DNA from: Candidatus Dojkabacteria bacterium
Lineage (GTDB): Bacteria; Patescibacteriota; Dojkabacteria; B142; WJKM01
Direction: 5' to 3'
NCBI GenBank assembly: GCA_041918255.1
Contig: JAYRWD010000026.1
Span: forward strand, 9,977 to 73,976
DNA: 64,000 nucleotides
In this document: positions 1 through 64,000 of the stretch, in pieces
Numbering within the stretch: the stretch's first letter is position 1
Layout of the letters: every line of letters starts with the position of its first letter
Position numbers and translations under genes: made by a program
Notes under the pieces: generated by a model
The model's database searches: none
What the model was told of the DNA's origin: nothing
What the model saw: the letters and a program-made list of their open reading frames with translations, nothing else

Positions 1-906
1 TTCTATAACTTCTACCCCTTTTTTTTCTAAACTAGTGATGCCACCCCTAACTATTTTCTCCACCTCAACATCTATTCCCTGTTCGAAATATTGTCTGGGC
101 ACTCCTACTTTAACACCTTTGAATGAATCAGTTAATTTATTTACGTTATAATATGCGCCCACAGGGATATCATAAGTTATATTATCTTTAATATCTTTGC
201 CAGCAATAATTTGTTCGACAAGCCCGGCTTCAAAAACATTTCGAGCAATAATTCCAGGTGTATCAAAGGAAGAAGCCATAGATATTAACCCGTATCTTGA
301 GTTGCGACCATAAGTGGCCTTTAGTCCGACCAAACCGGTGAACGCGGCTGGTTGTCGAACCGAACCACCCGTATCAGTTCCTATGGCAAATAATCCAATA
401 CCGGCCGCCAAAGATGCGGCCGCACCAGAACTCGACCCACCTGGCACCCTTGTTGTATCAAGGGGATTCAATGTCGGTCCATACCCCGAATTTTCGCCGC
501 TCCCACCAAACGCGAATGGATCGCAATTTGTCTTGCCAATAATAATCGCTCCCTCTTGTTCCAACTTTTCAACTACCGTAGCACTATATTGTGCTATATG
601 ATTTTCAAGCATTCTAGAACCGGCGGTGGTTTTTTTCCCCTTCGTCATTATTACGTCTTTGACCGTAAAAGGTATCCCCGCCAACATCCCAAGTTGTTTC
701 CCAACCCGCACCTGAAGATCAATTTCCCTTGCCTTTTCTAGGCTTTCATCAAAAACGGTTATAAAAGCGTTTAACTCTTGTCCTAAAGTTTTTGCAAGAT
801 TCAAATGATAGCTAACTAATTCAACTGCTGAAATCTCCTGCTTTTTTACCTTTGTTACAGCCTCTTGAATAGAAATTGTAGAATACTTTTGTTTATTGAT
901 CTTCAT
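1..906 (-). CDS. gatA: Glutamyl-tRNA(Gln) amidotransferase subunit A (GatA). Partial: the C-terminus runs off the window start.
   Basis: Minus-strand translation from the ATG at 906 gives MKINKQKYSTISIQEAVTKVKKQEISAVELVSYHLNLAKTLGQELNAFI. The amidase signature GGSSSGAAASLAAG is encoded around 420-470. The ORF is open to position 1 and overlaps gatC by 14 nt. Confidence 0.85.
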   Translation of the reverse strand, partial: MKINKQKYSTISIQEAVTKVKKQEISAVELVSYHLNLAKTLGQELNAFITVFDESLEKAREIDLQVRVGKQLGMLAGIPFTVKDVIMTKGKKTTAGSRMLENHIAQYSATVVEKLEQEGAIIIGKTNCDPFAFGGSGENSGYGPTLNPLDTTRVPGGSSSGAAASLAAGIGLFAIGTDTGGSVRQPAAFTGLVGLKATYGRNSRYGLISMASSFDTPGIIARNVFEAGLVEQIIAGKDIKDNITYDIPVGAYYNVNKLTDSFKGVKVGVPRQYFEQGIDVEVEKIVRGGITSLEKKGVEVIE

Positions 907-1213
907 CCTGTTTTTCATTTGTTGATCTAAAAGAAAAAAAATTACCCTTTCGCTTAAAATTTGAAAGATTAGCAAATATCTCTTCTTCGTGTAAACCAAT
1001 CGACATCTCATCTTCACGAAATATGGGACCCCGGAAATCATAGACATTGGAAGTTTCCTCTATATCCGATAGGACCACATCATTTAACATATCGACGTAA
1101 TCCAATAATGAAGCAAATTGCTCGGTAAACATATCTAATTCTTTATCTGTCAATTTAATTTTAGCCAGATTGGCAATTTTCGATATTGTTGCTTTTTCAA
1201 TTATTTTTTTCAT
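893..1213 (-). CDS. gatC: Asp/Glu-tRNA amidotransferase subunit C (GatC)
   Basis: A 106-aa product with the LAKLxLxxxE-type N-terminus. It lies immediately upstream of gatA and overlaps it on the same strand. Confidence 0.75.
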   Translation of the reverse strand: MKKIIEKATISKIANLAKIKLTDKELDMFTEQFASLLDYVDMLNDVVLSDIEETSNVYDFRGPIFREDEMSIGLHEEEIFANLSNFKRKGNFFSFRSTNEKQDEDQ

Positions 1214-1410
1214 GTATTACACAGACATATTTATAAACAATGCATAATTATATACCAACAACTTGAGAATATTGAACTCAATGCAGAATCTTTCAATACA
1301 ACGTCAAAATTCTAAGCGAAATACTCATATTTGCTGGATTATATCTTTAGATAGGCGACGCCTCTTTATCTGACGTAAGAACTCAATGCCAAACTTTTCC
1401 TTTGCCAACC

Positions 1411-1866
1411 TTAATTTGGTTTGACGTTGAACCGGACCGAGTAGTCAGAGGGATCCTTATCTATGCCCTTTATATTTAGATCGATTTCGCCATTACCATC
1501 AAATTCATAATAGTAAGATAAACAATCACTATTAGCCCCCTGTCCTTCACCCGGTATCCCGCCATTTGAAACCAAACCCGCAGTAGCATTCCCACTTTTA
1601 GTAGTAAATTGCATGAAGTTATCCTGCTGTGGATATATCCCTCGAGGGATATTTATAAAAAGCCTGGAGGTCTCAGTTACTTCCTGAGTAGAATTATTTG
1701 GGAATGAGTTGCATAATTTAAGCTTTTGTTCAAAGGATTCTTCGCCCGATTTTTGAGTTGCATTTTCTACCTTTACCCTAAGTGTTTGAAAAGATATCCA
1801 ATAAGTACCAGCTACTAGAACGGACAATACTGCCAATGACATAAAAAATACAAACTTTTTATTCAT
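1411..1866 (-). CDS. Hypothetical secreted protein with an N-terminal signal peptide or anchor.
   Basis: A 151-aa ORF with a hydrophobic N-terminus (FVFFMSLAVLSVLVAGTYWISF). I recognise no other motif. Confidence 0.4.
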   Translation of the reverse strand: MNKKFVFFMSLAVLSVLVAGTYWISFQTLRVKVENATQKSGEESFEQKLKLCNSFPNNSTQEVTETSRLFINIPRGIYPQQDNFMQFTTKSGNATAGLVSNGGIPGEGQGANSDCLSYYYEFDGNGEIDLNIKGIDKDPSDYSVRFNVKPN

Positions 1867-2124
1867 GCGTCGAAAGCTTGAAAATTAAGCCAAAGTTCCC
1901 TGACGAAGACAGCAACTAATTTAATCAAATTATACACCGAATTGAAATAACCCGAGCCTCAGTTCGAACAAGAGACGCGACAAGATGTCCCCTTACTTTG
2001 CAAACAGATGAAGTTGCACTCAGGATTTCTTGATATTTTGTAATAAAGTATCGTCTGATCAAATACTCACAGACGCAAAAAATCTGCTAAACTGTTGAAC
2101 GTAGAAATAAATTCACATTCTGCA

Positions 2125-3645
2125 ATGTTAGCTAAAATCTATACCGCTGCTCTGATTGGATTAGACGCGAAACTGGTAGAAGTCGAAGTCGATATTCAAA
2201 GAGGATTGCATAAATTCAATATCGTTGGACTTGCCGGTAAAGCAATACAAGAAGCAAAAGATCGGGTAACGGCCGCCATTAAGAATTCAAAGGCGGATTT
2301 TATATTTCGCCACATCACAGTCAGTCTTGCGCCTGCCGACCTTCCCAAAACAGGTCCTTCTTATGATTTACCAATCGCCATAGGTATATTACTAGCCTCA
2401 AAACAAATTCATTTCAATCCAGAGGATATTTTGCTACTTGGGGAATTATCACTTGAAGGTAGAATACGCCCGCTCCCAGGAATATTGCCGATAGCTACCA
2501 ATGCCACAAAGATCGGATTCCACAAGCTTATAGTTCCGGTACAAAATGCCCCTGAGGCTTCTCTAGTTCCAGATGTTGAAATTTATCCTGCAGAAACAAT
2601 TGATCAGCTAATAGATTTTTTTCGTGGCGAGCAAATAATTGAAAGGTTTACACCCCCCTCTTCCTCGGGAAACAAACCAAGGTTTTACACGCACGATATG
2701 CGGTTTGTGAAAGGGCAAGAACATGCAAAACGTGCCGTGGAGATTGCCGCTGCAGGAAACCACAATATCTTACTTACTGGAACGCCTGGCTCAGGTAAAA
2801 CACTTCTAGCGAAAACACTTCCCTCTATTCTGCCCGAAATGACTTGGGAAGAAAGTCTAGAAGTTACACGAATTCATAGCGTGGCCGGTCTAGTAACCGA
2901 GGCTAATCCGCTCGTTACCATTCGTCCATACCGAAATCCACATCACACAACCTCAGAAGTTGCGCTCGTCGGGGGTGGTGCTTTTCCGCGACCCGGAGAG
3001 ATTTCGCTCGCTCATAGGGGTGTTTTGTTCTTAGACGAATTTCCAGAATTTACTCGTGCCGCTCTTGAAGCATTACGCCAACCCATGGAGGATAAGATTG
3101 TCAATATCTCCCGTGCTAGTGCCTCTTTACAATTTCCAGCAAACTTTATGCTGATAGCTGCCATGAATCCGTGTAAATGTGGTTGGAGAGGCGATCCTGA
3201 CAAACCATGTACATGTTCGCAACTTGAGTACCAAAAATATCAAAAAAGAATAAGTGGTCCCATCTTAGATAGAATCGACCTACAAGTAACCGTGCAAAAA
3301 GTTAGATACGAAAAACTAATAGCTACAGAAGACACTGCAGAAAGTTCAGAGTCGATACGCATCCGGGTACAAAATGCGCGAAATATTCAATTATCGCGAT
3401 ATCATAATCACAGGATTGTCTCAAATAGCGAATTGCGGCAACAGGATATTAATTCATTCATACACCTCGATAATGAATCACAAGAGATGTTGCGCAAAGC
3501 TGTAGATAAATTTAATTTATCCGCAAGAAGTTACTTTAGAATTTTACGCGTAAGTAGAACCATCGCCGATCTTGGAAAATTTGAAGAGGTAACCCACGAA
3601 CATGTGGCCGAAGCCCTCTCTTACAGATTTAGCGCAGAGGATTAA
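2125..3645 (+). CDS. comM: Mg-chelatase-like AAA+ ATPase YifB/ComM family
   Basis: N-terminus MLAKIYTAALIGLDAKLVEVEVDIQRGLHKFNIVGLAG, Walker A GTPGSGKT and Walker B FLDEFPEF. The track ORF begins at a TTG at 2095; the conserved N-terminus starts at the ATG at 2125. Confidence 0.85.
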   Translation: MLAKIYTAALIGLDAKLVEVEVDIQRGLHKFNIVGLAGKAIQEAKDRVTAAIKNSKADFIFRHITVSLAPADLPKTGPSYDLPIAIGILLASKQIHFNPEDILLLGELSLEGRIRPLPGILPIATNATKIGFHKLIVPVQNAPEASLVPDVEIYPAETIDQLIDFFRGEQIIERFTPPSSSGNKPRFYTHDMRFVKGQEHAKRAVEIAAAGNHNILLTGTPGSGKTLLAKTLPSILPEMTWEESLEVTRIHSVAGLVTEANPLVTIRPYRNPHHTTSEVALVGGGAFPRPGEISLAHRGVLFLDEFPEFTRAALEALRQPMEDKIVNISRASASLQFPANFMLIAAMNPCKCGWRGDPDKPCTCSQLEYQKYQKRISGPILDRIDLQVTVQKVRYEKLIATEDTAESSESIRIRVQNARNIQLSRYHNHRIVSNSELRQQDINSFIHLDNESQEMLRKAVDKFNLSARSYFRILRVSRTIADLGKFEEVTHEHVAEALSYRFSAED

Positions 3646-3688
3646 AAGGTTATAAAATTTATCCCACAGTAATTCCGTTTAATTTGCT

Positions 3689-4285
3689 TTAGAGTCGAAT
3701 GCGTGGCGTCTCCCCTACCCTTTCGTAATATTTATCAAATTCTTCCCCCTTCCATAAGTTATGTTCAGGATTGGGTACTCGCGAAATAAAAAGTATTCCA
3801 TTTAAGTGGTCAACCTCATGTTGCACAACATGCGCAAAAAATCCTTTGGCATCAACCCTCCTTATCTCCCCTTCTAAGGTTGTGTATTGAACCTCAATTC
3901 GATCAGCTCGAGAAACAGGTCCATATATAGCAGTTTTCTCATTTTCGCCAATTGAAAGACAGCCCTCCCAATAGGTTGATTCTCCAGTCACTTGTTTCGC
4001 GATTTCGGGATTAATCATGACCTCCCATAATTTAGTTTTTGAAAGATGTCTAACTTTTTTTCCCTTTTTTTGTTGCTCTTCAAGATCGGTTCTTCTACAT
4101 ATGCACAATCTCACCCCCCTGCCCACTTGATTTGCGGAAAGTCCTGCGGAGCGATCTCGCAACTTCTCGCAAGTTTCCATCATATCTTTGGCCAAAGACT
4201 GTACCTCCTTATGCGAAACACTCTTAATTGCTTGCGCTGGAGTTTCAAGGATGGGGTCACCTATTTGAATTATTTTTAGAACCAC
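3689..4285 (-). CDS. def: Peptide deformylase
   Basis: All three PDF motifs are present: G-x-G-LSANQVG, EGCLS and HEVDHLNG. Confidence 0.85.
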   Translation of the reverse strand: MVLKIIQIGDPILETPAQAIKSVSHKEVQSLAKDMMETCEKLRDRSAGLSANQVGRGVRLCICRRTDLEEQQKKGKKVRHLSKTKLWEVMINPEIAKQVTGESTYWEGCLSIGENEKTAIYGPVSRADRIEVQYTTLEGEIRRVDAKGFFAHVVQHEVDHLNGILFISRVPNPEHNLWKGEEFDKYYERVGETPRIRL

Positions 4286-4492
4286 TGTTGCGTATGAACA
4301 AAACTTGCTAATTATACTTTATTTGTAGCATAGAACTAAATATTAGAACATATATACTCACGCCATATCTTTAAATAATAATTTGGTGTTACTTTCACGT
4401 GAAACCAGAAAATAACTTCAGATAATGTTGAATATTACTTGATGTCCAACCAGACAAACAAATATAATCAACGTATCATTATATTTGTATTC

Positions 4493-5551
4493 ATGATAGT
4501 TTTAGTAACTGGTGTTGCTGGCTTTATTGGTTCGTACACCGCAAGGAAATTTTTATCTGAAGGGCACGAAGTTATTGGGGTAGATAATTTTGACCCAATG
4601 TATTCAAAGAAGGCTAAACTTTTCAATTTGAGACTTATTGAAATTCAAGCGGGTTTGCTCGCGAAAGGAAAAAGCAACTTAAATGAATTCTCAATATTTG
4701 AACTGTTACGAAGTTACCAAAAAGAAACATCTACAACAAAGGGTAGCTTTGTTTTTTACGAAGCAGACATCCGTGATCCCAAAGAAATGCTTCGTCTATT
4801 TAAGAAACATAAGCCAGACATTCTAATTCATTTGGCGGCATTAGGTGGTGTACCGGATTCGATGAAAAGACCTTTGCAATATATAGAGACTAATGTACTT
4901 GGAACCACCAATCTTTTAGAACTTTCTGTGCAAAACGATTTGAAGCATTTTGTGTTTGCTTCCTCTTCCTCAATATACGGCGATACAGATATGGGTGTCC
5001 AGGGTGAAAACACAGATGCAGACAAACCGATCTCACAATATTCAGCATCCAAACGCATGAGTGAAATTCTAGGGTACACATACAACTCTATTTATAATCT
5101 GCCCTTCACTTGCTTACGTTTTTTTACGGTTTACGGACCACTTCAAAGACCCTATGGCATGGCCATTCAAAAATTTATACGTCAAACCCTGGAAAATAAA
5201 CCACATACACTCTACGGGGATGGGTCAATGCAAAGAGATTATACATATATCGACGATACAGTTGAAGGAATATACGCGGCCTCACAGAAACCAATCGGTT
5301 ATATAGAATGCAACATAGGATGTGGTAACGCGATAAGCCTAATTAACCTAAGCGAGTTAATAATACAGAATCTAAAAAAAGGATCGCGAATATTTATCGA
5401 TAAACCGCCGACTGAAGTCTTATCTACTCTTGCTGACATTTCAAAAGCACAAGCTGTATTTGGATATACTCCAAAAATTGCTTTTGACGAAGGACTCAGA
5501 CGACAAATTGAAGTTTTTCTAGAAATGCCTGATTGGTATAAATCAATTTAG
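4493..5551 (+). CDS. NAD-dependent epimerase/dehydratase (GalE/UDP-sugar epimerase family)
   Basis: Rossmann motif VLVTGVAGFIGS at the N-terminus from the ATG at 4493, plus the YxxxK region (YSASK). The track ORF from 4439 adds an unlikely leader. Confidence 0.7.
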   Translation: MIVLVTGVAGFIGSYTARKFLSEGHEVIGVDNFDPMYSKKAKLFNLRLIEIQAGLLAKGKSNLNEFSIFELLRSYQKETSTTKGSFVFYEADIRDPKEMLRLFKKHKPDILIHLAALGGVPDSMKRPLQYIETNVLGTTNLLELSVQNDLKHFVFASSSSIYGDTDMGVQGENTDADKPISQYSASKRMSEILGYTYNSIYNLPFTCLRFFTVYGPLQRPYGMAIQKFIRQTLENKPHTLYGDGSMQRDYTYIDDTVEGIYAASQKPIGYIECNIGCGNAISLINLSELIIQNLKKGSRIFIDKPPTEVLSTLADISKAQAVFGYTPKIAFDEGLRRQIEVFLEMPDWYKSI

Positions 5552-5599
5552 TGTGTTTTACGTGAAACTATTTTTCCCGTGTTGCAAAATATCTTGACG

Positions 5600-6403
5600 C
5601 TAAAATGCCTCAAGACCCCTTAGTATTTTTGGCAATTGCTTTAAGGTAGAGTTATAACCCTCATTGATATACTGAACCGCATTTGAAATTTTTGCGATGT
5701 TGAACGTAACCGATTCGATCTGTGGCTCAATAATTATATCCGCTTCCTTCACGTTAGCTTTTGCCAAATAATATCTGAATGAGTCAAGTGCACCCCTCAT
5801 AACCTTTGACATCGAGGGCATCCGATTGTGGGTTATGCTACTTGGAAAAAAACATGAATCTAAATTTACCCCTATCACAAAGTCGGCACCTAACTTCCTT
5901 GCGGCGTCTACAGGTACCGGTTGCGAAGCCCCTCCATCTATGTAAAGTGCGTTCCCGATGTTTACTGGTCTAAATAAAAAGGGTACCGCGGATGTCGCCT
6001 CGAGTGCCTGTTCAAGTGAACCACGATCAAATATTGCGGTATGACCCGATATCAAATCAGTTGCCAATACAGCAAATTTTGGTTTTAAATTAATAATATT
6101 TTGCTCCCCAATAAACTTAATTACGTGGGCAATTGCCTTCTTATTCTTTAGTAGTCCAGCTTGGAAATTAAACTTGGAAATCAGTTTGAGGATTTTAAAT
6201 ACATCAAGATCCAGCCAAAACTTCTCTATCTCATCAATGGTTTTTCCAGAACAATACATTGCTCCCACCAATCCACCGGCAGACGCCCCTACTACCAAAT
6301 CTATTGGAACATTATGCTCAGTTAAACATTTTAATACCCCAATATGCGCATACCCCCTCAAACCACCACTTCCCAAAGCAAGTCCAACGTTTCTTTTTCT
6401 CAT
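5600..6403 (-). CDS. Patatin-like phospholipase
   Basis: Oxyanion motif GSGGLRG and the nucleophile-elbow motif GASAG, spaced as in patatins. The catalytic Asp context DGG is present. Confidence 0.75.
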   Translation of the reverse strand: MRKRNVGLALGSGGLRGYAHIGVLKCLTEHNVPIDLVVGASAGGLVGAMYCSGKTIDEIEKFWLDLDVFKILKLISKFNFQAGLLKNKKAIAHVIKFIGEQNIINLKPKFAVLATDLISGHTAIFDRGSLEQALEATSAVPFLFRPVNIGNALYIDGGASQPVPVDAARKLGADFVIGVNLDSCFFPSSITHNRMPSMSKVMRGALDSFRYYLAKANVKEADIIIEPQIESVTFNIAKISNAVQYINEGYNSTLKQLPKILRGLEAF

Positions 6404-6475
6404 AGGTTTTATTGATATTTAAGGATATAATCCATGTAATAAAGCTTATTATATTCGTTTTAACTTCATTTTGTC

Positions 6476-7303
6476 ATGCCGGAAACAGGTCAAACAAGAC
6501 TTCTATATATTGGGGATGTTTCTGCTCGTCCCGGTCGCTCGGTTGTACATGAAATATTACCTAAATTAAAAGTTAAATATCACTTTGATTGGGTTATAGC
6601 TAATATTGAAAACGCAGCAGCAGGGAGAGGCGTCACGCGCCAAATTCTCGAGGAGTTTAACGCTATTGGAATCGATTACTTCACAGCAGGAGAACATATT
6701 TGGGATAGGGTCCAATTTACCAAAGAAATGCAAGATAGCTCGTTGCCAATACTTCGAGCATATAACTACGAAGCCCAACAACAGCTACCCGGAAAAGGAT
6801 GGGTTCTACTTACTAACGGAAGTAAGAAACTTTTGCTGGCGTTATTCCTTGGGCAGACCTTTATGAGAGAGAATGTACGAAATCCATTCTGGGCAGCCGA
6901 TGAGCTCTGGGACTCATTGATAGGGGAGGGAATAGTTGAGGCCACGAAAATACCTGACTTCCCCGTAGTCTTTGAAATTCATGCAGAGGCTACCTCGGAA
7001 AAAAAGACATTCGGTTATTATGCTCGCGAAAGAGCTTCTTGTGTGGTTGGAACTCATACCCATGTTCCGACAGCTGACACTCAAATTAATTTCGGGCAAG
7101 CTTATGTAACCGACATTGGCATGTGTGGGATACATGATGCAAGTTTATGGGTCGAATACGAGAAAGCTCTTCTTAATTTTAAGTATCCTTATAAAAATAA
7201 ATTCGAACCAAAACTCGAAGGGAAAAGAGTATTTAATTCCGTAATGGTTGAGTTTCAGGATGGTATCGCGACAAAAATTAAGCGATTAGATTTCGCTATT
7301 TAA
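6476..7303 (+). CDS. ymdB: YmdB-like metallophosphoesterase (2',3'-cyclic-nucleotide phosphodiesterase family, TIGR00282-like)
   Basis: The N-terminal LLYIGDVSARPGR and the spacing of downstream GEH/His motifs match the YmdB family. Confidence 0.65.
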   Translation: MPETGQTRLLYIGDVSARPGRSVVHEILPKLKVKYHFDWVIANIENAAAGRGVTRQILEEFNAIGIDYFTAGEHIWDRVQFTKEMQDSSLPILRAYNYEAQQQLPGKGWVLLTNGSKKLLLALFLGQTFMRENVRNPFWAADELWDSLIGEGIVEATKIPDFPVVFEIHAEATSEKKTFGYYARERASCVVGTHTHVPTADTQINFGQAYVTDIGMCGIHDASLWVEYEKALLNFKYPYKNKFEPKLEGKRVFNSVMVEFQDGIATKIKRLDFAI

Positions 7304-7708
7304 ATTCGAATTTTCACTTCTAGTCTATAATCTCACACAAATAAAAACCGAAAACTTTTTATTTCAACAACCCATAACTATACCCCATAAAAATCGGTCT
7401 GTGCAGGATTGATAGAGTAGAACCTCTTTCCTGTGGTAAACATTGCCTTCGTATATAAATCACCCCGATGCCTAAAATGTAATACTAGTGAGCATTTGCG
7501 TAGCATAGCACAATATTGTTTACCCTCTATGGAGTATACCCACTACATACTTGTTTTTCTTTCATCGGCAAGGTGCTCTGATCCTATATTTATCAACCGT
7601 ATGTTTCGAATCTCTGCCACAGTCTTGACATTCACAGTTACTAACCGTATTCTGTTAGCAATACCATTGATTTATCAATGGTAAATCTATAAAGGAGGTG
7701 AGATAACA

Positions 7709-7981
7709 ATGAATAAAGCAGATCTAGTCGATGCAGTAGCATCAGCGACTGGCGTAACCAAAAAAGACGCGGGCTTAATGCTCGAGGCTTTAATGGAAGC
7801 AGTCATGGGAGCACTAAAGAAAGGTTCACGAGTAACCCTAACGGGCTTTGGAACTTTTATGGTATCCCAAAGAAAGGCCAGAACTGGACGCAACCCACAG
7901 AGTGGCGAAGTCATCAAGATTCCAGCTCGCAAAGTTGCAAAGTTCAAACCAGGGAAAATGCTTCGCGATATGGTCAAATAA
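7709..7981 (+). CDS. hup: DNA-binding protein HU
   Basis: A 90-aa product, MNKADLVDAVA...GFGTF...RNPQSGEVIKIPARKVAKFKPGK, which is a classic HU/IHF fold sequence. A strong SD, AAAGGAGGTGAG, sits 6 nt upstream. Confidence 0.9.
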   Translation: MNKADLVDAVASATGVTKKDAGLMLEALMEAVMGALKKGSRVTLTGFGTFMVSQRKARTGRNPQSGEVIKIPARKVAKFKPGKMLRDMVK

Positions 7982-8007
7982 TCATATCCGATCCTTTTTA
8001 CCGCAAA

Positions 8008-8038
8008 AAAGATCCCGGAAAGCAGTGGGATCTTTTTT
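8008..8038. terminator. Rho-independent terminator hairpin between convergent hup(+) and serS(-)
   Basis: AAAGATCCC-[ggaaagcagt]-GGGATCTTTTTT. It carries a T-run in one direction and an A-run in the other, so it looks bidirectional. Confidence 0.6.
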
Positions 8039-8056
8039 GATGGTCTAAAATCGGAT

Positions 8057-9385
8057 TTATTTCAAATCTCTTTTTTCTATTCGTTCCTTACCAACATACT
8101 CCTGCAAGACTTCGGGGACTCTTACGCTTCCGTCTTTGTTTTGATAATTCTCTAGAACGGCTATCAGAATTCGAGGTGACGCTACCACTGTATTATTTAG
8201 GGCGTGAGGATAATATTTCTCGCCATTTGGTCTTCTGACCTTAATATTTAGTCTACGAGTCTGCCAATCACCTAGATTTGACGCGCTGTGTGTTTCTCCA
8301 TATCCCTTACGAGAGGGCATCCAAGTTTCAATGTCAAACATTTTATATTTGCCAGCTCCCATATCGCCTGTGCAAAGCTGGATTATCCGATATGGAAGTT
8401 TTAGCTTCTGTAGCAATTCTTCAGAATAACTTAGCATTAGTTGGTGAAGTTTATCGGATATTTCATAATCATTCTCGCACATGACAACTTGCTCAATTTT
8501 CATAAATTCGTGAATACGATAGATGCCCTTTGTATCTTTACCATAACTCCCTATTTCACTTCTATAGCAGGGGGAATACCCAGCATATTTCAATGGTAAT
8601 TCGGATTCATCGATTACCTCCTCAGCCCTGTAGTATAAAAGACTTGGTTCAGCTGTACCTATCAGATAGCGCTTTTCGTTGTCGTCTCCTTCGCGAGTAT
8701 GACGCAAGCTATCCGCCGAGTATACATTATCTTCGTCAAATGGAAAATGTCCCGATCCCCATAACGCTTGCTCGCGAACTAGGGTAGGGGGGATAAAAAT
8801 ATCAAATCCTTTCGACTGTATTAACTTTAAACCAAACATCATAATACCCATGTGTAAGAGGGCTCCTTCGTTTTTCAGGTAATATCCTCGGAAACCGGCT
8901 GTTTTTACACCTCTTTCAAGATCTAAAATACCAAGTTCTGTTCCGAGCGCAATATGATCTTTTATTTGGAAGTCGGGAATCAACGGTGCGCCTCCCTCTC
9001 CTTGATCAGGAGACCATTTTTTGACCTCTACATTCTCTCGCTCATCCTTTCCAACCGGGGTATCGGAAGAGACTATCTGGGGAGTTCTCCACATAATTGC
9101 CATATATTTCTTGTCAAGATCATCAATTATGGCCTCTTTTTCCGCTATTTTTTTCTTTAACTCTTTGCCTTTAAGAATTTCCGATTCTTCGGGTCGACCT
9201 TTTTGTACTTTATCGTATCCAGCATTCAAGTTTCTTTTGGAACGTAGCTCATCTAACTCTTGCCTCAATATTGACAATTTGTCATATAACGACAAAAGTT
9301 CGTCAACGTCTAGATTTAAATTCTTACGTCGCACAAGCTCTTTATAGGCCTCAGGGTCTTGTTTAATTAGCTTGATATCTTGCAT
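8057..9385 (-). CDS. serS: Seryl-tRNA synthetase
   Basis: A 442-aa product with an N-terminal coiled-coil arm and a class II catalytic core (FRGYYLKNEGALL..., TAEPSL, RSEIGSYGKDTKGIYRIHEF). Confidence 0.9.
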   Translation of the reverse strand: MQDIKLIKQDPEAYKELVRRKNLNLDVDELLSLYDKLSILRQELDELRSKRNLNAGYDKVQKGRPEESEILKGKELKKKIAEKEAIIDDLDKKYMAIMWRTPQIVSSDTPVGKDERENVEVKKWSPDQGEGGAPLIPDFQIKDHIALGTELGILDLERGVKTAGFRGYYLKNEGALLHMGIMMFGLKLIQSKGFDIFIPPTLVREQALWGSGHFPFDEDNVYSADSLRHTREGDDNEKRYLIGTAEPSLLYYRAEEVIDESELPLKYAGYSPCYRSEIGSYGKDTKGIYRIHEFMKIEQVVMCENDYEISDKLHQLMLSYSEELLQKLKLPYRIIQLCTGDMGAGKYKMFDIETWMPSRKGYGETHSASNLGDWQTRRLNIKVRRPNGEKYYPHALNNTVVASPRILIAVLENYQNKDGSVRVPEVLQEYVGKERIEKRDLK

Positions 9386-9467
9386 TGCTACAGGAAAATA
9401 AAATATTACATAGGTAATTATAGAACCAAGCAGTACTATTTTACTAATCCAATCGTTTTATAAACGC

Positions 9468-9494
9468 GAAAAAGACCCTCCGTAGGTCTTTTTA
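9468..9494. terminator. Hairpin with flanking T/A runs, a possible terminator downstream of the 9678..10442(-) gene.
   Basis: AAAGACC-[ctccgta]-GGTCTTTTT, flanked by A/T runs on both sides. Confidence 0.4.
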
Positions 9495-9677
9495 GCTGTT
9501 TAGTTCGGTCGAGCCACCTCAAATTTGAGGTTTATTGGTTCGTTTAACACAATGAAATCTTACCAGCGTATCCTTTCCAGGTCAATTTTATTTAAACTTT
9601 CTAAATATACACTTAAAAACTACCTCGCTGATCAAAGTCCTTATCTAACATATCTTTTCGATCGTAAAGGGCTTGCC

Positions 9678-10442
9678 CTAAACCAAAATCTGCATTAATT
9701 TTTCGGTTTTTATCCTGATTAATTCGTATAAAGATTGTTCGAGGTCAAAATCAAGTTCTGGGATATGATTCTCTTCAATCCTCATTCTGCGTAAAGGTGG
9801 AATATGGCGGAACCTCGGATTATATACAAATTCTTGTTTAGCATTTTTTCGGATGCAGAAATAGGCCAACCCCTTCGTCCGTGTCAATTCCTCATTTATC
9901 TCACGTTTGTAACGATATACCCTCGCAAGTATAGCAGGCTCTTCGCCAGTGTTTACGAAAGTATAAAACCACCCCTCTGGGATAGCAACCTTTGTCCGGG
10001 GTTTTATCTCAAATACCAAACCCTCTTCCACGCAAACCTCATCTTGACTATCTTCACAGTTCTTTTGCATAAGTAATGTTACGGTACCATAAACTCCTTC
10101 AACAATTGAGCTAAAATGAATCTCTCTTGTCCATGGTGAGGACGCTTTGAAATAAATATGAGAGCGGATATACTCAATGCCTAGTAAACCTGCAGGGAGT
10201 ACGATTAATTCATAATTCAAACCTTTATCGATTAAATCCTGATCGTCCTTATGATGAAGTGAATATTCAGAATATACATACCGTGGATGGGTTAAGGATT
10301 TATTTAATAGGGTAGGGGTGAGACTGTCAATAGAAATCCTACACCTATTAGTGCAATTTATTTGAGCTTCATCAAGTCTGACGCTAGATGAATTCTCATC
10401 AAAATCTACAGGCAAAGTGCAAATGTCTTGAAGCGAGGTCAT
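9678..10442 (-). CDS. Hypothetical protein, possibly cupin-fold.
   Basis: A 254-aa ORF with good coding appearance. Weak cupin-like motifs are present (REIHFSSIVEGVYG ... PEGWFYTFVNTGEEPAIL). I do not recognise the family. Confidence 0.35.
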   Translation of the reverse strand: MTSLQDICTLPVDFDENSSSVRLDEAQINCTNRCRISIDSLTPTLLNKSLTHPRYVYSEYSLHHKDDQDLIDKGLNYELIVLPAGLLGIEYIRSHIYFKASSPWTREIHFSSIVEGVYGTVTLLMQKNCEDSQDEVCVEEGLVFEIKPRTKVAIPEGWFYTFVNTGEEPAILARVYRYKREINEELTRTKGLAYFCIRKNAKQEFVYNPRFRHIPPLRRMRIEENHIPELDFDLEQSLYELIRIKTEKLMQILV

Positions 10443-10660
10443 TGAGTATTGTGGTTAATAAGTAGGAAATAACCAACTTTAATGTTTAGCGCGTTTCACT
10501 CGCAATTAACCTTTAAGTATCAATGGATATCTTTTCTAATATATAGTTTATGTTACATATTGTCAAATAAAATACTCAAAATATGTGCGCCACAAGCATA
10601 TCGGATATATATCGAAAGCATGGGTTCTTTGGAAATCGTAACAATTTACAAGGAATAGTA

Positions 10661-10734
10661 TGCATCTAACAGGATTTGAACCTGTAACCTCTTCTTCCGC
10701 AAAGAAGTGCTCTATCCAATTGAGCTATAGATGC
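10661..10734 (-). tRNA. tRNA-Arg (anticodon GCG)
   Basis: Minus-strand sequence GCATCTA-TA-GCTC-AATTGGATA-GAGC-A-CTTCT-TTGCGGA-AGAAG-AGGTT-ACAGG-TTCAAAT-CCTGT-TAGATGC-A. All four stems pair, the A20 arginine identity element is present, and CCA is not encoded. Confidence 0.85.
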
Positions 10735-10949
10735 ACGGCGAATATCCGTATCTAGTGTTATGTATTTTAACACCAGACATTACTAATAACAAAAATTATC
10801 ATATTTAAATCTCATGCCACACCCTTATCCATAATTCTACAGACTTTGTGGAAACTGAAGGAAAATGTTTAATTTTGCAACAGCAAGATCCAAATATATT
10901 CATATGGTAATTACAAGCGCGAAACTGCTTGAGGTAGGCTTTTATCGGG

Positions 10950-11537
10950 CTATATCTCGGTGATACGCAGTGGTTTGCCGTCCACTAAACGATCTATTAA
11001 CGCATTTAATCCGCTACTTTCTTGATACTCTATATGATTCAACATATCTTTGACTAACTTCACAACCAATTTTTCTTCTACAACAATTTTTAATTTACCC
11101 TTGCCAGGAAGCATCTCTACATTAAGAAGAAAAAACCCGTGCTTTTTACTTACCCAAAAATTTTTCATATCCTTCCAAAAAAAATGCTTAATCCCAGCCT
11201 TTACACCTTTATCGGTTAAAGCATATTCGACAATGCGTGGATTTATGGTATCTAATACATAAAGTAGGCTTGTTACTGCAAGTACCGCGGCAATAAGAAA
11301 AAAATTCTCAACCAAGATGGCAAATACGATACTTACGACCAACATTACTGCAAGTGAAATATACCAATTTACTCCGTGTTCGACTCTAGGTCTTTCGGGG
11401 GCTGTCCACTCCAATACTATCTCCAAGGGTTTAGGTTTATTTTCACTGGCTTCACTGGCGACACGGTCTAATTCGTTGAGTCGACTCTGCAATTCATATA
11501 TTTGTTTATGCAACATCTGTATTTCTTCTGTTTTCAA
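10950..11537 (-). CDS. Hypothetical membrane protein with an N-terminal coiled coil and two TM helices.
   Basis: A 195-aa product; the TM pair is VNWYISLAVMLVVSIVFAILV / FFLIAAVLAVTSLLYVL. It may be a bacterial PH-domain-type protein, but I am not certain. Confidence 0.4.
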   Translation of the reverse strand: MKTEEIQMLHKQIYELQSRLNELDRVASEASENKPKPLEIVLEWTAPERPRVEHGVNWYISLAVMLVVSIVFAILVENFFLIAAVLAVTSLLYVLDTINPRIVEYALTDKGVKAGIKHFFWKDMKNFWVSKKHGFFLLNVEMLPGKGKLKIVVEEKLVVKLVKDMLNHIEYQESSGLNALIDRLVDGKPLRITEI

Positions 11538-11561
11538 TTTGAGTCCTATTTAATAACTATT

Positions 11562-12038
11562 TCAATTTAAAATCCAGAATCCGATATTTAAGTATAGCGC
11601 AAAACAACACCAAAAAAGATAGGGAAAAGCTATACGCGCTGCAAACTGATCTACCCGATACATAGATCGGATCCACAATAAGATCGTGAGAATGAGGATG
11701 GTCAAAATTATTATTGATAAATCAATTTCGTGAAACCCAAAAAAGATTATCGTCCACAGAGAATTAAATACGAGCTGTGCCCAAAAAAGTATTGTTATTC
11801 TTTTTGTGTTAAACCCCTTCACAACCGAGACAATTTTTACCTTCGCCATACCGACTCCAATAGAAGTGTATAGTATTAACCAAACTGGCGCGAATACCCA
11901 ATTCGGCGGAGTTAGAGGAGGGGAGAGTAAATGCGCGTACCAAGAATTGATAGATGGAGTAATGAAAATTGCTCCCAGAAATCCCGCTAATTGGGCGACC
12001 AAAACCCACAAAATTAATTTTTTTGTCTTGTCCATCAA
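11562..12038 (-). CDS. tspO: TspO/MBR family tryptophan-rich sensory protein
   Basis: A 158-aa product with five predicted TM helices and the TspO hallmark WYAHLLSPPLTPPNWVFAPVWLILYTSIG. Confidence 0.75.
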   Translation of the reverse strand: MMDKTKKLILWVLVAQLAGFLGAIFITPSINSWYAHLLSPPLTPPNWVFAPVWLILYTSIGVGMAKVKIVSVVKGFNTKRITILFWAQLVFNSLWTIIFFGFHEIDLSIIILTILILTILLWIRSMYRVDQFAARIAFPYLFWCCFALYLNIGFWILN

Positions 12039-12412
12039 TGGATAATATGAATACTTTAAAACATTTCTAAATAACCACTGTCACCATGGCTATACATCCT
12101 CTTTCAAGAGTTGACTTGCCACAAAAGCGACGAATACCCATCCAATAAGTACATCTATCAAATTAATTACCGTGAATTCCAATGGCATGGCGAACCATAT
12201 TGCCTGTGGCAAAATTGAATGTGCATTTAGCGTGACAGCATTACAGTTTAATGGTTATAGAAATTAATCTGTTTTTTCAATATTCGACAACTAAGCAATA
12301 TTTATTATAGTACTATTTATTTCATTATAGAGATTAAGACTATTTATTAGAAAAAAATTACTTCCTGTGATTTTCAATATTTCAATTACTATGAAGCCAT
12401 TAAATTAGGAAA

Positions 12413-13084
12413 ATGATTGAATACACCCTCTTTTGTGTAGTTTTGCTTTATACGGCTCAATGGAGCCTATTAAATCTATTATTAGGTAGCCTTGGGGCAA
12501 AAAAATTCCCCATAACCATAGTTCATAACGATAGCATCAGGCAATTAATAAAGAACAAAACAGGGATAGAAGTCAAAACAATCAAAATTTCAGAATCCAA
12601 CAGCCCTTTTGGAATGATGATTGGTATTCCAACCAAACCTCAGCTTTTGCTTTCAAGAATACTTTACGATACATTTACACCTGATGAATTGGAATATGTG
12701 GTTCTACATGAAGTTGGACATTACTACCTATGGCATACTGTTACCGAGCTTGCAATTGGAATAATATTGTTTGTTGACGGTATTGTGATCCTCGGCAGTA
12801 CTCCGTCACTTTACAAATCTGTTCCCACCGCCTTATTACTTGGACTAGTGTTTGGCGTCATTATGGTTCGCCTTGGAAGGCTAAATGAATATCAGGCTGA
12901 TGCATACTCCCTTAGGCATATGACAAACCCACGGGGTATGGTTCTGGCAACAAATAAATTTAAAAGCCATTATAAAGGAAATAGAAATAAAATCATCGAG
13001 TTTCTGTTTTATCGTGGGAATCCTTTCGACAACAGAATAAAAATGGCTGAGGCCGAAATCGAAAGAAGAAAAACAAGTGAATAA
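12413..13084 (+). CDS. Membrane-anchored HExxH zinc metallopeptidase (M48/M56-like)
   Basis: An N-terminal TM helix, then VVLHEVGHYYLWH (HExxH plus a downstream His) and a further TM segment. Confidence 0.5.
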   Translation: MIEYTLFCVVLLYTAQWSLLNLLLGSLGAKKFPITIVHNDSIRQLIKNKTGIEVKTIKISESNSPFGMMIGIPTKPQLLLSRILYDTFTPDELEYVVLHEVGHYYLWHTVTELAIGIILFVDGIVILGSTPSLYKSVPTALLLGLVFGVIMVRLGRLNEYQADAYSLRHMTNPRGMVLATNKFKSHYKGNRNKIIEFLFYRGNPFDNRIKMAEAEIERRKTSE

Positions 13085-13313
13085 TTGGCACACGCTCTTC
13101 TGGGGAACAAGCCTAGGTTTGTTAACTCAATATGTTTATGGCTTGGAGTGAAGTACAGATCATTTATGTAAAATCTTAAAAGGTCAGATTGCAAGAAAGT
13201 AGTATCAATTATAAAGACGCACTTAGCCGTTAATTCTTGCCATAATATTTATTCCTCTTAACCATACTATCCTCCAAAGACATGATATACTTGCTAAGTT
13301 AGATATATTCACC

Positions 13314-15008
13314 ATGCAAATTCGAATCCTTATCGAAAAACTCTTACAAGATATTACAGGCGATCCGAACGCCGTTTTGGAACGCCCAAATGATACCTCA
13401 AACGGAGACTATGCAAGCAATATTGCCCTACGTGAGTGCAAAAGACTTAAAAGGTCACCAGTAGATTTAGCCAACGAATATGCCAGTAAGCTAGACTTAG
13501 CTTTGCGAAAAGATGGCATCACCGTAAGAGTTGCTGGAAATGGCTTTATAAACTTCACTCTGCCAAAAAAGGTACTTGCCCTTGAGACTGAAAAAATTTT
13601 AAAACAAAAGGAGGATTACGGGCTAATTAAGTTGAAAAAACCACAACGAATTCTTGTCGAATATGGTCAGCCCAATACACATAAACTTCCACATATAGGT
13701 CATCTCTTTTCCTATATTTGCGGTGAGTCAATAGCGAGACTTATCGAACAAAATGGACACGTAGTGCGACGGGTCAATTATCAAGGAGATATCGGTCCCC
13801 ATGTAGCCAAAAGTTTATACGCGTGGATCAAAAAAGGTAAGCCCGATCCGAAAATACCAAGAGAACGTGTTGAGCTTTTGCAACAGTGTTATCAAGAAGG
13901 ATCCGCCCTCTATGCGGAGAATGAAGATGCAAAAAAAGAAATTGGCCTACTTAACCAGTTAATATATAAAAAAGCTCCTCAAATACTCCAAGATTGGGAG
14001 ATAACTAGATCATGGTCACTTGACTATTACCGAGAATTTGAAAAGAAGCTGGGTATCTCACAGGTCCAATTTTATGTTGAGAGCGGGGTTTGGGAAATTG
14101 GTTTGCAGGAAGTTAAAAATAACATCGGAAAAGTTTTTTCTCAAAGCGAAGGAGCGGTTGTTTTTGAAGGCGAGAGATTTGGATTTCACACCCGGGTGTT
14201 TATTACAAAAGCAGGAAACCCAACATATGAGGCAAAAGACATGGGTCTCATAAAACGTAAAAAGGATGATTGGATTTTCGACCTCAATGTAATAACCACC
14301 GCTGTCGAACAAAACGAATATTTCAAAGTAATAATTGCCGCTGCAGAAATTCTTTATCCTGAGCTCAAAGACAAATTAAAACATATTGGCTTCGGTATGA
14401 TAAGTCTAAAATCTGGCAAGATGAGTTCCCGAACAGGAAAAATTGTCAGCGCAATGGGATTAGTAGAGGAGGTTGAATTAAAAGTTAAAACAATTCTTTC
14501 GGGTCGCCCAGATTTGAATGAAGAGGAAAAAGAGAAAATTGTAACTAAAGTTGCGCTCGGCGCAATCAAGTATGCGTTTTTGCGTGGAAATATTTCACAA
14601 AACATGGCGTTTGATATCGACGAGAGTGTCTCGCTCGAGGGAAACTCTGGTCCATATATCCAATATACTTGCGCAAGGGGCAAATCCATCTTGCGAAAAC
14701 ATAATGCCAAAACCTCTAAAAATATATCCGCGGACAAACTAAATCTTACTGAGGTAAATCTGCTTCGCCAACTTTACTTTTACCACGAAACGCTTGAAAA
14801 GGCCTATGCTACCAACAGTCCACACCTAATGTGTACCTATCTATTCTTCCTTGCGCAATCTTTCAACTCTTTTTACAATACTTGCAATATCCTGACCGAA
14901 CCGGATCCAGTAATCAAAAACAATAGGCTCAATATTGTCGCAGCAACGGTACAAATTCTTTCTCTTGGTTTAGACATCTTAGGAATTGAAACCGTAGAAA
15001 AAATGTGA
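13314..15008 (+). CDS. argS: Arginyl-tRNA synthetase
   Basis: An N-terminal ArgRS add-on domain (ERPNDTSNGDYASNIAL), a class I HIGH motif (PHIGH), the MSSRTGK (KMSKS-equivalent) motif and a C-terminal DALR-like anticodon-binding region. Confidence 0.85.
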   Translation: MQIRILIEKLLQDITGDPNAVLERPNDTSNGDYASNIALRECKRLKRSPVDLANEYASKLDLALRKDGITVRVAGNGFINFTLPKKVLALETEKILKQKEDYGLIKLKKPQRILVEYGQPNTHKLPHIGHLFSYICGESIARLIEQNGHVVRRVNYQGDIGPHVAKSLYAWIKKGKPDPKIPRERVELLQQCYQEGSALYAENEDAKKEIGLLNQLIYKKAPQILQDWEITRSWSLDYYREFEKKLGISQVQFYVESGVWEIGLQEVKNNIGKVFSQSEGAVVFEGERFGFHTRVFITKAGNPTYEAKDMGLIKRKKDDWIFDLNVITTAVEQNEYFKVIIAAAEILYPELKDKLKHIGFGMISLKSGKMSSRTGKIVSAMGLVEEVELKVKTILSGRPDLNEEEKEKIVTKVALGAIKYAFLRGNISQNMAFDIDESVSLEGNSGPYIQYTCARGKSILRKHNAKTSKNISADKLNLTEVNLLRQLYFYHETLEKAYATNSPHLMCTYLFFLAQSFNSFYNTCNILTEPDPVIKNNRLNIVAATVQILSLGLDILGIETVEKM

Positions 15009-15019
15009 TGACGAAATTT

Positions 15020-16831
15020 TTAGTTCCTTAACGTTATCTTTCGTTTTATTGCTACCATTAAACCACCTCCCCAAAAAATAACTAAACCACAGACCCCTAG
15101 GAAAAAAATTTGGGACCGGTTATTAATATCAATCCCGTCACGTAAAGACTGTGCCCCACCAACTAAGCGATCAGCAAGATATTCACTCAACATTTCGCCC
15201 AGGCTTCTGTCAATTTTAGGAAATTCGGCAAGTATCTCTTTTTGCGATTTGTATTGGTCAAAAATTTCAGGGGACAGATCTACCGTTTTTATTAAAAAAC
15301 TCGGTAATTCCAAATCAACGCTTTTTTTGCCATATGCCTGCACCGCGACACTTGGTGGTTCTTCAGGATTCTTATACGCCACATGGGTAAATAAATGATT
15401 CAAATCTCCACCTACAAGGAGATCGCCCGATTCTCCCCACGTGACATCCACATCTACCCATCGGCCTAATTTCGGCATATAAATTTGCACCCATTGATGT
15501 GCTTCCTGACCTGTAGAAGCAACTCTAGCATCATATCCATATCCATAAACAGCGCGAGTCGCTATACCCGCCGCTCTTGCCAATGTCAAAAATAAATCAG
15601 AATACTCCATACACACCGCAGATCCTCCCTGTAAAGTCTTTAGGGCTCCCTGACGCACGTTTAAACCAAATCTCTTTACTTGACTATAATCTATATGATC
15701 AACTACATAATTATAAATATTTGCCGATACAGTGTAGACGTTATTCTGTTCACCTTTTAGACGATTCGCCAATTGCACAATTTCTGGATTTTCAACCTCC
15801 CAGTATTGGGCCGGCTTCGTATAAAGTTCCCTCATATCAGCACTAAGCTGCCCAATATCCCCAGCTTCAGCTTGAAAATTAATATCGTCCCCTTCCTCAA
15901 CAACTGCATATCCTGTCACCGTTATATTTTGAGCTTCATTTGTTTTAAATTTAAAACTTGCTATCAAGTTGCCCGATTCATCTTCAATAACTTGAATAGG
16001 GGAGGGAATTATAGAGTCGAAGTAAACCTTTTGCGTTACCTTTCCCCCTTCGATATCACGAGGTATTAACAAAGCATACTCATTGGCTAAACCTGACAGA
16101 ATATTTTCGCTTGGTTTAATTTCCTGTTGGATTTCAAATCGATATATCTGCCACGTGCCAAGCTGTATCCACGCGTATTTCCCCACCAAGCTATCCTGGG
16201 CAAATTGAAAAATCTCATAATCTCCCTCTTTGGAACGCCTTGCTGGTTGAGGAGATACGAAATGAATTGTTTTATTTATACTGTTTGGAACTTTAACTGT
16301 CGTTTTGTATAAATACTCCGCAGTATTTGTAGAAAAAACAAAACCTTTTGCAAACCCATTTACGTATATATCCACCAATGCCCCATTTGTATAGGCCAGC
16401 CCGGGATGGATATATTTGATATCCACAGTTTTCTTTTCACCAGGTATTAAATTTTGTTTGAACGTTGTCCATATATGAGCAGTCTCATCTTCAATATTTG
16501 AAGAGAAGTTTATTTCCCTATTACCTTCACGCATGATTAAACTTCTTATTGTCCTCTCTAAAAGTAGGTTTATATCTGGGTCGTTTTGCCGGAATCCAAT
16601 TATCTGAAAATCAATTTTTTCACCAGCTGGGATATATAATTCTTGTGATTCATTTGTAATCGTCTGTGTTTCGGTTACTTCTAATTGTTTTTGTACATTC
16701 AGTTCGTATGTCCTATCGACTTCTATTTTTATCTTTGCCGAAGCTTTGTTTGAAAAAAGTATAAAAAAAAGAAAAAGTGTCGAGATTTTTAGTAAAATCG
16801 TAAGTCCCGATCTCCGTTTATAATTTTTCAT
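15020..16831 (-). CDS. Transglutaminase-like cysteine protease domain protein. It is secreted and carries a C-terminal TM anchor.
   Basis: A signal peptide is followed by the transglutaminase core GGSAVCMEYSDLFLTLARAAGIATRAVYGYGYD, with downstream His/Asp. The last roughly 30 aa are hydrophobic. Confidence 0.7.
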   Translation of the reverse strand: MKNYKRRSGLTILLKISTLFLFFILFSNKASAKIKIEVDRTYELNVQKQLEVTETQTITNESQELYIPAGEKIDFQIIGFRQNDPDINLLLERTIRSLIMREGNREINFSSNIEDETAHIWTTFKQNLIPGEKKTVDIKYIHPGLAYTNGALVDIYVNGFAKGFVFSTNTAEYLYKTTVKVPNSINKTIHFVSPQPARRSKEGDYEIFQFAQDSLVGKYAWIQLGTWQIYRFEIQQEIKPSENILSGLANEYALLIPRDIEGGKVTQKVYFDSIIPSPIQVIEDESGNLIASFKFKTNEAQNITVTGYAVVEEGDDINFQAEAGDIGQLSADMRELYTKPAQYWEVENPEIVQLANRLKGEQNNVYTVSANIYNYVVDHIDYSQVKRFGLNVRQGALKTLQGGSAVCMEYSDLFLTLARAAGIATRAVYGYGYDARVASTGQEAHQWVQIYMPKLGRWVDVDVTWGESGDLLVGGDLNHLFTHVAYKNPEEPPSVAVQAYGKKSVDLELPSFLIKTVDLSPEIFDQYKSQKEILAEFPKIDRSLGEMLSEYLADRLVGGAQSLRDGIDINNRSQIFFLGVCGLVIFWGGGLMVAIKRKITLRN

Positions 16832-16869
16832 GACAGATAGATAAATTCTTTAGCACATTTTAAATTACC

Positions 16870-19041
16870 ATGGGTTCACTTACAAACACATTACCACCAC
16901 AGGATAATATTCTACACTCTCTTAACCCAATGCAACGTGAGGCTGCCGGATATGTTGATGGACCATTATTGATTTTAGCAGGAGCAGGGTCGGGAAAAAC
17001 ACGAGTTCTCACACATAGAATAGCGTATATTATCGCGAATGGATTTGCAAGACCAGGCGAAATCATGGCCGTTACTTTCACCAATAAAGCGGCCGAAGAG
17101 ATGAAAAACAGAATATCTGAATTGCTTAGTGCCTATCAAATTTCCGCCGGCTCTCGCACTCTCTTCTGGTGCGGAACTTTTCATTCTGTTTGTGTTAAGG
17201 TTCTACGTAAAGAAGCACAGGCAGTTGGCATAAACCCCAAATTCAGCATATATGACGCAACTGATTCCCTCAGCGTTGTTAAGGAAGCAATGAAACGTCT
17301 AAATATTGACAAAAAAAAGTTTAGTCCCCATGCTATTCGCGCAACTATTTCCTCCGCAAAAAACGAACTCATATCACCCCAGGAATATTTGGATATAGCC
17401 GAATCTTACTTTCTTTCAACAGTTGCTGATATTTATCCTGTGTATCAAAAAATTCTAGATGAAAATAATGCATATGATTTTGATGATTTAATTTTCAAAA
17501 CCTTTATACTTTTTCGTGACCATCCACAGATTTTGGGAAAATATAAACATCTTTTTAAATTTATACTTGTAGACGAGTACCAAGATACAAATAAAGCACA
17601 ATACGTTGTGATCAAACTTCTCTCAAATAATAACCTCTGTGTTGTCGGAGACGACGATCAAAGTATATATGGCTTTCGAGGCGCAAATATTACAAATATT
17701 TTAAATTTTGAGAGGGATTTTCCAAATTCCAAAATTGTTAAACTAGAACAAAATTATCGTTCTACTCAACCCATACTTGATGCCTCACATTCAGTTGTAA
17801 AACACGTCAAATCCAGAAGGGCAAAGCGACTTTGGACAGAGAAGAAGGGTGGCAATCCAATTACAGTTTATAGGGCCCTAGATGAGACAGACGAGGCTGA
17901 GTGGGTCTCGCTTCAGTGTGAGGATATAATAAAAACCTTTCGTTCACATGATATCGCGGTGCTTTACCGCACAAACGCACAGTCCCGCTCAATCGAAGAG
18001 TCCTTCATCAAACATGATCTGCCCTATAAAATCGTTGGTGGGGTTAGATTCTATGATAGAAAAGAGGTTAAAGATATCCTAGCCTATTTAAAAACTCTGC
18101 AAAACCCAAAGGATAGCCTAAGTCTTGAACGTATAATCAATTACCCTAGACGCGGTATTGGTGCAAAAACAATCGAAACTATACGCACTTCTGCTCTAAG
18201 TATGGGACTTTCTCCCACTGAGTTTTTGAAGCAAGAGAGAATGAACATAAAGACGGAAGAACTAAAAAACTTTACAGAATTGCTTTTCACTCTAGAACAA
18301 AATATTACGAAGTATAAGCTTTCTGATTTCATAAATTTTGTTTTAAATAAAACAGGATATATTGAATTTTTAGACGACGGAACCATTGAAAGCCAAGGCA
18401 GGATTGAAAACATACAAGAACTTGTTTCCGTGGCAAGTAGATACGACGGGCAAGAAAATCGAATACTTGCACTCGAACATTTTTTAGAGGATATAAGCCT
18501 ATTAGAAGACAAAACAGATAAAACCGGCGATTTCTCAAAACCTGCAATAACGCTTATGACCGTACATGCAGCCAAAGGTTTGGAACATTCTTTTATCTTT
18601 GTTGTCGGTATGGAGGAGATGCTTTTCCCGCACGCAAGATCATATGCCAATCCTGCCGAGCTAGATGAAGAACGAAGGCTTGCATATGTTGCTATCACAA
18701 GAGCACGGGAATCACTATATTTATCGTATGCCGATTCGCGTGTTTCGTTTGGTAAAATCCAAACTAATCCTAGGTCCCGCTTTATCAATGACATACCGGC
18801 TTCATTGCTTAATATCATCGTCTCTCCATTCATACACGAAGATGACGCCTTCAGTCATTTCTACGAGGAAGAACCCGAAAAAGAACTACCTAAAGTAAAC
18901 GTAGGAGATAGAGTAAAGCACGACATTTTCGGTACCGGGGTAATTACAGATATTTCTCATTCGACTGCTACTATAGATTTTGGTCCGATCATCGGCGAAA
19001 AAGAACTCGCATTAGAATACGCCCCACTCGAAAAACTCTGA
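16870..19041 (+). CDS. pcrA: ATP-dependent DNA helicase PcrA/UvrD (SF1)
   Basis: Motif I AGAGSGKTRVLTHRIAYII and motif II VDEYQDTN. The remaining SF1 motifs follow through to VGMEEMLFPH. The product is 723 aa. Confidence 0.9.
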   Translation: MGSLTNTLPPQDNILHSLNPMQREAAGYVDGPLLILAGAGSGKTRVLTHRIAYIIANGFARPGEIMAVTFTNKAAEEMKNRISELLSAYQISAGSRTLFWCGTFHSVCVKVLRKEAQAVGINPKFSIYDATDSLSVVKEAMKRLNIDKKKFSPHAIRATISSAKNELISPQEYLDIAESYFLSTVADIYPVYQKILDENNAYDFDDLIFKTFILFRDHPQILGKYKHLFKFILVDEYQDTNKAQYVVIKLLSNNNLCVVGDDDQSIYGFRGANITNILNFERDFPNSKIVKLEQNYRSTQPILDASHSVVKHVKSRRAKRLWTEKKGGNPITVYRALDETDEAEWVSLQCEDIIKTFRSHDIAVLYRTNAQSRSIEESFIKHDLPYKIVGGVRFYDRKEVKDILAYLKTLQNPKDSLSLERIINYPRRGIGAKTIETIRTSALSMGLSPTEFLKQERMNIKTEELKNFTELLFTLEQNITKYKLSDFINFVLNKTGYIEFLDDGTIESQGRIENIQELVSVASRYDGQENRILALEHFLEDISLLEDKTDKTGDFSKPAITLMTVHAAKGLEHSFIFVVGMEEMLFPHARSYANPAELDEERRLAYVAITRARESLYLSYADSRVSFGKIQTNPRSRFINDIPASLLNIIVSPFIHEDDAFSHFYEEEPEKELPKVNVGDRVKHDIFGTGVITDISHSTATIDFGPIIGEKELALEYAPLEKL

Positions 19042-19090
19042 ACACCCTCCTCTCCAGTACTTTAATCACTTCTCTTTGAAACGACGAACA

Positions 19091-20416
19091 TTATTTATAT
19101 GTTTCTTCTAAAGCTTGCTTTGTCTTTCTGAACGCTTTAACAATCATACTGACCTCTTCATTTTTGATATTTATGTGTGTTGGAAGATTGATGACATGTT
19201 GTGCAAGCCATTCCGCTTTGGGGCATGAACCCTTCCGATATTGAAACGCCCCCAAATCAACATCTTCGCAATGAATGACGGAAGTATACCAATTTCCTAA
19301 GTATATATCTTCTTTTTCTAACTCTTTCAAAACAACGGCAGGCTCTTCGACTATTATAGGTACTCGCAACCAAGTTGCCTGTGCATATTTGTTTATTTGA
19401 ATTAGTTGAGGCAAGACTATCCCTCTAACTTTTTCTCCGAAGACAATTGGGCGTTGTTCGAATATTTCCTGTTCATAATACAAGGATGCAATTTTTTTTC
19501 TGTGTTCAATTTTTTCATTAAGTCCATCAAATTGTCTAGACGCCAGTGCGGCATTTAGTCCAAAAAAACCCCCGGGTAACCATCCTGGACGAAGGCCTTT
19601 CAATTCATACTTTGTGAGTCCTAATTCGAGAATTTTATATTTCTGTGCTATTTCAGCTATTTTCTCCCCAATAAATATCCCCCTTGCCTTAAAAAAAAGA
19701 AGTATTGGATTGAGCGCCTGCCTTATTTGATCCCTTATTCGCGTTTTCTTTCTTTTATTCCATATTTCTTGCAAACGTAACTCCCGTTGATCCGCATCAT
19801 CAACTTTCATATTGATCGTTGCGAATCCACCCCTTGTACCAGATAATACTTTTTCGTTACCGAACGAAAAGATAGCTGCATCTCCTATAGTCCCTGCTTT
19901 ATATTTTTGTCCCTCAATGAAAATTTCTTGACCAAGACTGTGACAACAATCCTCAATTAGAAGTATTTTTTTCCGAGAACAAAGTTCCTTGATCCTTCCA
20001 ATATCTGGTGCAATTCCAAAAGTATACTGTACGATAATCGCCTTTGTCTTAGGTGTAATTTTCTTCTCTAGATCCTCAATATCTAAATTAAAATTTGATA
20101 ATTCAATATCGATCCACACCGGGGTTGCCCCCGTCCAAACAATTGGATTCGGCAACGCGACACAAGTAAAGGCCTGTAAAGCCACCTCGTGTTTAGAATT
20201 AATTCCAAAAGCCTCTAATATCGCAAACAAAGCACTCCTACCACTATCAAAGCCGTACACTTTTTGACCTAAGTACGAGCTCAATTTACACTCTAATTCA
20301 AGAATTGATTTGTGGTCATTCCATCGCCAAATTCGGAGAAAATTCCATACACAAAAGAAAAAATCGTTTAGTCTGAGATTTGGTGCCCACGCTATATTGA
20401 TCTTTTTGACGCTCAT
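19091..20416 (-). CDS. DegT/DnrJ/EryC1/StrS-family PLP-dependent sugar aminotransferase
   Basis: Characteristic of this family are GFDSGRSAL, ALQAFTC, LIEDCCHSLG and the PLP-lysine region FSFGNEKVLSGTRGG. Confidence 0.75.
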   Translation of the reverse strand: MSVKKINIAWAPNLRLNDFFFCVWNFLRIWRWNDHKSILELECKLSSYLGQKVYGFDSGRSALFAILEAFGINSKHEVALQAFTCVALPNPIVWTGATPVWIDIELSNFNLDIEDLEKKITPKTKAIIVQYTFGIAPDIGRIKELCSRKKILLIEDCCHSLGQEIFIEGQKYKAGTIGDAAIFSFGNEKVLSGTRGGFATINMKVDDADQRELRLQEIWNKRKKTRIRDQIRQALNPILLFFKARGIFIGEKIAEIAQKYKILELGLTKYELKGLRPGWLPGGFFGLNAALASRQFDGLNEKIEHRKKIASLYYEQEIFEQRPIVFGEKVRGIVLPQLIQINKYAQATWLRVPIIVEEPAVVLKELEKEDIYLGNWYTSVIHCEDVDLGAFQYRKGSCPKAEWLAQHVINLPTHINIKNEEVSMIVKAFRKTKQALEETYK

Positions 20417-20434
20417 TTACTATTACTAATAATA

Positions 20435-21562
20435 TTACTCCAGCCTCATCGGCATAATTATGTGAATATATTCTGAGTCCTCCTTATCTTTAAATACACC
20501 TGGGGCAGAGGGTCCGTTTGTTTCGTATATAATCTCTTCACCTTCGATAGCATTTATCATGTCCTGCAAGAAACGCGCATTATAGGCTGTCTCAACCAAC
20601 TCCCCGCTTGTATTAACAATGTCGCAAATAGCTTCATTTTTTCCCATATCTATAACTTCCGAAGAAAGAACCAAATGATTCTGATCAGGTTTAACAATAA
20701 ATCTAGCTTTATTCCCAATAACGTTTCTAGCAAAAATGCCCACTATTTTGACTGCGTCTGCTAATTCGACCTTAAGTGCGCTAAAAGCATGTTGCTTATC
20801 TACTGGCAAAATATCCTCATAAGCAGGAAATTCTCCCTCGATAAGCCTTGTAGCCAACTCAATTTCGTTTAGTTTAAAAATCAATTGATTTTTTCCCTCT
20901 AGAAAAAACAGCTCTATCATATCCTTTTCCTGTGCCTCGCTTCTTATAATACGAGCTACTTCTAATAACGTCTTCGCAGGTACGATTTGATTAAATTCAT
21001 GATTTGCTCCTTCTTTAAGACTAATTTGTTTTTGTGAAAGACGAAAACCATCAACCGCAACAAGAGTTAATTTATGTTCCGTAATCTTGAGTAAGACTCC
21101 TGTCAAAACAGGACGAGCGGTATCTGTAGATGCTGAGAAAGCAGTTTTTTCAATCGCCTTAGCAAATAATAAAGCTCTTAATCTAACTATGGCTTTTCCT
21201 GTCGCGACAGGAACAGTCGGGAATTCATCCGCGGAGATAGTCACAAATTCGGCAGTATTATCCACCGACTTAACCACAAGCTTTGTACCTTCTTCAATAA
21301 TACTCAATTTCCCTGGTTTTAAAGAGCTAACAAATTCAAAGAGTAAACGGGCTGATACCGTCATTTTGCCTTCTTTCTCTACCTGTGCAGCTAAATTGAC
21401 ATTTATCCCCATTTCCAAATTAGTACTAGAGAGCTTAAATATTGAGTTTTGTGCTTCTATCAGTACATTATTTAATACCGGGATAGAAGGCCTTCCACTT
21501 ATCGCCTTGTTAATGTGAGAGAGAGCTTTGGCAAATTTTTCTTGTATTATTTCTGTTTTCAT
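20435..21562 (-). CDS. dnaN: DNA polymerase III beta sliding clamp
   Basis: A 375-aa product with three-domain clamp architecture. It lies immediately downstream of dnaA on the same strand. Confidence 0.85.
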   Translation of the reverse strand: MKTEIIQEKFAKALSHINKAISGRPSIPVLNNVLIEAQNSIFKLSSTNLEMGINVNLAAQVEKEGKMTVSARLLFEFVSSLKPGKLSIIEEGTKLVVKSVDNTAEFVTISADEFPTVPVATGKAIVRLRALLFAKAIEKTAFSASTDTARPVLTGVLLKITEHKLTLVAVDGFRLSQKQISLKEGANHEFNQIVPAKTLLEVARIIRSEAQEKDMIELFFLEGKNQLIFKLNEIELATRLIEGEFPAYEDILPVDKQHAFSALKVELADAVKIVGIFARNVIGNKARFIVKPDQNHLVLSSEVIDMGKNEAICDIVNTSGELVETAYNARFLQDMINAIEGEEIIYETNGPSAPGVFKDKEDSEYIHIIMPMRLE

Positions 21563-21769
21563 TTCGAGATTTTTATATTTAATATCTATAATAAAGAAGA
21601 GTTAGTAGGAGCTGTGGATATGTTGTTAAATACCCTAAATTAAAATAAAGAGGCACACTTTCGACTCGTATAACTATGTGAACAACTAAATGTAAAGTTA
21701 TTTTTAAAGAACTAATATCCTTATTTAGATAGCAAAAACAGCGAATATATTTCTGAACACAAGTATCCG
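21563..21769. promoter_or_regulatory. AT-rich dnaA-dnaN intergenic region with a DnaA-box-like site, a candidate oriC element.
   Basis: TGTGGATAT at 21613..21621 matches 8 of 9 positions of the complement of TTATCCACA, and the region has very AT-rich flanks. Confidence 0.45.
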
Positions 21770-23164
21770 TTAGACTCCCAGCGAGACGTTAAAACCCTCT
21801 CGAATTCTCATAATTTGTTCTTCAAATCCCTTATTTAATTCTAACATCCCTTTGATTTTATCAATTCCGTGCATTATGGTGGTATGATCTTTTCTTTTTA
21901 GCATTTCGGCAATTTCCTCCAGTTTGTAGCCAAAATCTTCTCGCATGATAAACATTGCTACCTGCCTAGCTAAAGCTATTTCAGCTTTTCGTGTTTGTCC
22001 GAGTATTTGGTTTTTTGGGACGTCAAATTCTTTAGAAATAATACTAATTAATTCCTTTGGTTTAATTTTGATACGTTTACTCTGAGGATCGAGACCTAAT
22101 ATATTTGCGGCTTCATCAATAGAAAGATGAGTTTGATGAATTTGATCATAAAGGGCTAATTGTTGTAGAGAGCCCTCAAGACGTCTTACGTTATCTGTGA
22201 TATGGCGAGCAATATATTCTAATAATTCATGAGGGAGGTCCATATTTAACTGTTGGGCTTTTTTCTCTACTATTGCCATTCTTGTTTCAAAGTCAGGAGC
22301 TTCTATCTGTACCACCATACCTCCCTGGAAACGAGATAAGAGACGTACTTCTAACCCTTTGATCTCTTCGGGTGGACGATCGGATACAAACACAAGCTGC
22401 TTGTTTTGATTGTGAAGTGCGTTGAAAGTATTAAATAATTCATCTTGCGTTTGTTCCCACTTATAAATCATTTGAATATCGTCAATTATTAATAGATCAA
22501 GTTGACGATATCTATTCCTAAAATCGCGGGCTTTCCCTGTTTGAATAGAAGAGACCATCTCGTTTAAAAAATTTTCGCTTGGTTTGTACAGGACCTTTTT
22601 ACCTGGATTTTTTTCTAATAATTTTATGCCAATGGCCTGTGCTAAATGTGTCTTCCCAAGCCCGGTTTTTCCATATATAAATAAAGGGTTGTAGGCCATC
22701 CCTGGTTTCTCGATCACCGCGCAACAAGACGCATGAGCAAGACGATTTGAGGGGCCAACTACAAAATTGGTGATCGAGAATTTTGGATTAATATTAGCCT
22801 CGGTAGCAATCTGTGTCTGATTGAGGTTTTCCCCTTTGTGAGTATTGAGAAGGGGTGCTCGAGCTATATCTTTTGATTCTATTTTTGGGGAGAGTTCGTT
22901 GACGAGATTTTTTGCAATTTCAAAATCAACTTCTAATTCTTCTCCAGCAACATAGGAAAGGGTTTTCTGTATAAGGTCAAGATATTTTTTTCTTAACCAA
23001 TCAGACATGTAGCTGTTCTTTACCCCAACAACAGCTCTTTTTCCTGTAATATTCATGAGCTCAGTTGGTATAAACCAAGTTTTAAAGTGAGGTGGAGAGT
23101 CAAGTTTTACTTCGATTTGGGCTAATGTTGTTTTCCAGAGAACCTGCAAATCTTGTTGCTTCAT
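21770..23164 (-). CDS. dnaA: Chromosomal replication initiator DnaA
   Basis: Walker A GKTGLGKTHL, AAA+ sensor motifs, and a C-terminal DNA-binding domain with ...HTTIMHGIDKI. Confidence 0.9.
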   Translation of the reverse strand: MKQQDLQVLWKTTLAQIEVKLDSPPHFKTWFIPTELMNITGKRAVVGVKNSYMSDWLRKKYLDLIQKTLSYVAGEELEVDFEIAKNLVNELSPKIESKDIARAPLLNTHKGENLNQTQIATEANINPKFSITNFVVGPSNRLAHASCCAVIEKPGMAYNPLFIYGKTGLGKTHLAQAIGIKLLEKNPGKKVLYKPSENFLNEMVSSIQTGKARDFRNRYRQLDLLIIDDIQMIYKWEQTQDELFNTFNALHNQNKQLVFVSDRPPEEIKGLEVRLLSRFQGGMVVQIEAPDFETRMAIVEKKAQQLNMDLPHELLEYIARHITDNVRRLEGSLQQLALYDQIHQTHLSIDEAANILGLDPQSKRIKIKPKELISIISKEFDVPKNQILGQTRKAEIALARQVAMFIMREDFGYKLEEIAEMLKRKDHTTIMHGIDKIKGMLELNKGFEEQIMRIREGFNVSLGV

Positions 23165-23244
23165 AACCTATGAGTATTAATAATTTAGGAAAATTATTCG
23201 GGCATGTTTGTTATGCGAGGAAGCATGTACTAAGATATAATATT

Positions 23245-23253
23245 TGTGGATAA
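23245..23253. promoter_or_regulatory. Perfect DnaA box (TGTGGATAA, the complement of TTATCCACA) upstream of dnaA.
   Basis: It is an exact 9-mer, lying 81 nt upstream of the dnaA start in the divergent dnaA/yidD promoter region. Confidence 0.5.
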
Positions 23254-23290
23254 CTTTCAAGTACAAAATACAGTAAATAAATCGAAACTC

Positions 23291-23566
23291 ATGCAAAAAG
23301 AAGCCAGAGGTGGATTTGTGTTACAAAAGAAAATAGTTTATGTTTTTGTCAAGTCGATTACTTTATATCAAAAAATTTTTTCTTTCGACCATAGTTTTTG
23401 GGCACGACCAGATATTGTAAGGGTGTGCCTTCATCAGCCTAGTTGTTCTGAATACGCAAGGCAGGCGTTAGATAAATACGGTTTAATAAAAGGTCTGAGG
23501 ATGAGCATTAAGAGAATAATCTCATGTGGTCCATGGACGAGAAAAGTTATTGATCCAGTCCCATAA
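23291..23566 (+). CDS. yidD: Membrane protein insertion efficiency factor YidD
   Basis: The YidD signature CLHQPSCSEYARQALDKYGLIKG...RIISCGPW...DPVP. The track ORF starts at 23246, so the true start is uncertain; I chose the ATG at 23291. Confidence 0.65.
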   Translation: MQKEARGGFVLQKKIVYVFVKSITLYQKIFSFDHSFWARPDIVRVCLHQPSCSEYARQALDKYGLIKGLRMSIKRIISCGPWTRKVIDPVP

Positions 23567-23718
23567 TTGATAATCTCAAAATATATTTGATTGAAAAAAG
23601 CAAGATTATTCGGGGAATTATTTAGAGGAGAATAGGAATTCTCTAATAAAAACACCAGGTAATTTTTTTAGCCTTGCGTTAAGCATTGATACCTACACCA
23701 CCCATAGCTAAAAAATAG

Positions 23719-24264
23719 TTATGAACGAACAGATATTATTAAGCAAACATATCCGGCATGTGGTCGTGTATCTTTAGCACGATAAATCTTTGAAGATTCT
23801 CTTAGTGAATCAACAATGAGCGAATTTGTCTTAACCTGCGGTCCTTCTCCTAAGAAAATAAAATCTCCTTTGTTGATTCCGAATTTAGAAAGAGAGCTAT
23901 CTTGCACTTCAAAGGCAATTAGAATTTTGGTTTCGGGGACAAGAGAAAAATCGATGTGTAATATACAGGCGGGCTCTTTTTGAAAAACTGTTTTGCCTTT
24001 TTCTATTTTACCCATCAGCTCAACTGCCCGAGTTATCAGTTTTGTAGTAGTTTTACAAATTTCAACACCTCGCGCTTGGTTCATCTCCTTTTTTAGAAAT
24101 CCCTTGTGTTTCAGATTTTCAACGTGTTCGTGGACCGTAGAGATGGCCTTCAATTTAAAGTGTTTTTTTATTTCTTCTAGCGAGGGGGCGTACCCATTTT
24201 TCTGTATACTGAGTTCGAGGAAATCTAAAATCTGCTTTTGACGCCTTGTAAGTGGTAGGCCCAT
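23719..24264 (-). CDS. lexA: LexA-like repressor (winged-helix N-domain plus S24 peptidase-like C-domain)
   Basis: The N-terminus GLPLTRRQKQILDFLELSIQKNGYAPSLEEI matches the LexA wHTH consensus. The C-terminal VQDSSLSKFGINKGDFIFL matches the S24 catalytic segment, and the catalytic Lys region is downstream. The track ORF adds 24 unlikely leader residues. Confidence 0.65.
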   Translation of the reverse strand: MGLPLTRRQKQILDFLELSIQKNGYAPSLEEIKKHFKLKAISTVHEHVENLKHKGFLKKEMNQARGVEICKTTTKLITRAVELMGKIEKGKTVFQKEPACILHIDFSLVPETKILIAFEVQDSSLSKFGINKGDFIFLGEGPQVKTNSLIVDSLRESSKIYRAKDTRPHAGYVCLIISVRS

Positions 24265-24365
24265 TTCGGAATATAGTATTAAAATAAAGAAACTACTGCT
24301 TTTCTTCGGTAATGAAATCTTATGGATTATAATCATCTTCTAAGTAAATATACAATAGCAAAAAA

Positions 24366-25064
24366 ATGAAAAAAAATTTGTACGACCAAGAATCATTTGG
24401 GGAGATATTTAATAAAGCAAGACTAGAACTCAAATTAAGCCTTGAGGACATTTCTCAAAAATTAAAAATACGCAGGTCAATCTTGGAAGCTATAGAAAAT
24501 GGGGAGGTACATAAAATCCTCCACGACATCTATGCCAAAGGTTTTGTCCGTAATTATGCTAAATTATTAGGGTTGAATGCGGAAAGAATGGTCCGTCTAT
24601 ATATGAGAGAGGGAGGGAGAATTAAAAGTGAAGGAATATATTCAAAGGAAAGAGTAGAAACAGAAATAGATAAAGGGAATTTGGATAAATTACAGGAGGA
24701 AGAGGTTTCAAAGTCAAAAATTATTCTAATTGCAGTAGGATGTCTGGTTATAATTATAGTTATTTTCCGATTAATCGGAGTGTTGAGCAGACCAAAATTA
24801 ATGTTGACACAACCAGCTTTTGCCTCTGCCCAGGAGATGGGAAACATTTCTTTAGATATAAGTACAGCTACAATAAATATACAGGGAGAAACTGACTTTG
24901 GAAATTATATATTTGTAAATGGAAACAGAATAGAAACTTATGGTTTGAATATTTTCTCTTTCCCGTATGAGAATATACCTATGGGTGATAGTGAAGTTAA
25001 GATACAGGCGAAAAATGAATTAAACAATTCCGCTGAAATTATTATTAAACTGCATAGACGATAA
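24366..25064 (+). CDS. RodZ-like XRE-family HTH membrane protein. It is divergent from lexA.
   Basis: The N-terminal HTH (LKLSLEDISQKLKIRRSILEAIENGE) is followed by a single TM helix (IILIAVGCLVIIIVIF) and an extracytoplasmic C-domain, which is RodZ-type topology. Confidence 0.5.
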   Translation: MKKNLYDQESFGEIFNKARLELKLSLEDISQKLKIRRSILEAIENGEVHKILHDIYAKGFVRNYAKLLGLNAERMVRLYMREGGRIKSEGIYSKERVETEIDKGNLDKLQEEEVSKSKIILIAVGCLVIIIVIFRLIGVLSRPKLMLTQPAFASAQEMGNISLDISTATINIQGETDFGNYIFVNGNRIETYGLNIFSFPYENIPMGDSEVKIQAKNELNNSAEIIIKLHRR

Positions 25065-25103
25065 TTAAGAAGAGTTGCAGATTGTAGGGAGAACAGAAAA
25101 AAC

Positions 25104-26201
25104 TCAGGAAACCTCTTTAAGATCTTGCCATAGTGAACGTTGTTTCGAATTCAGTGATGTGGGAATCTGTACGTTTATCTTCACATATTGATCGCCATTT
25201 TTATTCCCTTTGAATTGGGGACCGCCTTTCCCACTCAATTTGAAAACGGTTCCGGGCTGAGTTCCCGGGGGAACCTTCATTGCTAGATCTCCGTGGACAG
25301 TCATGACACTTATCTCTCCACCGAGGGTTGCGACGATAGGATCGATTGATTGCTGCACGTAGATATCATTTCCACGTCGTTCGAAGTATTCATGGGGAGT
25401 TATTTCAATGCTGACATTTAAATCGCCGGATTGTCCGCCATTTGATCCTGCATTTCCCCGGTTTCGAAATTTTAGTGTGACGTTATCTGGAATCCCGTGT
25501 GGAATCTTTATGGTAAATAGATCTTCCACGTCATTATTTCCTTTGCCCTTGCAAGCCTTGCAAGGCCGTTTAATAATCTCGCCAGCGCCATTACACTCTG
25601 GGCATACAGTTTGAGTTTGCATCCTGCCGATGAAGGTTTGCTGAATTTGAATTACCGTTCCTTTCCCGTGACAGCGGGAACAGGTGATTTTATCCGAAAC
25701 GGATTCGGCCCCTGACCCATTACATTCGACACAAACACCCTTTCTTTTGTATTTGATTTTACGCTCGGTACCAAATATTGCCTCGAAAAAGTCAATGGTG
25801 ATGGAAATCTGCAAGTCCTCACCCGGATAAGTTCGGGAGCGTTTATGTCGTGTTTGACCAAAACCAAAATCTCCAAATCCTCCAAAATCTTGACCAAAAA
25901 ATTGACTAAAAACATCTCCCAAATCCTCGTAACTAAAACCCCCTGCGTATCCGTTATTATTACCGAAACCCGAAAATCCCTGCGTCCCGGCATGCCCGAA
26001 TTGATCATAAGCCTTCCTTTTTTCGGGGTCGCCTAAAGTCTCATACGCCTCTTGCACCTCCTTAAACTTTGTTTCCGCATCAGGGGATGAATTTCTATCT
26101 GGATGAAATTGTTTGGCTAAAGTTCTATATGCTTTTTTTATTTCTTGGGTGGTCGCGGTTTTCGTAATCCCAAGAACTTCATAATAATCTCTTTTTTCCA
26201 T
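25104..26201 (-). CDS. dnaJ: Chaperone DnaJ
   Basis: A J domain (DYYEVLGI...HPD), a G/F-rich linker and four CxxCxGxG zinc-finger repeats. The start is placed at the Met of MEKRDYYEVLG; the track ORF starts 21 codons upstream. Confidence 0.9.
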   Translation of the reverse strand: MEKRDYYEVLGITKTATTQEIKKAYRTLAKQFHPDRNSSPDAETKFKEVQEAYETLGDPEKRKAYDQFGHAGTQGFSGFGNNNGYAGGFSYEDLGDVFSQFFGQDFGGFGDFGFGQTRHKRSRTYPGEDLQISITIDFFEAIFGTERKIKYKRKGVCVECNGSGAESVSDKITCSRCHGKGTVIQIQQTFIGRMQTQTVCPECNGAGEIIKRPCKACKGKGNNDVEDLFTIKIPHGIPDNVTLKFRNRGNAGSNGGQSGDLNVSIEITPHEYFERRGNDIYVQQSIDPIVATLGGEISVMTVHGDLAMKVPPGTQPGTVFKLSGKGGPQFKGNKNGDQYVKINVQIPTSLNSKQRSLWQDLKEVS

Positions 26202-26423
26202 TGCGGTAATATTAGGGATATGATGTATAGATTTTAGCAAACGAGTAATACCTTTGCTAGTCACAAAATTTTTAAAGGTTGCTAGTTGTATTTAGGTATG
26301 TAATATCTGCAAGGCTAGAAAGTTTTTAAGAAGGCTGAATGAAAACCAAGATGTTAAGAAATATAAGGTTTATTCGGGATAAAATATGTTAAAATGATCA
26401 CTAGCGTAAATATCAAATAGATT

Positions 26424-28007
26424 ATGAGAGCAAAGACTACAAAGAAAAAACTTCAATATCACATAGAAAGGCCACCTGTAGTTGCTGTCATGGGGCATGT
26501 TGATCATGGGAAGACATCAATTCTCGACAAGATTCGTGAAACCAATGTTCAAGCAAAGGAGGCGGGTGGAATTACTCAAAATACCCGGGCGCATTCTGTT
26601 GCATTCCAAGGGCAGAAAATAACCTTTATCGATACGCCTGGTCATGAGGCATTCTCTCAAATGAGGTCACGTGGCGCTAAGGTCACAGATATTGTTCTGC
26701 TTGTAGTGGCTGCGGATGATGGGGTTCAGCCACAAACTATCGAATCGATCCGTTTTGCCCAAGAAGCTAAATGTCCGATTATAGTGGCTATCAATAAAAT
26801 TGACCTTCCTGGTGTTGATGCGAAAAAGATTCTAAATCAACTTTCTCAATATAACGTATTAGTAGAAGCGTATGGCGGTGATGTTCAAGTATATGAGGTT
26901 AGTGCCCATAGTGGCAAAGGCATCACAGAGCTTTTGGAGGGAATATTACTTCAGGCTGAGATGATGCAAATAAAAACACATAATTCGTTATATGGAAAAG
27001 CTCAAGCGGTTGTGCTGGAATCTAGACTTGACAATAAATTGGGGCCGATAGCTCTCATTTTGGTAAAAGCTGGTATTGTGGAGGTTGGAAATTATTTAGT
27101 CAATACAGAAGAAGTATCGTGTGTGAGGGCATTATTAGACGAATTTGAGAAACCAAGCGAAACTGTCGTGGAATCTACCCCTATCTGGTTAGTGGGGGTT
27201 GAGAACATAATTCCTGTGGGTAGGGAGATATATTTTGTCGAGTCGGAGAAGGAAGGAAAGAATATTATGGATAGTTTGAGGAAAGATAGACAATCTAAAA
27301 TACTGGTAAAGGATAATGAAGAATCCGAACTTCGGCCAGAGGGCGAAGCTACAGATCTTTCTTTATTATCCGAGCTTATGGAAAATGAAGAGAGAAATAA
27401 GGAAGTAAAAAAATTAAATTTAGTAGTGAAAGCCGATGTGCAAGGAACGCTTGAGGTGATTCTAAACGAGCTTACTAAATTGAATAACGAAGAAACTGAG
27501 GTAAAGATTATTCATTCTGGAACGGGGGCTATAACAAGAAATGACGTGTTGAAAGCTAAAAATACTCGTGGGCTGGTTATAGGATTTCAGGTAGGTATTC
27601 CAACTGATTTGGAATCAATAATTCGGAACGAGCGGGTGATAGTTCGCACTTACAAAGTAATTTATGAATTGATAAATGAGATAAAAGACGCGATGGAGGG
27701 TATGCTGGAGCCGGAGGAATACGAGGAAGAGGTGGCGAGGGCTAAGGTGAAGAAGATATTCCCCCTATCCGATGGCGACCTGGTAGCTGGGTGCGTTGTC
27801 TTATCTGGCAATATGATCAAGGGTTATCAAGTATGGGTAGAGAGAGATGGCGAGGAAATTGGGAGAGGAAAAATTACATCTCTGCGCAAGGCCAAGAATG
27901 AAGTGAAGGAAGCTCAGAAGAATACCGAGTGTGGGATCTTAATTCACCCAAAGGTAGAAATTGAAGAGGGTGACGAAATAGTCCAGTTTAAGGTAATAAA
28001 AAACTAA
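26424..28007 (+). CDS. infB: Translation initiation factor IF-2 (short form lacking the N-terminal extension)
   Basis: The G-domain motifs VAVMGHVDHGKTS and DTPGHEAF, NKID, and the C-terminal beta-barrel domains. It is 527 aa. Confidence 0.9.
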   Translation: MRAKTTKKKLQYHIERPPVVAVMGHVDHGKTSILDKIRETNVQAKEAGGITQNTRAHSVAFQGQKITFIDTPGHEAFSQMRSRGAKVTDIVLLVVAADDGVQPQTIESIRFAQEAKCPIIVAINKIDLPGVDAKKILNQLSQYNVLVEAYGGDVQVYEVSAHSGKGITELLEGILLQAEMMQIKTHNSLYGKAQAVVLESRLDNKLGPIALILVKAGIVEVGNYLVNTEEVSCVRALLDEFEKPSETVVESTPIWLVGVENIIPVGREIYFVESEKEGKNIMDSLRKDRQSKILVKDNEESELRPEGEATDLSLLSELMENEERNKEVKKLNLVVKADVQGTLEVILNELTKLNNEETEVKIIHSGTGAITRNDVLKAKNTRGLVIGFQVGIPTDLESIIRNERVIVRTYKVIYELINEIKDAMEGMLEPEEYEEEVARAKVKKIFPLSDGDLVAGCVVLSGNMIKGYQVWVERDGEEIGRGKITSLRKAKNEVKEAQKNTECGILIHPKVEIEEGDEIVQFKVIKN

Positions 28008-28478
28008 TTAGGGTTTATGATATTTTCCCCCGTGCAGAATGTTAAATACCCGGTAAAGTTGTTCTAGCAGAATTATGCCCGCGATATCGTGTTGAATGGT
28101 CATGGGCGACAGTGAAAGTAAAGAATCTGCTGTGTTCAAGACCTCTTGTTCAAATCCAAAAGCGTTTCCCAGAAAAAAATTTACATCCTTTCCAGTTTCC
28201 TGCCACTCTTGTATTTTTTTCCCAAATAATGGGGTGTCAAATTGTTTTCCTTTCTCATGAAGGAGAATTGTAATGCCAGCGGGTTTGTGTTTATCAAGAA
28301 TTGTACTATTGATTTTGTGTTTCTCAATGTTTTTTATCTCTCTAATTTCGAAAGGCACGTATCTTTGAATCGCGAGAGAATAGTATTCAAATGAATCTCT
28401 AACGCTGGAATCTTTGGTTTTGCTGAAAGTAATAAGGCGAAACAAATGTTTATTTCTAAATATATTTCTATTATACAA
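28008..28478 (-). CDS. rlmH: 23S rRNA (pseudouridine1915-N3)-methyltransferase RlmH (SPOUT)
   Basis: A 156-aa product with YbeA/RlmH-family size and a C-terminal SPOUT knot region (LSLSPMTIQHDIAGIILLEQLYR). Confidence 0.75.
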   Translation of the reverse strand: MYNRNIFRNKHLFRLITFSKTKDSSVRDSFEYYSLAIQRYVPFEIREIKNIEKHKINSTILDKHKPAGITILLHEKGKQFDTPLFGKKIQEWQETGKDVNFFLGNAFGFEQEVLNTADSLLSLSPMTIQHDIAGIILLEQLYRVFNILHGGKYHKP

Positions 28479-28514
28479 ACTTTGAAGTGAATAAGGGTTA
28501 GTGATAAGCTAGAA

Positions 28515-30632
28515 GTGATTATTATTCGATCCGTTATGTTTCAAAAGAGATTGATAAAGAAAATATTAAAGGTGTGTTGTGTGCTTTTCGTATTAACAGG
28601 GTTTTTTATTGGCATGGGTCCTGTCCGCGGGGAAGGTCAAACAAGGGAATTCTGTGAGAAGGTTAGCGTGGTTGTTAGTACGGATAATGTGGATGAGGAG
28701 CAGAGTGTTATTGAAGTAGATTCAAATTTCATTCCAATTAAGCCTTATAAATTTAAGATACAAGTTAATCCGGATGCGTTTGTTGGGTGGAGTGATGCTG
28801 ATATGGAGATACGGATCGAGACAGATGCTATTTCAAGCTGGAATGACCCAGAACCAAATGATCCAAGTTTTATAATTAATACATATACAGCGAATGCTTT
28901 GTATGCAGAATTTAGTAGCAGATCAATTGAGGAGCTGGGAATGGGGCCATTTGCGTATATGTTAATGGAAAAGGGAACTAAAAAGGAATTTAAAATGAAA
29001 CGCAATAATAATGAAGAATTAGCCGATTGTGGCAAGATTATTGACGTCGTTCCATCTGATTATGTATCTAATAAGTGTAGTGATAGAAATCTTACCGCAG
29101 GTGCTTGGAAAGTTCCAGGATATTTCCAATGTAACTATAATAATGAAGGTTGGGATGTAAACACGTTTTCCACCTGTGATGCACAACAAGTTCGGCCCAC
29201 TGACGAGCTGTGTAGCGCATTGTTTAATGATAAGCTTACCGACGATAATACAGTATTCTGTTCAAAGTGTAAGACTGAAGCGGATTTACCAGGGTATGGT
29301 ACTACTCATCTTTATGGGGAATTGTGCGAACTTGGAGAGGGAAAGTGCGGGTATGATACTGGTTTAGTATGCCGAACTGTTGGATTGCAGAATTTATGTG
29401 TAAATAGTGATAAGCTTTGGGTTCGTGAAGATTGTATAGTTGGGGCAGATGAGTGTGTCGAAAAGGACAATGGGGGTTACACGGTCAAGTGTATTCAAAC
29501 GCAGCCATATACTTCTGTACCTGCTAATCCTTTGCAGCTCGCACAGATTATTGATCCGCCAGCAAGTAATAAATATTATGGAGTTGGGGTTATAGGTTCT
29601 ATGGGAGAATGTAAGTCACTGCAATATTTGGACAAAGTAGGCTGTGACACAGATCCCTACTGCCAAGGAAAAGTTGACGATGGTAATCCAGCAATAGTTG
29701 CATATAACTATGAGCTTGGAAAATGTATAAACAAAACTTATTGTGACTTTGGTTATTCATACGAAGAGTTTCCTAACGAAGAAGATGAAAACGTTCGGGG
29801 GACAGATGGACAAATTAGCATTGGATTAACCAAGGAAACCAAAGATCGGGGATATTCTGGGATTAGTGCAACATTATCTGGATTAGCCGGAAAAGAGATA
29901 AGCAAAGAGGCGGTGGGAAGTTTGAAATTTGAAAATATCCCATATGGTGAGGGTATCAAATATACTCTTAAGGTTAGTATCATTCCCGCTTCGCGGGGCG
30001 CAGGGATGATGGGCGGTTTACTTATTCATTCAAGTGCGCAAGCACCAGTAGTGTGTACCAAAACTAAGAGCATTGAGATGTTAGAAAAATTTAAAATAAT
30101 TGATCTTGAAGTCACAATAGACAAGGATGGAAAATGTACGTTAACGGTTGCCGAAGATTCTAGTTCAATTTCTCCCTCTTCATATGTTTCCAATATTGGC
30201 ATTGAAGGATGTGGTGACAGCCTAAGTTGCATCAATTGTTTAATTAGAAAAGACGCAACAAACTTCGAAAAGTTTACAAGTCTTGAAGAAGCCGTTGCCG
30301 CCAATGCAGGAGGCGAGGATAAAATTTATAGGACCAATAATATTTATACAGCGCTAGGGTGTATCGATCCCAGTGATCAGGGGATTATAGTAAGATTGTT
30401 ACAGATTTCTCTAGGTATAGTAGGAGGAATTACGGGGGCGCGTTTCGGACAGGCGGCTTACAAGTTTGGCAAAGGCGAGCCTGAGTCTACCAAGGAAGCA
30501 TGGGAAATAATCTGGTCCGCAATTTTGAGCCTTCTACTTATTGCATTCTCGGTAGTAGGTTTTCGATTTATCGGAATTAATCTATTCAAATTACTTACTC
30601 CCGGAACAGTAGAGATACCTTCTCCAAAGTAA
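28515..30632 (+). CDS. Large secreted Cys-rich protein that ends in a pilin-like (TrbC/VirB2-topology) paired-TM hairpin.
   Basis: A 705-aa product. An N-terminal signal anchor is followed by about 560 aa with more than 40 Cys, and the C-terminus is IVRLLQISLGIVGGITGARFGQAAY-[loop]-WEIIWSAILSLLLIAFSVVGFRFIGINLF. This has the same topology as the five genes that follow. Confidence 0.6.
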   Translation: MIIIRSVMFQKRLIKKILKVCCVLFVLTGFFIGMGPVRGEGQTREFCEKVSVVVSTDNVDEEQSVIEVDSNFIPIKPYKFKIQVNPDAFVGWSDADMEIRIETDAISSWNDPEPNDPSFIINTYTANALYAEFSSRSIEELGMGPFAYMLMEKGTKKEFKMKRNNNEELADCGKIIDVVPSDYVSNKCSDRNLTAGAWKVPGYFQCNYNNEGWDVNTFSTCDAQQVRPTDELCSALFNDKLTDDNTVFCSKCKTEADLPGYGTTHLYGELCELGEGKCGYDTGLVCRTVGLQNLCVNSDKLWVREDCIVGADECVEKDNGGYTVKCIQTQPYTSVPANPLQLAQIIDPPASNKYYGVGVIGSMGECKSLQYLDKVGCDTDPYCQGKVDDGNPAIVAYNYELGKCINKTYCDFGYSYEEFPNEEDENVRGTDGQISIGLTKETKDRGYSGISATLSGLAGKEISKEAVGSLKFENIPYGEGIKYTLKVSIIPASRGAGMMGGLLIHSSAQAPVVCTKTKSIEMLEKFKIIDLEVTIDKDGKCTLTVAEDSSSISPSSYVSNIGIEGCGDSLSCINCLIRKDATNFEKFTSLEEAVAANAGGEDKIYRTNNIYTALGCIDPSDQGIIVRLLQISLGIVGGITGARFGQAAYKFGKGEPESTKEAWEIIWSAILSLLLIAFSVVGFRFIGINLFKLLTPGTVEIPSPK

Positions 30633-30688
30633 CTGAGCAAAAGAAGGTAAAACAAGGTAAAATATTCATATAAAATATTAGAACTAGA

Positions 30689-31063
30689 GTGATGAGAGTG
30701 GTGCGGACCATAAAATCAAAACTTCTTGCGACAGCTGTTTTCGTCAGCACTTTTTCAATATTTGCTTTGAGGGTCGTACACGCCGTAGCTATTCCAGACC
30801 CAATAGGAAAAGATTTTCTAACCATCTTCAACGATGTCACCGGTCTCATTAAACCAATAACTGTACTTACCTTCCTAGCGACCTTTTTTTATGGTGGATA
30901 TACATGGATGACAGCAGGGGATAGCGAAGATGCGGTAAAAAAGGCCGGGAAAATTCTCACCACGTCAATTATCGGACTGATAATTATATTCCTAGCCCCA
31001 TCCTTAGCCGAACTTGTTGCAAGTTTGCTTGGAGTGAGGCAAATTATTGAATTTCCTAATTAA
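30689..31063 (+). CDS. TrbC/VirB2-like pilin-topology protein (signal peptide plus two TM helices), minimal version.
   Basis: A 124-aa product. It has a roughly 34-aa signal peptide ending AVA, helix 1 ITVLTFLATFFYGGYTWM, a short charged loop, and helix 2 ILTTSIIGLIIIFLAPSLAELVASLL. Confidence 0.6.
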   Translation: MMRVVRTIKSKLLATAVFVSTFSIFALRVVHAVAIPDPIGKDFLTIFNDVTGLIKPITVLTFLATFFYGGYTWMTAGDSEDAVKKAGKILTTSIIGLIIIFLAPSLAELVASLLGVRQIIEFPN

Positions 31064-31065
31064 CG

Positions 31066-31896
31066 ATGATGGATACAAATTTTCTTCGTAGTGCTAAAAC
31101 AATCTTAATTATTTTATGTGTTACTGGAACTGTCTACTTTGTTTCGCAGACCGGATATGTAAAGGCGGAGGGGGAAATATTAGATATCAAATGTGCTAGG
31201 GAAAGGATCCTAAATCCCACCGGTTGTTATGCAAGTGGCGAGAAAGATAGTCCAACAAGCAGTTTTAGTTTTTCGGGTACCGAGGAGAAAGGAGAGTTGG
31301 GGGGTTGTAAGGATCAAGAAAACAGCGAAAAATTTATGTGCGAATTAAATAAATTTTGCACTGGCTCTGGAGAGGAAAAAGATCAAACCTTTGGAAAAGA
31401 CGGATTAAATTACTCGGGGACCACTTTGCGATTCACTCAGGCCAACCTACCCAAGCTGATTAGAATGGCGCTCACAATCATTTTTTCCCTATTAGGCATC
31501 ACTGCACTCTTTATGGCTATTTACGGAATAATGAAATGGTTCTATGCCGTTCGCGGAGGTGGGGACGTTTCAAAGATGACAACATACTTTATGAATGGAA
31601 TATGGGGAGTATTTTTCGCGGCAGGAAGCATAGGCTTTACATATATGTTGTTTTGGGTTTTCGGGTATCGGGATAATATATTTGATTTCGGTGCTGTCTT
31701 TGATGAATTATATAGCGTAGATTGCGAAGCGGTTGTTAGCGAAAACGGAGATCCGGTAGACCCTACGCAAGTGCAAGCATTATGTGATAAATATAACCTT
31801 TCGTGTATGTATGTTCCGGGCAAATGTGTAGAGAGAGTGGCAGATTTCGATAGCTGTACTTCTAAGCCAAAAACAAGCAATATGAGGGTTACATAA
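31066..31896 (+). CDS. Pilin-topology paralog with a Cys-containing N-ectodomain and a Cys-rich C-tail.
   Basis: A 276-aa product with a signal peptide. Its TM hairpin is MALTIIFSLLGITALFMAIYGI / IWGVFFAAGSIGFTYMLFWVF. A Cys-rich tail follows. Confidence 0.55.
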   Translation: MMDTNFLRSAKTILIILCVTGTVYFVSQTGYVKAEGEILDIKCARERILNPTGCYASGEKDSPTSSFSFSGTEEKGELGGCKDQENSEKFMCELNKFCTGSGEEKDQTFGKDGLNYSGTTLRFTQANLPKLIRMALTIIFSLLGITALFMAIYGIMKWFYAVRGGGDVSKMTTYFMNGIWGVFFAAGSIGFTYMLFWVFGYRDNIFDFGAVFDELYSVDCEAVVSENGDPVDPTQVQALCDKYNLSCMYVPGKCVERVADFDSCTSKPKTSNMRVT

Positions 31897-31935
31897 GATA
31901 AGCCTATCCAGAACGTCTATAAATGTTACGCCAAT

Positions 31936-32688
31936 ATGGGTATGAAAAATAAAATATATTTATCATTCGCAACGCTCCTCACACTGTTTTCCTTTGCTAC
32001 GAGGGTAGCAGCTCAGGTTAATATTGATGTCCCAGACGGAAAAACCAAAATTGAGATAGATTATTTCAAACCATCGGCCTTTACAGATTTGATGAAGTTT
32101 GGGGCTTTAGGATTTGTGGGATATATCGCCATTTTCCTTGTTGGCTTTATGTTTATATATATCACCGTCCAAATAGCCATTTCCGCGGGCAAAATTATTC
32201 AAAGCCAAGGAGATTCTGGCAAACTCGAGGAAGGAGTTTCCGAAATCCAAAAATTTATGCGAGGGGTTTTGATAGCAATGTTATTTTTATTGGCATTTGT
32301 GGCGGTTGGAATCTTTATGGGAAGCGGAAATATTATGAAGTGGCCTTCTAAACTCGGACAATGTGGCGGGGGCGGGGTTTTGTTTAACGCAGAATATGAC
32401 GCCTCCCTGAAGAATGAAAAGATCTATGAGAAGGAAACGCAAGTACTATGTTGTAGAAATTTTGAAAGTTTGGACTTTGGGGACGAAAATACCGTCTTGG
32501 TTTCTCCAGTAGGGGGTATTAGAGGATTTAGCAAGGATGGACCTTCAGCAGGAAATCCATTCGCTATAGTCGTGGGAACCGAAACGGACGGAGGCTGGAT
32601 GTTTATCCTACCATCTGCAACAGGAGAATCTAGAGATTTACAATCGACCCAATCTGACCAAGAGAAATATGTTTGTTCGATTTATTAA
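31936..32688 (+). CDS. Pilin-topology paralog
   Basis: A 250-aa product with a signal peptide (…ATRVAAQ). Its TM hairpin is FGALGFVGYIAIFLVGFMFIYITV / VLIAMLFLLAFVAVGIFMG. A C-tail with CGGGG and CC follows. Confidence 0.55.
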   Translation: MGMKNKIYLSFATLLTLFSFATRVAAQVNIDVPDGKTKIEIDYFKPSAFTDLMKFGALGFVGYIAIFLVGFMFIYITVQIAISAGKIIQSQGDSGKLEEGVSEIQKFMRGVLIAMLFLLAFVAVGIFMGSGNIMKWPSKLGQCGGGGVLFNAEYDASLKNEKIYEKETQVLCCRNFESLDFGDENTVLVSPVGGIRGFSKDGPSAGNPFAIVVGTETDGGWMFILPSATGESRDLQSTQSDQEKYVCSIY

Positions 32689-32721
32689 GATTGCAACCTG
32701 AGGAGTTTCTTTGTATTATAT

Positions 32722-33387
32722 TTGAGAAAGCTAAAAATAATTAATATTATTTTAAAAAATATGAAGCAATTTAAAACATTGGCAAAAGTTGGTTTGGGTT
32801 TAGCTCTATCTTTGGCATCAACATATACAGTTGTAGCCGCTCAGTGTGGAGGTTGGTTGCCAGAATTCCTACAGGGGTTTGTGTGCGAGGATCCAGTAAA
32901 CAATTTAACAAACAGGGTGAAAGTGTTTTTCGTACTAGCTTTCGGAGCAGTAATACTAATGGGAGTTGTGTATACAATTTCGGCTGCGTTGAAGTTCATG
33001 CGAAGTAAGGGTGAAAGCGGAGAGATTGAAAATAGCCAAAAAGCAGTCACGGCGATTTTCTACGGAGTTGCTTCGCTTTTTGTTGGAGTGATTGGTATGG
33101 TTGTGGTCACACTATTCTTTTCTCCCACGGTTATTTTCCCTCAGCAAATTTGTATACAAGCCCCGGATAGCTACGGCTGTTTTGCCTGTCGTAATCCTAA
33201 GAAGGGTTCAAATGTTTCTTTCGTAGATATTTGTAATGCATGTAACGATGTGTCCGAGGCACCACTAAGTGATATTAGTGGAAATGTGACGTGTGCTGAT
33301 GATGTTCCCGCGAATATCTCCGATGATGATATAGTTCTAAAGCTTGATGAGGTAAAAACGGTTGGAACGAAAAAAGTTGGGGTCTAG
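32722..33387 (+). CDS. Pilin-topology paralog
   Basis: A 221-aa product with a signal peptide (…VVAAQ) followed by CGGW...C. Its TM hairpin is VFFVLAFGAVILMGVVYTI / AIFYGVASLFVGVIGMVVVTLFF. A Cys-rich tail follows. Confidence 0.55.
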   Translation: MRKLKIINIILKNMKQFKTLAKVGLGLALSLASTYTVVAAQCGGWLPEFLQGFVCEDPVNNLTNRVKVFFVLAFGAVILMGVVYTISAALKFMRSKGESGEIENSQKAVTAIFYGVASLFVGVIGMVVVTLFFSPTVIFPQQICIQAPDSYGCFACRNPKKGSNVSFVDICNACNDVSEAPLSDISGNVTCADDVPANISDDDIVLKLDEVKTVGTKKVGV

Positions 33388-33586
33388 ATTGGAACAGGAT
33401 TATTCAAATCCGCTTTCTTCAAACTGAATAAAAATTGACTTTATGCGATACCCGAAAAAGGCAACAAATGTGTGTCACACTGAGTTCATCGAGGTGCGAC
33501 ACTATCATATTTTTACCCCTCGACGTGCTTCTGCCAGAGGCAGACAGACAGGGTGACATAATAAATGTAGTTTCGTATAAAGTCTA

Positions 33587-34540
33587 ATGAAGTATAAATT
33601 GCTTTCTTTGTTTGCCATTGCTCTGACTGTTAGCACGGTTTTTTTCACCACGCCAGGAATCGCTCTGGTTAGTGCGCAAAGTCAAGAGGAAGTAAATCCG
33701 CTTTTCGATCTCAGTTCAACCGATCCAATCTATATAAATCTCAATTACGACTGTACAAATATTAAGTGGTCGGAAGGTGCGATAGGGATTTATAGAAAAG
33801 TCTATAAGTCCGGGGACAAATATTATGAAGCCAATCCTCGAATAAACGAAATCCAGCAATATCTAAATGGCAAGCCCTATGCCGAGACCTACTTTCTTTT
33901 TGAAGGCGAAACGGGATTGAGTTTAGAAGAGAGTTCTATTAACAAAAATGATTTCAATGCCACGCCATTCAACGAAATAAAGAGGATTGCTCCCTCGCCT
34001 TTTATTATTCCTAGTGATAATCCAGAGCCTATTTTGAAAGAATACGTTGGCATGCCCCTGTGTGATGGTGCCTATTCCTTTAGTGGAAACGATTTTCTTG
34101 CTCCAAATCAAAAGATGAGAGCAAGTCTCGATAATCAGAACGAAAGTTTCGGAGAGCCAAAAAGTTTTGTCCCAGCAAATTTCGTACCCCCTGTATTGCA
34201 GCAAGCGGAAAATTACTTCGTGGAGATAATATACATTTTTTGGAGTATTATTGGACTAGCAGCAGTTGGGCAGTTATTTGTCATAGGTTTGAAAATCCTG
34301 ACATCAAGCTTTAGCCCGGAGCAAAAAGGAGCTACGTTACGCTCGGTAGCATTATGGGTGGTCGGACTGGCATTGGCCATAGTGGCTATTCCACTTTTGC
34401 AATTTATTTTTAGAATTTTGGACATACAAGACACTAGATGCTTCAAATATACTGAGAATAATGAATTAGTTTACGATCTGACCGTTCCGGGTTTCACGTT
34501 CTTCTTTAATGATACATGTACGTCCGAGGAGAGCTTGTAG
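33587..34540 (+). CDS. Pilin-topology paralog with a roughly 170-aa ectodomain.
   Basis: A 317-aa product with a signal peptide (…LVSAQSQ). Its C-terminal hairpin is FVEIIYIFWSIIGLAAVGQLFVIGL / LRSVALWVVGLALAIVAIPLLQFIF. Confidence 0.55.
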   Translation: MKYKLLSLFAIALTVSTVFFTTPGIALVSAQSQEEVNPLFDLSSTDPIYINLNYDCTNIKWSEGAIGIYRKVYKSGDKYYEANPRINEIQQYLNGKPYAETYFLFEGETGLSLEESSINKNDFNATPFNEIKRIAPSPFIIPSDNPEPILKEYVGMPLCDGAYSFSGNDFLAPNQKMRASLDNQNESFGEPKSFVPANFVPPVLQQAENYFVEIIYIFWSIIGLAAVGQLFVIGLKILTSSFSPEQKGATLRSVALWVVGLALAIVAIPLLQFIFRILDIQDTRCFKYTENNELVYDLTVPGFTFFFNDTCTSEESL

Positions 34541-34608
34541 CGAACCTGTCCTTGCCAGAACTTCCCTAAATCCGTGATAATGTGTTTCACTAAATAACCC
34601 AAATTATT

Positions 34609-35769
34609 ATGTTCAAATTCATACATACAGCCGATCTTCACCTTGGGGCGAAGGCAGGATGGCTAGGTACTCGAGCAACAAGCCATAGAAAATTATTATT
34701 AGATACCTTTGCCCAAATTTGTGACGAGACGCGAAATAGGGGGGCAAACGCATTAGTTATAGCAGGGGATCTTTTTGATACCCCATATCCAAGTACTAAT
34801 ACCATAAATTATGTGCAATCTCGTTTAGAGGCATTAGCAAGGGGGGGCACAATGGTTTTAATTGTGGCAGGCAATCACGATCGCTATATTGATTCTTCGG
34901 TATATTCCAAACTGAAATTCTCAAATCCTCTCATCCATGTTTTCTCTCCAGAAAAAGTTGAGGTAATTGAGTCAACGAATTTTGCGGTTAGGTTTTTTTC
35001 GCAGAGTATAGCTCAAAGATTCTCAACATCCTCAACCCTTGGGCGACTCATAGATGCTCGCAAGAATGGTAGGATGGACGGCGGAGGTTTTACAGATATT
35101 GCGATTGTTCACGGATCAGTAGAATTAGGATCGAATACGACCAACCACGGGATATCAAAGGAGGAAATTACAAATTCTGGTTTCGCATATATAGCACTTG
35201 GCGATTGGCACGGATTATTGGAAGTATCAAACAAAGCAACAAAAGCTTGGTATCCAGGCTCACCTCAACCATTGGCTTTTGATCAGAAAATGTTTGGTCA
35301 TGTTCTGGAAATATCGGTCGAGCCCGGTGTAAATGAAAGAGTAGAAGTTATGCCAATTAAGATTTCTGAGTTATTTACACAGGAAGTTACATTTGATTGT
35401 TCAAAACAGGATAACCACCAAGGAGGCGGACAATCTTTATATGAACGTATAGACAGGACTATTACCGGACTATCAAATAAGAATTTGTTACTTGAAATGA
35501 AATTAAGTGGCATCATAAAGCCAGAAATGCCAATTAATTTAGGGGAGATATTGGAGGCCGATACGGATAAATTTTATTTATTACGAATCATAAATCTAAC
35601 GAAGATAGGTTTAACACAGGAAGAGATAGAAGCTATACCCGAGACTACGGTTTCTGGAAGACTAATCAGAATTGCTAAACACAGACTTGAGATCGAAAAA
35701 GACGAGAATGTACGCAAAATTATTGAGCAAGCCTTAGTGGAGGGATTACAAAAATTAAGCGAATTGTAG
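34609..35769 (+). CDS. SbcD/Mre11-family metallophosphoesterase, YhaO(SbcF)-like
   Basis: Calcineurin-like motifs IHTADLHLG, AGDLFD and AGNHDR. It is 386 aa and lies directly upstream of the SMC-like ATPase. Confidence 0.75.
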   Translation: MFKFIHTADLHLGAKAGWLGTRATSHRKLLLDTFAQICDETRNRGANALVIAGDLFDTPYPSTNTINYVQSRLEALARGGTMVLIVAGNHDRYIDSSVYSKLKFSNPLIHVFSPEKVEVIESTNFAVRFFSQSIAQRFSTSSTLGRLIDARKNGRMDGGGFTDIAIVHGSVELGSNTTNHGISKEEITNSGFAYIALGDWHGLLEVSNKATKAWYPGSPQPLAFDQKMFGHVLEISVEPGVNERVEVMPIKISELFTQEVTFDCSKQDNHQGGGQSLYERIDRTITGLSNKNLLLEMKLSGIIKPEMPINLGEILEADTDKFYLLRIINLTKIGLTQEEIEAIPETTVSGRLIRIAKHRLEIEKDENVRKIIEQALVEGLQKLSEL

Positions 35770-35855
35770 AGGATTTTTAGCGCGCCCGAAAACGCAAGCA
35801 TAACGTAACGATTATAATTTTTTATACTTTTTTGCAACACGTTGAAAAATAAATA

Positions 35856-37967
35856 ATGATCATAAAAAGTCTTCGAATAAACAACTTCAGACTCTTTCAG
35901 GATAGACAACTTTTTTTCTCTAGTGGTCTGAATATTGTGATTGGACCAAATGAAGCCGGAAAATCCACGCTTGTTTCTGCTCTGAAACACGCTCTGTATA
36001 CGGATCCTGTATCTAAATCAAAAATGATAGCAGCGGATATATCTGGATGGGACGAAGGGGATTCGCGTAAGGCGGAAATTGAAATAGAATTTGAAGCCGA
36101 AGGGATAAATTACGTATTTGAAAAGAACTTTCTGGGTAAAGAGACATTCTTAAAAGCTAAGAATGAAAATAGATGGCAATATAAAGGTAAAGAAGCGCTT
36201 GAAAAAATTGTTGAAATTTATGGCATACCCAATGTTGAAATGTTTGAAACTTCGGCCTCACTAAACCATGAAGATCTAGAAAAAGTACGAAAAAGTACAA
36301 CATTTGTAGCAGCGCTTCAGAATGCGTCTACCCAAGGAAGTAGGGATGGAAGAATCCAAGACATTTTGAGGCAGATCGATTTAGAGATTCAAAATCTTCG
36401 ACGTGGTATGGTTGCGCTGGCAAAAAATCCCGGGTTAATCCGAAGCGCTATGGATGATTTAAAGCGGTTAGAAATTGAAAAGGAGGAGAAAGGTGTAAGG
36501 TGGAAAGAACAGCAGGGTTTAATAGAAAAATACAAACAACTTGTAACAAGGAAGGATGAGCTTGAAGTAAAAGAAAAAGAGCTAGCCCGGATCATAGATG
36601 TAAGCGAAACCTATTACCGGAAGCAAAAGGAATATAACGAGATCAATACACAAAGGACTGAATTGGAGGAGAGAATCGAGAAAATCGAAGAGATTGAAGG
36701 AGAGTATAAAAAAATAGCGAATGAGTTGTTAGCGTTTGAATCGGAGAAACGTCAGAGCTACCTTGAAACTCAAAAGATATTAACAGAATATGAAAAAGAA
36801 ATTGATAGCTTAAATAATTCCGTTGCGGTTCTAAAGGGAAAGAAAAGGGAAACCATACTTAAAAAAGCAAAGGAGCAGCAGCTTTTTTTGAAAGGATTGG
36901 GTATTACTCTCGGGCTTGTCGGAATAGTTGCATCAGTGAAATATTGGGAATTCATATTTTTAGGATTGGGAGGAGTAGTTATGTTTCTACTTGCGGTCAA
37001 AATTCAAAAAATTTACGAAAAGTTTTTGCGTGTAAATGAGGATAGTCAGATAGAAGGTCTGAGGGAGCAGATTTTGCAGGAGAATACTAAGATAGAAATG
37101 GCACTATCGAAAATAGATATGGTTACGATTCAAGAATTGGATCACACAATACACGAATATGAAAAAAAATTGGTTAGGAAAGAAGAAAAGGGAAATGCTC
37201 TGATAAGCCTACTTGGAAATGAGAATCTTGAAAAACTGAAACAAAAAAAGAGTATCTTGGCGCAAGAGGCAGAGGGCATAAGGGCGGTATACCTAACGGA
37301 GGAAATCAAAATGGGTGTTTTAGACACTAGAGCCTTATCAGTTGATAGGGGTAATTATGTACAGGTGAGAAGAGAGCTTGAAGATGTGAGGGCGGATATA
37401 GCAAGACTTGAAGGAAGATTGGGAGTGGAGCAAATCTCGTTAGAAGAAATATCGGAAACAGAAGATCGGTATGATTTAGCAAAAGAGAAGTATAAAAACA
37501 GCAAAAATAAATTGGCAGTACTTACGTTGCTAAGCGATATGCTAGGCGAAGCTACGCAGGACACAACGGTGTTGGTGGCTCATGCGGTACGGGAAATCGT
37601 CGAAAAATATATAAAAGTAATTACAGAAGGAAAATATACTAGGGCAAGGTTGGATCGAGAATTAGAATTAGAAGTTTATTCTCCAGAAAAAAATGACTGG
37701 ATAAATCCCATGAAGTATCTGTCGTCGGGGGCGTGCGATCAGATTTTTTTCTTGGTACGGTATGGTTATTTCAAGCTTCTGTCTAGCGGGAAGCGGCCCT
37801 TTTTGGTATTAGATGATGCGTTTTTAGCGTTTGATAGTATTCGGATGAAGAGTGCTATGGAGCTTCTCAAAGTTTTAGCTGAGGAAAATCAAATAATTTA
37901 TTTAACCCATCGAAAGAATCTAGCTAAATACGGAGATACGCTGTACCTGTGCGAATGGTATAGATAA
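35856..37967 (+). CDS. SbcC/Rad50-like SMC-family ATPase with a central transmembrane hairpin, YhaN(SbcE)-like
   Basis: N-terminal Walker A IGPNEAGKST. There are long coiled coils. A mid-protein hydrophobic pair, GITLGLVGIVASVKYWEFIFLGLGGVVMFLLAV, takes the place of a CxxC zinc hook. The C-terminus carries the signature LSSGACDQ, Walker B LVLDDAFLAFD and the H-loop YLTHR. Confidence 0.7.
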   Translation: MIIKSLRINNFRLFQDRQLFFSSGLNIVIGPNEAGKSTLVSALKHALYTDPVSKSKMIAADISGWDEGDSRKAEIEIEFEAEGINYVFEKNFLGKETFLKAKNENRWQYKGKEALEKIVEIYGIPNVEMFETSASLNHEDLEKVRKSTTFVAALQNASTQGSRDGRIQDILRQIDLEIQNLRRGMVALAKNPGLIRSAMDDLKRLEIEKEEKGVRWKEQQGLIEKYKQLVTRKDELEVKEKELARIIDVSETYYRKQKEYNEINTQRTELEERIEKIEEIEGEYKKIANELLAFESEKRQSYLETQKILTEYEKEIDSLNNSVAVLKGKKRETILKKAKEQQLFLKGLGITLGLVGIVASVKYWEFIFLGLGGVVMFLLAVKIQKIYEKFLRVNEDSQIEGLREQILQENTKIEMALSKIDMVTIQELDHTIHEYEKKLVRKEEKGNALISLLGNENLEKLKQKKSILAQEAEGIRAVYLTEEIKMGVLDTRALSVDRGNYVQVRRELEDVRADIARLEGRLGVEQISLEEISETEDRYDLAKEKYKNSKNKLAVLTLLSDMLGEATQDTTVLVAHAVREIVEKYIKVITEGKYTRARLDRELELEVYSPEKNDWINPMKYLSSGACDQIFFLVRYGYFKLLSSGKRPFLVLDDAFLAFDSIRMKSAMELLKVLAEENQIIYLTHRKNLAKYGDTLYLCEWYR

Positions 37968-38137
37968 TTGTACGTGCACTTATGTTAGTAGGCTTTAGTC
38001 TTTTGTATATAAGCACAGAACAAGAAAATTATTTTGAGACCCAACAAACCTATGAGTAGATCAAAGCTCTTGATTGGAGGATTGCGGAATATATAGGCTG
38101 CTTTTGGTATACTGGAAGCGAATAATATAAGACTTAA

Positions 38138-39883
38138 TTGCCCGTGATTTTGAAAAAGATCAAGTATCAAAGGTTTACGATTTCAATTCTCCTTTTGAGT
38201 ATTTTTTTTGCGATTTCGACCATTCCAACTAATGCTCGCACCATTTCTGAAATTGAGTCGGAAATAAAACAGAAACAACAAGAACTTACTGAAGTTAATA
38301 CGACAATTGCCGAACTAGAAGAGAATATTATTAAGCAAAAAGCTGAGATGGAAAATGTTGTCGGAAGGCGTAATACCCTGAGGGCAGAATTAGCATTGAA
38401 CGCAAACCAAAAAAGTCTGATAGAGGAAGAGCTGCGCGACTTAAACAAGAACGAGATCTTAACAAAATTAGAGCAAGAAAAGAGAATTCTGACGCAGGAC
38501 CGATTAGTTTCTGAGGCATATGTGACATGGAGACAAATGAATACTTTTCGGATTTTGCTTCAGACCAATTCGGAAGATATTGTCAAAATTTCGACATATC
38601 AGAACTCCGTTTCTGAGCGCGAACAGAAAAATATTGAGCAACTCGAAACAGAGTTAGAAGCAATACAAAAAGAGTTGAACGAAAATGAAATTAAAAAGGC
38701 ACAATATCAGGCCGAAATTGATAAAATTGACGCGCAAGTCAAGGTAACAGAAAGATTATTGGCAGAGCTAGATTCAAAAATTTTAGCTAATCAAAACGAC
38801 GTTGCGAATTATCGAGGTAGATTAGGATCTATTCAATCCGCGATCGACGAATTGACGGCGGAGCAGAAAAGAATATTAGAGGCCGAATCTGTATTTTTGG
38901 GTAAGGTCAGCAATGGGGGCACAAAGACTATTAAACAAGGACAAATCTATTTTCAGGGTATTGGAAGGGAGGCCTATCAGGGACATGGTGTAGGCATGTC
39001 TCAGTTCGGAGCTTTGGGTGCGGCACTGGCCGGATGGGATGCGGAGAAAATAGTTGAATTTTATTATCCTGGTGCGGAGGTTGAGACGTATGGAAAAGGC
39101 AAAAAAATAAGTGTAGAAGGATATGGAAGTATGGATATTGAAGATTATGTAGCGGGAGCTGGTGAGGTACCCGACCATTCTTGTGAAGAATTAGATTTAA
39201 AATTTGACTCAAAGAATGTGTGGCAATGTTGGCCAGAAGAAGCCATAAAAGCTCAGGCAATAGCTTTCCGAACATACGGGATTCATAGCACAATCAGCGG
39301 AGGTACCATATGTACTTCGGCTAAATGTCAGGTATATAAAGGTGGGACGAATAAAAAATGGGCGGCCGAGGCCACAGAGGGTAGAGTTATCATGTATGAT
39401 AATGAACCAATAGCAGCTTTTTATAGCTCTGACAATCATAATGGATGGGGGAATGGAAATAATGATACTGTGTGGAGCAGTATGTCCGGTGTAGGAGAAC
39501 CAAAAAAATATTTGCGTGCAGTAAATGACAAAAAGATTGCTTTTCATTATACCTATACGGATTGGGGATGGAGAACAAACGGATATTCAATTTCAGATGT
39601 TGATAAAATGTTAACTTGGAGTGTGAATTCAGAAAAATCTACGAGTGGTTACAAAGAATTTTTAAAAACAATAAAAACAAAAGTAGGGACTCTAAAGGGC
39701 ATGGATTTTGAGAGGGATCCCTCTGGAAGGGTGAAAAGAGTCAAATTGATTGGGGAAAAGGGAGGTGAGTATATAGCTGGATGGCTTTTCAAATCTGCTT
39801 GGAATATATGGGTAGGGAATGAAATGCCCAGTGGGGAAAAGGATTTCATTTATAGCCTGACATATTACATGCGAGTTGGATAA
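38138..39883 (+). CDS. Secreted coiled-coil protein with a C-terminal SpoIID/LytB-like peptidoglycan hydrolase domain.
   Basis: A signal peptide, then about 230 aa of heptad-rich coiled coil, then the SpoIID-type motifs GHGVGMSQFGALGAA and AFYSSDNHNGWGN. Confidence 0.6.
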   Translation: MPVILKKIKYQRFTISILLLSIFFAISTIPTNARTISEIESEIKQKQQELTEVNTTIAELEENIIKQKAEMENVVGRRNTLRAELALNANQKSLIEEELRDLNKNEILTKLEQEKRILTQDRLVSEAYVTWRQMNTFRILLQTNSEDIVKISTYQNSVSEREQKNIEQLETELEAIQKELNENEIKKAQYQAEIDKIDAQVKVTERLLAELDSKILANQNDVANYRGRLGSIQSAIDELTAEQKRILEAESVFLGKVSNGGTKTIKQGQIYFQGIGREAYQGHGVGMSQFGALGAALAGWDAEKIVEFYYPGAEVETYGKGKKISVEGYGSMDIEDYVAGAGEVPDHSCEELDLKFDSKNVWQCWPEEAIKAQAIAFRTYGIHSTISGGTICTSAKCQVYKGGTNKKWAAEATEGRVIMYDNEPIAAFYSSDNHNGWGNGNNDTVWSSMSGVGEPKKYLRAVNDKKIAFHYTYTDWGWRTNGYSISDVDKMLTWSVNSEKSTSGYKEFLKTIKTKVGTLKGMDFERDPSGRVKRVKLIGEKGGEYIAGWLFKSAWNIWVGNEMPSGEKDFIYSLTYYMRVG

Positions 39884-39950
39884 TTGAAGAAGCACGACTT
39901 CGAAGTCACTTGCCAAGTTTGTAAAAAGATAGTAATTTAGGTATATAACA

Positions 39951-42155
39951 ATGCAAATTGATAGAAATAGAATAAAAACTCAGTATTTCGTTGGGGCTTC
40001 TCGTAAGACTCAGTGGTCAAGCGTGTATATATTCTCACCCCATATACCCGCCGTTTATGAAAAGATGGGCGATCTGTTTGCCATTATTACGTTATCGAGC
40101 CCCCCTTCATTTGATTCTAATACCGCAGGAAATCTCTTGATAGACGCACTGCAAGAGGCATATTTTGATGGCCCAAATGAGAATCCATTTGAAGGAATTG
40201 ATTATGCAGTGAAGTCGGCAAAGAAACGTTTAGAGGATCTAATTGAGAGTGATGAAATAATTTCGCAAACTGGAATCGAACTTAGTTTACTATTGGTAGT
40301 TATTCATGAAGAAAAGGCTTATTTAGCCCGCATCGGCGAAGGAGCAATTTTTGGATTCAGAGAGGGCGAAATGGTTGAATTCACTACTAGTTTGAAAGAT
40401 CCCGATGGCAAGGGACATATGAAAACTGCAAGTCTAAGGGTTAGTCCTGGAGATCGATTTGCGATTCTGACTAAAGAAATTCAGCAAAATATTTCAAAAG
40501 ATGAAATTGAAGCAAGTCTCGTGAAGTTTAAGCTAGAGAATATTGAAAATAAAAAGTTTTCAGATGAGGCCTTGAGCGCGATTTTACTTATTGAGGTCGA
40601 GAAAGAGGAGAGGGCAGATATACTAGAGATCAAAGAGTCAATTCAGAATGACAGTGTCAAAGATGAAGATTTCAAAGGGATGTATAGAGAATTTGAAACA
40701 CGAACTTTGAAGGAAAGGGGGGATGAAGAAGCCGAATATAAATTTTTGTCCGCATCAACTTATCATTCTACACCAATATTTATGAGGCTCAGAAGGCAAG
40801 TCAAAGTAGTAATGAATTCTAGATCGTTGGCTAAGGTTATTATATATGGGCGTAATGTCCTCGGGGTACTATTCGGACTATTGGGATCTTTACATCGAAC
40901 CATAAAGTCAAAAGTACTAAAGATACCTCCTAAAGAAATGCTGTATATAAATGATTTGAACAAAGGTGGTAATAAAAGACCAGCAATATTTTTCTTTGTT
41001 TTATCAATTTTATTGATTTACTTTATTATTACAGGAGTTTCGAATTCAAGAGAACGCGCAAAGCTTGCATTTGAGGCTGAGCAAACGATCGTAACATCTG
41101 AAGCTGAACTGACTGAGCTAGAAAATAAAGTAGCCTCTATCATTCTTACCTACGGTAACGAAATAGATAGGGATGCAGCTTTTCGAAAAGTAGACGAGAT
41201 TAAATTAAAATTAGAAGCACTGAAGGTAGAAGAAGTATCTGAGAAACAAAATGCAATTCTAGATAGATTGGAAGAAGTGAATCGTAAGCTTCGTAGGATT
41301 ATTCAGGTCAGAGAAGTTAAAGTGGTCAAAGATTTTGCAGTAATAGAGGGTAGCCAAATAGCTGATATTGATATCGGAGCAGAACAAATTTTTGTGGCCG
41401 ACGGTGGTGATGGCAAAATTTTAGCATTTGATAGGGCAGGTGGGAGTATGAAACAATTAGCCACCGGCTTAAAAGGTCTAATCTCTATAGCATATTCAAA
41501 TCTTGGGCATTTAGCATTTATTGACGGTGATCCTCAAAGAGTTTTAGGTCTTATCAGACTGTCTGATAATATATTGACTCGGGTACCAGGTATCGATGCA
41601 ATTAGGCTCGGCAGGGTAAATGATATCGATGCTTACAAAGTTGGGGAGAACGATAATCGCATTTATGCTGTTCGACCAGAGTCTTCACAAGTTATTCAAA
41701 TGCGTCAATCGGCAGGAGAGTATGTTTTGCCCGAAATTAGACTTGAGAATAAAGATTTGGGGAAAATTTCAGATCTTGAGGTAAGTGACGGGAGGATCTA
41801 CATTCTGTCTCAGGACAAAGGAATTAAGGCTTTTTTTGGAAACGGGGAGGTAGCTTTGAAGCTGTACGGTCTTATGCAACCAGAATTATGGAATTCGGCA
41901 AATAATATATATGTGGATTCAAAATATATATATTTAAGCAATGATTCTATGAAGAGGATTGCGGTTTTCTCAAAATTTAGACCATCGGATGAAGGAGCGG
42001 TGGATTTTATCGCACAGTATGATTTAACCGGATTGCCTCAGAGCGGTAAACTCGGCGAATTGGTTGCCAGTCAACAACAGAGAACTATATATGTCGTACT
42101 CGGAAGTAAGATAGTGAAACTTGATATGTCAGCTATGGAGGAATTCACATACTAG
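39951..42155 (+). CDS. Hypothetical 734-aa single-pass membrane protein: N-terminal cytoplasmic domain, coiled coil, and a C-terminal repeat (beta-propeller-like) domain.
   Basis: A TM helix (PAIFFFVLSILLIYFIITGV) lies mid-protein. The N-domain is faintly PP2C-like (ARIGEGAIFGF), but the DGHGG motif is absent. The C-terminal 300 aa are rich in repeated G/D-containing strands. Confidence 0.4.
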   Translation: MQIDRNRIKTQYFVGASRKTQWSSVYIFSPHIPAVYEKMGDLFAIITLSSPPSFDSNTAGNLLIDALQEAYFDGPNENPFEGIDYAVKSAKKRLEDLIESDEIISQTGIELSLLLVVIHEEKAYLARIGEGAIFGFREGEMVEFTTSLKDPDGKGHMKTASLRVSPGDRFAILTKEIQQNISKDEIEASLVKFKLENIENKKFSDEALSAILLIEVEKEERADILEIKESIQNDSVKDEDFKGMYREFETRTLKERGDEEAEYKFLSASTYHSTPIFMRLRRQVKVVMNSRSLAKVIIYGRNVLGVLFGLLGSLHRTIKSKVLKIPPKEMLYINDLNKGGNKRPAIFFFVLSILLIYFIITGVSNSRERAKLAFEAEQTIVTSEAELTELENKVASIILTYGNEIDRDAAFRKVDEIKLKLEALKVEEVSEKQNAILDRLEEVNRKLRRIIQVREVKVVKDFAVIEGSQIADIDIGAEQIFVADGGDGKILAFDRAGGSMKQLATGLKGLISIAYSNLGHLAFIDGDPQRVLGLIRLSDNILTRVPGIDAIRLGRVNDIDAYKVGENDNRIYAVRPESSQVIQMRQSAGEYVLPEIRLENKDLGKISDLEVSDGRIYILSQDKGIKAFFGNGEVALKLYGLMQPELWNSANNIYVDSKYIYLSNDSMKRIAVFSKFRPSDEGAVDFIAQYDLTGLPQSGKLGELVASQQQRTIYVVLGSKIVKLDMSAMEEFTY

Positions 42156-42179
42156 AAATGATTAAGCGAATTACAGCCA

Positions 42180-42635
42180 ATGGAAAGTAAGCAATACGCA
42201 AAAAATAAAGCCGCGTTTCATGATTATAGAATTATTGAGGAATTTGAAGTAGGTCTTGTTTTACAGGGATGGGAGGTTAAATCTATCCGGGTAGGGGCTG
42301 TCAGTCTTAAAGAAAGTTACATTGCCCCGGTAGGAAAAGAATTATTGATTTATGGAATGAATATTGCAAAGTGGAAGTATACACTTAGGGTAGGGGAACA
42401 GATGGAATTGCGACCGCGCAAATTACTAGTAAATAGAAAGGAAATAGAGCATATTGTCTTTGAGCAAAAAAGAAATGGTGTAACAATCATCCCGCTATCA
42501 ATATACGATCGACGTGGACATATAAAATTGAAAATAGCACTGGGGAAGGGATTACGTAAATATGATAAAAGGGAAGTCGAAAAATCCCGAGAAATCATGA
42601 AAGGGAGTAGGGAAAAACAGGCGGAAAGATGGTAG
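42180..42635 (+). CDS. smpB: SsrA-binding protein SmpB
   Basis: NKAAFHDYRIIEEFEVGLVLQGWEVKSIR, with a basic C-terminal tail. It is 151 aa. Confidence 0.9.
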   Translation: MESKQYAKNKAAFHDYRIIEEFEVGLVLQGWEVKSIRVGAVSLKESYIAPVGKELLIYGMNIAKWKYTLRVGEQMELRPRKLLVNRKEIEHIVFEQKRNGVTIIPLSIYDRRGHIKLKIALGKGLRKYDKREVEKSREIMKGSREKQAERW

Positions 42636-42682
42636 GCACAAGCTATAGCTATGATATAATTTATATCAATTAAGTACAACAA

Positions 42683-43072
42683 GTGTTTAGAAAAAAAATT
42701 GATGAGCAAACAGGTGTGCCATCTCCTGAAATAGCAGGAGGAGCGGTCTCTACTGGTGTCCCTCGAGGTAGTGAGGTACTCACAAACAAAGAGATTCAAT
42801 CCGGAAGTGGGTATAATGAGAAGAAAACAGATACCCAAAAAGAGACTAAGATTCCTCAGTCGCCAACTCAAACGCAGATTAAGACGCAAGGTCCGGCGCA
42901 GACTACGCAAACAGTAGTGCCGAAAGTATGGGGTTACAAAATTTCTCCCTCGTTAGTTTCGAATCTAGGTAAGGTAAGGAGGGGGAAAAGTTCTGCAGAT
43001 CCTAAAACAGGAATTGGTTGCTTGTATATGCTTATCGATAGACTTTTTAGAATGCAGACAGCCTCGGCCTAG
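42683..43072 (+). CDS. Doubtful small ORF encoding a low-complexity T/Q/K-rich product.
   Basis: The 129-aa product is largely compositionally biased (TQKETKIPQSPTQTQIKTQGPAQTTQT). It has no convincing SD and could be non-coding. Confidence 0.2.
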   Translation: MFRKKIDEQTGVPSPEIAGGAVSTGVPRGSEVLTNKEIQSGSGYNEKKTDTQKETKIPQSPTQTQIKTQGPAQTTQTVVPKVWGYKISPSLVSNLGKVRRGKSSADPKTGIGCLYMLIDRLFRMQTASA

Positions 43073-43151
43073 CCTAGAATTTCACCCATTCCCAATACTC
43101 AAAAATATTCATCTAGTGTATTATTAGTATGACCTTTAGTACCAATTTATA

Positions 43152-45623
43152 ATGATTCAAGCTGTCCGCATATTAGCACAAATGGATTTTTTCTCCTTAG
43201 TTATGGACCCTGCGTCATTCGTAGATGAAGCAAGCAATGACCCTTCGTTTCTGATAATGGTTTGCCTTATGGCAATATTGGGTCTTGTAATTTTGATTCT
43301 AGCGTATAAGCTATTTATGAAGGGAGTGATGCATGCTTCTATGGAAAAAAAGTCATTAAGCTCAGTTCTCTTTGAAGTTAGACTTCCGCATACGAATGAG
43401 GTCGAGATACAATCAGCCGATCAAATGCTAACGGGGTTTCTTGGCATTGAAAGAGAACTGAAGGGGCTACAAAAATGGTTTGGTTCGAAATATTATATTA
43501 GTTTTGAAATTGTAGCGTTGCCTGAGACTATAAGATTTTTTGTAAATGTCCCAAAGAAATTAGCGACACTTGTAGAAAAACAAATAAATGGTACTTATCC
43601 TGAGGGTGAAGTAATAAGAACGGATGAATATAATATATTTGGACCTGGGCAGAAGGTAGAATTCTGTTCATTGAAGTTAGCTGAGGATCCGTATAAGCCC
43701 ATCCGGACATATGAAGAGCTTTCGCAAGATGGTTTAAGCAGCATTACCTCCGTTATGAATAAAATGGGTCCTGGTGATGCTATGGCGTTACAGATTGTTA
43801 TTACTCCCTCATCAGGAGAGTGGCGCAAAGATGGTCGAAAATACGTAAATAAAATACGAGAGAATAATTCTGATCCGGAAAAATCAAAGATAGAGGTAGA
43901 AGACGAAATACTTGCTGCAATTGAAAAGAAGGCAGAAAAGCCTGGATTTGAATCAGTTGTGAGGATTGTAAGTGTTTCTACGTTAGGAGAAATAGCTAAA
44001 TCAAATTTGGATAACATGGTTTACGCGTTTGATCAGTTTGCTAATCAAAATGGAAATAGGTTTAAAAAAGTTTCATACAAGAAAAGAAAGGAACAAAGGG
44101 AATTCATGAAGTCCTTTTTGTACAGATTCCCCTCGAAAGCGATGATTTTAAACTCCTCTGAATTAGCTACTATTTTTCACTATCCAAATAGCAAAATTAC
44201 TACTCCGCACATACATTGGCTTACCTCGAAACGTGCTCCAGCAAGTGGAGAAGTCTTATCTCATTTCGAAAATGCAGGGGTATACCTAGGAGTGAATGAA
44301 TATAGGGGCACGAAAAGAAAGATATTCATGCGCTATGACGATAGGCGACGACATTTTTATTATGTTGGTAAAACAGGTTCTGGTAAATCTGTAATGTTGC
44401 AGCATATGGCCTATCAGGATATTTTAAACGGACAGGGATTAGCATTCCTGGATCCTCACGGGGACGCCGTTGAATGGCTTATGGATCGAATACCGGCCGA
44501 ACGTGTCGAGGACATTATTTATTTCAACCCTGCGGATACGGATCGTCCAATAGGTATGAATATCATGGAATGGTATACCGAACATGATAAACACATTATT
44601 GTGAATGGTTTCTTGGGTCTTCTTAATAAATTATTTGATCCTTACAATCAAGGTATTACTGGACCACGTTTCGAGCAGGCCGTAAGGAATGCGATGTTGA
44701 CTGTTATGGCAAAAAAAGGCACTAGCTTGGCTGAAGTGATGACACTTTTACAAAATGACAAGATAGCAGAGAAATACTTTCCATATTTAAACGATGATAT
44801 TGTAAAACGCTATTGGACAGAACAAATAGCCCATACCCAGGAATTTCACAAATCGGAAATTTTAGGATATATAACCTCTAAGTTTGACAGATTTATCACA
44901 AATAAATTGATGCGAAATATTATTGCTCAAAGCAAATCTGGCTTTGATTTCCGTACAGTTATGGATGAAGGCAAGGTTTTATTAATTAACTTATCCAAGG
45001 GATTAATCGGGGAAGAAAACTCACAATTCCTAGGGCTATTATTGATACCCAAAATGTTGCAAGCAGCGATGAGTAGGGCGAATATTGAAGCTGGATCAAG
45101 GCGGGATTTTTATCTATATGTAGACGAGTTCCAGAATTTTGCGACGCCTGATTTTGCTCAAATTCTTTCGGAGGCTCGAAAATACAGGCTTAACCTAATT
45201 GTCGCTAACCAATACATCGCCCAAATGACGGATGAGATCCGTGATGCTGTTTTCGGTAATGCAGGGTCTATAGGTAGTTTCAAAGTGGGAGTGAATGATG
45301 CGCAGTACTTGGCGAATGAATTTGAGCCAGTATTTAATCAAAACGACTTAATCAATTTGGAAAATTTGAATATGTATATCAAGTTACTTGTAAAAGGTGA
45401 ATATCCTCCTCCATTTTCGTTAAAATTAGATACGGATTTGGTCTTCAAAACACCACCGAATAAAGAAATTGGTCAGCTTGTTAGGGAACTATCGCGACTG
45501 AAGTATGGGAAAGACGCAAAGCTGGTCGATGCCGAGATAAAGGCAAGAGAACAAGAAGATGGACCAGGCAATATTGTATCACAACCACCGCCTCCGGCGT
45601 ATAAGCCACCGCTGAGTAGCTAA
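43152..45623 (+). CDS. VirD4/TraG/TraD-family type IV coupling-protein-like P-loop ATPase
   Basis: An N-terminal TM helix. Walker A YYVGKTGSGKS is followed by LDPHGD, which resembles the T4CP DPKGE motif. Walker B is YVDEFQNFA, with GNAGSIGSFKVG beyond it. The product is 823 aa. Confidence 0.55.
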   Translation: MIQAVRILAQMDFFSLVMDPASFVDEASNDPSFLIMVCLMAILGLVILILAYKLFMKGVMHASMEKKSLSSVLFEVRLPHTNEVEIQSADQMLTGFLGIERELKGLQKWFGSKYYISFEIVALPETIRFFVNVPKKLATLVEKQINGTYPEGEVIRTDEYNIFGPGQKVEFCSLKLAEDPYKPIRTYEELSQDGLSSITSVMNKMGPGDAMALQIVITPSSGEWRKDGRKYVNKIRENNSDPEKSKIEVEDEILAAIEKKAEKPGFESVVRIVSVSTLGEIAKSNLDNMVYAFDQFANQNGNRFKKVSYKKRKEQREFMKSFLYRFPSKAMILNSSELATIFHYPNSKITTPHIHWLTSKRAPASGEVLSHFENAGVYLGVNEYRGTKRKIFMRYDDRRRHFYYVGKTGSGKSVMLQHMAYQDILNGQGLAFLDPHGDAVEWLMDRIPAERVEDIIYFNPADTDRPIGMNIMEWYTEHDKHIIVNGFLGLLNKLFDPYNQGITGPRFEQAVRNAMLTVMAKKGTSLAEVMTLLQNDKIAEKYFPYLNDDIVKRYWTEQIAHTQEFHKSEILGYITSKFDRFITNKLMRNIIAQSKSGFDFRTVMDEGKVLLINLSKGLIGEENSQFLGLLLIPKMLQAAMSRANIEAGSRRDFYLYVDEFQNFATPDFAQILSEARKYRLNLIVANQYIAQMTDEIRDAVFGNAGSIGSFKVGVNDAQYLANEFEPVFNQNDLINLENLNMYIKLLVKGEYPPPFSLKLDTDLVFKTPPNKEIGQLVRELSRLKYGKDAKLVDAEIKAREQEDGPGNIVSQPPPPAYKPPLSS

Positions 45624-45901
45624 AAGCTATAGCACAAAGATCTTGAATAGCAAAAAAAACTGTAACATGCATTGTCTGGACCGTTCATTTTGCCTATGTT
45701 TACCTACACCGCCTTAAATATCGGGAGAGTAAGTAATTACATAGCCTAATTACGTGAAAAAACAATCTCCTCTGAAAAATTACCTAGTATATCTAGTTTT
45801 TCATATAAATTTGCAAAGGGTAGTCAGCTTTTTCAAATAGTGCTAATCTATCATTGAAGCTTTTACAAATTATATACATCTAATTTTATTTATTTCTTGC
45901 C

Positions 45902-47347
45902 TTGAAATATTTAAAATATCAATGCGTATTATGTCTGCTAGTTATTTCACTTTGCTTGAGCATAAAGTTAGTGTCGAGGGTTGAAGCCGCTTCTGTTGAT
46001 ATTGATGGGAATGGCGTGCTTACTTATACTGCCGAAGCTGGGGAAACAAATCTTTTGACTTTTGAGCAAAGCAGAGATGATTATATCTTTAGGGAAAGCG
46101 CAATCAATATTTCGGTAGAAAGTGATGACTGTACTGGGGATGGGACAAAGGCAGTCACTTGTGATAATAGTAATGTGGAGAGTATAGAAATTTATCTGGA
46201 GGATGAGAACGATAAAGTCTGGATAGAATCGTTTGAACACGTAGTGACATTAGACCTTGGCAGCGGAAGCGACCAAGCGACATGGTACTTCGATAACAGA
46301 TTCACCCAAGAGGATGGAGAGATAATGGGCGGAGGCGGAGCTGATACTTTGATTGTAGAAGGTGATTCTACAAGCGACGAGTTTGATGTGCTTGAAAGCG
46401 GAGGAAATTTAAGGATCAAGCGAAACGTACCGACCCCGAAAGCGTATTTAGATATAAGCGATTTTGCATATTTAGATATCAAACTTGAAGGAGGGGATGA
46501 TACACTCTCGGTTCTTGGAAATCTAGATGACGTAGAGGATATTTCTTCCATGGAGATTACCATAGAGGGTGGCGAGGGGAATGATGAAATCGATGCCTCT
46601 GATATTGATGATGGGATCTTAGACGATATGAATTTGTTAATATTTGGCGATGAAGGTGACGATCTATTAAATGGTAGTAAAGGGAAAGATTCCATAGATT
46701 GTGGAGAAGGGGATGACCAGTATGAAGATAACGGTGGATTTGATGAAATTGACGATACGTGTAATGAAACAGTGGTGGTCGCAACTGAGCCATTCTCCGA
46801 TATAGATGGAAACATTTTCAAGTCTTACATCGAGTCACTGTATGCAAATGGTATAGTCTCGGGTAGTCAGGGAAGATTTTTTCCAAATGAGTATCTCACA
46901 AGAGGACAATATGCGAAAGTTATATTTTTGGGCTTGGAATTACCCGTTAATGTAGGTTGCGGTGGGTTCCCCGATGTGAATGGAACTGATGTATTTTATA
47001 ATTATATTACCTCTTTGAAATGTCACGGGATTGTGAGTGGCAAAAGCAATGGAACTTATGGGTCTGAGGAACCAATTAGTAGGGGAGCGGCAGCGAAGAT
47101 AGCAGTGGAGGCATTGAAATACAAAAACGCTAATATTTTCTTTACTGATGGTTCTATACAGTTCAACGATTTGAATACTTCAAATCCTTTTTATGGCTAT
47201 ATTATTCTAATTGCTTCAGCAAGGGTTAATGGCGAGGCGATAATGGGGGGTAGTAATGGGAACTTTATGCCGAGTTCATTTATGACCAGAGGGGAAATGG
47301 CAAAAGTAGTGAGCAACACCCGCAGTTATTGGCAAGCTAGCGTGTAA
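45902..47347 (+). CDS. Surface protein with an Asp-rich (Ca-binding-like) region and three C-terminal S-layer-homology (SLH) domains.
   Basis: A signal peptide, a D/G-rich repeat region (GDEGDDLLNGSKGKDSIDCGEGDD), then three repeats of the type FxDIDGNIFKSYIESLYANGIVSGS...FFPNEYLTRGQYAKVI. Confidence 0.65.
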   Translation: MKYLKYQCVLCLLVISLCLSIKLVSRVEAASVDIDGNGVLTYTAEAGETNLLTFEQSRDDYIFRESAINISVESDDCTGDGTKAVTCDNSNVESIEIYLEDENDKVWIESFEHVVTLDLGSGSDQATWYFDNRFTQEDGEIMGGGGADTLIVEGDSTSDEFDVLESGGNLRIKRNVPTPKAYLDISDFAYLDIKLEGGDDTLSVLGNLDDVEDISSMEITIEGGEGNDEIDASDIDDGILDDMNLLIFGDEGDDLLNGSKGKDSIDCGEGDDQYEDNGGFDEIDDTCNETVVVATEPFSDIDGNIFKSYIESLYANGIVSGSQGRFFPNEYLTRGQYAKVIFLGLELPVNVGCGGFPDVNGTDVFYNYITSLKCHGIVSGKSNGTYGSEEPISRGAAAKIAVEALKYKNANIFFTDGSIQFNDLNTSNPFYGYIILIASARVNGEAIMGGSNGNFMPSSFMTRGEMAKVVSNTRSYWQASV

Positions 47348-47421
47348 TGCTCCAGGGTGGACTCGAACCACCGACCCCCGCTTTATAAGAACGATGCTCT
47401 AACCGACTGAGCTACTGGAGC
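47348..47421 (-). tRNA. tRNA-Ile (anticodon UAU)
   Basis: Minus-strand sequence GCTCCAG-TA-GCTC-AGTCGGTTA-GAGC-A-TCGTT-CTTATAA-AGCGG-GGGTC-GGTGG-TTCGAGT-CCACC-CTGGAGC-A. All stems pair, with two G-U wobbles in the anticodon stem, and CCA is not encoded. Its 3' end abuts the SLH gene stop. Confidence 0.8.
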
Positions 47422-47582
47422 GTTTTTGTGGTTAGAACTGGTTGTTCTCGAATCGAGATTTTCCGTCCTACTTCCCAACACAGGAAGCAAAGGGTTTCTT
47501 TCTAAAATAGATTCTATCACGAAACTCATGCGCTGACCTAGCGATCATGCAAGGATTGTTTCCGTGAAAATAGCAAAAAAAT

Positions 47583-48461
47583 CTATAGGGAGGCGGTTTT
47601 GCTGGAATTTAAATTTCGTTTTGTTTTTACCATCTCTAGATACTTTTCAGTGCTGGTAATACGTTTGTGACCTACTATTTCCGCGATTTGTTCAAGTGGT
47701 ACACCGTGTTCCAGCTGGAAGACAATGAAAGTATTTCGTATATCATTGACAGTTGCGTCATCTATACCGGATTTTTTGAACGTATTATTGATAGTTGTAC
47801 GGATATTCCTAATCAATACTTGCTTTCCAGATTTGGTGGTAAATAAGTAGCCTTCGTCATCTTGCGGACGGGGGCGAATTTTGAGATATTTTCTGATAGC
47901 TTCTACGCACGTCTCGTTTAGGATTATAGTTCGGGCCGGATTGCTCGCATAGGATTCGATGGTAGCGGTTGGGACTTTGGCATCAAGCTCGAGCTGGGAA
48001 ATTTTTAACCTGGACAATTCGCCGATCCGCATGCCTGTTTGCAATAAAACTTCTACCATGGCGTAAAGCCTTGGGCTTGATCTAGCCGTATCCCGGAGTG
48101 CTTTATATTCTAGACTATTGAGAATTCGTCTCTGTTTAGTTTCAAACTTTGGATGCACTATACCTTCTGCAATATTGGCGTTTACATGATTTTCGGAGTG
48201 CAAAAATTTGAACAAAGTCCGAAAACTGTTAATTTTTCTAGAAATTGTTTTTAAGGTGAATTTCTGCTCGGTTACCAGCTCTTGGATATATAACTCTAGA
48301 TGGTTTGTTTTGTAATCTGATAATAGAGAAATTTCGTTTTTGTATCTGCCAAATAATTGCTCGATATCCTTCTTGTAGGCTATGATAGTTGAGGGAGAAC
48401 GTTTTTTTTCTTTAAGATTGGCAATAAAGAGTTCTAGAGCTTGAGAATGTGGAATTGACAT
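47583..48461 (-). CDS. Tyrosine site-specific recombinase (XerC/XerD or integrase family)
   Basis: An N-terminal SAM-like core-binding domain. The C-terminal catalytic region is IRNTFIVFQLEHGVPLEQIAEIVGHKRITSTEKYLEM, with the nucleophile Tyr in KYLEM. It is 292 aa. Confidence 0.75.
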   Translation of the reverse strand: MSIPHSQALELFIANLKEKKRSPSTIIAYKKDIEQLFGRYKNEISLLSDYKTNHLELYIQELVTEQKFTLKTISRKINSFRTLFKFLHSENHVNANIAEGIVHPKFETKQRRILNSLEYKALRDTARSSPRLYAMVEVLLQTGMRIGELSRLKISQLELDAKVPTATIESYASNPARTIILNETCVEAIRKYLKIRPRPQDDEGYLFTTKSGKQVLIRNIRTTINNTFKKSGIDDATVNDIRNTFIVFQLEHGVPLEQIAEIVGHKRITSTEKYLEMVKTKRNLNSSKTASL

Positions 48462-48612
48462 AGCCGAAATTGTTAATATACATAAAGCGATAAATAGAGG
48501 ATATCGTGTATTCTACAATGAAACAGATGAATTTTATCAATATTATGCAAAAAAGGCAATACTACGGGACATATTATGAATTTATGTTAGCCAGTTTAGC
48601 TTTTAGTACGAT

Positions 48613-49038
48613 ATGAACAAAAACATCTTACTTAGGAAAATGTATCAAATTCTTAGACTTGAGAAGGGTCTTAGTGTGAAGATATCACCCAGTACAATGG
48701 CGCTTTTCATGCTATTTGTGCTTTTTTCGATCCTTCTGATGAGAAATATATATTCAAGCCTATCGGCACTTGACAAGTATTCGGTTTTGGAGAAAGAGAG
48801 TAAGGTTTTAGAGGAGCTTAAACAAACCAATACTAGACTTAAACAGGAAAAGGATTACTATTCCTCGCCATATTTCGTAAAGCTCTATGCTCGTGAAAAT
48901 TTAGGACTAGTCCAGCCCGGGGAAGTGATTTACTACATCCAAAGGGATAGAAATTTTGCTTATGAAGATAAGTTTGAGAATTATGAACCGATTGCGATAG
49001 TTTCTAATAAAAGTATGTGGATTGATTTGATACTATAG
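48613..49038 (+). CDS. Septum formation initiator, FtsB/DivIC family
   Basis: A single N-terminal TM helix, a coiled coil, and the ARENLGLVQPGEVIY motif. Confidence 0.6.
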   Translation: MNKNILLRKMYQILRLEKGLSVKISPSTMALFMLFVLFSILLMRNIYSSLSALDKYSVLEKESKVLEELKQTNTRLKQEKDYYSSPYFVKLYARENLGLVQPGEVIYYIQRDRNFAYEDKFENYEPIAIVSNKSMWIDLIL

Positions 49039-49065
49039 TGTAGATTGTGTTAGAATGGATGACAC

Positions 49066-49137
<72 letters not shown>

Positions 49138-49204
49138 CGTACTGGCTCCAAAACCCTATTCTCCAGAAAATATGATCATAACGATTTTTACAAAGCCTTC
49201 TGGG

Positions 49205-49591
49205 TCATTGGGTAGCATTGGTAGTGGTTAGCTTGGGAATAATTCCGGCATTTCGGAAGGTTTGGGTTAAAGTAGAAAGGATAGTATTGAGATTTGCTTC
49301 CAGAACTTTGCCTTTTAGTAAAATAACACAATCGAATGGTTGCGGGCTTAGATCTTTAATAATTGTCGCAAGTGCCGTGCGAGTCATTCGTTTTGCTCTA
49401 TTTCGTTGGACAGCGTTACCTACTTTCTTGCTAGCCACAATCCCGAAATGATGAGAGGTATTTTCTCCAAGACGAAATGAAGATTTAAAATTGACTAATA
49501 CGTCAAAGATATCGGTATTAAACCTTTTATGCTTTCGATAAACAGTAAGAAATTCTTTGTTTTTGCGCAAACGTAGGTTTTTTGGGAGCAT
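49205..49591 (-). CDS. rnpA: Ribonuclease P protein component
   Basis: A 128-aa basic protein, MLPKNLRLRKNKEFLTVYRK..., with the RNR-like motif. It lies downstream of rpmH on the same strand. Confidence 0.8.
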   Translation of the reverse strand: MLPKNLRLRKNKEFLTVYRKHKRFNTDIFDVLVNFKSSFRLGENTSHHFGIVASKKVGNAVQRNRAKRMTRTALATIIKDLSPQPFDCVILLKGKVLEANLNTILSTLTQTFRNAGIIPKLTTTNATQ

Positions 49592-49756
49592 TCGCGTGAC
49601 AAAGCAAGTAAGCTTGGACTTTAGTCAAATTCTGGACAAATATCTGATCGAAAGGTTGAATTAGGATTTTCAGTTAATAACTAATCCATTCCGTTCACGG
49701 ATTATCTTCCAAAGCAAACACCAAAAGTCGGTTGGAAGTCTAGCGCAAACCGTGTA

Positions 49757-49939
49757 TTATCGTCTTCGTGAAAGACGTTTATTTTTGTCTTGTCGTATTT
49801 CATCAGACACTGTAAGACTTTTGCGACCCTTGGCGCGACGACGTTTTAGCACTAACCGCCCAGCTTTTGTGCTTGCTCGGGATCGAAAACCTAGTTTTGT
49901 GACTCTCCTCCGTTTTTTGGGCTGATATGGTCTTTTCAT
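49757..49939 (-). CDS. rpmH: 50S ribosomal protein L34
   Basis: [21 protein letters not shown]... Confidence 0.9.
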
Positions 49940-50131
49940 TGCAATAGTGTATATTTAAGTTTCAACCATTATTTTAGCATAGAATTTATTATTTGTATTG
50001 GTTGCGTATGAGCTAGGAACTTTTTATGAATTAAGGAGAATAATCGTGGCTTAATATGCTAGTTATTTACTTTAAACCCTCGAAATGACACAATAAGTAA
50101 GAGAGGACTTATTTTAAAGTGCATCATCACA

Positions 50132-51508
50132 ATGAAGATAAAAAATACGCGAATGAGGTTTGGAAAGCATTATGTTGGGTTGTTCGTGGCTGTAGTAATA
50201 ATTTTAGCAATATCCGCAGGCGTATATCTGTATCGTGAGGCCAATCCCGGAGCAAGTAATAAGTGGAATATAAATGAATATGTTGATATAACAAAGCCAC
50301 CTTATAACGCGATTGGAGATGGTATCGCTGATAACTATCAAGTATTGAGCTCAGCATTAGCAGCATTAAATAATGGACAGTATCCAGTCTTGTATTTCCC
50401 TCCTGGTGAGTATAGAATTGCTATCCCTCCGGGCGTATACGCGCTTCGAGTACCGTCCACGATGGCCATTCTAGGACAAAAGGATGTAACTACTATTAAA
50501 TTTGATATTACAAATACAGGGCTTTATTCAGCACTTAAATTCGAAACAGGGGAAGATTTTATGCTTAAGGATATTATTCTCGAGGGAACAAAACTAGAAA
50601 TACCCTTTTCACAGTCTTCGTATTGGACCGTTGTTTCAGTGAATAAATCCTCGGGCATTCATTTTGAAGGAATTACTATTAAGAATGGGCAACGATTCGG
50701 ACTTGAAGTGATGGGTAGTAATGATGTAAATATTACGGATAGCAATTTCATAGGTAACGGCTGGGCAGAGGAAGTAGCTGGAAATGCTCCGCAACATCTG
50801 ATAGGCGGGGTCCGAGTGGTTAATTCTACCGATGGTACAAGAAGTTCGCGGGTCTATATCGCAAGGTCAAACTTTAGCAATAATGGCGGAGAGGGCCTAC
50901 TTGTGAGTCGAAGTGATAACCTCCGCATTAAAGCTAATACGGTAAGTAATAATGGACTTTATAGATATCATGGCAATCAAGATGGTATCGCTCTTTCGGG
51001 ATTAACAGATTCGAGGATTTCAAAAAATATTGTCTCAGGGAATTTTTCTGATGGGATTGTTCTAACTGTGTCCTCGAACATCGATTCTTCACATGATGTT
51101 GAAATATATGATAACAAGTCATTTAATAATGGTGGCAACGGGATTTTGCTGTATAGTTTGCCGGATAGTAATACTGGAGTTATGTCATTTGTGATTATAG
51201 ATTCAAACGAAGTGTATAACAATGGGTTGGGAAATACCTCTGGGTATCCGTATTCTTTTGATGGAATCAGAGTTTCACCTTGGGGGGCAGGAAATCGAAT
51301 CACGGGAGTAAGCATTAGAAATAATGTTTGTTATGATACGCGCACTGGTTTGGCAAGAACACAAATGCATGGGATCGGACAACTTCCGAGAGAAATCGAT
51401 ACTAATGGAGGTATAAGCAAGGTGGGGGTTATACTGGGAAGTAATGATTGTTATAACAATGAACATGCCCAGATATGGCTCTGGGAATTAGAGCAAATGA
51501 GATATTAG
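50132..51508 (+). CDS. Membrane-anchored right-handed parallel beta-helix (pectate-lyase-fold) protein
   Basis: An N-terminal TM anchor, then PYNAIGDGIADNYQVLSSALAA. Many NxG/xNNG beta-helix rungs follow (NNGGEGLLVSRSDNLRIKANTVSNNG...). Confidence 0.6.
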   Translation: MKIKNTRMRFGKHYVGLFVAVVIILAISAGVYLYREANPGASNKWNINEYVDITKPPYNAIGDGIADNYQVLSSALAALNNGQYPVLYFPPGEYRIAIPPGVYALRVPSTMAILGQKDVTTIKFDITNTGLYSALKFETGEDFMLKDIILEGTKLEIPFSQSSYWTVVSVNKSSGIHFEGITIKNGQRFGLEVMGSNDVNITDSNFIGNGWAEEVAGNAPQHLIGGVRVVNSTDGTRSSRVYIARSNFSNNGGEGLLVSRSDNLRIKANTVSNNGLYRYHGNQDGIALSGLTDSRISKNIVSGNFSDGIVLTVSSNIDSSHDVEIYDNKSFNNGGNGILLYSLPDSNTGVMSFVIIDSNEVYNNGLGNTSGYPYSFDGIRVSPWGAGNRITGVSIRNNVCYDTRTGLARTQMHGIGQLPREIDTNGGISKVGVILGSNDCYNNEHAQIWLWELEQMRY

Positions 51509-51530
51509 TTATAAACATATTCAAGAATTT

Positions 51531-52457
51531 ATGAATAGGATCAGGTTCGGTACTGGGGGTATTCCGATAACGACTCCAAGAAGAGAGGTGGAGGACGGTG
51601 TGAAGAGGATACGCGAACTTGGGCTTGATGCCATGGAGTTGGAATTTGTCTATCAAGTATTTGTTCCGTCAGAGAGGAGGGAGTCACTTAAAAGAATTGC
51701 CATTGGAAACAATGTTGATCTAACAGTACACGGCTCATATTTTATTAATCTGGCGGCTATAGATAAGGCGAAGTGGCATGCTAGCCAAGATAGGATCGTG
51801 CAGTGTGCGAAAGCTGGGTTCGAGTGCGGGGCTAAATCTTTAACGTTTCATAGCGCGGCACTAATGGGACGAGATGAAAAAGCAGTTTTCGCGATAGTGA
51901 GAGATGCTTTCGCGCAGATATATGAAACACTTAATGAAGAAAAGATTGATATAAAACTTTCACCTGAGATAACAGGGAAGGCAGCGCAATTTGCCGGGGT
52001 AGAAATGCTGATTGAATTAGCTAAGACTTTCAAAAAAGAAGGAATGGGGATTTGTGTAGATTTCGCTCATCAACATGCTAGAAATGGAGGAGGCTGGAAT
52101 ACCTACGAGGAGTTTAAAAAAATATTGACCTTAATTCAGGAAGGACTTGGGAAAGAGGCTTTACATAATTTACATATGCATATGTCGGGTATTAATTATT
52201 CCGCGAAAGGAGAGCGAAATCATTTGACGCTTCTACCAACAGAGCAGGATTATTTGAATAGAGGAATAAGTATCGGCGATACTGGCAAGTTGTACGATAA
52301 TCTCGAGGCATCAAAGCGACTAGATACTCCAGATATTGCTTGGATGGAGTTAATGCATGCTCTGAAGGATATGGACGTAGGAGGGGTGCTAATTTGTGAA
52401 AGTCCAAACCTAGAGCAGGACGCTTTGTTAATGCAAAGTTTTTATAATTCGCTTTAG
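51531..52457 (+). CDS. AP endonuclease family 2 / xylose-isomerase-like TIM-barrel protein (endonuclease IV-like)
   Basis: VHGSYFINLAA, TFHSA, ICVDFAHQHA and LHMHMSG parallel the Endo IV metal-binding motifs. Confidence 0.5.
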   Translation: MNRIRFGTGGIPITTPRREVEDGVKRIRELGLDAMELEFVYQVFVPSERRESLKRIAIGNNVDLTVHGSYFINLAAIDKAKWHASQDRIVQCAKAGFECGAKSLTFHSAALMGRDEKAVFAIVRDAFAQIYETLNEEKIDIKLSPEITGKAAQFAGVEMLIELAKTFKKEGMGICVDFAHQHARNGGGWNTYEEFKKILTLIQEGLGKEALHNLHMHMSGINYSAKGERNHLTLLPTEQDYLNRGISIGDTGKLYDNLEASKRLDTPDIAWMELMHALKDMDVGGVLICESPNLEQDALLMQSFYNSL

Positions 52458-52466
52458 TTAGCTAAT

Positions 52467-53009
52467 ATGGTAAGAGTCTTTCTAGGGTTTGTAGCTAGTC
52501 TGTTTGTCTATGGCATACTGTTATTTTTATTGAATCATCTTTCCTTTTTTGATGAAAATAAGCTTGTGGCAGTTAGGACAAAACATGAGTTGAAAACGCA
52601 AGAACAATTTGTCGAATTTTACGATCAATTAAAAGGAGCAGGTTTGATTCTTGAAGTAATCGATTCAAAGAATTTTATTTTGTTACTTGCCATTTCTTCG
52701 ATTTTTGTGTTTATTTCTTTTGCTACATTGCATATGTTTTTTGATAAACTTTTTTTCAAGTCGTTCTATCAGCAACCATCATTGAAGCCTGCATTCATGA
52801 GATCTGGGATTGTAACCGCTCTATTAATGTATTCGTTCGGATTGCGTGTCATAGGTGAACGAGGGTTTGTTTTGCCTTTGTTTGGGCTAATCATTGCGGT
52901 AGGTATAAGTTGGTTTATTCTTGAACCTGCCTTGCGAGAGAAGCAGATGATTCCAAGAAAACTTGGAGAAAACGAGATAGAAAATCAAGACATTCCTAAA
53001 CATGATTAA
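52467..53009 (+). CDS. Hypothetical polytopic membrane protein
   Basis: A 180-aa product with four hydrophobic segments. It overlaps tatD by 8 nt, which suggests translational coupling. Confidence 0.35.
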   Translation: MVRVFLGFVASLFVYGILLFLLNHLSFFDENKLVAVRTKHELKTQEQFVEFYDQLKGAGLILEVIDSKNFILLLAISSIFVFISFATLHMFFDKLFFKSFYQQPSLKPAFMRSGIVTALLMYSFGLRVIGERGFVLPLFGLIIAVGISWFILEPALREKQMIPRKLGENEIENQDIPKHD

Positions 53010-53874
53010 TTTTAAAAATCTTCTAGCTCAAAATAGGCTATTTGATTCTCACTGTCATCTGAATGACGTTGTATTCGATATTGATCGTGAAGAAGTGCTC
53101 ACGAACGCACAGAGTAAAGGTGTTGATTATGTTTGCGACATTTCGGTAAATTTGAACTCGTCCGAAAGGGCAGTGCAAAATATGGGTATTGACCCACGGG
53201 TACTTTCAACTATCGGGGTGGATCCAGAGGTGTGTATTCCGGGTAGTGACTTGTTTGCTTTTGAAGATGATGTTGATTATGGGCATGAACTTTCCGTGCT
53301 TATGGAGAAAGCGAAAAAATCTGGAAAAGGATTACCTATCATGCTAGGAGAGACGGGAGTAGATAATTATTGGATTGTAAAGAATCAGGTTCCTGTTGCG
53401 GACGCAGAATTATTGCTTGATCGTCAAATCAAACTCTTTGAGTTGCATGCTAGGATGGCCGAAGATTTTGATATTCCTTTGACAATTCATTCAAGAAACG
53501 CAATAGATATCTGTTTGGGCGTTTTAGAAAAGTTTCCCAAAGTCGTTGCGATTTTTCATTCACTCACACCTGATTTGGAAGATACTCCAATGATATTTGA
53601 GAAGAAATTGGAAATAATTTTTGAAAGGGGGTATTTTGTTGGTGTAAATGGCATAGCGACATTTCCCTCAGCGTCAATATTGCGTGAGGCTCTAGTGAAA
53701 ACTCTGAAACAGAAAGATATGCCTTCCTCACCTGAACCAATTGATTTTTATAATCGCCAAATTGTTTTTGAAACAGACGCTCCTTGGCTCGCGCCAGCTC
53801 CGCTGCGAGGAACCCGAAACCAGCCAGCTAATATTTCGCTGATTTACTCATTCATGAAGAGCTTGTTCAGCTAG
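53002..53874 (+). CDS. tatD: TatD-family metal-dependent hydrolase/DNase
   Basis: FDSHCHLND, GETGVDNY, TIHSR and FETDAPWLAP. Confidence 0.7.
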   Translation: MINFKNLLAQNRLFDSHCHLNDVVFDIDREEVLTNAQSKGVDYVCDISVNLNSSERAVQNMGIDPRVLSTIGVDPEVCIPGSDLFAFEDDVDYGHELSVLMEKAKKSGKGLPIMLGETGVDNYWIVKNQVPVADAELLLDRQIKLFELHARMAEDFDIPLTIHSRNAIDICLGVLEKFPKVVAIFHSLTPDLEDTPMIFEKKLEIIFERGYFVGVNGIATFPSASILREALVKTLKQKDMPSSPEPIDFYNRQIVFETDAPWLAPAPLRGTRNQPANISLIYSFMKSLFS

Positions 53875-53956
53875 CTTGATTAATCTCGAAGTCGGGCGCA
53901 GTCTATAATGCTGGTTGATTGTGGGTCTATATGTTGGAAATAAGGGACCATGGTAC

Positions 53957-54238
53957 TTATCTTCTTCCATTTCTGCGGTACAAAGGTAGTAGGGTCCGAG
54001 TGCCTGTTCCTTTTTCTAGAAGGTCCAAGTCTTTCTCCCGCTGTCTAACTTCGTGTGCACCAGCATTTTTGAGTCGGCTAGCAAGCCAAGCCTCCCGTGC
54101 CACAACACCGGGATCTACCGCCAGTGCAGCATTGTCTAATTCGGCTAGTTGTGCATCTGTCAAAGGTGTCCACTTATCGGGGGGTTCATTAGCAGAGTTA
54201 GCACCGGTCGCAGCATTAAGTTGTTCGGCCATGTACAT
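53957..54238 (-). CDS. Small Ala-rich ORF inside a GC-rich island, possibly a foreign or relic gene fragment.
   Basis: The 93-aa product, MAEQLNAATGANSANEPPDKWTPLTDAQLAELDNAALAVDPGVVAREAWLASRLKNAGAHEVRQ..., has a high-GC-organism amino-acid profile. The local GC is far above the window background. Confidence 0.3.
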   Translation of the reverse strand: MYMAEQLNAATGANSANEPPDKWTPLTDAQLAELDNAALAVDPGVVAREAWLASRLKNAGAHEVRQREKDLDLLEKGTGTRTLLPLYRRNGRR

Positions 54239-54671
54239 GCGTATAAAACTATATTGTAAGTATATATATATATATTCATTTTGTCAATAGGGATTATTTT
54301 TTTGTGCAAGATGGGATTTGTTAGACAAATAATCTTTGTTTTGTAGTCAGTAAATTTTTCAAGTACTGAAAAAAATTATAAATTGTGGGGAGCTAGTTTT
54401 TTTGCGTTCAGATATTGAAAGGCTCTAATGCCTATGTTTGTAATTATTATCACTATTTTGAAATTAAGTATTTTATACTTAAGGAAAGCTTGTTCATTCC
54501 AAAAGGCTTAGAGATGAAGAATAACACAAGGAATTGAAAAAATTCGGGAGCGGTTTTATAGATAGAAATAGTAGAAATATTTTAGGATTTTCGTTATGCT
54601 AGGATAGGCAATAATTATGTTTGTATTAGGTTGCACAGAATAATTTTAAATAGTTATTTAGAATAGACGCG

Positions 54672-57600
54672 ATGTCATTTTCAATTGTACTATTAGACGA
54701 TGATTTTGTTTTTAGACAGACGGTCAATATCGTATTGACTAACCTGTCAAAACGAACCGGCATTGATCTAAAAGTTTTTACCTCTGGAAATGGAGTAGAA
54801 GGATTGGGATATGTATACGTTACCAATCCCGACCTAATCATTGTAGACACAACATTGCCCAAATATGCAGGCAAGGAGCTCATAGAGTTTATTATCTCAA
54901 ACCAACGAATCAGCAAAAATTCAATTGTAGTCACAGACCAAGGAGATCGAAAAGTATCCATCAAAGAGCCAGGATCAATAATACTCAGCAAAAAATCTAA
55001 AACTTTTTTAAAAGATTTATCACAGATAGTTCTGGAAATCGCACGGAAGCACGACAAATCTCTTCCCCAACAGGTTGGTAAAGTAGCTGGACTGAATATA
55101 GGGCAAAGAGTGGTCGAACTTGCCAATAAAAGCGATATCGAGGCTATGAAAGCCGAGCGCAGCAAGAGCTTTTTTCTACGGAAGTGGCATTATGTCGTAA
55201 GATTTGGTTATGAAGTGATATTAAGCATTTTACTGACCAGTTTATACATCAAGTTTAGGAGACCTGAAGACGCGAATATTGAAGGTTCTCCCGCTGACGA
55301 GAAATATTATCGAGTTCGGGTGTATCCCACCATAAGTACCATTGGAACCACAGCCGTATTTTTCTTATTGCAAGTAATTCTTTTCATACTAGGCGGCGTC
55401 ACGGTTATGAATCTAAGATTCGATAGCATATTCGCAGCATGGAAGGGGAGTGAAGTCATCGATTTAGCAAACAGTGAATTTGATACAGATGCGATTGAAT
55501 ATGATGACGGAGTGTTAAGACTAAAAAACCTAAATAGCGTTGTTATTGAACCCCAAGAACAAGAAATACCTTTGTCGGGTCCCGTTGACGAAAGCTCTGA
55601 GGATGTCGATTCGGTTGATGAAGTAGACGATGGGGAGAGTCCGGTACCTACCGACATCGAAATTCCTTCGGAGGTGGCGAGTCCCACAGAAGAGGTAGTC
55701 CCGACTGAGGAGGTGGGTGAAGAATCATCAGATATTACAAATGAGGAGGATCAGCAGATTCCCTCTGTCGAACCCGAAGTAATTGTGGATGAAAATTCCG
55801 GTGAAGGAAATGTTCAAACAGAAGAATCAGGACAGAGCGAGCCTATTCAAACTGAGGAGTCTGGATCAAGCGAGAATAGTACATCTGTTGATGCTGATAG
55901 CAATAGTTTAGATTCGAACGAAGGTTCTGATGCAACTGTTTTAGGTATAGAAGATGAACGCCCCATTCGGACAAAACCTGAATATTCAACTGAGAAACCA
56001 TCAGTAGTGTTTAACGAAGTAGTTAAATTTTCGCAGTTAGTAAGCATACTTGAAGAAAGCAGGGATAACGATTCATTGAGTAGTATGCTTTCGCCAATAT
56101 ATGGATATACTAAAGGACAATATCCCAAAAATGGGATTACCTATCAATTATCTCCTGATGGAGAACATTGGTTCTTCTATGATGGAGCTGGATGGACCGT
56201 AACAGAGCAGGGCTATATGACATCAAACTCGATCCAGGAAGTAAATTTGAATCTGTCAAAGTTTGAAAGCGCGCTTGGCGAGGTATATCTAAGAGCTTTC
56301 TTCATCTCGGATGGAGATACTTTAGTACAATTAAAAGCTCTTACAATTAATCGCGATCTAAATCTTATAACCAAGCTCTTAGAGGAGCAACAGTGGATTT
56401 TACCCGAAGAATTATCCCTTCCGACCAGTATCTTAGTACAGGCTATGCGACCGGTGGTGTTGAGCGCTGCTACCGTGGATGGAACAAAAATAGTGACTGG
56501 ACGAGTAGAAATGCCCGAAGGTATTACGGTCAGTGAAAGCGAGTTGCAGAATCTGGTGGTTGAAATTTATCAAACAGAAGCTGATGATGAAGCGATGGAA
56601 CCTATTGGACGAGAAAAGTTGATAGGGACAACTAATGTACAGAGAGTCACACGTAGTGATGGCATCGTCGAGGATCAATTTATGCTTGAGGTTCAAGGGG
56701 AGGGAGGGAATTTTGTAAGTGCTAGAATTGTCTACAAACCAGATAGTCCAGAAGAAACACCAGTCGAAGTGGAGTCGGTTGAATCAGATTTAATTCATAA
56801 CGCCTCTTTCACTATAACAAGCAATGCGGATACGGGTGATGCTAGCCCGGGGAATGGTGTCTGCAATACCGGTGGTGCAATATGTACCCTCAGAGCTGCG
56901 ATACAGGAGACTAATGCACTTGCCAATGGGGCAAGTCCGGATAATATACTCTCAAATCTATCTGCCTTGCAAAGATTAATAACCCCAGATACCGCGCTTC
57001 CGGATATTACCGATCCAGTTAGTATTGATCTATCTCAAGAGGTAGGTCGTGCTCCTACGATGGTTGTACGCTTGGATGGAAGTGATATCGCAGATCCAAA
57101 TACGGTGAATGGATTAACTATAACAGCTGGGTCTAGTACTGTCCAAGGTTTTGCAATTTTCAACTTTGGAGGAAATGGGATAAAACTTTCGACTGGGAAT
57201 AGTAACGTAGTTAAGTGGATGAACATCGGAACAAATATTTTGGAAGAATCGAACCCAAACGGTCAGAATGGTATTCATATTTTGAATTCAGGAAATAACT
57301 CGATCGGTATAACTGGCAGTACTACCATCATTAGTAGCAATACGCTCAATGGAATTTTGATCGAGGGGGCCCAGTCAACTGGCAATACGGTCTATAACTG
57401 CAAAGTAGGGGTTAATGGTGCAGGGACAGCCGCCCTCGGGAACACGCAGAGTGGGATAAAAATACTTAATGCTGACTCGAATATTATTGGTGACACACTA
57501 AAGTCAAACACTATCTCGGGAAATACTCTGGATGGGATAGAGCTTGACGGAGCAGACTCAAATACTATTAGGGCTAATTTTATTGGAGACTATACAAATG

Positions 57601-60600
57601 CCGGCAGTTCATTTGTAAACGCTAGATATGGTATACAGCTAACAACTTCGACTTCAAATACAATCGCGTCTAATTATATTACTGGTAATTCTTATGGTGG
57701 AGTATTGCTCGCAGGCACGTCGGATGTTAATACATTGAACGCTAATACTGTTGGTATTACATATTCAGGTGCGACCAAAGGCAATGGGACAAACAAGAGT
57801 GGTATCTATATACAGGACTCCTCAGATAATTTACTGGGTACATCCTCTTCAAGCAATAAGAATATAGTTTCCGGACATGATGTTGCTGGTATTGTAATAG
57901 AGGGGCTAAATGCTACCGCGAGTGGCAATTTGTTGAAGTATAATTATGTAGGGACGAATACTAGTGGCGCAATTTCGTCCGGTTTCGAGAATGATAGAGC
58001 TGGGATAATTATTGCGGGGGATGCAGATTCTAATATCATTGGTGGAGATTGGAATGATGAGGGTAATGTCATAAAGGGAAATGGATCAGGAATCCTCGTA
58101 ATGAGCTATAGTAATTTGTCAAAAAATCCTGATGGAAATAGTATAGTGAGCAATACGATCAGTGGAAATACGGGTTATACTGAAACCGGACTTGGAATAG
58201 ATTTGGCAGATGATACCGATCAAGATTTAGAGCCGGATAGCGGTCAGGGGGGTAATAGTAATGATGCCGGTGATAGTGATGGCGGGGCAAATGGATATCT
58301 TAATTATCCGGTTATCACGCAGGCAAGTACCTCCCTTGGCGTGACTACAATAGATTATACGATAGATATCGAATCCTCCCCTTATTATCTTCTGCAATTT
58401 TTTTCTGTAACTAGTGAAGATCCTACTGGATATGGAGAGGCTGACACATTATTGTGTCAGGAAATTGTCCCATTAGCTGATATCGGAAATACTCTTGATT
58501 GCGGTGGCGCTTCATTAGTAGATGGTGTGGCGTTGTCGATAACGGTTACCCTGTGTGAAGATAGTGGGTGTTCTGCATTAGGTGCAACGTCCGAATTTGG
58601 GCTAAATATAATTGGTACAAGCGATTCGTTTGTTGTAAATTCTATAGCGGATTCCGCAGATGCGTCCCCTGGGGATGGAGTATGTGAAACTGCTAGCTCT
58701 ACATGTACGTTGAGGGCCGCGATACAGGAAATGAATACTAAGCCATCTGGCGGGTATATCCTATTTGATTTGAATCCAGCTGATGGACAGCACTATTGCT
58801 ACGTTGATGATGGAGTCGAAGGACAAATTACAAATAAAACTACTATTGCAACTGCGATTAATAACGATTCAGATGCCGCTTGTGGTGGTGGTACTGTAGA
58901 TTCGGATTTTCCGAATAGCTGGTTCATGATTAGTCCGAATTCCGCCTATCCAAGTATAGCCGTACCTGTCGTTCTAGATGGGTATTCACAAGACGGTACT
59001 GCAGAAGCAACTTCTGACTCAGAAGCCATTCTTAAAATAGCAATCCGTTACACATTTAGCGGATCACAATTATTCAATCTTAATAGCTCTGGAATCACTT
59101 TTAAAGGGGTGTCTATAGGTATGGGAACGTCTGGTTCCGGTGGAGATCCTAATGTTAACTTTGCAATTAGAATCTCTGCGGGAGGAGTGAATGTTTCCGG
59201 TAATTATATTGGAACAGGACCGTCTGGATACGAAACCAGTTTGGGTCTAGCGCAGGATGGGGTGTCTGTTAACTCAAGTGGTGATGGTATCACTATTGGT
59301 GGGTCAGATCCAGCTAATAGAAATATTATCTCCGGAAATCATTACAATGGTATAGCTATCAACACCTCGGGGGTTACGGTGTCGGGGAATTATATAGGTT
59401 TAGCTAGAGATGGACTAACTGACCTGGCAAATAGCTACTGGGGAATTGCTGTATACGCTGGAGATAACATCATAGGTGGTGATAGCAGCGATGAAGTAAA
59501 CTATATCGGGGGAAACACATTAGGCGGAATTTTACTAAGTGGAGCCAGTTCAAGTGAAAATCAGGTATTAGGCAATTATATTGGGTTTGGAAGAGATGGT
59601 TTGACTGCGGTAGGAAATCTAGGTCCAGGTATTCAGTTCGAGTTAGGCGCGAATAATAATCGTATAGGGAGTATGTTATCGAACGCGGCGAATCTAGTTG
59701 CGAATAATTCCGGCAACGGGGTGCAAATTGCTGATGGGGATTCGATCGGAAATTCGATACTTAGAAACTCGATATACATGAATGATGGCATTTCGGTTGA
59801 CTTAGGGCCTGATGGTTTCACACCTAACGACCCTAATGATATTGATTCCGGTGCAAATACGCTTCTGAATTATCCAGATATTTCGTCTGTTCGATATACC
59901 TCCGAGGGCGTGGAAATTTATGGAGCGCTTGAGGCGGACGCGAATGTTTCAAATTATTACCGAATATTTTTTTACAGTAATCCGAGTGGTAGCGGATCCT
60001 ATGAAGGTAAATACTATTTGGGTTACACAGACGTGAGTTTAGATTCGGGGATTTATGATTTTCAATCAACACCTATCATCATCCAGGGGACAAAGCCTGC
60101 TAGTGGAAATAACGCAATTACATCGATGGCTGTGGCATGTGATGCTACTCCATGTGTAACATTCGCTGATTCTTCAGAATTTAGCGGGGCATTTGATGCT
60201 GTTGGTAATAACGGTGAAGTGGATATTCCTGAAGAGGTTGAAGTAGGGGATCAAATTGATCTTCAAGTTGTGGATTATGACGTCGACCGAGATGCTAGTA
60301 CGCCCGAAACGATTTCTTTGACAACTGTAAACGATAGAACAGGCGAGGAAGAGGTTATTATTCTGACTGAGACCGAACCGGGCAGTGGAATTTTTGAGGC
60401 CACTCTAGATACTCTAGAGAATCAGGTGGCGGGCGACAATAGCGATGGCGACGTGAATGTTTCCGTTGATGATACTCTAACCACTTCTTATGACGACGAA
60501 CTTACCTCTGATGGAGATACGCTCGTTGTCTTATTCGCCACAAGCGTAGTTGCCCAGGGTTCTACGGATCCGGAAATTACGCCAACGCCTACTCCGACAC

Positions 60601-61709
60601 CAATATCTACACCAACACCCACTTCATCGTCTGGTCGCTCAAATGGATCGGAGTATAACGGTACGAGTGGTAGTAATTCGCAGAGCCAAGACCTTGAAGT
60701 GACCCCAGATACTATCAGGGTCATATTGCCACCATCTCTAAGTAGAAATATAAACTCATGCACAACCCATATTGATATCCGAGATGTACAGATTAGGAGA
60801 AATGTCGAAGAAACTTCGGCTCAATTATGTTGGACTACGACGCCAGAGATTACAGTTGGGACGGTTAAATATGGTAGGGGAGGGATTCTCGATAGAGGTA
60901 CTCTACGTAATGGACGTTGCGCTACTCTAAACAATTTAGCACTTGATGCTACATATAACTTCGAAATTAGCGAAAGTGAAGCAGGTTGTGAGGGTATAAC
61001 TATAGACGGAAGCTTCTATATGCCTAAACAAGGTTCGGATTCAAACTTCGTGTTCATTGGCGGGACTAATCCCCTTCAAGAAAAGAGAGAGGCAAAACTT
61101 TTGGAAGTAACGGGTCTGATAACTGGGGTTGCGTCCATAAGTACGATGTTTGTTCTGGTGCCCTTTAATTTTCTTCTCAATCCAAATATGTTTCGTTTCG
61201 GATTGTTAACATTAGTAGGTCTGAAGCGCAAAAAGAATGGAATTGTATATGATATTTCAACTGGGAAGCCTATTACTTATTCAAAGGTCGAAACATTTGT
61301 CGATGGGCTACTAACTGACAGGACAGCCTCTGGTTTAGATGGTAGATTTGGTCTATCTTTAAGTAAGCCGGGAAGGGTAAAAGTTGTGGTTAGTCATGAG
61401 GGATATTATGATCGAGAAGTGATTGTAGATATCGGAGAGGGGGAAACTAAAATTCAAAAGATAGGGCTGATTGAAAAAAGCGAATATGATAAAGAAAAAG
61501 GAAAATTAGATAATCTCAAAAATAAATTGATAGTCCATAAATATTACGCCAATACGGCGTTGATTCTCCTCGGGCTATCGTCTTCGATATTTTCCTACGT
61601 TGCTGTAGGAACTAAGCTTGGAATTATAAGTATATTGGTATTTGTGGGAACTAGTGCTTATGCCTTGGCGTATAGTAAATACGGGAAAAAGTCTGTAGAA
61701 GTAGATTGA
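54672..61709 (+). CDS. Giant (2345-aa) membrane-anchored surface protein. It has an N-terminal receiver-like domain, TM helices, acidic repeats, tandem parallel beta-helix modules, a Pro/Thr linker, a CarbopepD_reg/Cna-B-like domain and C-terminal TM helices.
   Basis: The frame stays open for 7 kb. The N-terminal roughly 120 aa have CheY-like placement of acidic residues, Thr and Lys (LLDDD...LIIVD...VVTD...SKKSK). There are two copies of the C-x7-CTLRAAIQE-x-N module and dozens of NxG rungs. Other elements are TPTPTPTPISTPTPT, GIVYDISTGKPITYSKVETFVDG and terminal hydrophobic helices. Confidence 0.8.
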   Translation: MSFSIVLLDDDFVFRQTVNIVLTNLSKRTGIDLKVFTSGNGVEGLGYVYVTNPDLIIVDTTLPKYAGKELIEFIISNQRISKNSIVVTDQGDRKVSIKEPGSIILSKKSKTFLKDLSQIVLEIARKHDKSLPQQVGKVAGLNIGQRVVELANKSDIEAMKAERSKSFFLRKWHYVVRFGYEVILSILLTSLYIKFRRPEDANIEGSPADEKYYRVRVYPTISTIGTTAVFFLLQVILFILGGVTVMNLRFDSIFAAWKGSEVIDLANSEFDTDAIEYDDGVLRLKNLNSVVIEPQEQEIPLSGPVDESSEDVDSVDEVDDGESPVPTDIEIPSEVASPTEEVVPTEEVGEESSDITNEEDQQIPSVEPEVIVDENSGEGNVQTEESGQSEPIQTEESGSSENSTSVDADSNSLDSNEGSDATVLGIEDERPIRTKPEYSTEKPSVVFNEVVKFSQLVSILEESRDNDSLSSMLSPIYGYTKGQYPKNGITYQLSPDGEHWFFYDGAGWTVTEQGYMTSNSIQEVNLNLSKFESALGEVYLRAFFISDGDTLVQLKALTINRDLNLITKLLEEQQWILPEELSLPTSILVQAMRPVVLSAATVDGTKIVTGRVEMPEGITVSESELQNLVVEIYQTEADDEAMEPIGREKLIGTTNVQRVTRSDGIVEDQFMLEVQGEGGNFVSARIVYKPDSPEETPVEVESVESDLIHNASFTITSNADTGDASPGNGVCNTGGAICTLRAAIQETNALANGASPDNILSNLSALQRLITPDTALPDITDPVSIDLSQEVGRAPTMVVRLDGSDIADPNTVNGLTITAGSSTVQGFAIFNFGGNGIKLSTGNSNVVKWMNIGTNILEESNPNGQNGIHILNSGNNSIGITGSTTIISSNTLNGILIEGAQSTGNTVYNCKVGVNGAGTAALGNTQSGIKILNADSNIIGDTLKSNTISGNTLDGIELDGADSNTIRANFIGDYTNAGSSFVNARYGIQLTTSTSNTIASNYITGNSYGGVLLAGTSDVNTLNANTVGITYSGATKGNGTNKSGIYIQDSSDNLLGTSSSSNKNIVSGHDVAGIVIEGLNATASGNLLKYNYVGTNTSGAISSGFENDRAGIIIAGDADSNIIGGDWNDEGNVIKGNGSGILVMSYSNLSKNPDGNSIVSNTISGNTGYTETGLGIDLADDTDQDLEPDSGQGGNSNDAGDSDGGANGYLNYPVITQASTSLGVTTIDYTIDIESSPYYLLQFFSVTSEDPTGYGEADTLLCQEIVPLADIGNTLDCGGASLVDGVALSITVTLCEDSGCSALGATSEFGLNIIGTSDSFVVNSIADSADASPGDGVCETASSTCTLRAAIQEMNTKPSGGYILFDLNPADGQHYCYVDDGVEGQITNKTTIATAINNDSDAACGGGTVDSDFPNSWFMISPNSAYPSIAVPVVLDGYSQDGTAEATSDSEAILKIAIRYTFSGSQLFNLNSSGITFKGVSIGMGTSGSGGDPNVNFAIRISAGGVNVSGNYIGTGPSGYETSLGLAQDGVSVNSSGDGITIGGSDPANRNIISGNHYNGIAINTSGVTVSGNYIGLARDGLTDLANSYWGIAVYAGDNIIGGDSSDEVNYIGGNTLGGILLSGASSSENQVLGNYIGFGRDGLTAVGNLGPGIQFELGANNNRIGSMLSNAANLVANNSGNGVQIADGDSIGNSILRNSIYMNDGISVDLGPDGFTPNDPNDIDSGANTLLNYPDISSVRYTSEGVEIYGALEADANVSNYYRIFFYSNPSGSGSYEGKYYLGYTDVSLDSGIYDFQSTPIIIQGTKPASGNNAITSMAVACDATPCVTFADSSEFSGAFDAVGNNGEVDIPEEVEVGDQIDLQVVDYDVDRDASTPETISLTTVNDRTGEEEVIILTETEPGSGIFEATLDTLENQVAGDNSDGDVNVSVDDTLTTSYDDELTSDGDTLVVLFATSVVAQGSTDPEITPTPTPTPISTPTPTSSSGRSNGSEYNGTSGSNSQSQDLEVTPDTIRVILPPSLSRNINSCTTHIDIRDVQIRRNVEETSAQLCWTTTPEITVGTVKYGRGGILDRGTLRNGRCATLNNLALDATYNFEISESEAGCEGITIDGSFYMPKQGSDSNFVFIGGTNPLQEKREAKLLEVTGLITGVASISTMFVLVPFNFLLNPNMFRFGLLTLVGLKRKKNGIVYDISTGKPITYSKVETFVDGLLTDRTASGLDGRFGLSLSKPGRVKVVVSHEGYYDREVIVDIGEGETKIQKIGLIEKSEYDKEKGKLDNLKNKLIVHKYYANTALILLGLSSSIFSYVAVGTKLGIISILVFVGTSAYALAYSKYGKKSVEVD

Positions 61710-61711
61710 AA

Positions 61712-61798
61712 CGGAGGTGAGAGGATTCGAACCTCTGGTCCCGCAAGCGAGACATTGGTTTTCGAGACCAACCCATTCGACCGCTCTGGCACACCTCC
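61712..61798 (-). tRNA. tRNA-Ser (anticodon CGA)
   Basis: A type II tRNA: GGAGGTG-TG-CCAG-AGCGGTCGAATGG-GTTGGT-CTCGAAA-ACCAAT-[long variable arm GTCTCGCTTGCGGGAC]-CAGAG-GTTCGAAT-CCTCT-CACCTCC-G. Confidence 0.85.
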
Positions 61799-62111
61799 TT
61801 AGGGAACAAGGCAATAGATTATATCTTATTTGGAAAGATCGGCTTAATGCAAAAAACGGGGGTCTGAAAACGGTGAAAAGTGTTGTGCTACAGTCGTTAA
61901 GATTGGGTTATCTACAAACGGAAAGATCGAAAATATTCGGGAGATCTCTGTGAATATAATTTCGGAGAGATGATAAATGAACAAATAAAGAATATCTGCA
62001 ATCGGTCCACTAGGTGTTGCGAGTAAAAAATCAATGTGTACACCTTAGGGCAAGATTCTTACGCACCCCTGCGATGCAGAGTATTAGAGAATGAAATCAA
62101 ATATGCTTCGG

Positions 62112-63470
62112 TTAGTCCCTTTCTAGCGAAGTTCCCCCTCCGTTATTGGTCGTTGTTATTTTTTGAGGGGGCGTTATGGTTGCTTTACCTCCGCCGACTT
62201 CGATCTGAGTTGGGTTGGGATAAGCCCTAGTACCTTTCCCTGGACTTGGCGGTTGACAGTTAAAGGATTTAGGTGTCAAAAGACAAGCAAAAGGTCCTCC
62301 ATACGCGCCAATGTCATTTCGTGATCCATCAGGATCATTAGATAGAAAGTCGGTATCACCAGCGTTCACTGCTGGCGAACTACCTTTTTGGATTCTGAAA
62401 TCGCTTTTTTCTATAGAAATAAATTTTGGAGCGACATTTAATAAATTAGTAGTGTCGGGTGTATAGGGTTCCTGGTTGTACCGAACTAGTTCATGGTTGC
62501 CCAAATTATCACTCAAATTATATTTAAAATCTGGAATTGCGGTGGCGGCTAGACCGTAAATTAAGAAGATAACCGAATTGCCCCCGCTAATGATGTTGTT
62601 GCGTATTGAGATTTCTTGAATTGTAGAACCGGTGATATGTATACTATCTCGAAGATTATAAAAAGTATTGTTTAAAATATTTCCTGAAGTAAAGTTCGCC
62701 AGGTAAATGCCATTTAAACCACTGAATATATTTGACTTTAGATACAAATTAGAGATTTCCGCTTCGGCGAATAAGCCTCCGATAACATCGTAGTTATTAA
62801 ACACGTTCCCGGTTATGTCTAGTATGTCAATGTGATGGCTTTCGTCTAATGTACTGATACCATAACATCTTGCGTAACAGTCAAAAACTGATTGATCAAT
62901 TTTCACGTTTCGTGCGTTACCAAGGAGTATTTGGTTGTTTTGGGATGAGTTAAAATAAGACATAGAAACATGAAGGTCTGCAATTGTTGAGTCGATCAGA
63001 ACACCCCCCCGGGTTCCTAGATTAAACCGGATATTGATTACATTCAGGCTTTCTACCGCGTAAAAGATATATGCTCCATCTGAATCATTCACTGTTAGTT
63101 CGGTCCCATTCCCTTCCCCTTGTAGGGTCAAAATTTTATTTATATTAATGCTGGTTGCTGGCATCTGATAATGCCCACTCTTAATGAGTATGGTATCTCC
63201 GTCCTGTGCGACATTTACTGCTTGGCGTATGGCTTCACCGTTAGGTTGTACTGCCTGTACAGGATAGTCGCACTCTCGTCGGACTTCTGAACAGACTACA
63301 AAAGTTCTTGGCTCTGAAGCTTTGGAAGCAACCTCGGTCGGCTCTTTGTCGCTAACTGCCACAGCAATTATCGCAAACAATAATCCAAGTATTAGAAATC
63401 CCGCGCCTAATAATAAAGTGAAATTTCTAGTTTTCGGGGCAGACATTGCGGTTGAATTTTCGAGCTTCAT
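62112..63470 (-). CDS. Membrane-anchored parallel beta-helix (NosD/pectate-lyase-like) protein with a Pro-rich C-tail.
   Basis: An N-terminal TM helix (FTLLLGAGFLILGLLFAIIAVAV), then DGDTILIKSGHYQMP and repeated NN/G beta-helix rungs. The C-terminus is PPSPGKGTRAYPNPTQ. Confidence 0.6.
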   Translation of the reverse strand: MKLENSTAMSAPKTRNFTLLLGAGFLILGLLFAIIAVAVSDKEPTEVASKASEPRTFVVCSEVRRECDYPVQAVQPNGEAIRQAVNVAQDGDTILIKSGHYQMPATSININKILTLQGEGNGTELTVNDSDGAYIFYAVESLNVINIRFNLGTRGGVLIDSTIADLHVSMSYFNSSQNNQILLGNARNVKIDQSVFDCYARCYGISTLDESHHIDILDITGNVFNNYDVIGGLFAEAEISNLYLKSNIFSGLNGIYLANFTSGNILNNTFYNLRDSIHITGSTIQEISIRNNIISGGNSVIFLIYGLAATAIPDFKYNLSDNLGNHELVRYNQEPYTPDTTNLLNVAPKFISIEKSDFRIQKGSSPAVNAGDTDFLSNDPDGSRNDIGAYGGPFACLLTPKSFNCQPPSPGKGTRAYPNPTQIEVGGGKATITPPQKITTTNNGGGTSLERD

Positions 63471-63549
63471 GTTTGTGAACGGTTAATATGTAAAGAAACC
63501 TTGACTAATCTACAAACAGTATAAAAGAATGGAATGTTCAAATCAAATA

Positions 63550-63578
63550 AAAAACCCTCCCAGTTTGGGAGGGTTTGG
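63550..63578. terminator. Rho-independent terminator downstream of the RRM gene (minus strand)
   Basis: On the minus strand, CTTCCAAACCCTCCCA-[aact]-GGGAGGGTTTTTTATTT. Confidence 0.6.
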
Positions 63579-63597
63579 AAGTATCGCTAAAGTTTAT

Positions 63598-63864
63598 TTA
63601 GTCTCGCTCTTCCTTCTGTGGCTTTGCTTCCGACACATAGATTACTCTACCGTCGACTTCGGCCTTCGCATTTAGCTCTTCAATAGCCTTTTGCGCTTCC
63701 TCGGGAGTTGACATAGTCACGAACCCGAATCCCTTTGATCGGTTCTTTACCTTATCGTAAATGATTTTGACATCAAGAACCGTTCCAACCTGGCTAAAGA
63801 CTTCTTTGAGTTGGTCTTCTGTGGCTCGCCAGGAAATGTTGCCTACGAATAGTTTATTCGTCAT
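63598..63864 (-). CDS. RRM-type RNA-binding protein
   Basis: RNP-2 KLFVGNIS and RNP-1 KGFGFVTM in an 88-aa product. Confidence 0.85.
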   Translation of the reverse strand: MTNKLFVGNISWRATEDQLKEVFSQVGTVLDVKIIYDKVKNRSKGFGFVTMSTPEEAQKAIEELNAKAEVDGRVIYVSEAKPQKEERD

Positions 63865-64000
63865 GATTTAGGCATAAAATAAAAAAATAAAGTATCGAAT
63901 CCCGAGAAATAAAAAGCTACTGAAGTAATTTTTATTCCTGATCATCGCAAGGCAATTATAACATTATTGGGCGAACTAAATAAATGCTCTCTCTTCTTTG

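Follow-up and report, generated by a model that had tools for sequence, protein, structure and literature searches.

In a Candidatus Dojkabacteria (CPR/Patescibacteria) bacterium, the chromosomal region close to the origin carries a tRNA-Ile gene with a genomically encoded UAU anticodon. We regard it as likely that this is an ancestral chromosomal gene whose product reads AUA, that it lies in a conserved neighbourhood near the origin together with a chromosomal Xer-type recombinase, and that the adjoining 18-kb block of genes is itself chromosomal and not an island. The window, by which we mean the whole 64-kb stretch of DNA analysed, represents about 7% of a genome of roughly 0.7–1 Mb, and its composition profile gives a GC content of 0.38–0.41 all along its length. 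The replication origin region is the dnaN-dnaA segment (20435..23164, minus strand; Pfam and composition profile), which lies at the cumulative GC-skew minimum and is about 25 kb away from the tRNA gene. Related loci are referred to below by their L numbers.

The tRNA-Ile(UAU) gene and the decoding of AUA

The tRNA gene is 74 nt in length and occupies positions 47348..47421 of the minus strand, an interval on which ARAGORN (anticodon tat) and the Rfam tRNA model agree exactly, the latter with a full-length match of 68.5 bits (E = 8e-13). CCA is not encoded at the 3′ end, which at position 47348 directly touches the stop codon (47345-47347) of a convergent gene coding for an SLH-domain protein. 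In an alignment of five Dojkabacteria sequences the cloverleaf cells are 100% paired, with changes on both sides in three pairs, and sliding the pairing register leaves only 25–56% paired in every register. A sequence-only reading of this DNA first proposed that it encodes a tRNA-Ile whose anticodon is UAU in the gene itself, and ARAGORN, Rfam and covariation bear this out.

The positions used for comparison of isoleucine identity are those of the E. coli IleRS identity set. The tRNA contains A73, C4-G69, C5-G68, U12-A23, A37 and A38, as well as two G-U pairs in the anticodon stem, and both C4-G69 and C5-G68 are invariant among the Dojkabacteria copies in the alignment. Isotype was judged by the acceptor-stem criteria of Silva 2006, in which C4-G69/C5-G68 with a pair other than C3-G70 is the Ile-type signature (PMC1635315), and the body of the tRNA is of Ile rather than Met identity (A73, C4-G69, non-C3-G70, U12-A23, A37 and A38). 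Similar features recur among the matches listed in a scan of species genomes, where 115 UAU tRNAs could be parsed: A73 is found in 113, a non-C3-G70 pair also in 113, and C4-G69 in 85.

AUA is also extensively used, accounting for 530 of the 1558 Ile codons of the window genes (34%; 29 per 1000); it is more frequent in the window than either AUC or AUG, and occurs in dnaA, infB, argS and serS. At 381 AUA sites the orthologous residues are Ile (40%), Val (18%), Leu (14%) and Met (5.5%), a substitution profile like that of AUU/AUC sites and unlike that of AUG sites, where Met accounts for 33%. Judging from these profiles, AUA specifies isoleucine in this genome. The compensatory changes in the cloverleaf, the Ile-type identity positions, the use of AUA, and the Ile, Val and Leu residues at ortholog sites together argue that this is a genuine Ile tRNA that is both functional and heavily needed.

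IleRS is predicted to charge the tRNA through A73, C4-G69, U12-A23, A35-U36 and A37/A38 while tolerating U34, which would pair with A at codon position three. By analogy with Mycoplasma mobile and Bacillus subtilis, AUG would be avoided through an intrinsically weak U34-G pairing in this anticodon context, possibly with help from the ribosome. The sequence-only reading had supposed that a specific wobble modification is needed to prevent misreading of AUG; this is not required, as unmodified U34 suffices in two studied systems, M. mobile and a B. subtilis suppressor, where it reads AUA well and AUG weakly (PMC3575796, PMC3919564). The ileS gene is not in the 64-kb window, and the suggestion that IleRS is encoded near tRNA-Ile(UAU) was rejected, as the class-I synthetases neighbouring UAU tRNAs (in L004, L005, L016, L044, L080, L089 and L122) are all ValRS. 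Enzymes of the IleRS family that accept U34 have Arg or Lys at the position of E. coli W905, or are type-2 IleRS.

Lysidine is the textbook essential anticodon modification that separates AUA (Ile) from AUG (Met) in bacteria. We lean, by a modest degree, towards tRNA-Ile(UAU) being the sole AUA decoder in Dojkabacteria, with both tilS and tRNA-Ile2(CAU) absent. Neither gene is found within the 64-kb window by ARAGORN or Pfam, and the CAU tRNAs found in Dojkabacteria loci are, initiators aside, Met-type. No TilS-like sequence was identified in 1.8 Mb of loci, a small and local sample, using either tblastn with E. coli TilS or the SGGxDS PP-loop motif.

The position of tilS in other genomes lends partial support to its loss, although tilS is not always adjacent to ftsH. 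In Southlakia epibionticum, a cultured Saccharibacterium, tilS occupies the slot upstream of ftsH, and two out of three analyses rate it essential (PMC10633639 supplement), so that not all CPR have lost tilS. With this as the single literature control, the corresponding slot contains neither tilS nor a PP-loop protein in 12 CPR loci with tRNA-Ile(UAU), comprising Dojkabacteria L006 and L007 and 10 other CPR; it contains instead tRNA-Met/EF-P, S1, ArgRS, Trp/TyrRS or unknown ORFs. Those ORFs upstream of ftsH that were suspected of encoding TilS were discarded, with Pfam assigning them to S1, ArgRS, Trp/TyrRS or EF-P, or giving no match. A search with FtsH homologs for tilS-positive control loci yielded Yanofskybacteria/Paceibacterota relatives of L062 and no Saccharibacteria, and hence no further control.

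A competing view, to which we attach a smaller though still substantial probability, is that tRNA-Ile(UAU) plays a redundant or auxiliary part in AUA decoding, with TilS and tRNA-Ile2(CAU->LAU) encoded as a canonical pair at other sites in the genome. The two systems do coexist in Lactobacillus casei/plantarum, Cyanothece and Ferrimonas (PMC3575796), a cultured CPR bacterium has the essential-scoring tilS described above, and the inspected share of this genome is only about 7%, so that tilS, tRNA-Ile2(CAU), ileS and U34-modifying enzymes may be encoded outside the window. However, AUA is a major codon here, and a primary decoder would be expected to behave as the single UAU tRNA does, being retained throughout the class and showing compensatory changes. 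The Southlakia-type tilS position is moreover without tilS in the 12 UAU-tRNA loci, and the Southlakia gene table has one tRNA-Ile only, so that this tilS-positive genome appears to be without a UAU tRNA, which suggests that the TilS and UAU tRNA systems are alternatives rather than coexisting.

The adjacent recombinase and the 18-kb gene block

On the 5′ side of the tRNA is a gene coding for a 292-residue Xer-like tyrosine recombinase (47583..48461, minus strand), with Pfam matches to Phage_integrase (PF00589, 5e-27) and Phage_int_SAM_1 (PF02899, 4e-10). A 161-bp spacer (47422..47582, minus strand) separates its stop codon from the tRNA 5′ end, in agreement with the approximately 160 bp noted previously. 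A consensus scan found no sigma-70-like promoter match on the minus strand of this spacer, and counts of promoter and terminator consensus matches are no higher than in shuffles; co-transcription of the tRNA with the recombinase gene is possible, if unproven.

The recombinase has a SAM-like N-domain followed by a catalytic domain, and aligns over its full length with its best structure matches, XerA (5hxy, 3e-21) and XerD (1a0p). A further PDB match, 9i5v_14, labelled RaiA, has a canonical Xer-like domain (with HVLRH and NKER) plus an extra C-terminal region, and was set aside as uninformative. Scores against the NCBIfam equivalog models are all below their cut-offs (XerA, 130 versus 220 bits; XerD, 121 versus 330; XerC, 115 versus 335). 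The catalytic residues R145, R242, H265 and Y274 are retained, whereas the PDB alignments place N239 at the His-II position and P175 at that of the hairpin Lys (where the alignment may be imprecise), such that two of the six residues of the canonical R-K-H-R-H/W-Y hexad are missing. The same departures are seen in 14 orthologs and 14 CPR loci, with an invariant Asn at His-II and the GKGxK hairpin motif replaced by S-N/H-P-x-R, and the orthologs are about 290 residues long throughout Dojkabacteria. The dif site on which Xer recombinases act lies near the terminus, and FtsK usually takes part. There is no convincing dif-like palindrome beside the recombinase gene, the 64-kb window (the terminus being outside it) contains no dif half-site of the B. 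subtilis type, and Pfam shows no second recombinase among the window ORFs. Because the curated cut-offs are missed and two of six catalytic residues are lacking, we infer a dimer-resolution role from conservation and context, and the protein is probably the lineage's conserved chromosomal Xer-type enzyme. The fallback offered by the sequence-only reading, that this may simply be the chromosomal Xer, was essentially right, given the lineage-wide conservation and the Xer-like size and N-domain.

On the recombinase side, a DivIC/FtsB-like septum formation initiator gene (48613..49038, plus strand; Pfam DivIC 7e-10 and synteny) is divergent from the recombinase gene and keeps this position in relatives. 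It is followed by an initiator tRNA-fMet gene with a CAU anticodon (49066..49138, plus strand), assigned by ARAGORN, Rfam and published criteria (PMC1635315) and having a C1xA72 mismatch, A11-U24, G12-C23 and A29G30G31/C39C40U41, a gene that is conserved in relatives, and then by the housekeeping genes rnpA (49205-49591) and rpmH (49757-49939), which together span 49205..49939 on the minus strand (Pfam Ribonuclease_P and Ribosomal_L34).

To the other side of the tRNA a block of plus strand genes extends over 28515-47347 and terminates with the SLH-domain gene (45902..47347), which codes for a surface protein of 481 residues with three Pfam SLH matches. This gene occupies a lineage-variable slot between the tRNA and a VirD4-like gene. 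Nothing fills the slot in L004, L013 and L087, and L006 and L007 have other ORFs there. The VirD4/TraD-like coupling ATPase (T4CP, with a DUF8128 N-terminal region; 43152..45623, plus strand; Pfam and NCBIfam) is convergent with the recombinase gene and is the third member of the trio discussed below; neither Pfam nor NCBIfam reveals an FtsK-gamma-like domain or an FtsK_SpoIIIE Pfam match in it. Preceding it is smpB (42180..42635, plus strand; Pfam SmpB 1e-42), in the same position in L004, L006, L007 and L074. The remainder of the locus (28515..42155, plus strand), whose genes are all co-oriented with replication according to the GC skew, includes a number of unknowns together with Pfam-identified T4SS pilin-like genes (30689-31063 and 33587-34540) and genes for SbcD (34609-35769), SbcC (35856-37967) and a SpoIID-like protein (38138-39883). 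The 18-kb block corresponds to the T4SS-like region that Patescibacteria typically have on their chromosome, and housekeeping genes are interspersed in it; such T4SS in this group are chromosomal, located close to the origin near dnaA, and relaxase-less (bioRxiv 10.1101/2025.01.22.634366).

The 18-kb locus does abut the tRNA 3′ end, as had been noticed, and the sequence-only reading went on to suggest that the recombinase could be the integrase of an 18-kb mobile element integrated into that end. Classic att sites include the 3′ ends of tRNA genes, T4SS-like genes (pilin-like and VirD4-like) are present in the block, and the short segment from the tRNA to the VirD4-like gene varies in content between relatives. 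In L006, alone among the loci, a 17/18-nt direct repeat of the 3′ end of this tRNA lies about 210 bp downstream, which makes at least one past use of the 3′-end site probable. In the 64-kb window, however, no second copy was found of 14–30-nt probes from the tRNA 3′ end, allowing up to 1–4 mismatches, and the recombinase is outside the supposed island, on the tRNA 5′ side among rnpA, rpmH, divIC and tRNA-fMet. The block does not differ from the rest of the window in the ATA share of Ile codons (0.335 versus 0.343), GC3 (0.350 versus 0.342) or GC content, which is equal, and smpB, sbcC, sbcD and the SpoIID-like gene sit within it. Furthermore, the gene order is kept in species with 46–64% recombinase identity, the trio is kept across CPR classes, the block is syntenic and not patchy in L004, L006, L007 and L074, and CPR T4SS clusters are chromosomal and without relaxases (bioRxiv 10.1101/2025.01.22.634366). 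Integration of an island at this tRNA is thus extremely improbable, and for this window it is refuted by the missing direct repeat, a test its proponent had named, and by the conserved synteny.

Conservation of the neighbourhood among Patescibacteria

A scan of species genomes provided at least 116 verified tRNA-Ile(UAU) genes, 116 of the 119 pattern matches listed being called tRNA-Ile(tat) by ARAGORN. At least 50 of these genes have CPR record names; the CPR share of 42% pertains to the matches listed and is not a true frequency, and some TPA assemblies carry unreliable class labels. The description of the UAU anticodon as uncommon holds among classically studied bacteria, with nine tilS-less species (PMC3575796) and 19 species having a TAT tRNA gene (PMC4013482), but not in the CPR, where, by these comparisons, the gene is common and vertically inherited.

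The gene order tRNA-fMet, DivIC, recombinase, tRNA-Ile(UAU), VirD4-like ATPase, SmpB is kept across Dojkabacteria, and a core trio of recombinase, tRNA-Ile(UAU) and VirD4-like ATPase is shared by Woesebacteria and by further CPR. The tRNA adjoins a recombinase ortholog in L004-L008, L013, L015, L024, L054, L066, L074, L077, L083, L087 and L096. Homologs of both proteins flank it, in convergent orientation, in 12 non-redundant loci (L004, L006, L007, L013, L015, L024, L054, L066, L074, L083 and L087, plus two contigs of the same species, L001-L002). These loci come from Dojkabacteria, from Woesebacteria (complete genome CP055307) and from unclassified Patescibacteria.

This arrangement raises the question of whether function or history, and not chance, has made a module of the trio, which we consider unlikely. 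A conjugative element could have integrated at tRNA-Ile(UAU) in an early CPR ancestor and been domesticated, the trio being what remains of it; alternatively, the Xer-like enzyme could work with the VirD4-like translocase, a member of the FtsK/HerA superfamily, in a manner analogous to XerD-FtsK, and the atypical active site would then mirror an altered activity. The convergent pair with the tRNA between is maintained in the 12 loci despite identities of only 40–64% for the recombinase and 45–71% for the ATPase, and the strand of the tRNA is flipped between lineages, yet it remains between the two genes. All of the trio recombinases share the His-II Asn and the loss of GKGxK, and DivIC/FtsB adjoins the trio. 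It is also pertinent that CPR VirD4 homologs are mostly distant from virB4, and that the gene is non-essential in Southlakia, suggesting exaptation (bioRxiv 10.1101/2025.01.22.634366). Against this, conservation of gene order in reduced genomes need not mean function, the VirD4-like ATPase is without the FtsK-type domains sought above, no dif-like site was found nearby, and Parcubacteria-type CPR keep the tRNA downstream of ftsH without the trio. The reading that we prefer is that of a vertically inherited chromosomal neighbourhood.

Significance and comparison with known systems

These observations suggest that a genomic UAU anticodon is routine over a large part of the CPR, with AUA contributing up to a third of Ile codons; the previously known exceptions to lysidine are a handful of species, and we found no paper in the searchable literature collection linking lysidine or tilS to CPR lineages. 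It is conceivable, although we hold it with some doubt, that Dojkabacteria and many other CPR gave up lysidine, that their UAU tRNA arose from an Ile2-type gene by C34->U, and that the tRNA became locked in a functional recombinase/VirD4-like unit. If so, no other natural clade that reads AUA with U34 would come near the CPR in size. If tilS is missing, the CPR would offer a natural system for studying how the ribosome, IleRS and tRNA context block U34-AUG reading, and TilS would lose its standing as a marker or drug target common to all bacteria. For annotation, a tyrosine recombinase beside a tRNA in CPR genomes is not to be equated with an island boundary.

The neighbourhood resembles several known systems in part. 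First, tRNA-targeted islands, ICEs and prophages with P4-type integrases share with it a recombinase less than 200 bp from a tRNA and T4SS-like genes nearby, but it differs from them in having no att repeat, no compositional shift, housekeeping cargo, a recombinase on the wrong side of the tRNA in this genome and synteny that holds across classes. Secondly, the Patescibacteria MPF-FATA-like T4SS likewise have VirB2/pilin-like and VirD4-type genes near dnaA/dnaN and no detected relaxase; the study describing them never mentions a recombinase or tRNA (0 occurrences; bioRxiv 10.1101/2025.01.22.634366), and does not appear to describe how the coupling-protein gene is linked to tRNA-Ile(UAU) and an Xer-like gene. 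Thirdly, the recombinase shares with XerC/XerD, XerA, XerS and XerH a length of ~290 residues, a SAM-like N-domain and catalytic domain, and a chromosomal, lineage-conserved location; it departs from this group in scoring 115–130 bits against cut-offs of 220–335, in the invariant Asn at His-II and the replaced hairpin Lys motif, and in the location of its gene about 25 kb from oriC with no dif site found in the window.

The tRNA itself has close counterparts. In B. subtilis, a tilS-deletion suppressor, tRNA-Ile1(G34U), replaces the lysidine system with an unmodified-U34 UAU anticodon, and misreads AUG at only about 1e-3 (PMC3919564). That suppressor derives from the GAU tRNA-Ile1, whereas the Dojkabacteria acceptor stem (C4-G69/C5-G68, non-C3-G70) is characteristic of Ile2(CAU) genes; this suggests but does not prove an origin by C34->U from an Ile2-type gene. 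In a metagenome scan for a CAU version of the tRNA body at the orthologous locus, the matches listed were mostly unrelated Met- or Ile2-type tRNAs, none of them in a recombinase/VirD4-like context. The tilS-less M. mobile, Bifidobacterium adolescentis and Neorickettsia sennetsu likewise have a genomic UAU on an Ile-type body (A73, C4-G69) and read AUA as Ile (PMC3575796). An AT-rich, reduced genome is shared with the M. mobile type, but that type is known from isolated species, while the Dojkabacteria tRNA is fixed class-wide and common across a large radiation, in a genome where AUA is a major codon.

The locus and its conserved gene order

A tRNA-Ile gene with the anticodon UAU occupies positions 47348..47421 on the minus strand; it is one of four tRNAs reported by ARAGORN in the window (anticodon tat) and is matched end to end by the Rfam tRNA model with 68.5 bits. 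On its 5′ side, beyond a spacer of 161 bp, the same strand carries a gene (47583..48461) for a tyrosine recombinase of 292 amino acid residues (Pfam Phage_integrase, 5e-27; SAM-like N-domain, 4e-10). The association of these genes about 160 bp apart is real and was correctly described in the sequence-only reading of this DNA, as was the contact of an 18-kb locus with the tRNA 3′ end: the run of plus strand genes from 28515 to 47347 is closed by a convergent gene for an SLH-domain protein (45902-47347) whose stop codon touches the tRNA. The spacing at 47345-47348 is zero, with A73 lying against the TAA stop; CCA is not encoded in this tRNA gene, and is encoded in some relatives. An initiator CAU tRNA is located at 49066-49138, identified by C1xA72, A11-U24, G12-C23 and A29G30G31.

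Because dnaN (20435-21562) and dnaA (21770-23164) are at the cumulative GC-skew minimum, and rpmH and rnpA are immediately to the right of the recombinase, the window spans the chromosomal origin, and the long plus strand block is simply leading-strand genes. The origin region (20435-23566) also contains yidD, and is adjoined by an HTH gene and a LexA-like repressor. Elsewhere, a plus strand ORF encoding 2345 residues (54672-61709) has an unusual combination of an N-terminal response-regulator receiver, right-handed beta-helix/NosD repeats and a C-terminal CarboxypepD_reg domain.

Near-identical contigs are found in GCA_964578695.1 and two sequencing runs. [quoted passage not shown] Three comparison loci, L004, L006 and L007, share the order tRNA-fMet, DivIC, recombinase (64%, 55% and 51% identical to that of the window, respectively), tRNA-Ile(UAU), VirD4-like ATPase, small ORF, SmpB and a 740-780-residue protein. 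Searching all fetched loci with the window proteins by tblastn extends the trio of recombinase, tRNA and VirD4-like ATPase to L074 (Dojkabacteria), L087 (Woesebacteria, complete genome CP055307) and L015 (Patescibacteria), and likewise to L054, L013, L024, L066 and L083, with identities to the window of 40-49% for the recombinase and 45-51% for the ATPase. The recombinase gene (to 48461) and the VirD4-like DUF8128 ATPase gene (from 43152) point towards each other and flank the tRNA in all of these trio loci but L024, where the tRNA is outside the pair; which of the two genes shares its strand with the tRNA differs between lineages. The slot separating tRNA and ATPase gene varies in content: it is empty in L004, L013 and L087, and contains the SLH-domain protein in the window, a pentaxin/LamG protein and an ORF of unknown function in L007, and DUF4352 and small ORFs in L006. 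This conserved trio appears to be previously undescribed.

The recombinase and the question of integration

The proposal that an element had integrated at the tRNA 3′ end fails every proposed test that was run. The proposed check was for a direct repeat of the 3′ end near 28.5 kb; probes of 14 to 30 nt, with 1-4 mismatches allowed, reveal no second copy anywhere in the window; the direct-repeat families within 24-50 kb are short chance matches. GC content is 0.38-0.41 across the whole window, and the block from 28515 to 47347 compares with the rest of the window at 0.335 vs 0.343 in ATA/Ile fraction and 0.350 vs 0.342 in GC3. The block encodes smpB, sbcD, sbcC, SpoIID-like and T4SS pilin-like genes and the VirD4-like ATPase, and the recombinase is outside it, on the tRNA 5′ side amid housekeeping genes. 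With no repeat, uniform composition, housekeeping cargo, conserved order and an outlying recombinase, a mobile element at the tRNA is the wrong explanation for this window. According to a 2025 study (bioRxiv 10.1101/2025.01.22.634366), the T4SS of Patescibacteria is chromosomal, has no relaxase and is often located close to dnaA/dnaN, and thousands of genomes encode VirD4 homologs; the block matches that description.

A separate observation concerns the Dojkabacteria relative L006 (10946-11246 and 11255-11420), in which the 3′ end of tRNA-Ile(UAU) recurs ~210 bp downstream as a 17/18-nt direct repeat. The repeat reaches 4 nt beyond the tRNA and borders non-coding DNA rich in hairpins; after it come two copies of a ~50-nt hairpin repeat. 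The arrangement resembles a scar left by a small insertion at this tRNA.

The recombinase ranks XerA, XerD and XerC highest in NCBIfam, all far under their equivalog cut-offs, and its closest solved structures are XerA 5hxy (3e-21) and XerD 1a0p. It retains Arg-I (R145), Arg-II (R242), His-III (H265) and the tyrosine nucleophile (Y274); the histidine of the H-x-x-R motif (His-II) is replaced by an invariant asparagine (VNDIRNTF; VND[I/L]R across loci), and S-N/H-P-x-R stands in place of the GKGxK hairpin, the source of the catalytic lysine. Since this variant is common to 14 Dojkabacteria orthologs and the same-locus recombinases of other CPR, it is a conserved subfamily trait and not decay, and one previously undescribed; the loci showing it are L004-L007, L013, L015, L024, L054, L066, L074, L077, L083, L087 and L096. 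There is no second tyrosine recombinase among window ORFs of at least 100 residues, and no dif-like site was found near the gene. The suggestion that it may be the chromosomal XerC/D holds for its size (~290 residues), SAM-like N-domain and Xer-best matches, and does not extend to its scores, below the XerC/XerD cut-offs, or its active site. Judging from its conservation and context, we read it as probably the chromosomal Xer-type enzyme of this lineage, with two tests of Xer membership negative. As an aside, PDB 9i5v chain 14 (401 residues) bears the deposited name 'Ribosome-associated translation inhibitor RaiA'; its residues 9-282 align with a Xer-type recombinase domain of canonical form (HVLRH, NKER), and ~100 extra residues follow.

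AUA decoding and the spread of UAU tRNAs

The tRNA-Ile(UAU) is real and needed. Five Dojkabacteria copies are 94% identical and carry compensatory substitutions in both acceptor and T stems, and standard pairs occupy 105/105 pair cells of their alignment, against only 25-56% in shifted registers. The body has A73, C4-G69 and C5-G68 and lacks C3-G70, so that its acceptor signature is Ile-type, not Met-type, under the criteria that Silva et al. 2006 (PMC1635315) use to separate the two; among 115 related UAU tRNAs, 113 have A73 and 113 lack C3-G70. In 47 window genes, 530 of 1558 Ile codons are AUA (34%; 29 per 1000); this codon is commoner than AUC or AUG and is used in dnaA, infB, argS and serS. 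Orthologs from other species have Ile at 40%, Val at 18%, Leu at 14% and Met at 5.5% of 381 AUA sites, a profile that matches AUU/AUC sites and differs from AUG sites (33% Met); AUA therefore means Ile.

A generic search pattern, describing a tRNA body with a UAU anticodon loop and scanned in one genome per species, fits at least 119 loci, with tRNA-Ile(tat) confirmed by ARAGORN in 116 of the 119 matches listed. At least 50 of the matches listed are CPR-named (four Dojkabacteria, Woesebacteria, Parcubacteria-type, Peribacteria, Magasanikbacteria and others) and the remainder include Planctomycetota, Ignavibacteria, Micrarchaeota and scattered others, counts that are not frequencies and include some unreliable class labels, such as CPR-like contigs labelled Gammaproteobacteria or Bathyarchaeia. 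Titles look incorrect in class or domain for L013, L022, L024, L048, L062, L064, L066, L083, L090 and L091: contigs titled Bathyarchaeia or uncultured Gammaproteobacteria hold CPR-type recombinase, VirD4-like and tRNA genes, and the FtsH of a record titled Saccharibacteria is 78-90% identical to Yanofskybacteria/Paceibacterota proteins. The literature searched still regards bacterial UAU tRNAs as a rarity, with nine tilS-less species (PMC3575796) and UAU tRNAs counted in 19 (PMC4013482), and contains no paper linking lysidine or tilS with CPR names; tRNA-Ile(UAU) is not rare in this radiation.

Comparison with lysidine-dependent and tilS-less systems

The fetched loci (1.8 Mb) contain no TilS-like sequence. 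About 20 CPR loci with tRNA-Ile(UAU) include ftsH, and in Parcubacteria-type loci (L010, L030, L042, L047, L052, L062, L068, L079, L081, L094, L102 and L112) the tRNA directly follows ftsH on the same strand, frequently as the first gene of a tRNA array (Val, Leu, Phe, Gly). Upstream of ftsH, three loci (L006, L007, L054) have tRNA-Met/EF-P, three have S1, one has ArgRS, one has Trp/TyrRS and the rest have a no-hit ORF; among the CPR loci with this tRNA examined, the gene there is never a PP-loop protein. The non-initiator CAU tRNAs of L006 and L007 are elongator Met tRNAs because they have C3-G70, G4-C69 and G5-C68. In L005 (19262-20879, minus strand) we also note a 1122-residue ValRS with an inserted histidine-phosphatase domain (His_Phos_1, ribazole-phosphatase-like). 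In contrast to the Parcubacteria-type loci, the cultured Saccharibacterium Southlakia epibionticum has tilS (SEML1_0730, scored essential in 2/3 analyses) directly upstream of ftsH, and its gene table contains one tRNA-Ile only (PMC10633639 supplement). On the strength of this one literature control and of local context, the pattern suggests that tilS and the UAU tRNA may be alternatives.

The premise that a UAU anticodon needs a specific wobble modification is not established, since unmodified U34 suffices in both experimental systems: the M. mobile tRNA-Ile(UAU), assayed with the M. mobile ribosome, shows strong binding to AUA and weak binding to AUG (PMC3575796), as does that of a B. subtilis tilS-deletion suppressor, with misincorporation of about 1e-3 (PMC3919564). 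By analogy, the Dojkabacteria tRNA would follow the same U34 logic, binding AUA strongly and AUG weakly, and the locus represents a new, lineage-wide instance of this already known, unusual decoding solution.

Follow-up and report, generated by a model that had tools for sequence, protein, structure and literature searches.

A receiver domain at the N-terminus of a giant, probably surface-exposed protein family of Candidatus Dojkabacteria

The stretch of DNA analysed here (the window, 64,000 nt of a Candidatus Dojkabacteria contig) contains a gene for a 2345-aa protein that raises an unusual question. A reading based on the letters alone (the sequence-only reading) had proposed that this protein begins with a CheY-like receiver domain on the cytoplasmic side of the membrane and continues, after two transmembrane helices, as an extracellular adhesin-like giant, a fusion taken to imply that phosphorylation controls the surface protein. 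Is the receiver genuine and part of the same protein, on which side of the membrane does each part lie, and what could a receiver do in such a position? The features on which the answer depends are collected in Table 1.

Table 1. Features of the giant gene and its product, with coordinates in the window
Feature	Residues (aa)	Position	Strand	Basis
Whole gene	2345 + stop	54672..61709	+	single uninterrupted ORF, ATG start
Receiver (REC) domain, β1-α1-β2-α2-β3-α3-β4-(no α4)-β5-α5	1-127	54672..55052	+	Pfam, AF2, Foldseek, Spo0F match
Linker helix with conserved ANxSD motif (D155)	141-163	55092..55160	+	AF2 helix 141-163
Helix 'TM1', weakly hydrophobic, conserved polar stripe Q/E181, S185	172-195	55185..55256	+	AF2 helix 167-195
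Basic loop, DxNIxQxxxDxxxFRVRxYPT	196-220	55257..55331	+	charge, conservation
Helix 'TM2', strongly hydrophobic, signal-anchor/signal-peptide-like	221-246	55332..55409	+	energy, position
Post-TM2 motif NLRFDSIFA|A, candidate signal-peptidase (AxA-type) site		55410..55439	+	motif conservation
Acidic low-complexity spacer, 27% D/E	261-480	55452..56111	+	composition
Family-specific 'mid' domain, ITYQLSPDGxxWYY...	481-600	56112..56471	+	homologue sharing
CSLREA and right-handed beta-helix module 1, Cys pair 731/738	~715-1310	56814..58601	+	TIGR04214, PF13229, PF05048
CSLREA and beta-helix module 2, Cys pair 1338/1345	1311-1900	58602..60371	+	TIGR04214 at aa 1320-1355
Pro/Thr linker PEITPTPTPTPISTPTPT	1967-1984	60570..60623	+	translation
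Cys-containing membrane-proximal extracellular region	2040-2135	60789..61076	+	Cys pairs 2030/2053, 2083/2106
Stop-transfer region: TM3a, short hydrophobic TM3b, then KRKK	2146-2169 (TM3a), 2173-2184 (TM3b)	61107..61241	+	hydropathy
CarboxypepD_reg-like beta-sandwich	2190-2263	61239..61460	+	PF13620, flanking charges
TM4, TM5 and basic tail SKYGKKSVEVD	2291-2312 (TM4), 2316-2334 (TM5)	61542..61706	+	hydropathy

The receiver domain and the search for a kinase

The N-terminal receiver fold proved to be real. On aa 1-150, the Pfam model PF00072 (Response_reg) gave E=7.4e-7 and 29.8 bits, 0.4 bits under its gathering score of 30.2, and a precomputed PF00072 match is present in most homologues. Matches to aa 4-95 were obtained with ~30 response-regulator models of NCBIfam, and the family profile matched Spo0F at 2.5e-8 with D9, D10 and D59 of the query aligned with D10, D11 and D54 of Spo0F. 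The AF2 model of the domain has a pLDDT of 86.8 (above 90 across most of the domain) and contains the five strands together with helices α1, α2, α3 and α5, while a 12-residue loop takes the place of α4. All of the 50 best Foldseek matches in the PDB were receivers, with TM-scores to the target of 0.65-0.83 for single-domain receiver chains.

The residues singled out in the sequence-only reading are all present, namely LLDDD (D9-D11), LIIVD (D59), T88/D89 and K107, but the Thr did not hold up as a conserved switch. Among 165 aligned homologues, position 9 is Asp in 148 and Glu in 15 and position 10 is Asp in 137; D59 is kept in 169 and K107 in 165 of 172 homologues. As judged from these alignments, the phospho-acceptor pocket (D9, D10, D59 and K107) is intact and conserved. 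The switch position at the end of β4 is occupied by His (50), Thr (28), Gln (15), Tyr (13), Val (12) and Ser (12) in the 172 homologues, so that Thr or Ser is found in 40 of them, and the query has D89 there with T88 lying one position early. Given this distribution, the lack of α4 and the absence of the usual Pro after K107, the canonical output face is missing. Two surface motifs, NGVEGLG and DTTLPKYSG, are conserved far above the receiver norm.

The single-domain and phosphorelay receivers Spo0F, CheY, DivK and Rcp1 (PF00072) share the fold, the acidic pair after β1, the Asp after β3 and the Lys after β5, and receivers of the Spo0F/CheY type were the best matches of this domain in both sequence and structure. 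It differs from them in having no α4, conserved Thr/Ser, Lys-Pro or adjacent kinase gene, and in being followed by membrane helices and an extracellular part of up to 4000 residues where Spo0F and CheY are soluble. Such a domain might need no phosphorylation and serve for dimerisation or docking, linking every family member to one shared partner in the cytoplasm, for which the cytoskeleton or the secretion or pilus machinery would be candidates. The missing switch residue, α4 and Lys-Pro count in favour of this possibility, and the exceptional conservation of NGVEGLG and DTTLPKYSG would fit a fixed protein contact. Pseudo-receivers usually lose the metal/phosphate pocket, however, and here all of its residues are conserved at 83-98% in 172 diverged sequences.

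The search for a kinase bears on the same possibility from both sides. No HisKA or HATPase_c domain was found among the window ORFs scanned. When the fetched family loci were searched with motifs and jackhmmer, no histidine kinase adjoined the family genes or was conserved beside them within 10 kb of ~45 related loci, and the single kinase in the 723 kb around these loci is partnered with its own OmpR-type regulator; the adjacent cognate kinase gene of a canonical two-component system is thus lacking in the window and at the ~45 loci alike. This absence, together with the small number of two-component systems in CPR genomes, speaks for a receiver that is not phosphorylated. A HAMP-HisKA-HATPase_c kinase was found in related MAGs, however, and represents a kinase family conserved in Dojkabacteria, so a candidate kinase is available within the lineage, which argues against that view. 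We regard a phosphorylation-free docking domain as possible but doubtful. The neighbouring genes, compared by all-against-all ORF clustering at 42 loci, fell into families that each occur at 7 loci at most, and these recurrences reflect the synteny of close relatives.

Membrane topology and anchoring

Two hydrophobic helices follow the receiver as had been proposed, but charge statistics and the C-terminal anchors speak against a membrane span by the first. The topology was worked out with custom scripts from hydropathy and the positive-inside rule. The summed Hessa-scale energy of TM1 averaged +2.05 over 77 homologues and was below zero in 5 of them, while that of TM2 averaged -1.43 and was below zero in 62 of 77; TM1 is probably non-spanning and located on the cytoplasmic side or at the interface. 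Flanking charges are basic before TM1 and in the TM1-TM2 loop and acidic after TM2. The loop itself, with a mean of 5.5 K+R against 3.6 D+E and with N202, D209, R214, Y218 and P219 each 87-96% conserved, is probably cytoplasmic and serves as the n-region of TM2. Upstream of both helices, D155 of the linker is kept in 137 of 172 homologues. A cytoplasmic receiver followed by two spanning helices would place the giant part inside the cell; since charge and the C-terminal anchors place the cargo outside, only TM2 should cross the membrane.

TM2 has the pattern of a signal sequence, with a basic n-region, a hydrophobic h-region and small residues at -3/-1, and together with the following xxA motif it is placed where the classical CSLREA protein P0039 has its signal peptide. 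Sec signal peptides are located at the extreme N-terminus, however, and TM2 begins at residue 221, downstream of both receiver and linker, so that it could at best be an internal signal or a signal anchor.

Were TM2 a true signal peptide, signal peptidase would be predicted to cut after SIFA (A255) and to leave the receiver, helix and TM2 as a separate small membrane protein of ~255 aa. The mature giant would then be held solely by its C-terminal anchor, or released in anchorless homologues, and the receiver would gate or report export, not control the mature adhesin. Consistent with such a cut, 90 of 95 aligned homologues have Ala at -1 (A255 of the query), sub-families with unrelated cargo have a small or aliphatic residue at -3 and Ala at -1 just ahead of the first cargo domain, and the site coincides with the cleavage site of P0039 as well as with its signal peptide. 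An AxA-like motif after TM2 was found in 57 of 63 distinct tails (90%), but 48% of background windows also contain one, a moderate enrichment of ~2-fold. AxA sites are those used by the ordinary secreted proteins of the window, yet here ~9 residues, charged ones included, separate the hydrophobic core from the motif, and this long, charged c-region is atypical of a signal-peptidase site. The absence of the C-terminal anchor in 29 of 100 long homologues would suit a cleaved leader; the conservation of the flanking NxRxES beyond the needs of signal peptidase would not, and internal cleavable signal peptides behind a 200-residue cytoplasmic domain are rare in bacteria. We therefore consider cleavage a rather unlikely, though plausible, fate of the leader.

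At the other end of the protein, the further transmembrane helices of the sequence-only reading are present. The cluster after TM3 contains on average 4.05 K/R and 0.14 D/E in 37 homologues, and the arrangement of TM4/TM5 with a basic tail recurs in 54 of 100 long homologues; in 17 single-anchor homologues there is a terminal TM helix, in most of them directly followed by a K/R cluster (RRRNT, RRKW, KKKHSR). The Cna-B/CarbopepD_reg-like domain that had been described as extracellular was recovered as a PF13620 match (E=2.1e-7, 31.6 bits against a cutoff of 32.3), with precomputed PF13620/PF13715 matches at the equivalent place in homologues, but its flanking charges make it probably cytoplasmic; it contains no Cys and has 13% K/R, as does the receiver domain.

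The extracellular character of the bulk of the giant was supported. In addition to the anchors with basic tails, all 17 Cys of the protein are located in the cargo, mostly as close pairs, and the K/R content of the cargo is ~1-10% (mostly 3-7%) against 13-15% in the terminal modules. An entirely cytoplasmic giant, in which two spanning helices return the chain to the cytoplasm, would agree with simple hydropathy, which gives two hydrophobic helices in many members, and with AF2, which draws both helices long, but we rejected it as very improbable in view of these anchors and paired cysteines, the typically extracellular types of cargo domain, the basic TM1-TM2 loop with the weak hydrophobicity of TM1, and the signal-peptide position of TM2.

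Cargo domains and the protein family

The first cargo region had been read as acidic repeats, but it is a low-complexity acidic stretch with no repeat array, in which TRF detected just one 18-bp repeat in two copies. The mid domain that follows gave no match in Pfam and PDB searches with aa 481-600; its AF2 model has a pLDDT of 81.8, it is common to 21 homologues including P0004 and P0008, and it is the sole extracellular domain of short family members of 413-430 aa. The two duplicated beta-helix modules were borne out by two matches of TIGR04214 and by a BLASTP match of module 1 to module 2 (4e-13, 32% identity), and module 1 carries the CSLREA motif CxxxxxxCTLRAAI. The scores of the CSLREA and beta-helix models exceeded the curated cut-offs, with 45 against 25 bits for TIGR04214 (two copies), 35.7 against 25.9 bits for PF13229 and 25.0 against 23.6 bits for PF05048. 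These modules are members of the classical CSLREA/parallel beta-helix proteins (TIGR04214, PF13229), in which CxxxxxxC[ST]LRAAI is followed by beta-helix repeats; classical members such as P0039 start with a normal signal peptide, whereas TM2 of the receiver module takes that place here. The Pro/Thr linker was likewise found in the translation, and aa 2040-2135 gave no match in a Pfam search.

Using a profile of residues 1-300, we obtained 185 cluster representatives at E<=1e-30 among 1.84 billion proteins, while weaker cut-offs reach generic receiver matches (399 at 1e-10 and 12,649 at 1e-3). The named family members are nearly all from Candidatus Dojkabacteria. Almost all of the 41 genomic loci belong to Dojkabacteria MAGs, which have 2-4 copies apiece, and tandem pairs occur. 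The module is N-terminal throughout, beginning no later than residue 40 in 170 of 172 homologues. Between paralogues of one MAG the module is 31-53% identical, but no similarity is seen in 7 of 20 pairs of cargoes, and the cargo types across the family include beta-helix, DUF2341/Laminin_G, cadherin-like and Calx-beta domains; by this comparison, the N-terminal module is independent of the attached cargo. The architecture had been called unusual, and no description of it was found in the literature searched on Dojkabacteria/Patescibacteria receivers, giant proteins, membrane-anchored response regulators and CSLREA; with a family of ~185 clusters, it is not unique.

The continuous frame and the N-terminal module position also support the view that the receiver is translated with the giant. 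That it is a separate upstream gene, the product of overlooking an internal Met start (e.g. M159) or an assembly chimera is hardly credible and was rejected: the region upstream of 54672 has no clear Shine-Dalgarno or promoter match, but no stop separates the receiver from the remainder of the ORF, the architecture recurs in ~100 long homologues that are independent and come from many assemblies, the complete genome AP024679.1 among them, M159 is unconserved, and the query start is aligned with those of the homologues. The identical 2345-aa protein is called on the Logan contig SRR26835467_171573. Promoter and terminator scans of the + strand at the gene start and end gave no signal exceeding the shuffle expectation.

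A proposed role for the receiver module

On balance, we favour the explanation that the gene belongs to a lineage-specific (Dojkabacteria-type CPR) family of large surface proteins with an export/anchor module that includes a regulatory receiver. To the observed domain identities, family, conservation and charge-rule topology, this explanation adds phosphorylation and its effect, which we infer. All members would be built on one N-terminal module of ~250 residues, ordered as a cytoplasmic receiver, a helical linker, a weakly hydrophobic helix, a basic loop and a strongly hydrophobic helix, of which the last, TM2, would carry the remaining chain across the membrane as a signal anchor or signal peptide. 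In the present protein, the exterior cargo would comprise the acidic spacer, the family-specific domain, the two CSLREA/beta-helix modules and the Pro/Thr stalk, tied back to the membrane by the stop-transfer helix, the probably cytoplasmic beta-sandwich and a helical hairpin. The receiver would be the cytoplasmic control handle of this module. Its state, which would depend on whether a shared kinase or a small phosphodonor has phosphorylated D59, would be relayed via helix α5, the linker and the juxtamembrane loop to the signal-anchor helix and would there govern export, cleavage or clustering of the attached cargo. Because any attached cargo would be governed in this way, a single input could determine the entire surface repertoire.

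Several known systems resemble parts of this arrangement. In the LapD-LapG-LapA system of Pseudomonas, a diderm, a cytoplasmic signalling domain sets the surface retention of a giant repeat adhesin; the c-di-GMP receptor is a protein of its own and works together with a periplasmic protease and type I secretion. The resemblance, in the proposed cytoplasmic control across the membrane, is functional only; unlike in Lap, receiver and adhesin are here parts of one protein, the CPR cell is presumably monoderm, and no Lap-type genes (c-di-GMP receptor, periplasmic Cys protease, type I secretion, RTX-type adhesin) were found among the window genes or recurrent neighbours. Giant Gram-positive surface proteins such as Staphylococcus Ebh have an ordinary YSIRK-type signal peptide at the start. 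They share with this family the very long extracellular chain, the modular repeats and a TM helix at the C-terminus that is followed by a basic tail in the cytoplasm, whereas here ~200 cytoplasmic residues including the receiver lie ahead of the signal-like helix. MetOD3 is a membrane-anchored response-regulator output of a few methanogens; outputs of this type are rare and small, are restricted to one or two genera and carry no large extracellular cargo (Galperin et al. 2018, PMC5847659). MetOD3 is alike in joining a receiver to a membrane-anchored C-terminal part, and it has no sequence relation to the present family.

The shared N-terminal module on varied cargoes suggests that the surface proteins are controlled in their export or display from within the cell. 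A more specific and quite tentative proposal is that this is a response-regulator family with its output outside the cell, in which receiver phosphorylation in Dojkabacteria would act directly on giant adhesin-like proteins by gating their export, cleavage or clustering. As all paralogues present the same receiver surface, one kinase or phosphodonor (e.g. acetyl phosphate) could then switch the host-attachment repertoire. For further study, the family can be recognised by the signature NGVEGLG...DTTLPKYSG...FRVRxYPT, its short members of ~400 aa are tractable for biochemistry, and one member is encoded in the complete genome AP024679.1. The known outputs of receiver domains are intracellular and include transcription factors, enzymes and protein-protein switches; a conserved family with the receiver built into the export/anchor end of large extracellular proteins would be a new output class. 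If the proposal is true, the whole attachment repertoire of an episymbiotic, genome-reduced bacterium would be under a single switch, which would hint at how ultra-small, host-dependent CPR bacteria with few regulators control their presumed attachment proteins.

Receiver domain at the N terminus of the giant protein

The sequence-only reading had placed a CheY-like receiver at the head of the 2345-aa giant surface protein, and profile and structure searches bear this out for residues 1–127. The Pfam Response_reg model matched residues 1–150 with an E-value of 7.4e-7 (29.8 bits, gathering score 30.2), about thirty NCBIfam response-regulator models matched residues 4–95, and the family profile aligned with Spo0F at 2.5e-8, with D9/D10 corresponding to Spo0F D10/D11 and D59 to the phospho-acceptor D54. 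When an AlphaFold2 model of residues 1–300 (33 sequences; mean pLDDT 86.8, pTM 0.74) was compared with the PDB by Foldseek, the best fifty matches were all receiver domains, including Rcp1, Spo0F, RR468, DivK and CheY.

Pocket conservation was counted across 172 retrieved family members. The acidic pair is Asp (148) or Glu (15) at D9 and Asp (137) at D10, each of 165 members; the phospho-acceptor D59 is Asp in 169 of 172, and the conserved K107 is Lys in 165 of 172. Position 89, set as the equivalent of the Thr/Ser switch by the Spo0F alignment, is variable (H50, T28, Q15, Y13, V12, S12) and is D89 in the giant. Pro is absent directly after K107, and b4 and b5 are joined in the model by a 12-residue loop, helix alpha4 being missing. 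Compared with receiver domains, the giant's N terminus agrees in fold and pocket but departs at the Thr/Ser position, in the loss of alpha4 and in having no adjacent kinase. In short, the phosphorylation pocket is retained and the canonical output face lost. The surface stretches NGVEGLG and DTTLPKYSG are nearly invariant in the family and form a fixed surface beside the active site that is common to all paralogues. A docking domain acting independently of phosphorylation, with which this fixed surface and the variable switch position are consistent, is a possible but doubtful reading; the near-constant D59 and K107 point the other way.

A module family with independent cargoes

A search with residues 1–270 found ten relatives having the REC domain, both helices and the inter-helix loop, and the full-length query brought up about forty proteins, 1400–2750 aa long, with the same N-terminal module. 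Among 1.84 billion cluster representatives, the profile retrieved 185 at E ≤ 1e-30, 399 at 1e-10 and 12,649 at 1e-3, and this steep step sets the family apart from generic receivers. The module begins at most 40 residues from the N terminus in 170 of the 172 retrieved members, and 100 of the 172 are at least 1000 aa long (maximum 4258 aa). Complete short forms exist, such as a 413-aa protein within an 83-kb contig that comprises the module and one small extracellular domain, present in the giant at residues 481–600. The structure of this family-specific domain (ITYQLSPDGxxWYY...) was predicted with good confidence, and no relative was detectable in Pfam or the PDB.

Taking one genome per species, we found 41 family loci, and the specifically named records were nearly all Candidatus Dojkabacteria. 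MAGs carry two to four copies, with tandem pairs at loci L013, L018 and L023, and the complete 862-kb genome AP024679.1 carries one member. Paralogues within one MAG share 31–53% identity in the module, and the cargoes have no detectable similarity in 7 of 20 such pairs; cargo domains of the family include beta-helix/CSLREA, DUF2341/Laminin_G, cadherin-like, Calx-beta and SdrD_B. Since module identity is kept while cargoes differ, the module behaves as a cargo-independent N-terminal unit. Members are labeled in databases as "response regulator", "CheY-like chemotaxis protein" or "CSLREA domain-containing protein". Locus L002 has a 2268-aa DUF2341/Laminin_G giant that lacks the receiver module and, directly downstream of this giant, a 267-aa family member. 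This member is followed by an overlapping 97-aa ORF and might be a copy that has undergone a frameshift or is decaying.

In the giant itself, the duplicated beta-helix modules noted earlier were recovered as two CSLREA plus beta-helix units, related to each other at 4e-13 and bona fide members of that group. The Pro/Thr linker and the C-terminal hydrophobic helices were likewise present, but the supposed acidic repeats proved to be a low-complexity stretch of 27% Asp+Glu with no repeat array.

Topology and the second helix

Topology was inferred by hydropathy and charge rules with our own scripts. The arrangement of the sequence-only reading, with REC inside, two spanning helices and the giant part outside, was rejected, because two spans return the chain to the cytoplasm. 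Both hydrophobic helices proposed to follow REC are present, but they differ strongly: on the Hessa scale, the best 19-residue window sums to +2.05 for helix 1 (below 0 in only 5 of 77 distinct homologues) and to −1.43 for helix 2 (below 0 in 62 of 77). The charges agree with this: Lys+Arg and Asp+Glu average 4.3 and 2.0 before helix 1, 5.5 and 3.6 in the loop between the helices, and 1.5 and 3.0 after helix 2. In the simplest model consistent with these values, REC, the linker, helix 1 and the basic loop would be cytoplasmic or interfacial, and helix 2 would cross from inside to outside, leaving the cargo extracellular.

A small-x-Ala motif (SIFA|A, VSA|A, TEA|F, TKA|L, VLA|A) stands ahead of the first cargo domain in several sub-families, where that domain begins 10–15 residues past helix 2; the motif position is Ala in 90 of 95 aligned members. 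Of 63 distinct tails, 57 contain an AxA-like motif, versus 48% of random cargo windows, and AxA sites are used by ordinary secreted proteins of the window. P0039 is a classical CSLREA protein that lacks the module and carries an ordinary signal peptide (...SASALG|ETFTVVTTDDD...C...C.SFRAAV), and in the homologues P0035/37/41/47 helix 2 ends at the same distance (...TKA|LATYVVDSTAD...C...CTLRAAI). Helix 2 thus resembles a signal peptide and may be cleaved, leaving a REC-bearing stub, or may be retained as a signal anchor. A cleaved leader, which overlaps with our preferred reading, is only tentatively considered, the motif also being found in nearly half of the random windows.

Several features place the cargo outside. 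In most of the 17 long homologues ending in a single hydrophobic helix, acidic residues precede the helix and a tight Lys/Arg cluster directly follows it (RRRNT, RRKW, KKKHSR, RKRKHPR and similar), a pattern that marks stop-transfer anchors whose tail is cytoplasmic. All 17 cysteines of the giant, mostly in close pairs, lie between residues 731 and 2106 and none in the terminal modules; Lys+Arg is about 1–10% in the cargo (mostly 3–7%) versus 13–15% in both terminal modules. Together with the extracellular type of the cargo domains, these observations support the claim that the giant part is outside, and a cytoplasmic giant, to which REC plus two spans would lead, is very improbable.

The CarboxypepD_reg-like domain, previously taken as extracellular, is present, but the residue cluster that follows hydrophobic region three contains on average 4.05 Lys/Arg and 0.14 Asp/Glu (37 homologues), which by the same rules would place the domain in the cytoplasm. 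It is followed by the last helical hairpin, behind which comes either a basic tail or another CarboxypepD_reg-like domain. The latter is seen in many long homologues (P0013–P0056), and in many of them the chain finishes with a conserved (S/N)PF(S/G); the giant lacks both this second domain and the motif and stops 11 residues past TM5.

Genomic setting, partners and proposed role

The giant gene is preceded by a 380-bp AT-rich spacer and followed by a tRNA-Ser on the opposite strand. The 123-aa ORF on its 5' side is probably spurious; a public contig calls a minus-strand ORF in its place. The beta-helix proteins on both sides (Beta_helix/NosD, weak DUF5123) suggest local clustering of such surface proteins. 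Elsewhere, dnaN and dnaA with a sign change of GC skew near 22 kb indicate that the window holds the chromosomal replication origin region, and 28515–48461 could be an integrated conjugative element or what is left of one.

Coordinates of features in the window and at two related family loci
Feature	Sequence	Position	Strand
dnaN and dnaA	window	20435-23164	-
Run of secreted proteins of unknown function	window	28515-34540	
SbcCD-like genes; SpoIID-domain protein	window	within 28515-48461	
VirD4/TraG-like coupling protein	window	43152-45623	
SLH-domain protein	window	45902-47347	
tRNA-Ile, unusual anticodon TAT	window	47348-47421	-
Tyrosine recombinase	window	47583-48461	-
Membrane-anchored beta-helix protein	window	50132-51508	+
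ORF, 123 aa, TTG start	window	53919-54290	+
ORF called on public contig	window	53957-54238	-
Sigma-70-like site (11/12) in front of that ORF	window	54287..54259	-
Giant gene (ATG 54672, stop 61707-61709)	window	54672-61709	+
Family-specific extracellular domain	window	56112-56471	
Membrane-anchored beta-helix protein	window	62112-63470	-
DUF2341/Laminin_G giant	L002	3099-9905	+
267-aa family member and 97-aa ORF	L002	10001-11072	+
Stand-alone receiver	L045	3704-4261	+
Kinase/OmpR-type regulator pair	L045	7017-8126, 8098-8820	-, -

The giant gene is a single open frame, and a public contig of 10 kb (Logan SRR26835467) encodes the identical 2345-aa protein. An annotation or assembly artefact is the least probable explanation of all.

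A Pfam scan of roughly forty larger ORFs of the window (most ORFs of at least 150 aa) found no kinase domain, and the giant's REC is the only one in the window. Around about 45 family loci, 723 kb in all, a single histidine kinase was found (HAMP-HisKA-HATPase_c, at L045 of a related MAG), and it adjoins its own OmpR-type regulator. Its orthologues are present in other Dojkabacteria, so the lineage has kinases, unlinked to the family genes. A 185-aa receiver of the family type, standing alone and lacking membrane helices, lies three kilobases from this pair. No other recurrent neighbour gene family was found near the family loci.

On balance we lean towards the module being a lineage-specific export and anchor device with a built-in regulatory receiver. 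The analysis shows the domain identities, family-wide pocket conservation, cargo independence and topology by charge rules. D59 would be phosphorylated by a shared kinase or small donor, and the signal would reach the signal-anchor helix via alpha5, the linker and the conserved juxtamembrane loop, and so would set cargo export, cleavage or clustering.

The nearest functional analogue is the Lap system, in which LapD/LapG control the giant adhesin LapA from the inside out, but the components that define it were absent among the neighbouring genes. In outline the giant resembles the Ebh-type giants of Gram-positives, which likewise combine an export signal at the N terminus with a TM anchor at the C terminus. 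For membrane-anchored regulator outputs, the only cases noted are rare, small and genus-restricted (PMC5847659). Passing mention is made of giant proteins with CheY-like domains in Actinobacteria and Omnitrophota, none of them having the present architecture. The architecture had been called unusual; no description of the family was found in the literature searched, but with 185 cluster representatives at the strictest threshold it is not a one-off. The original observation is confirmed and its interpretation partly supported: giant surface proteins carry a receiver fused to their export end, an arrangement conserved across a CPR class.
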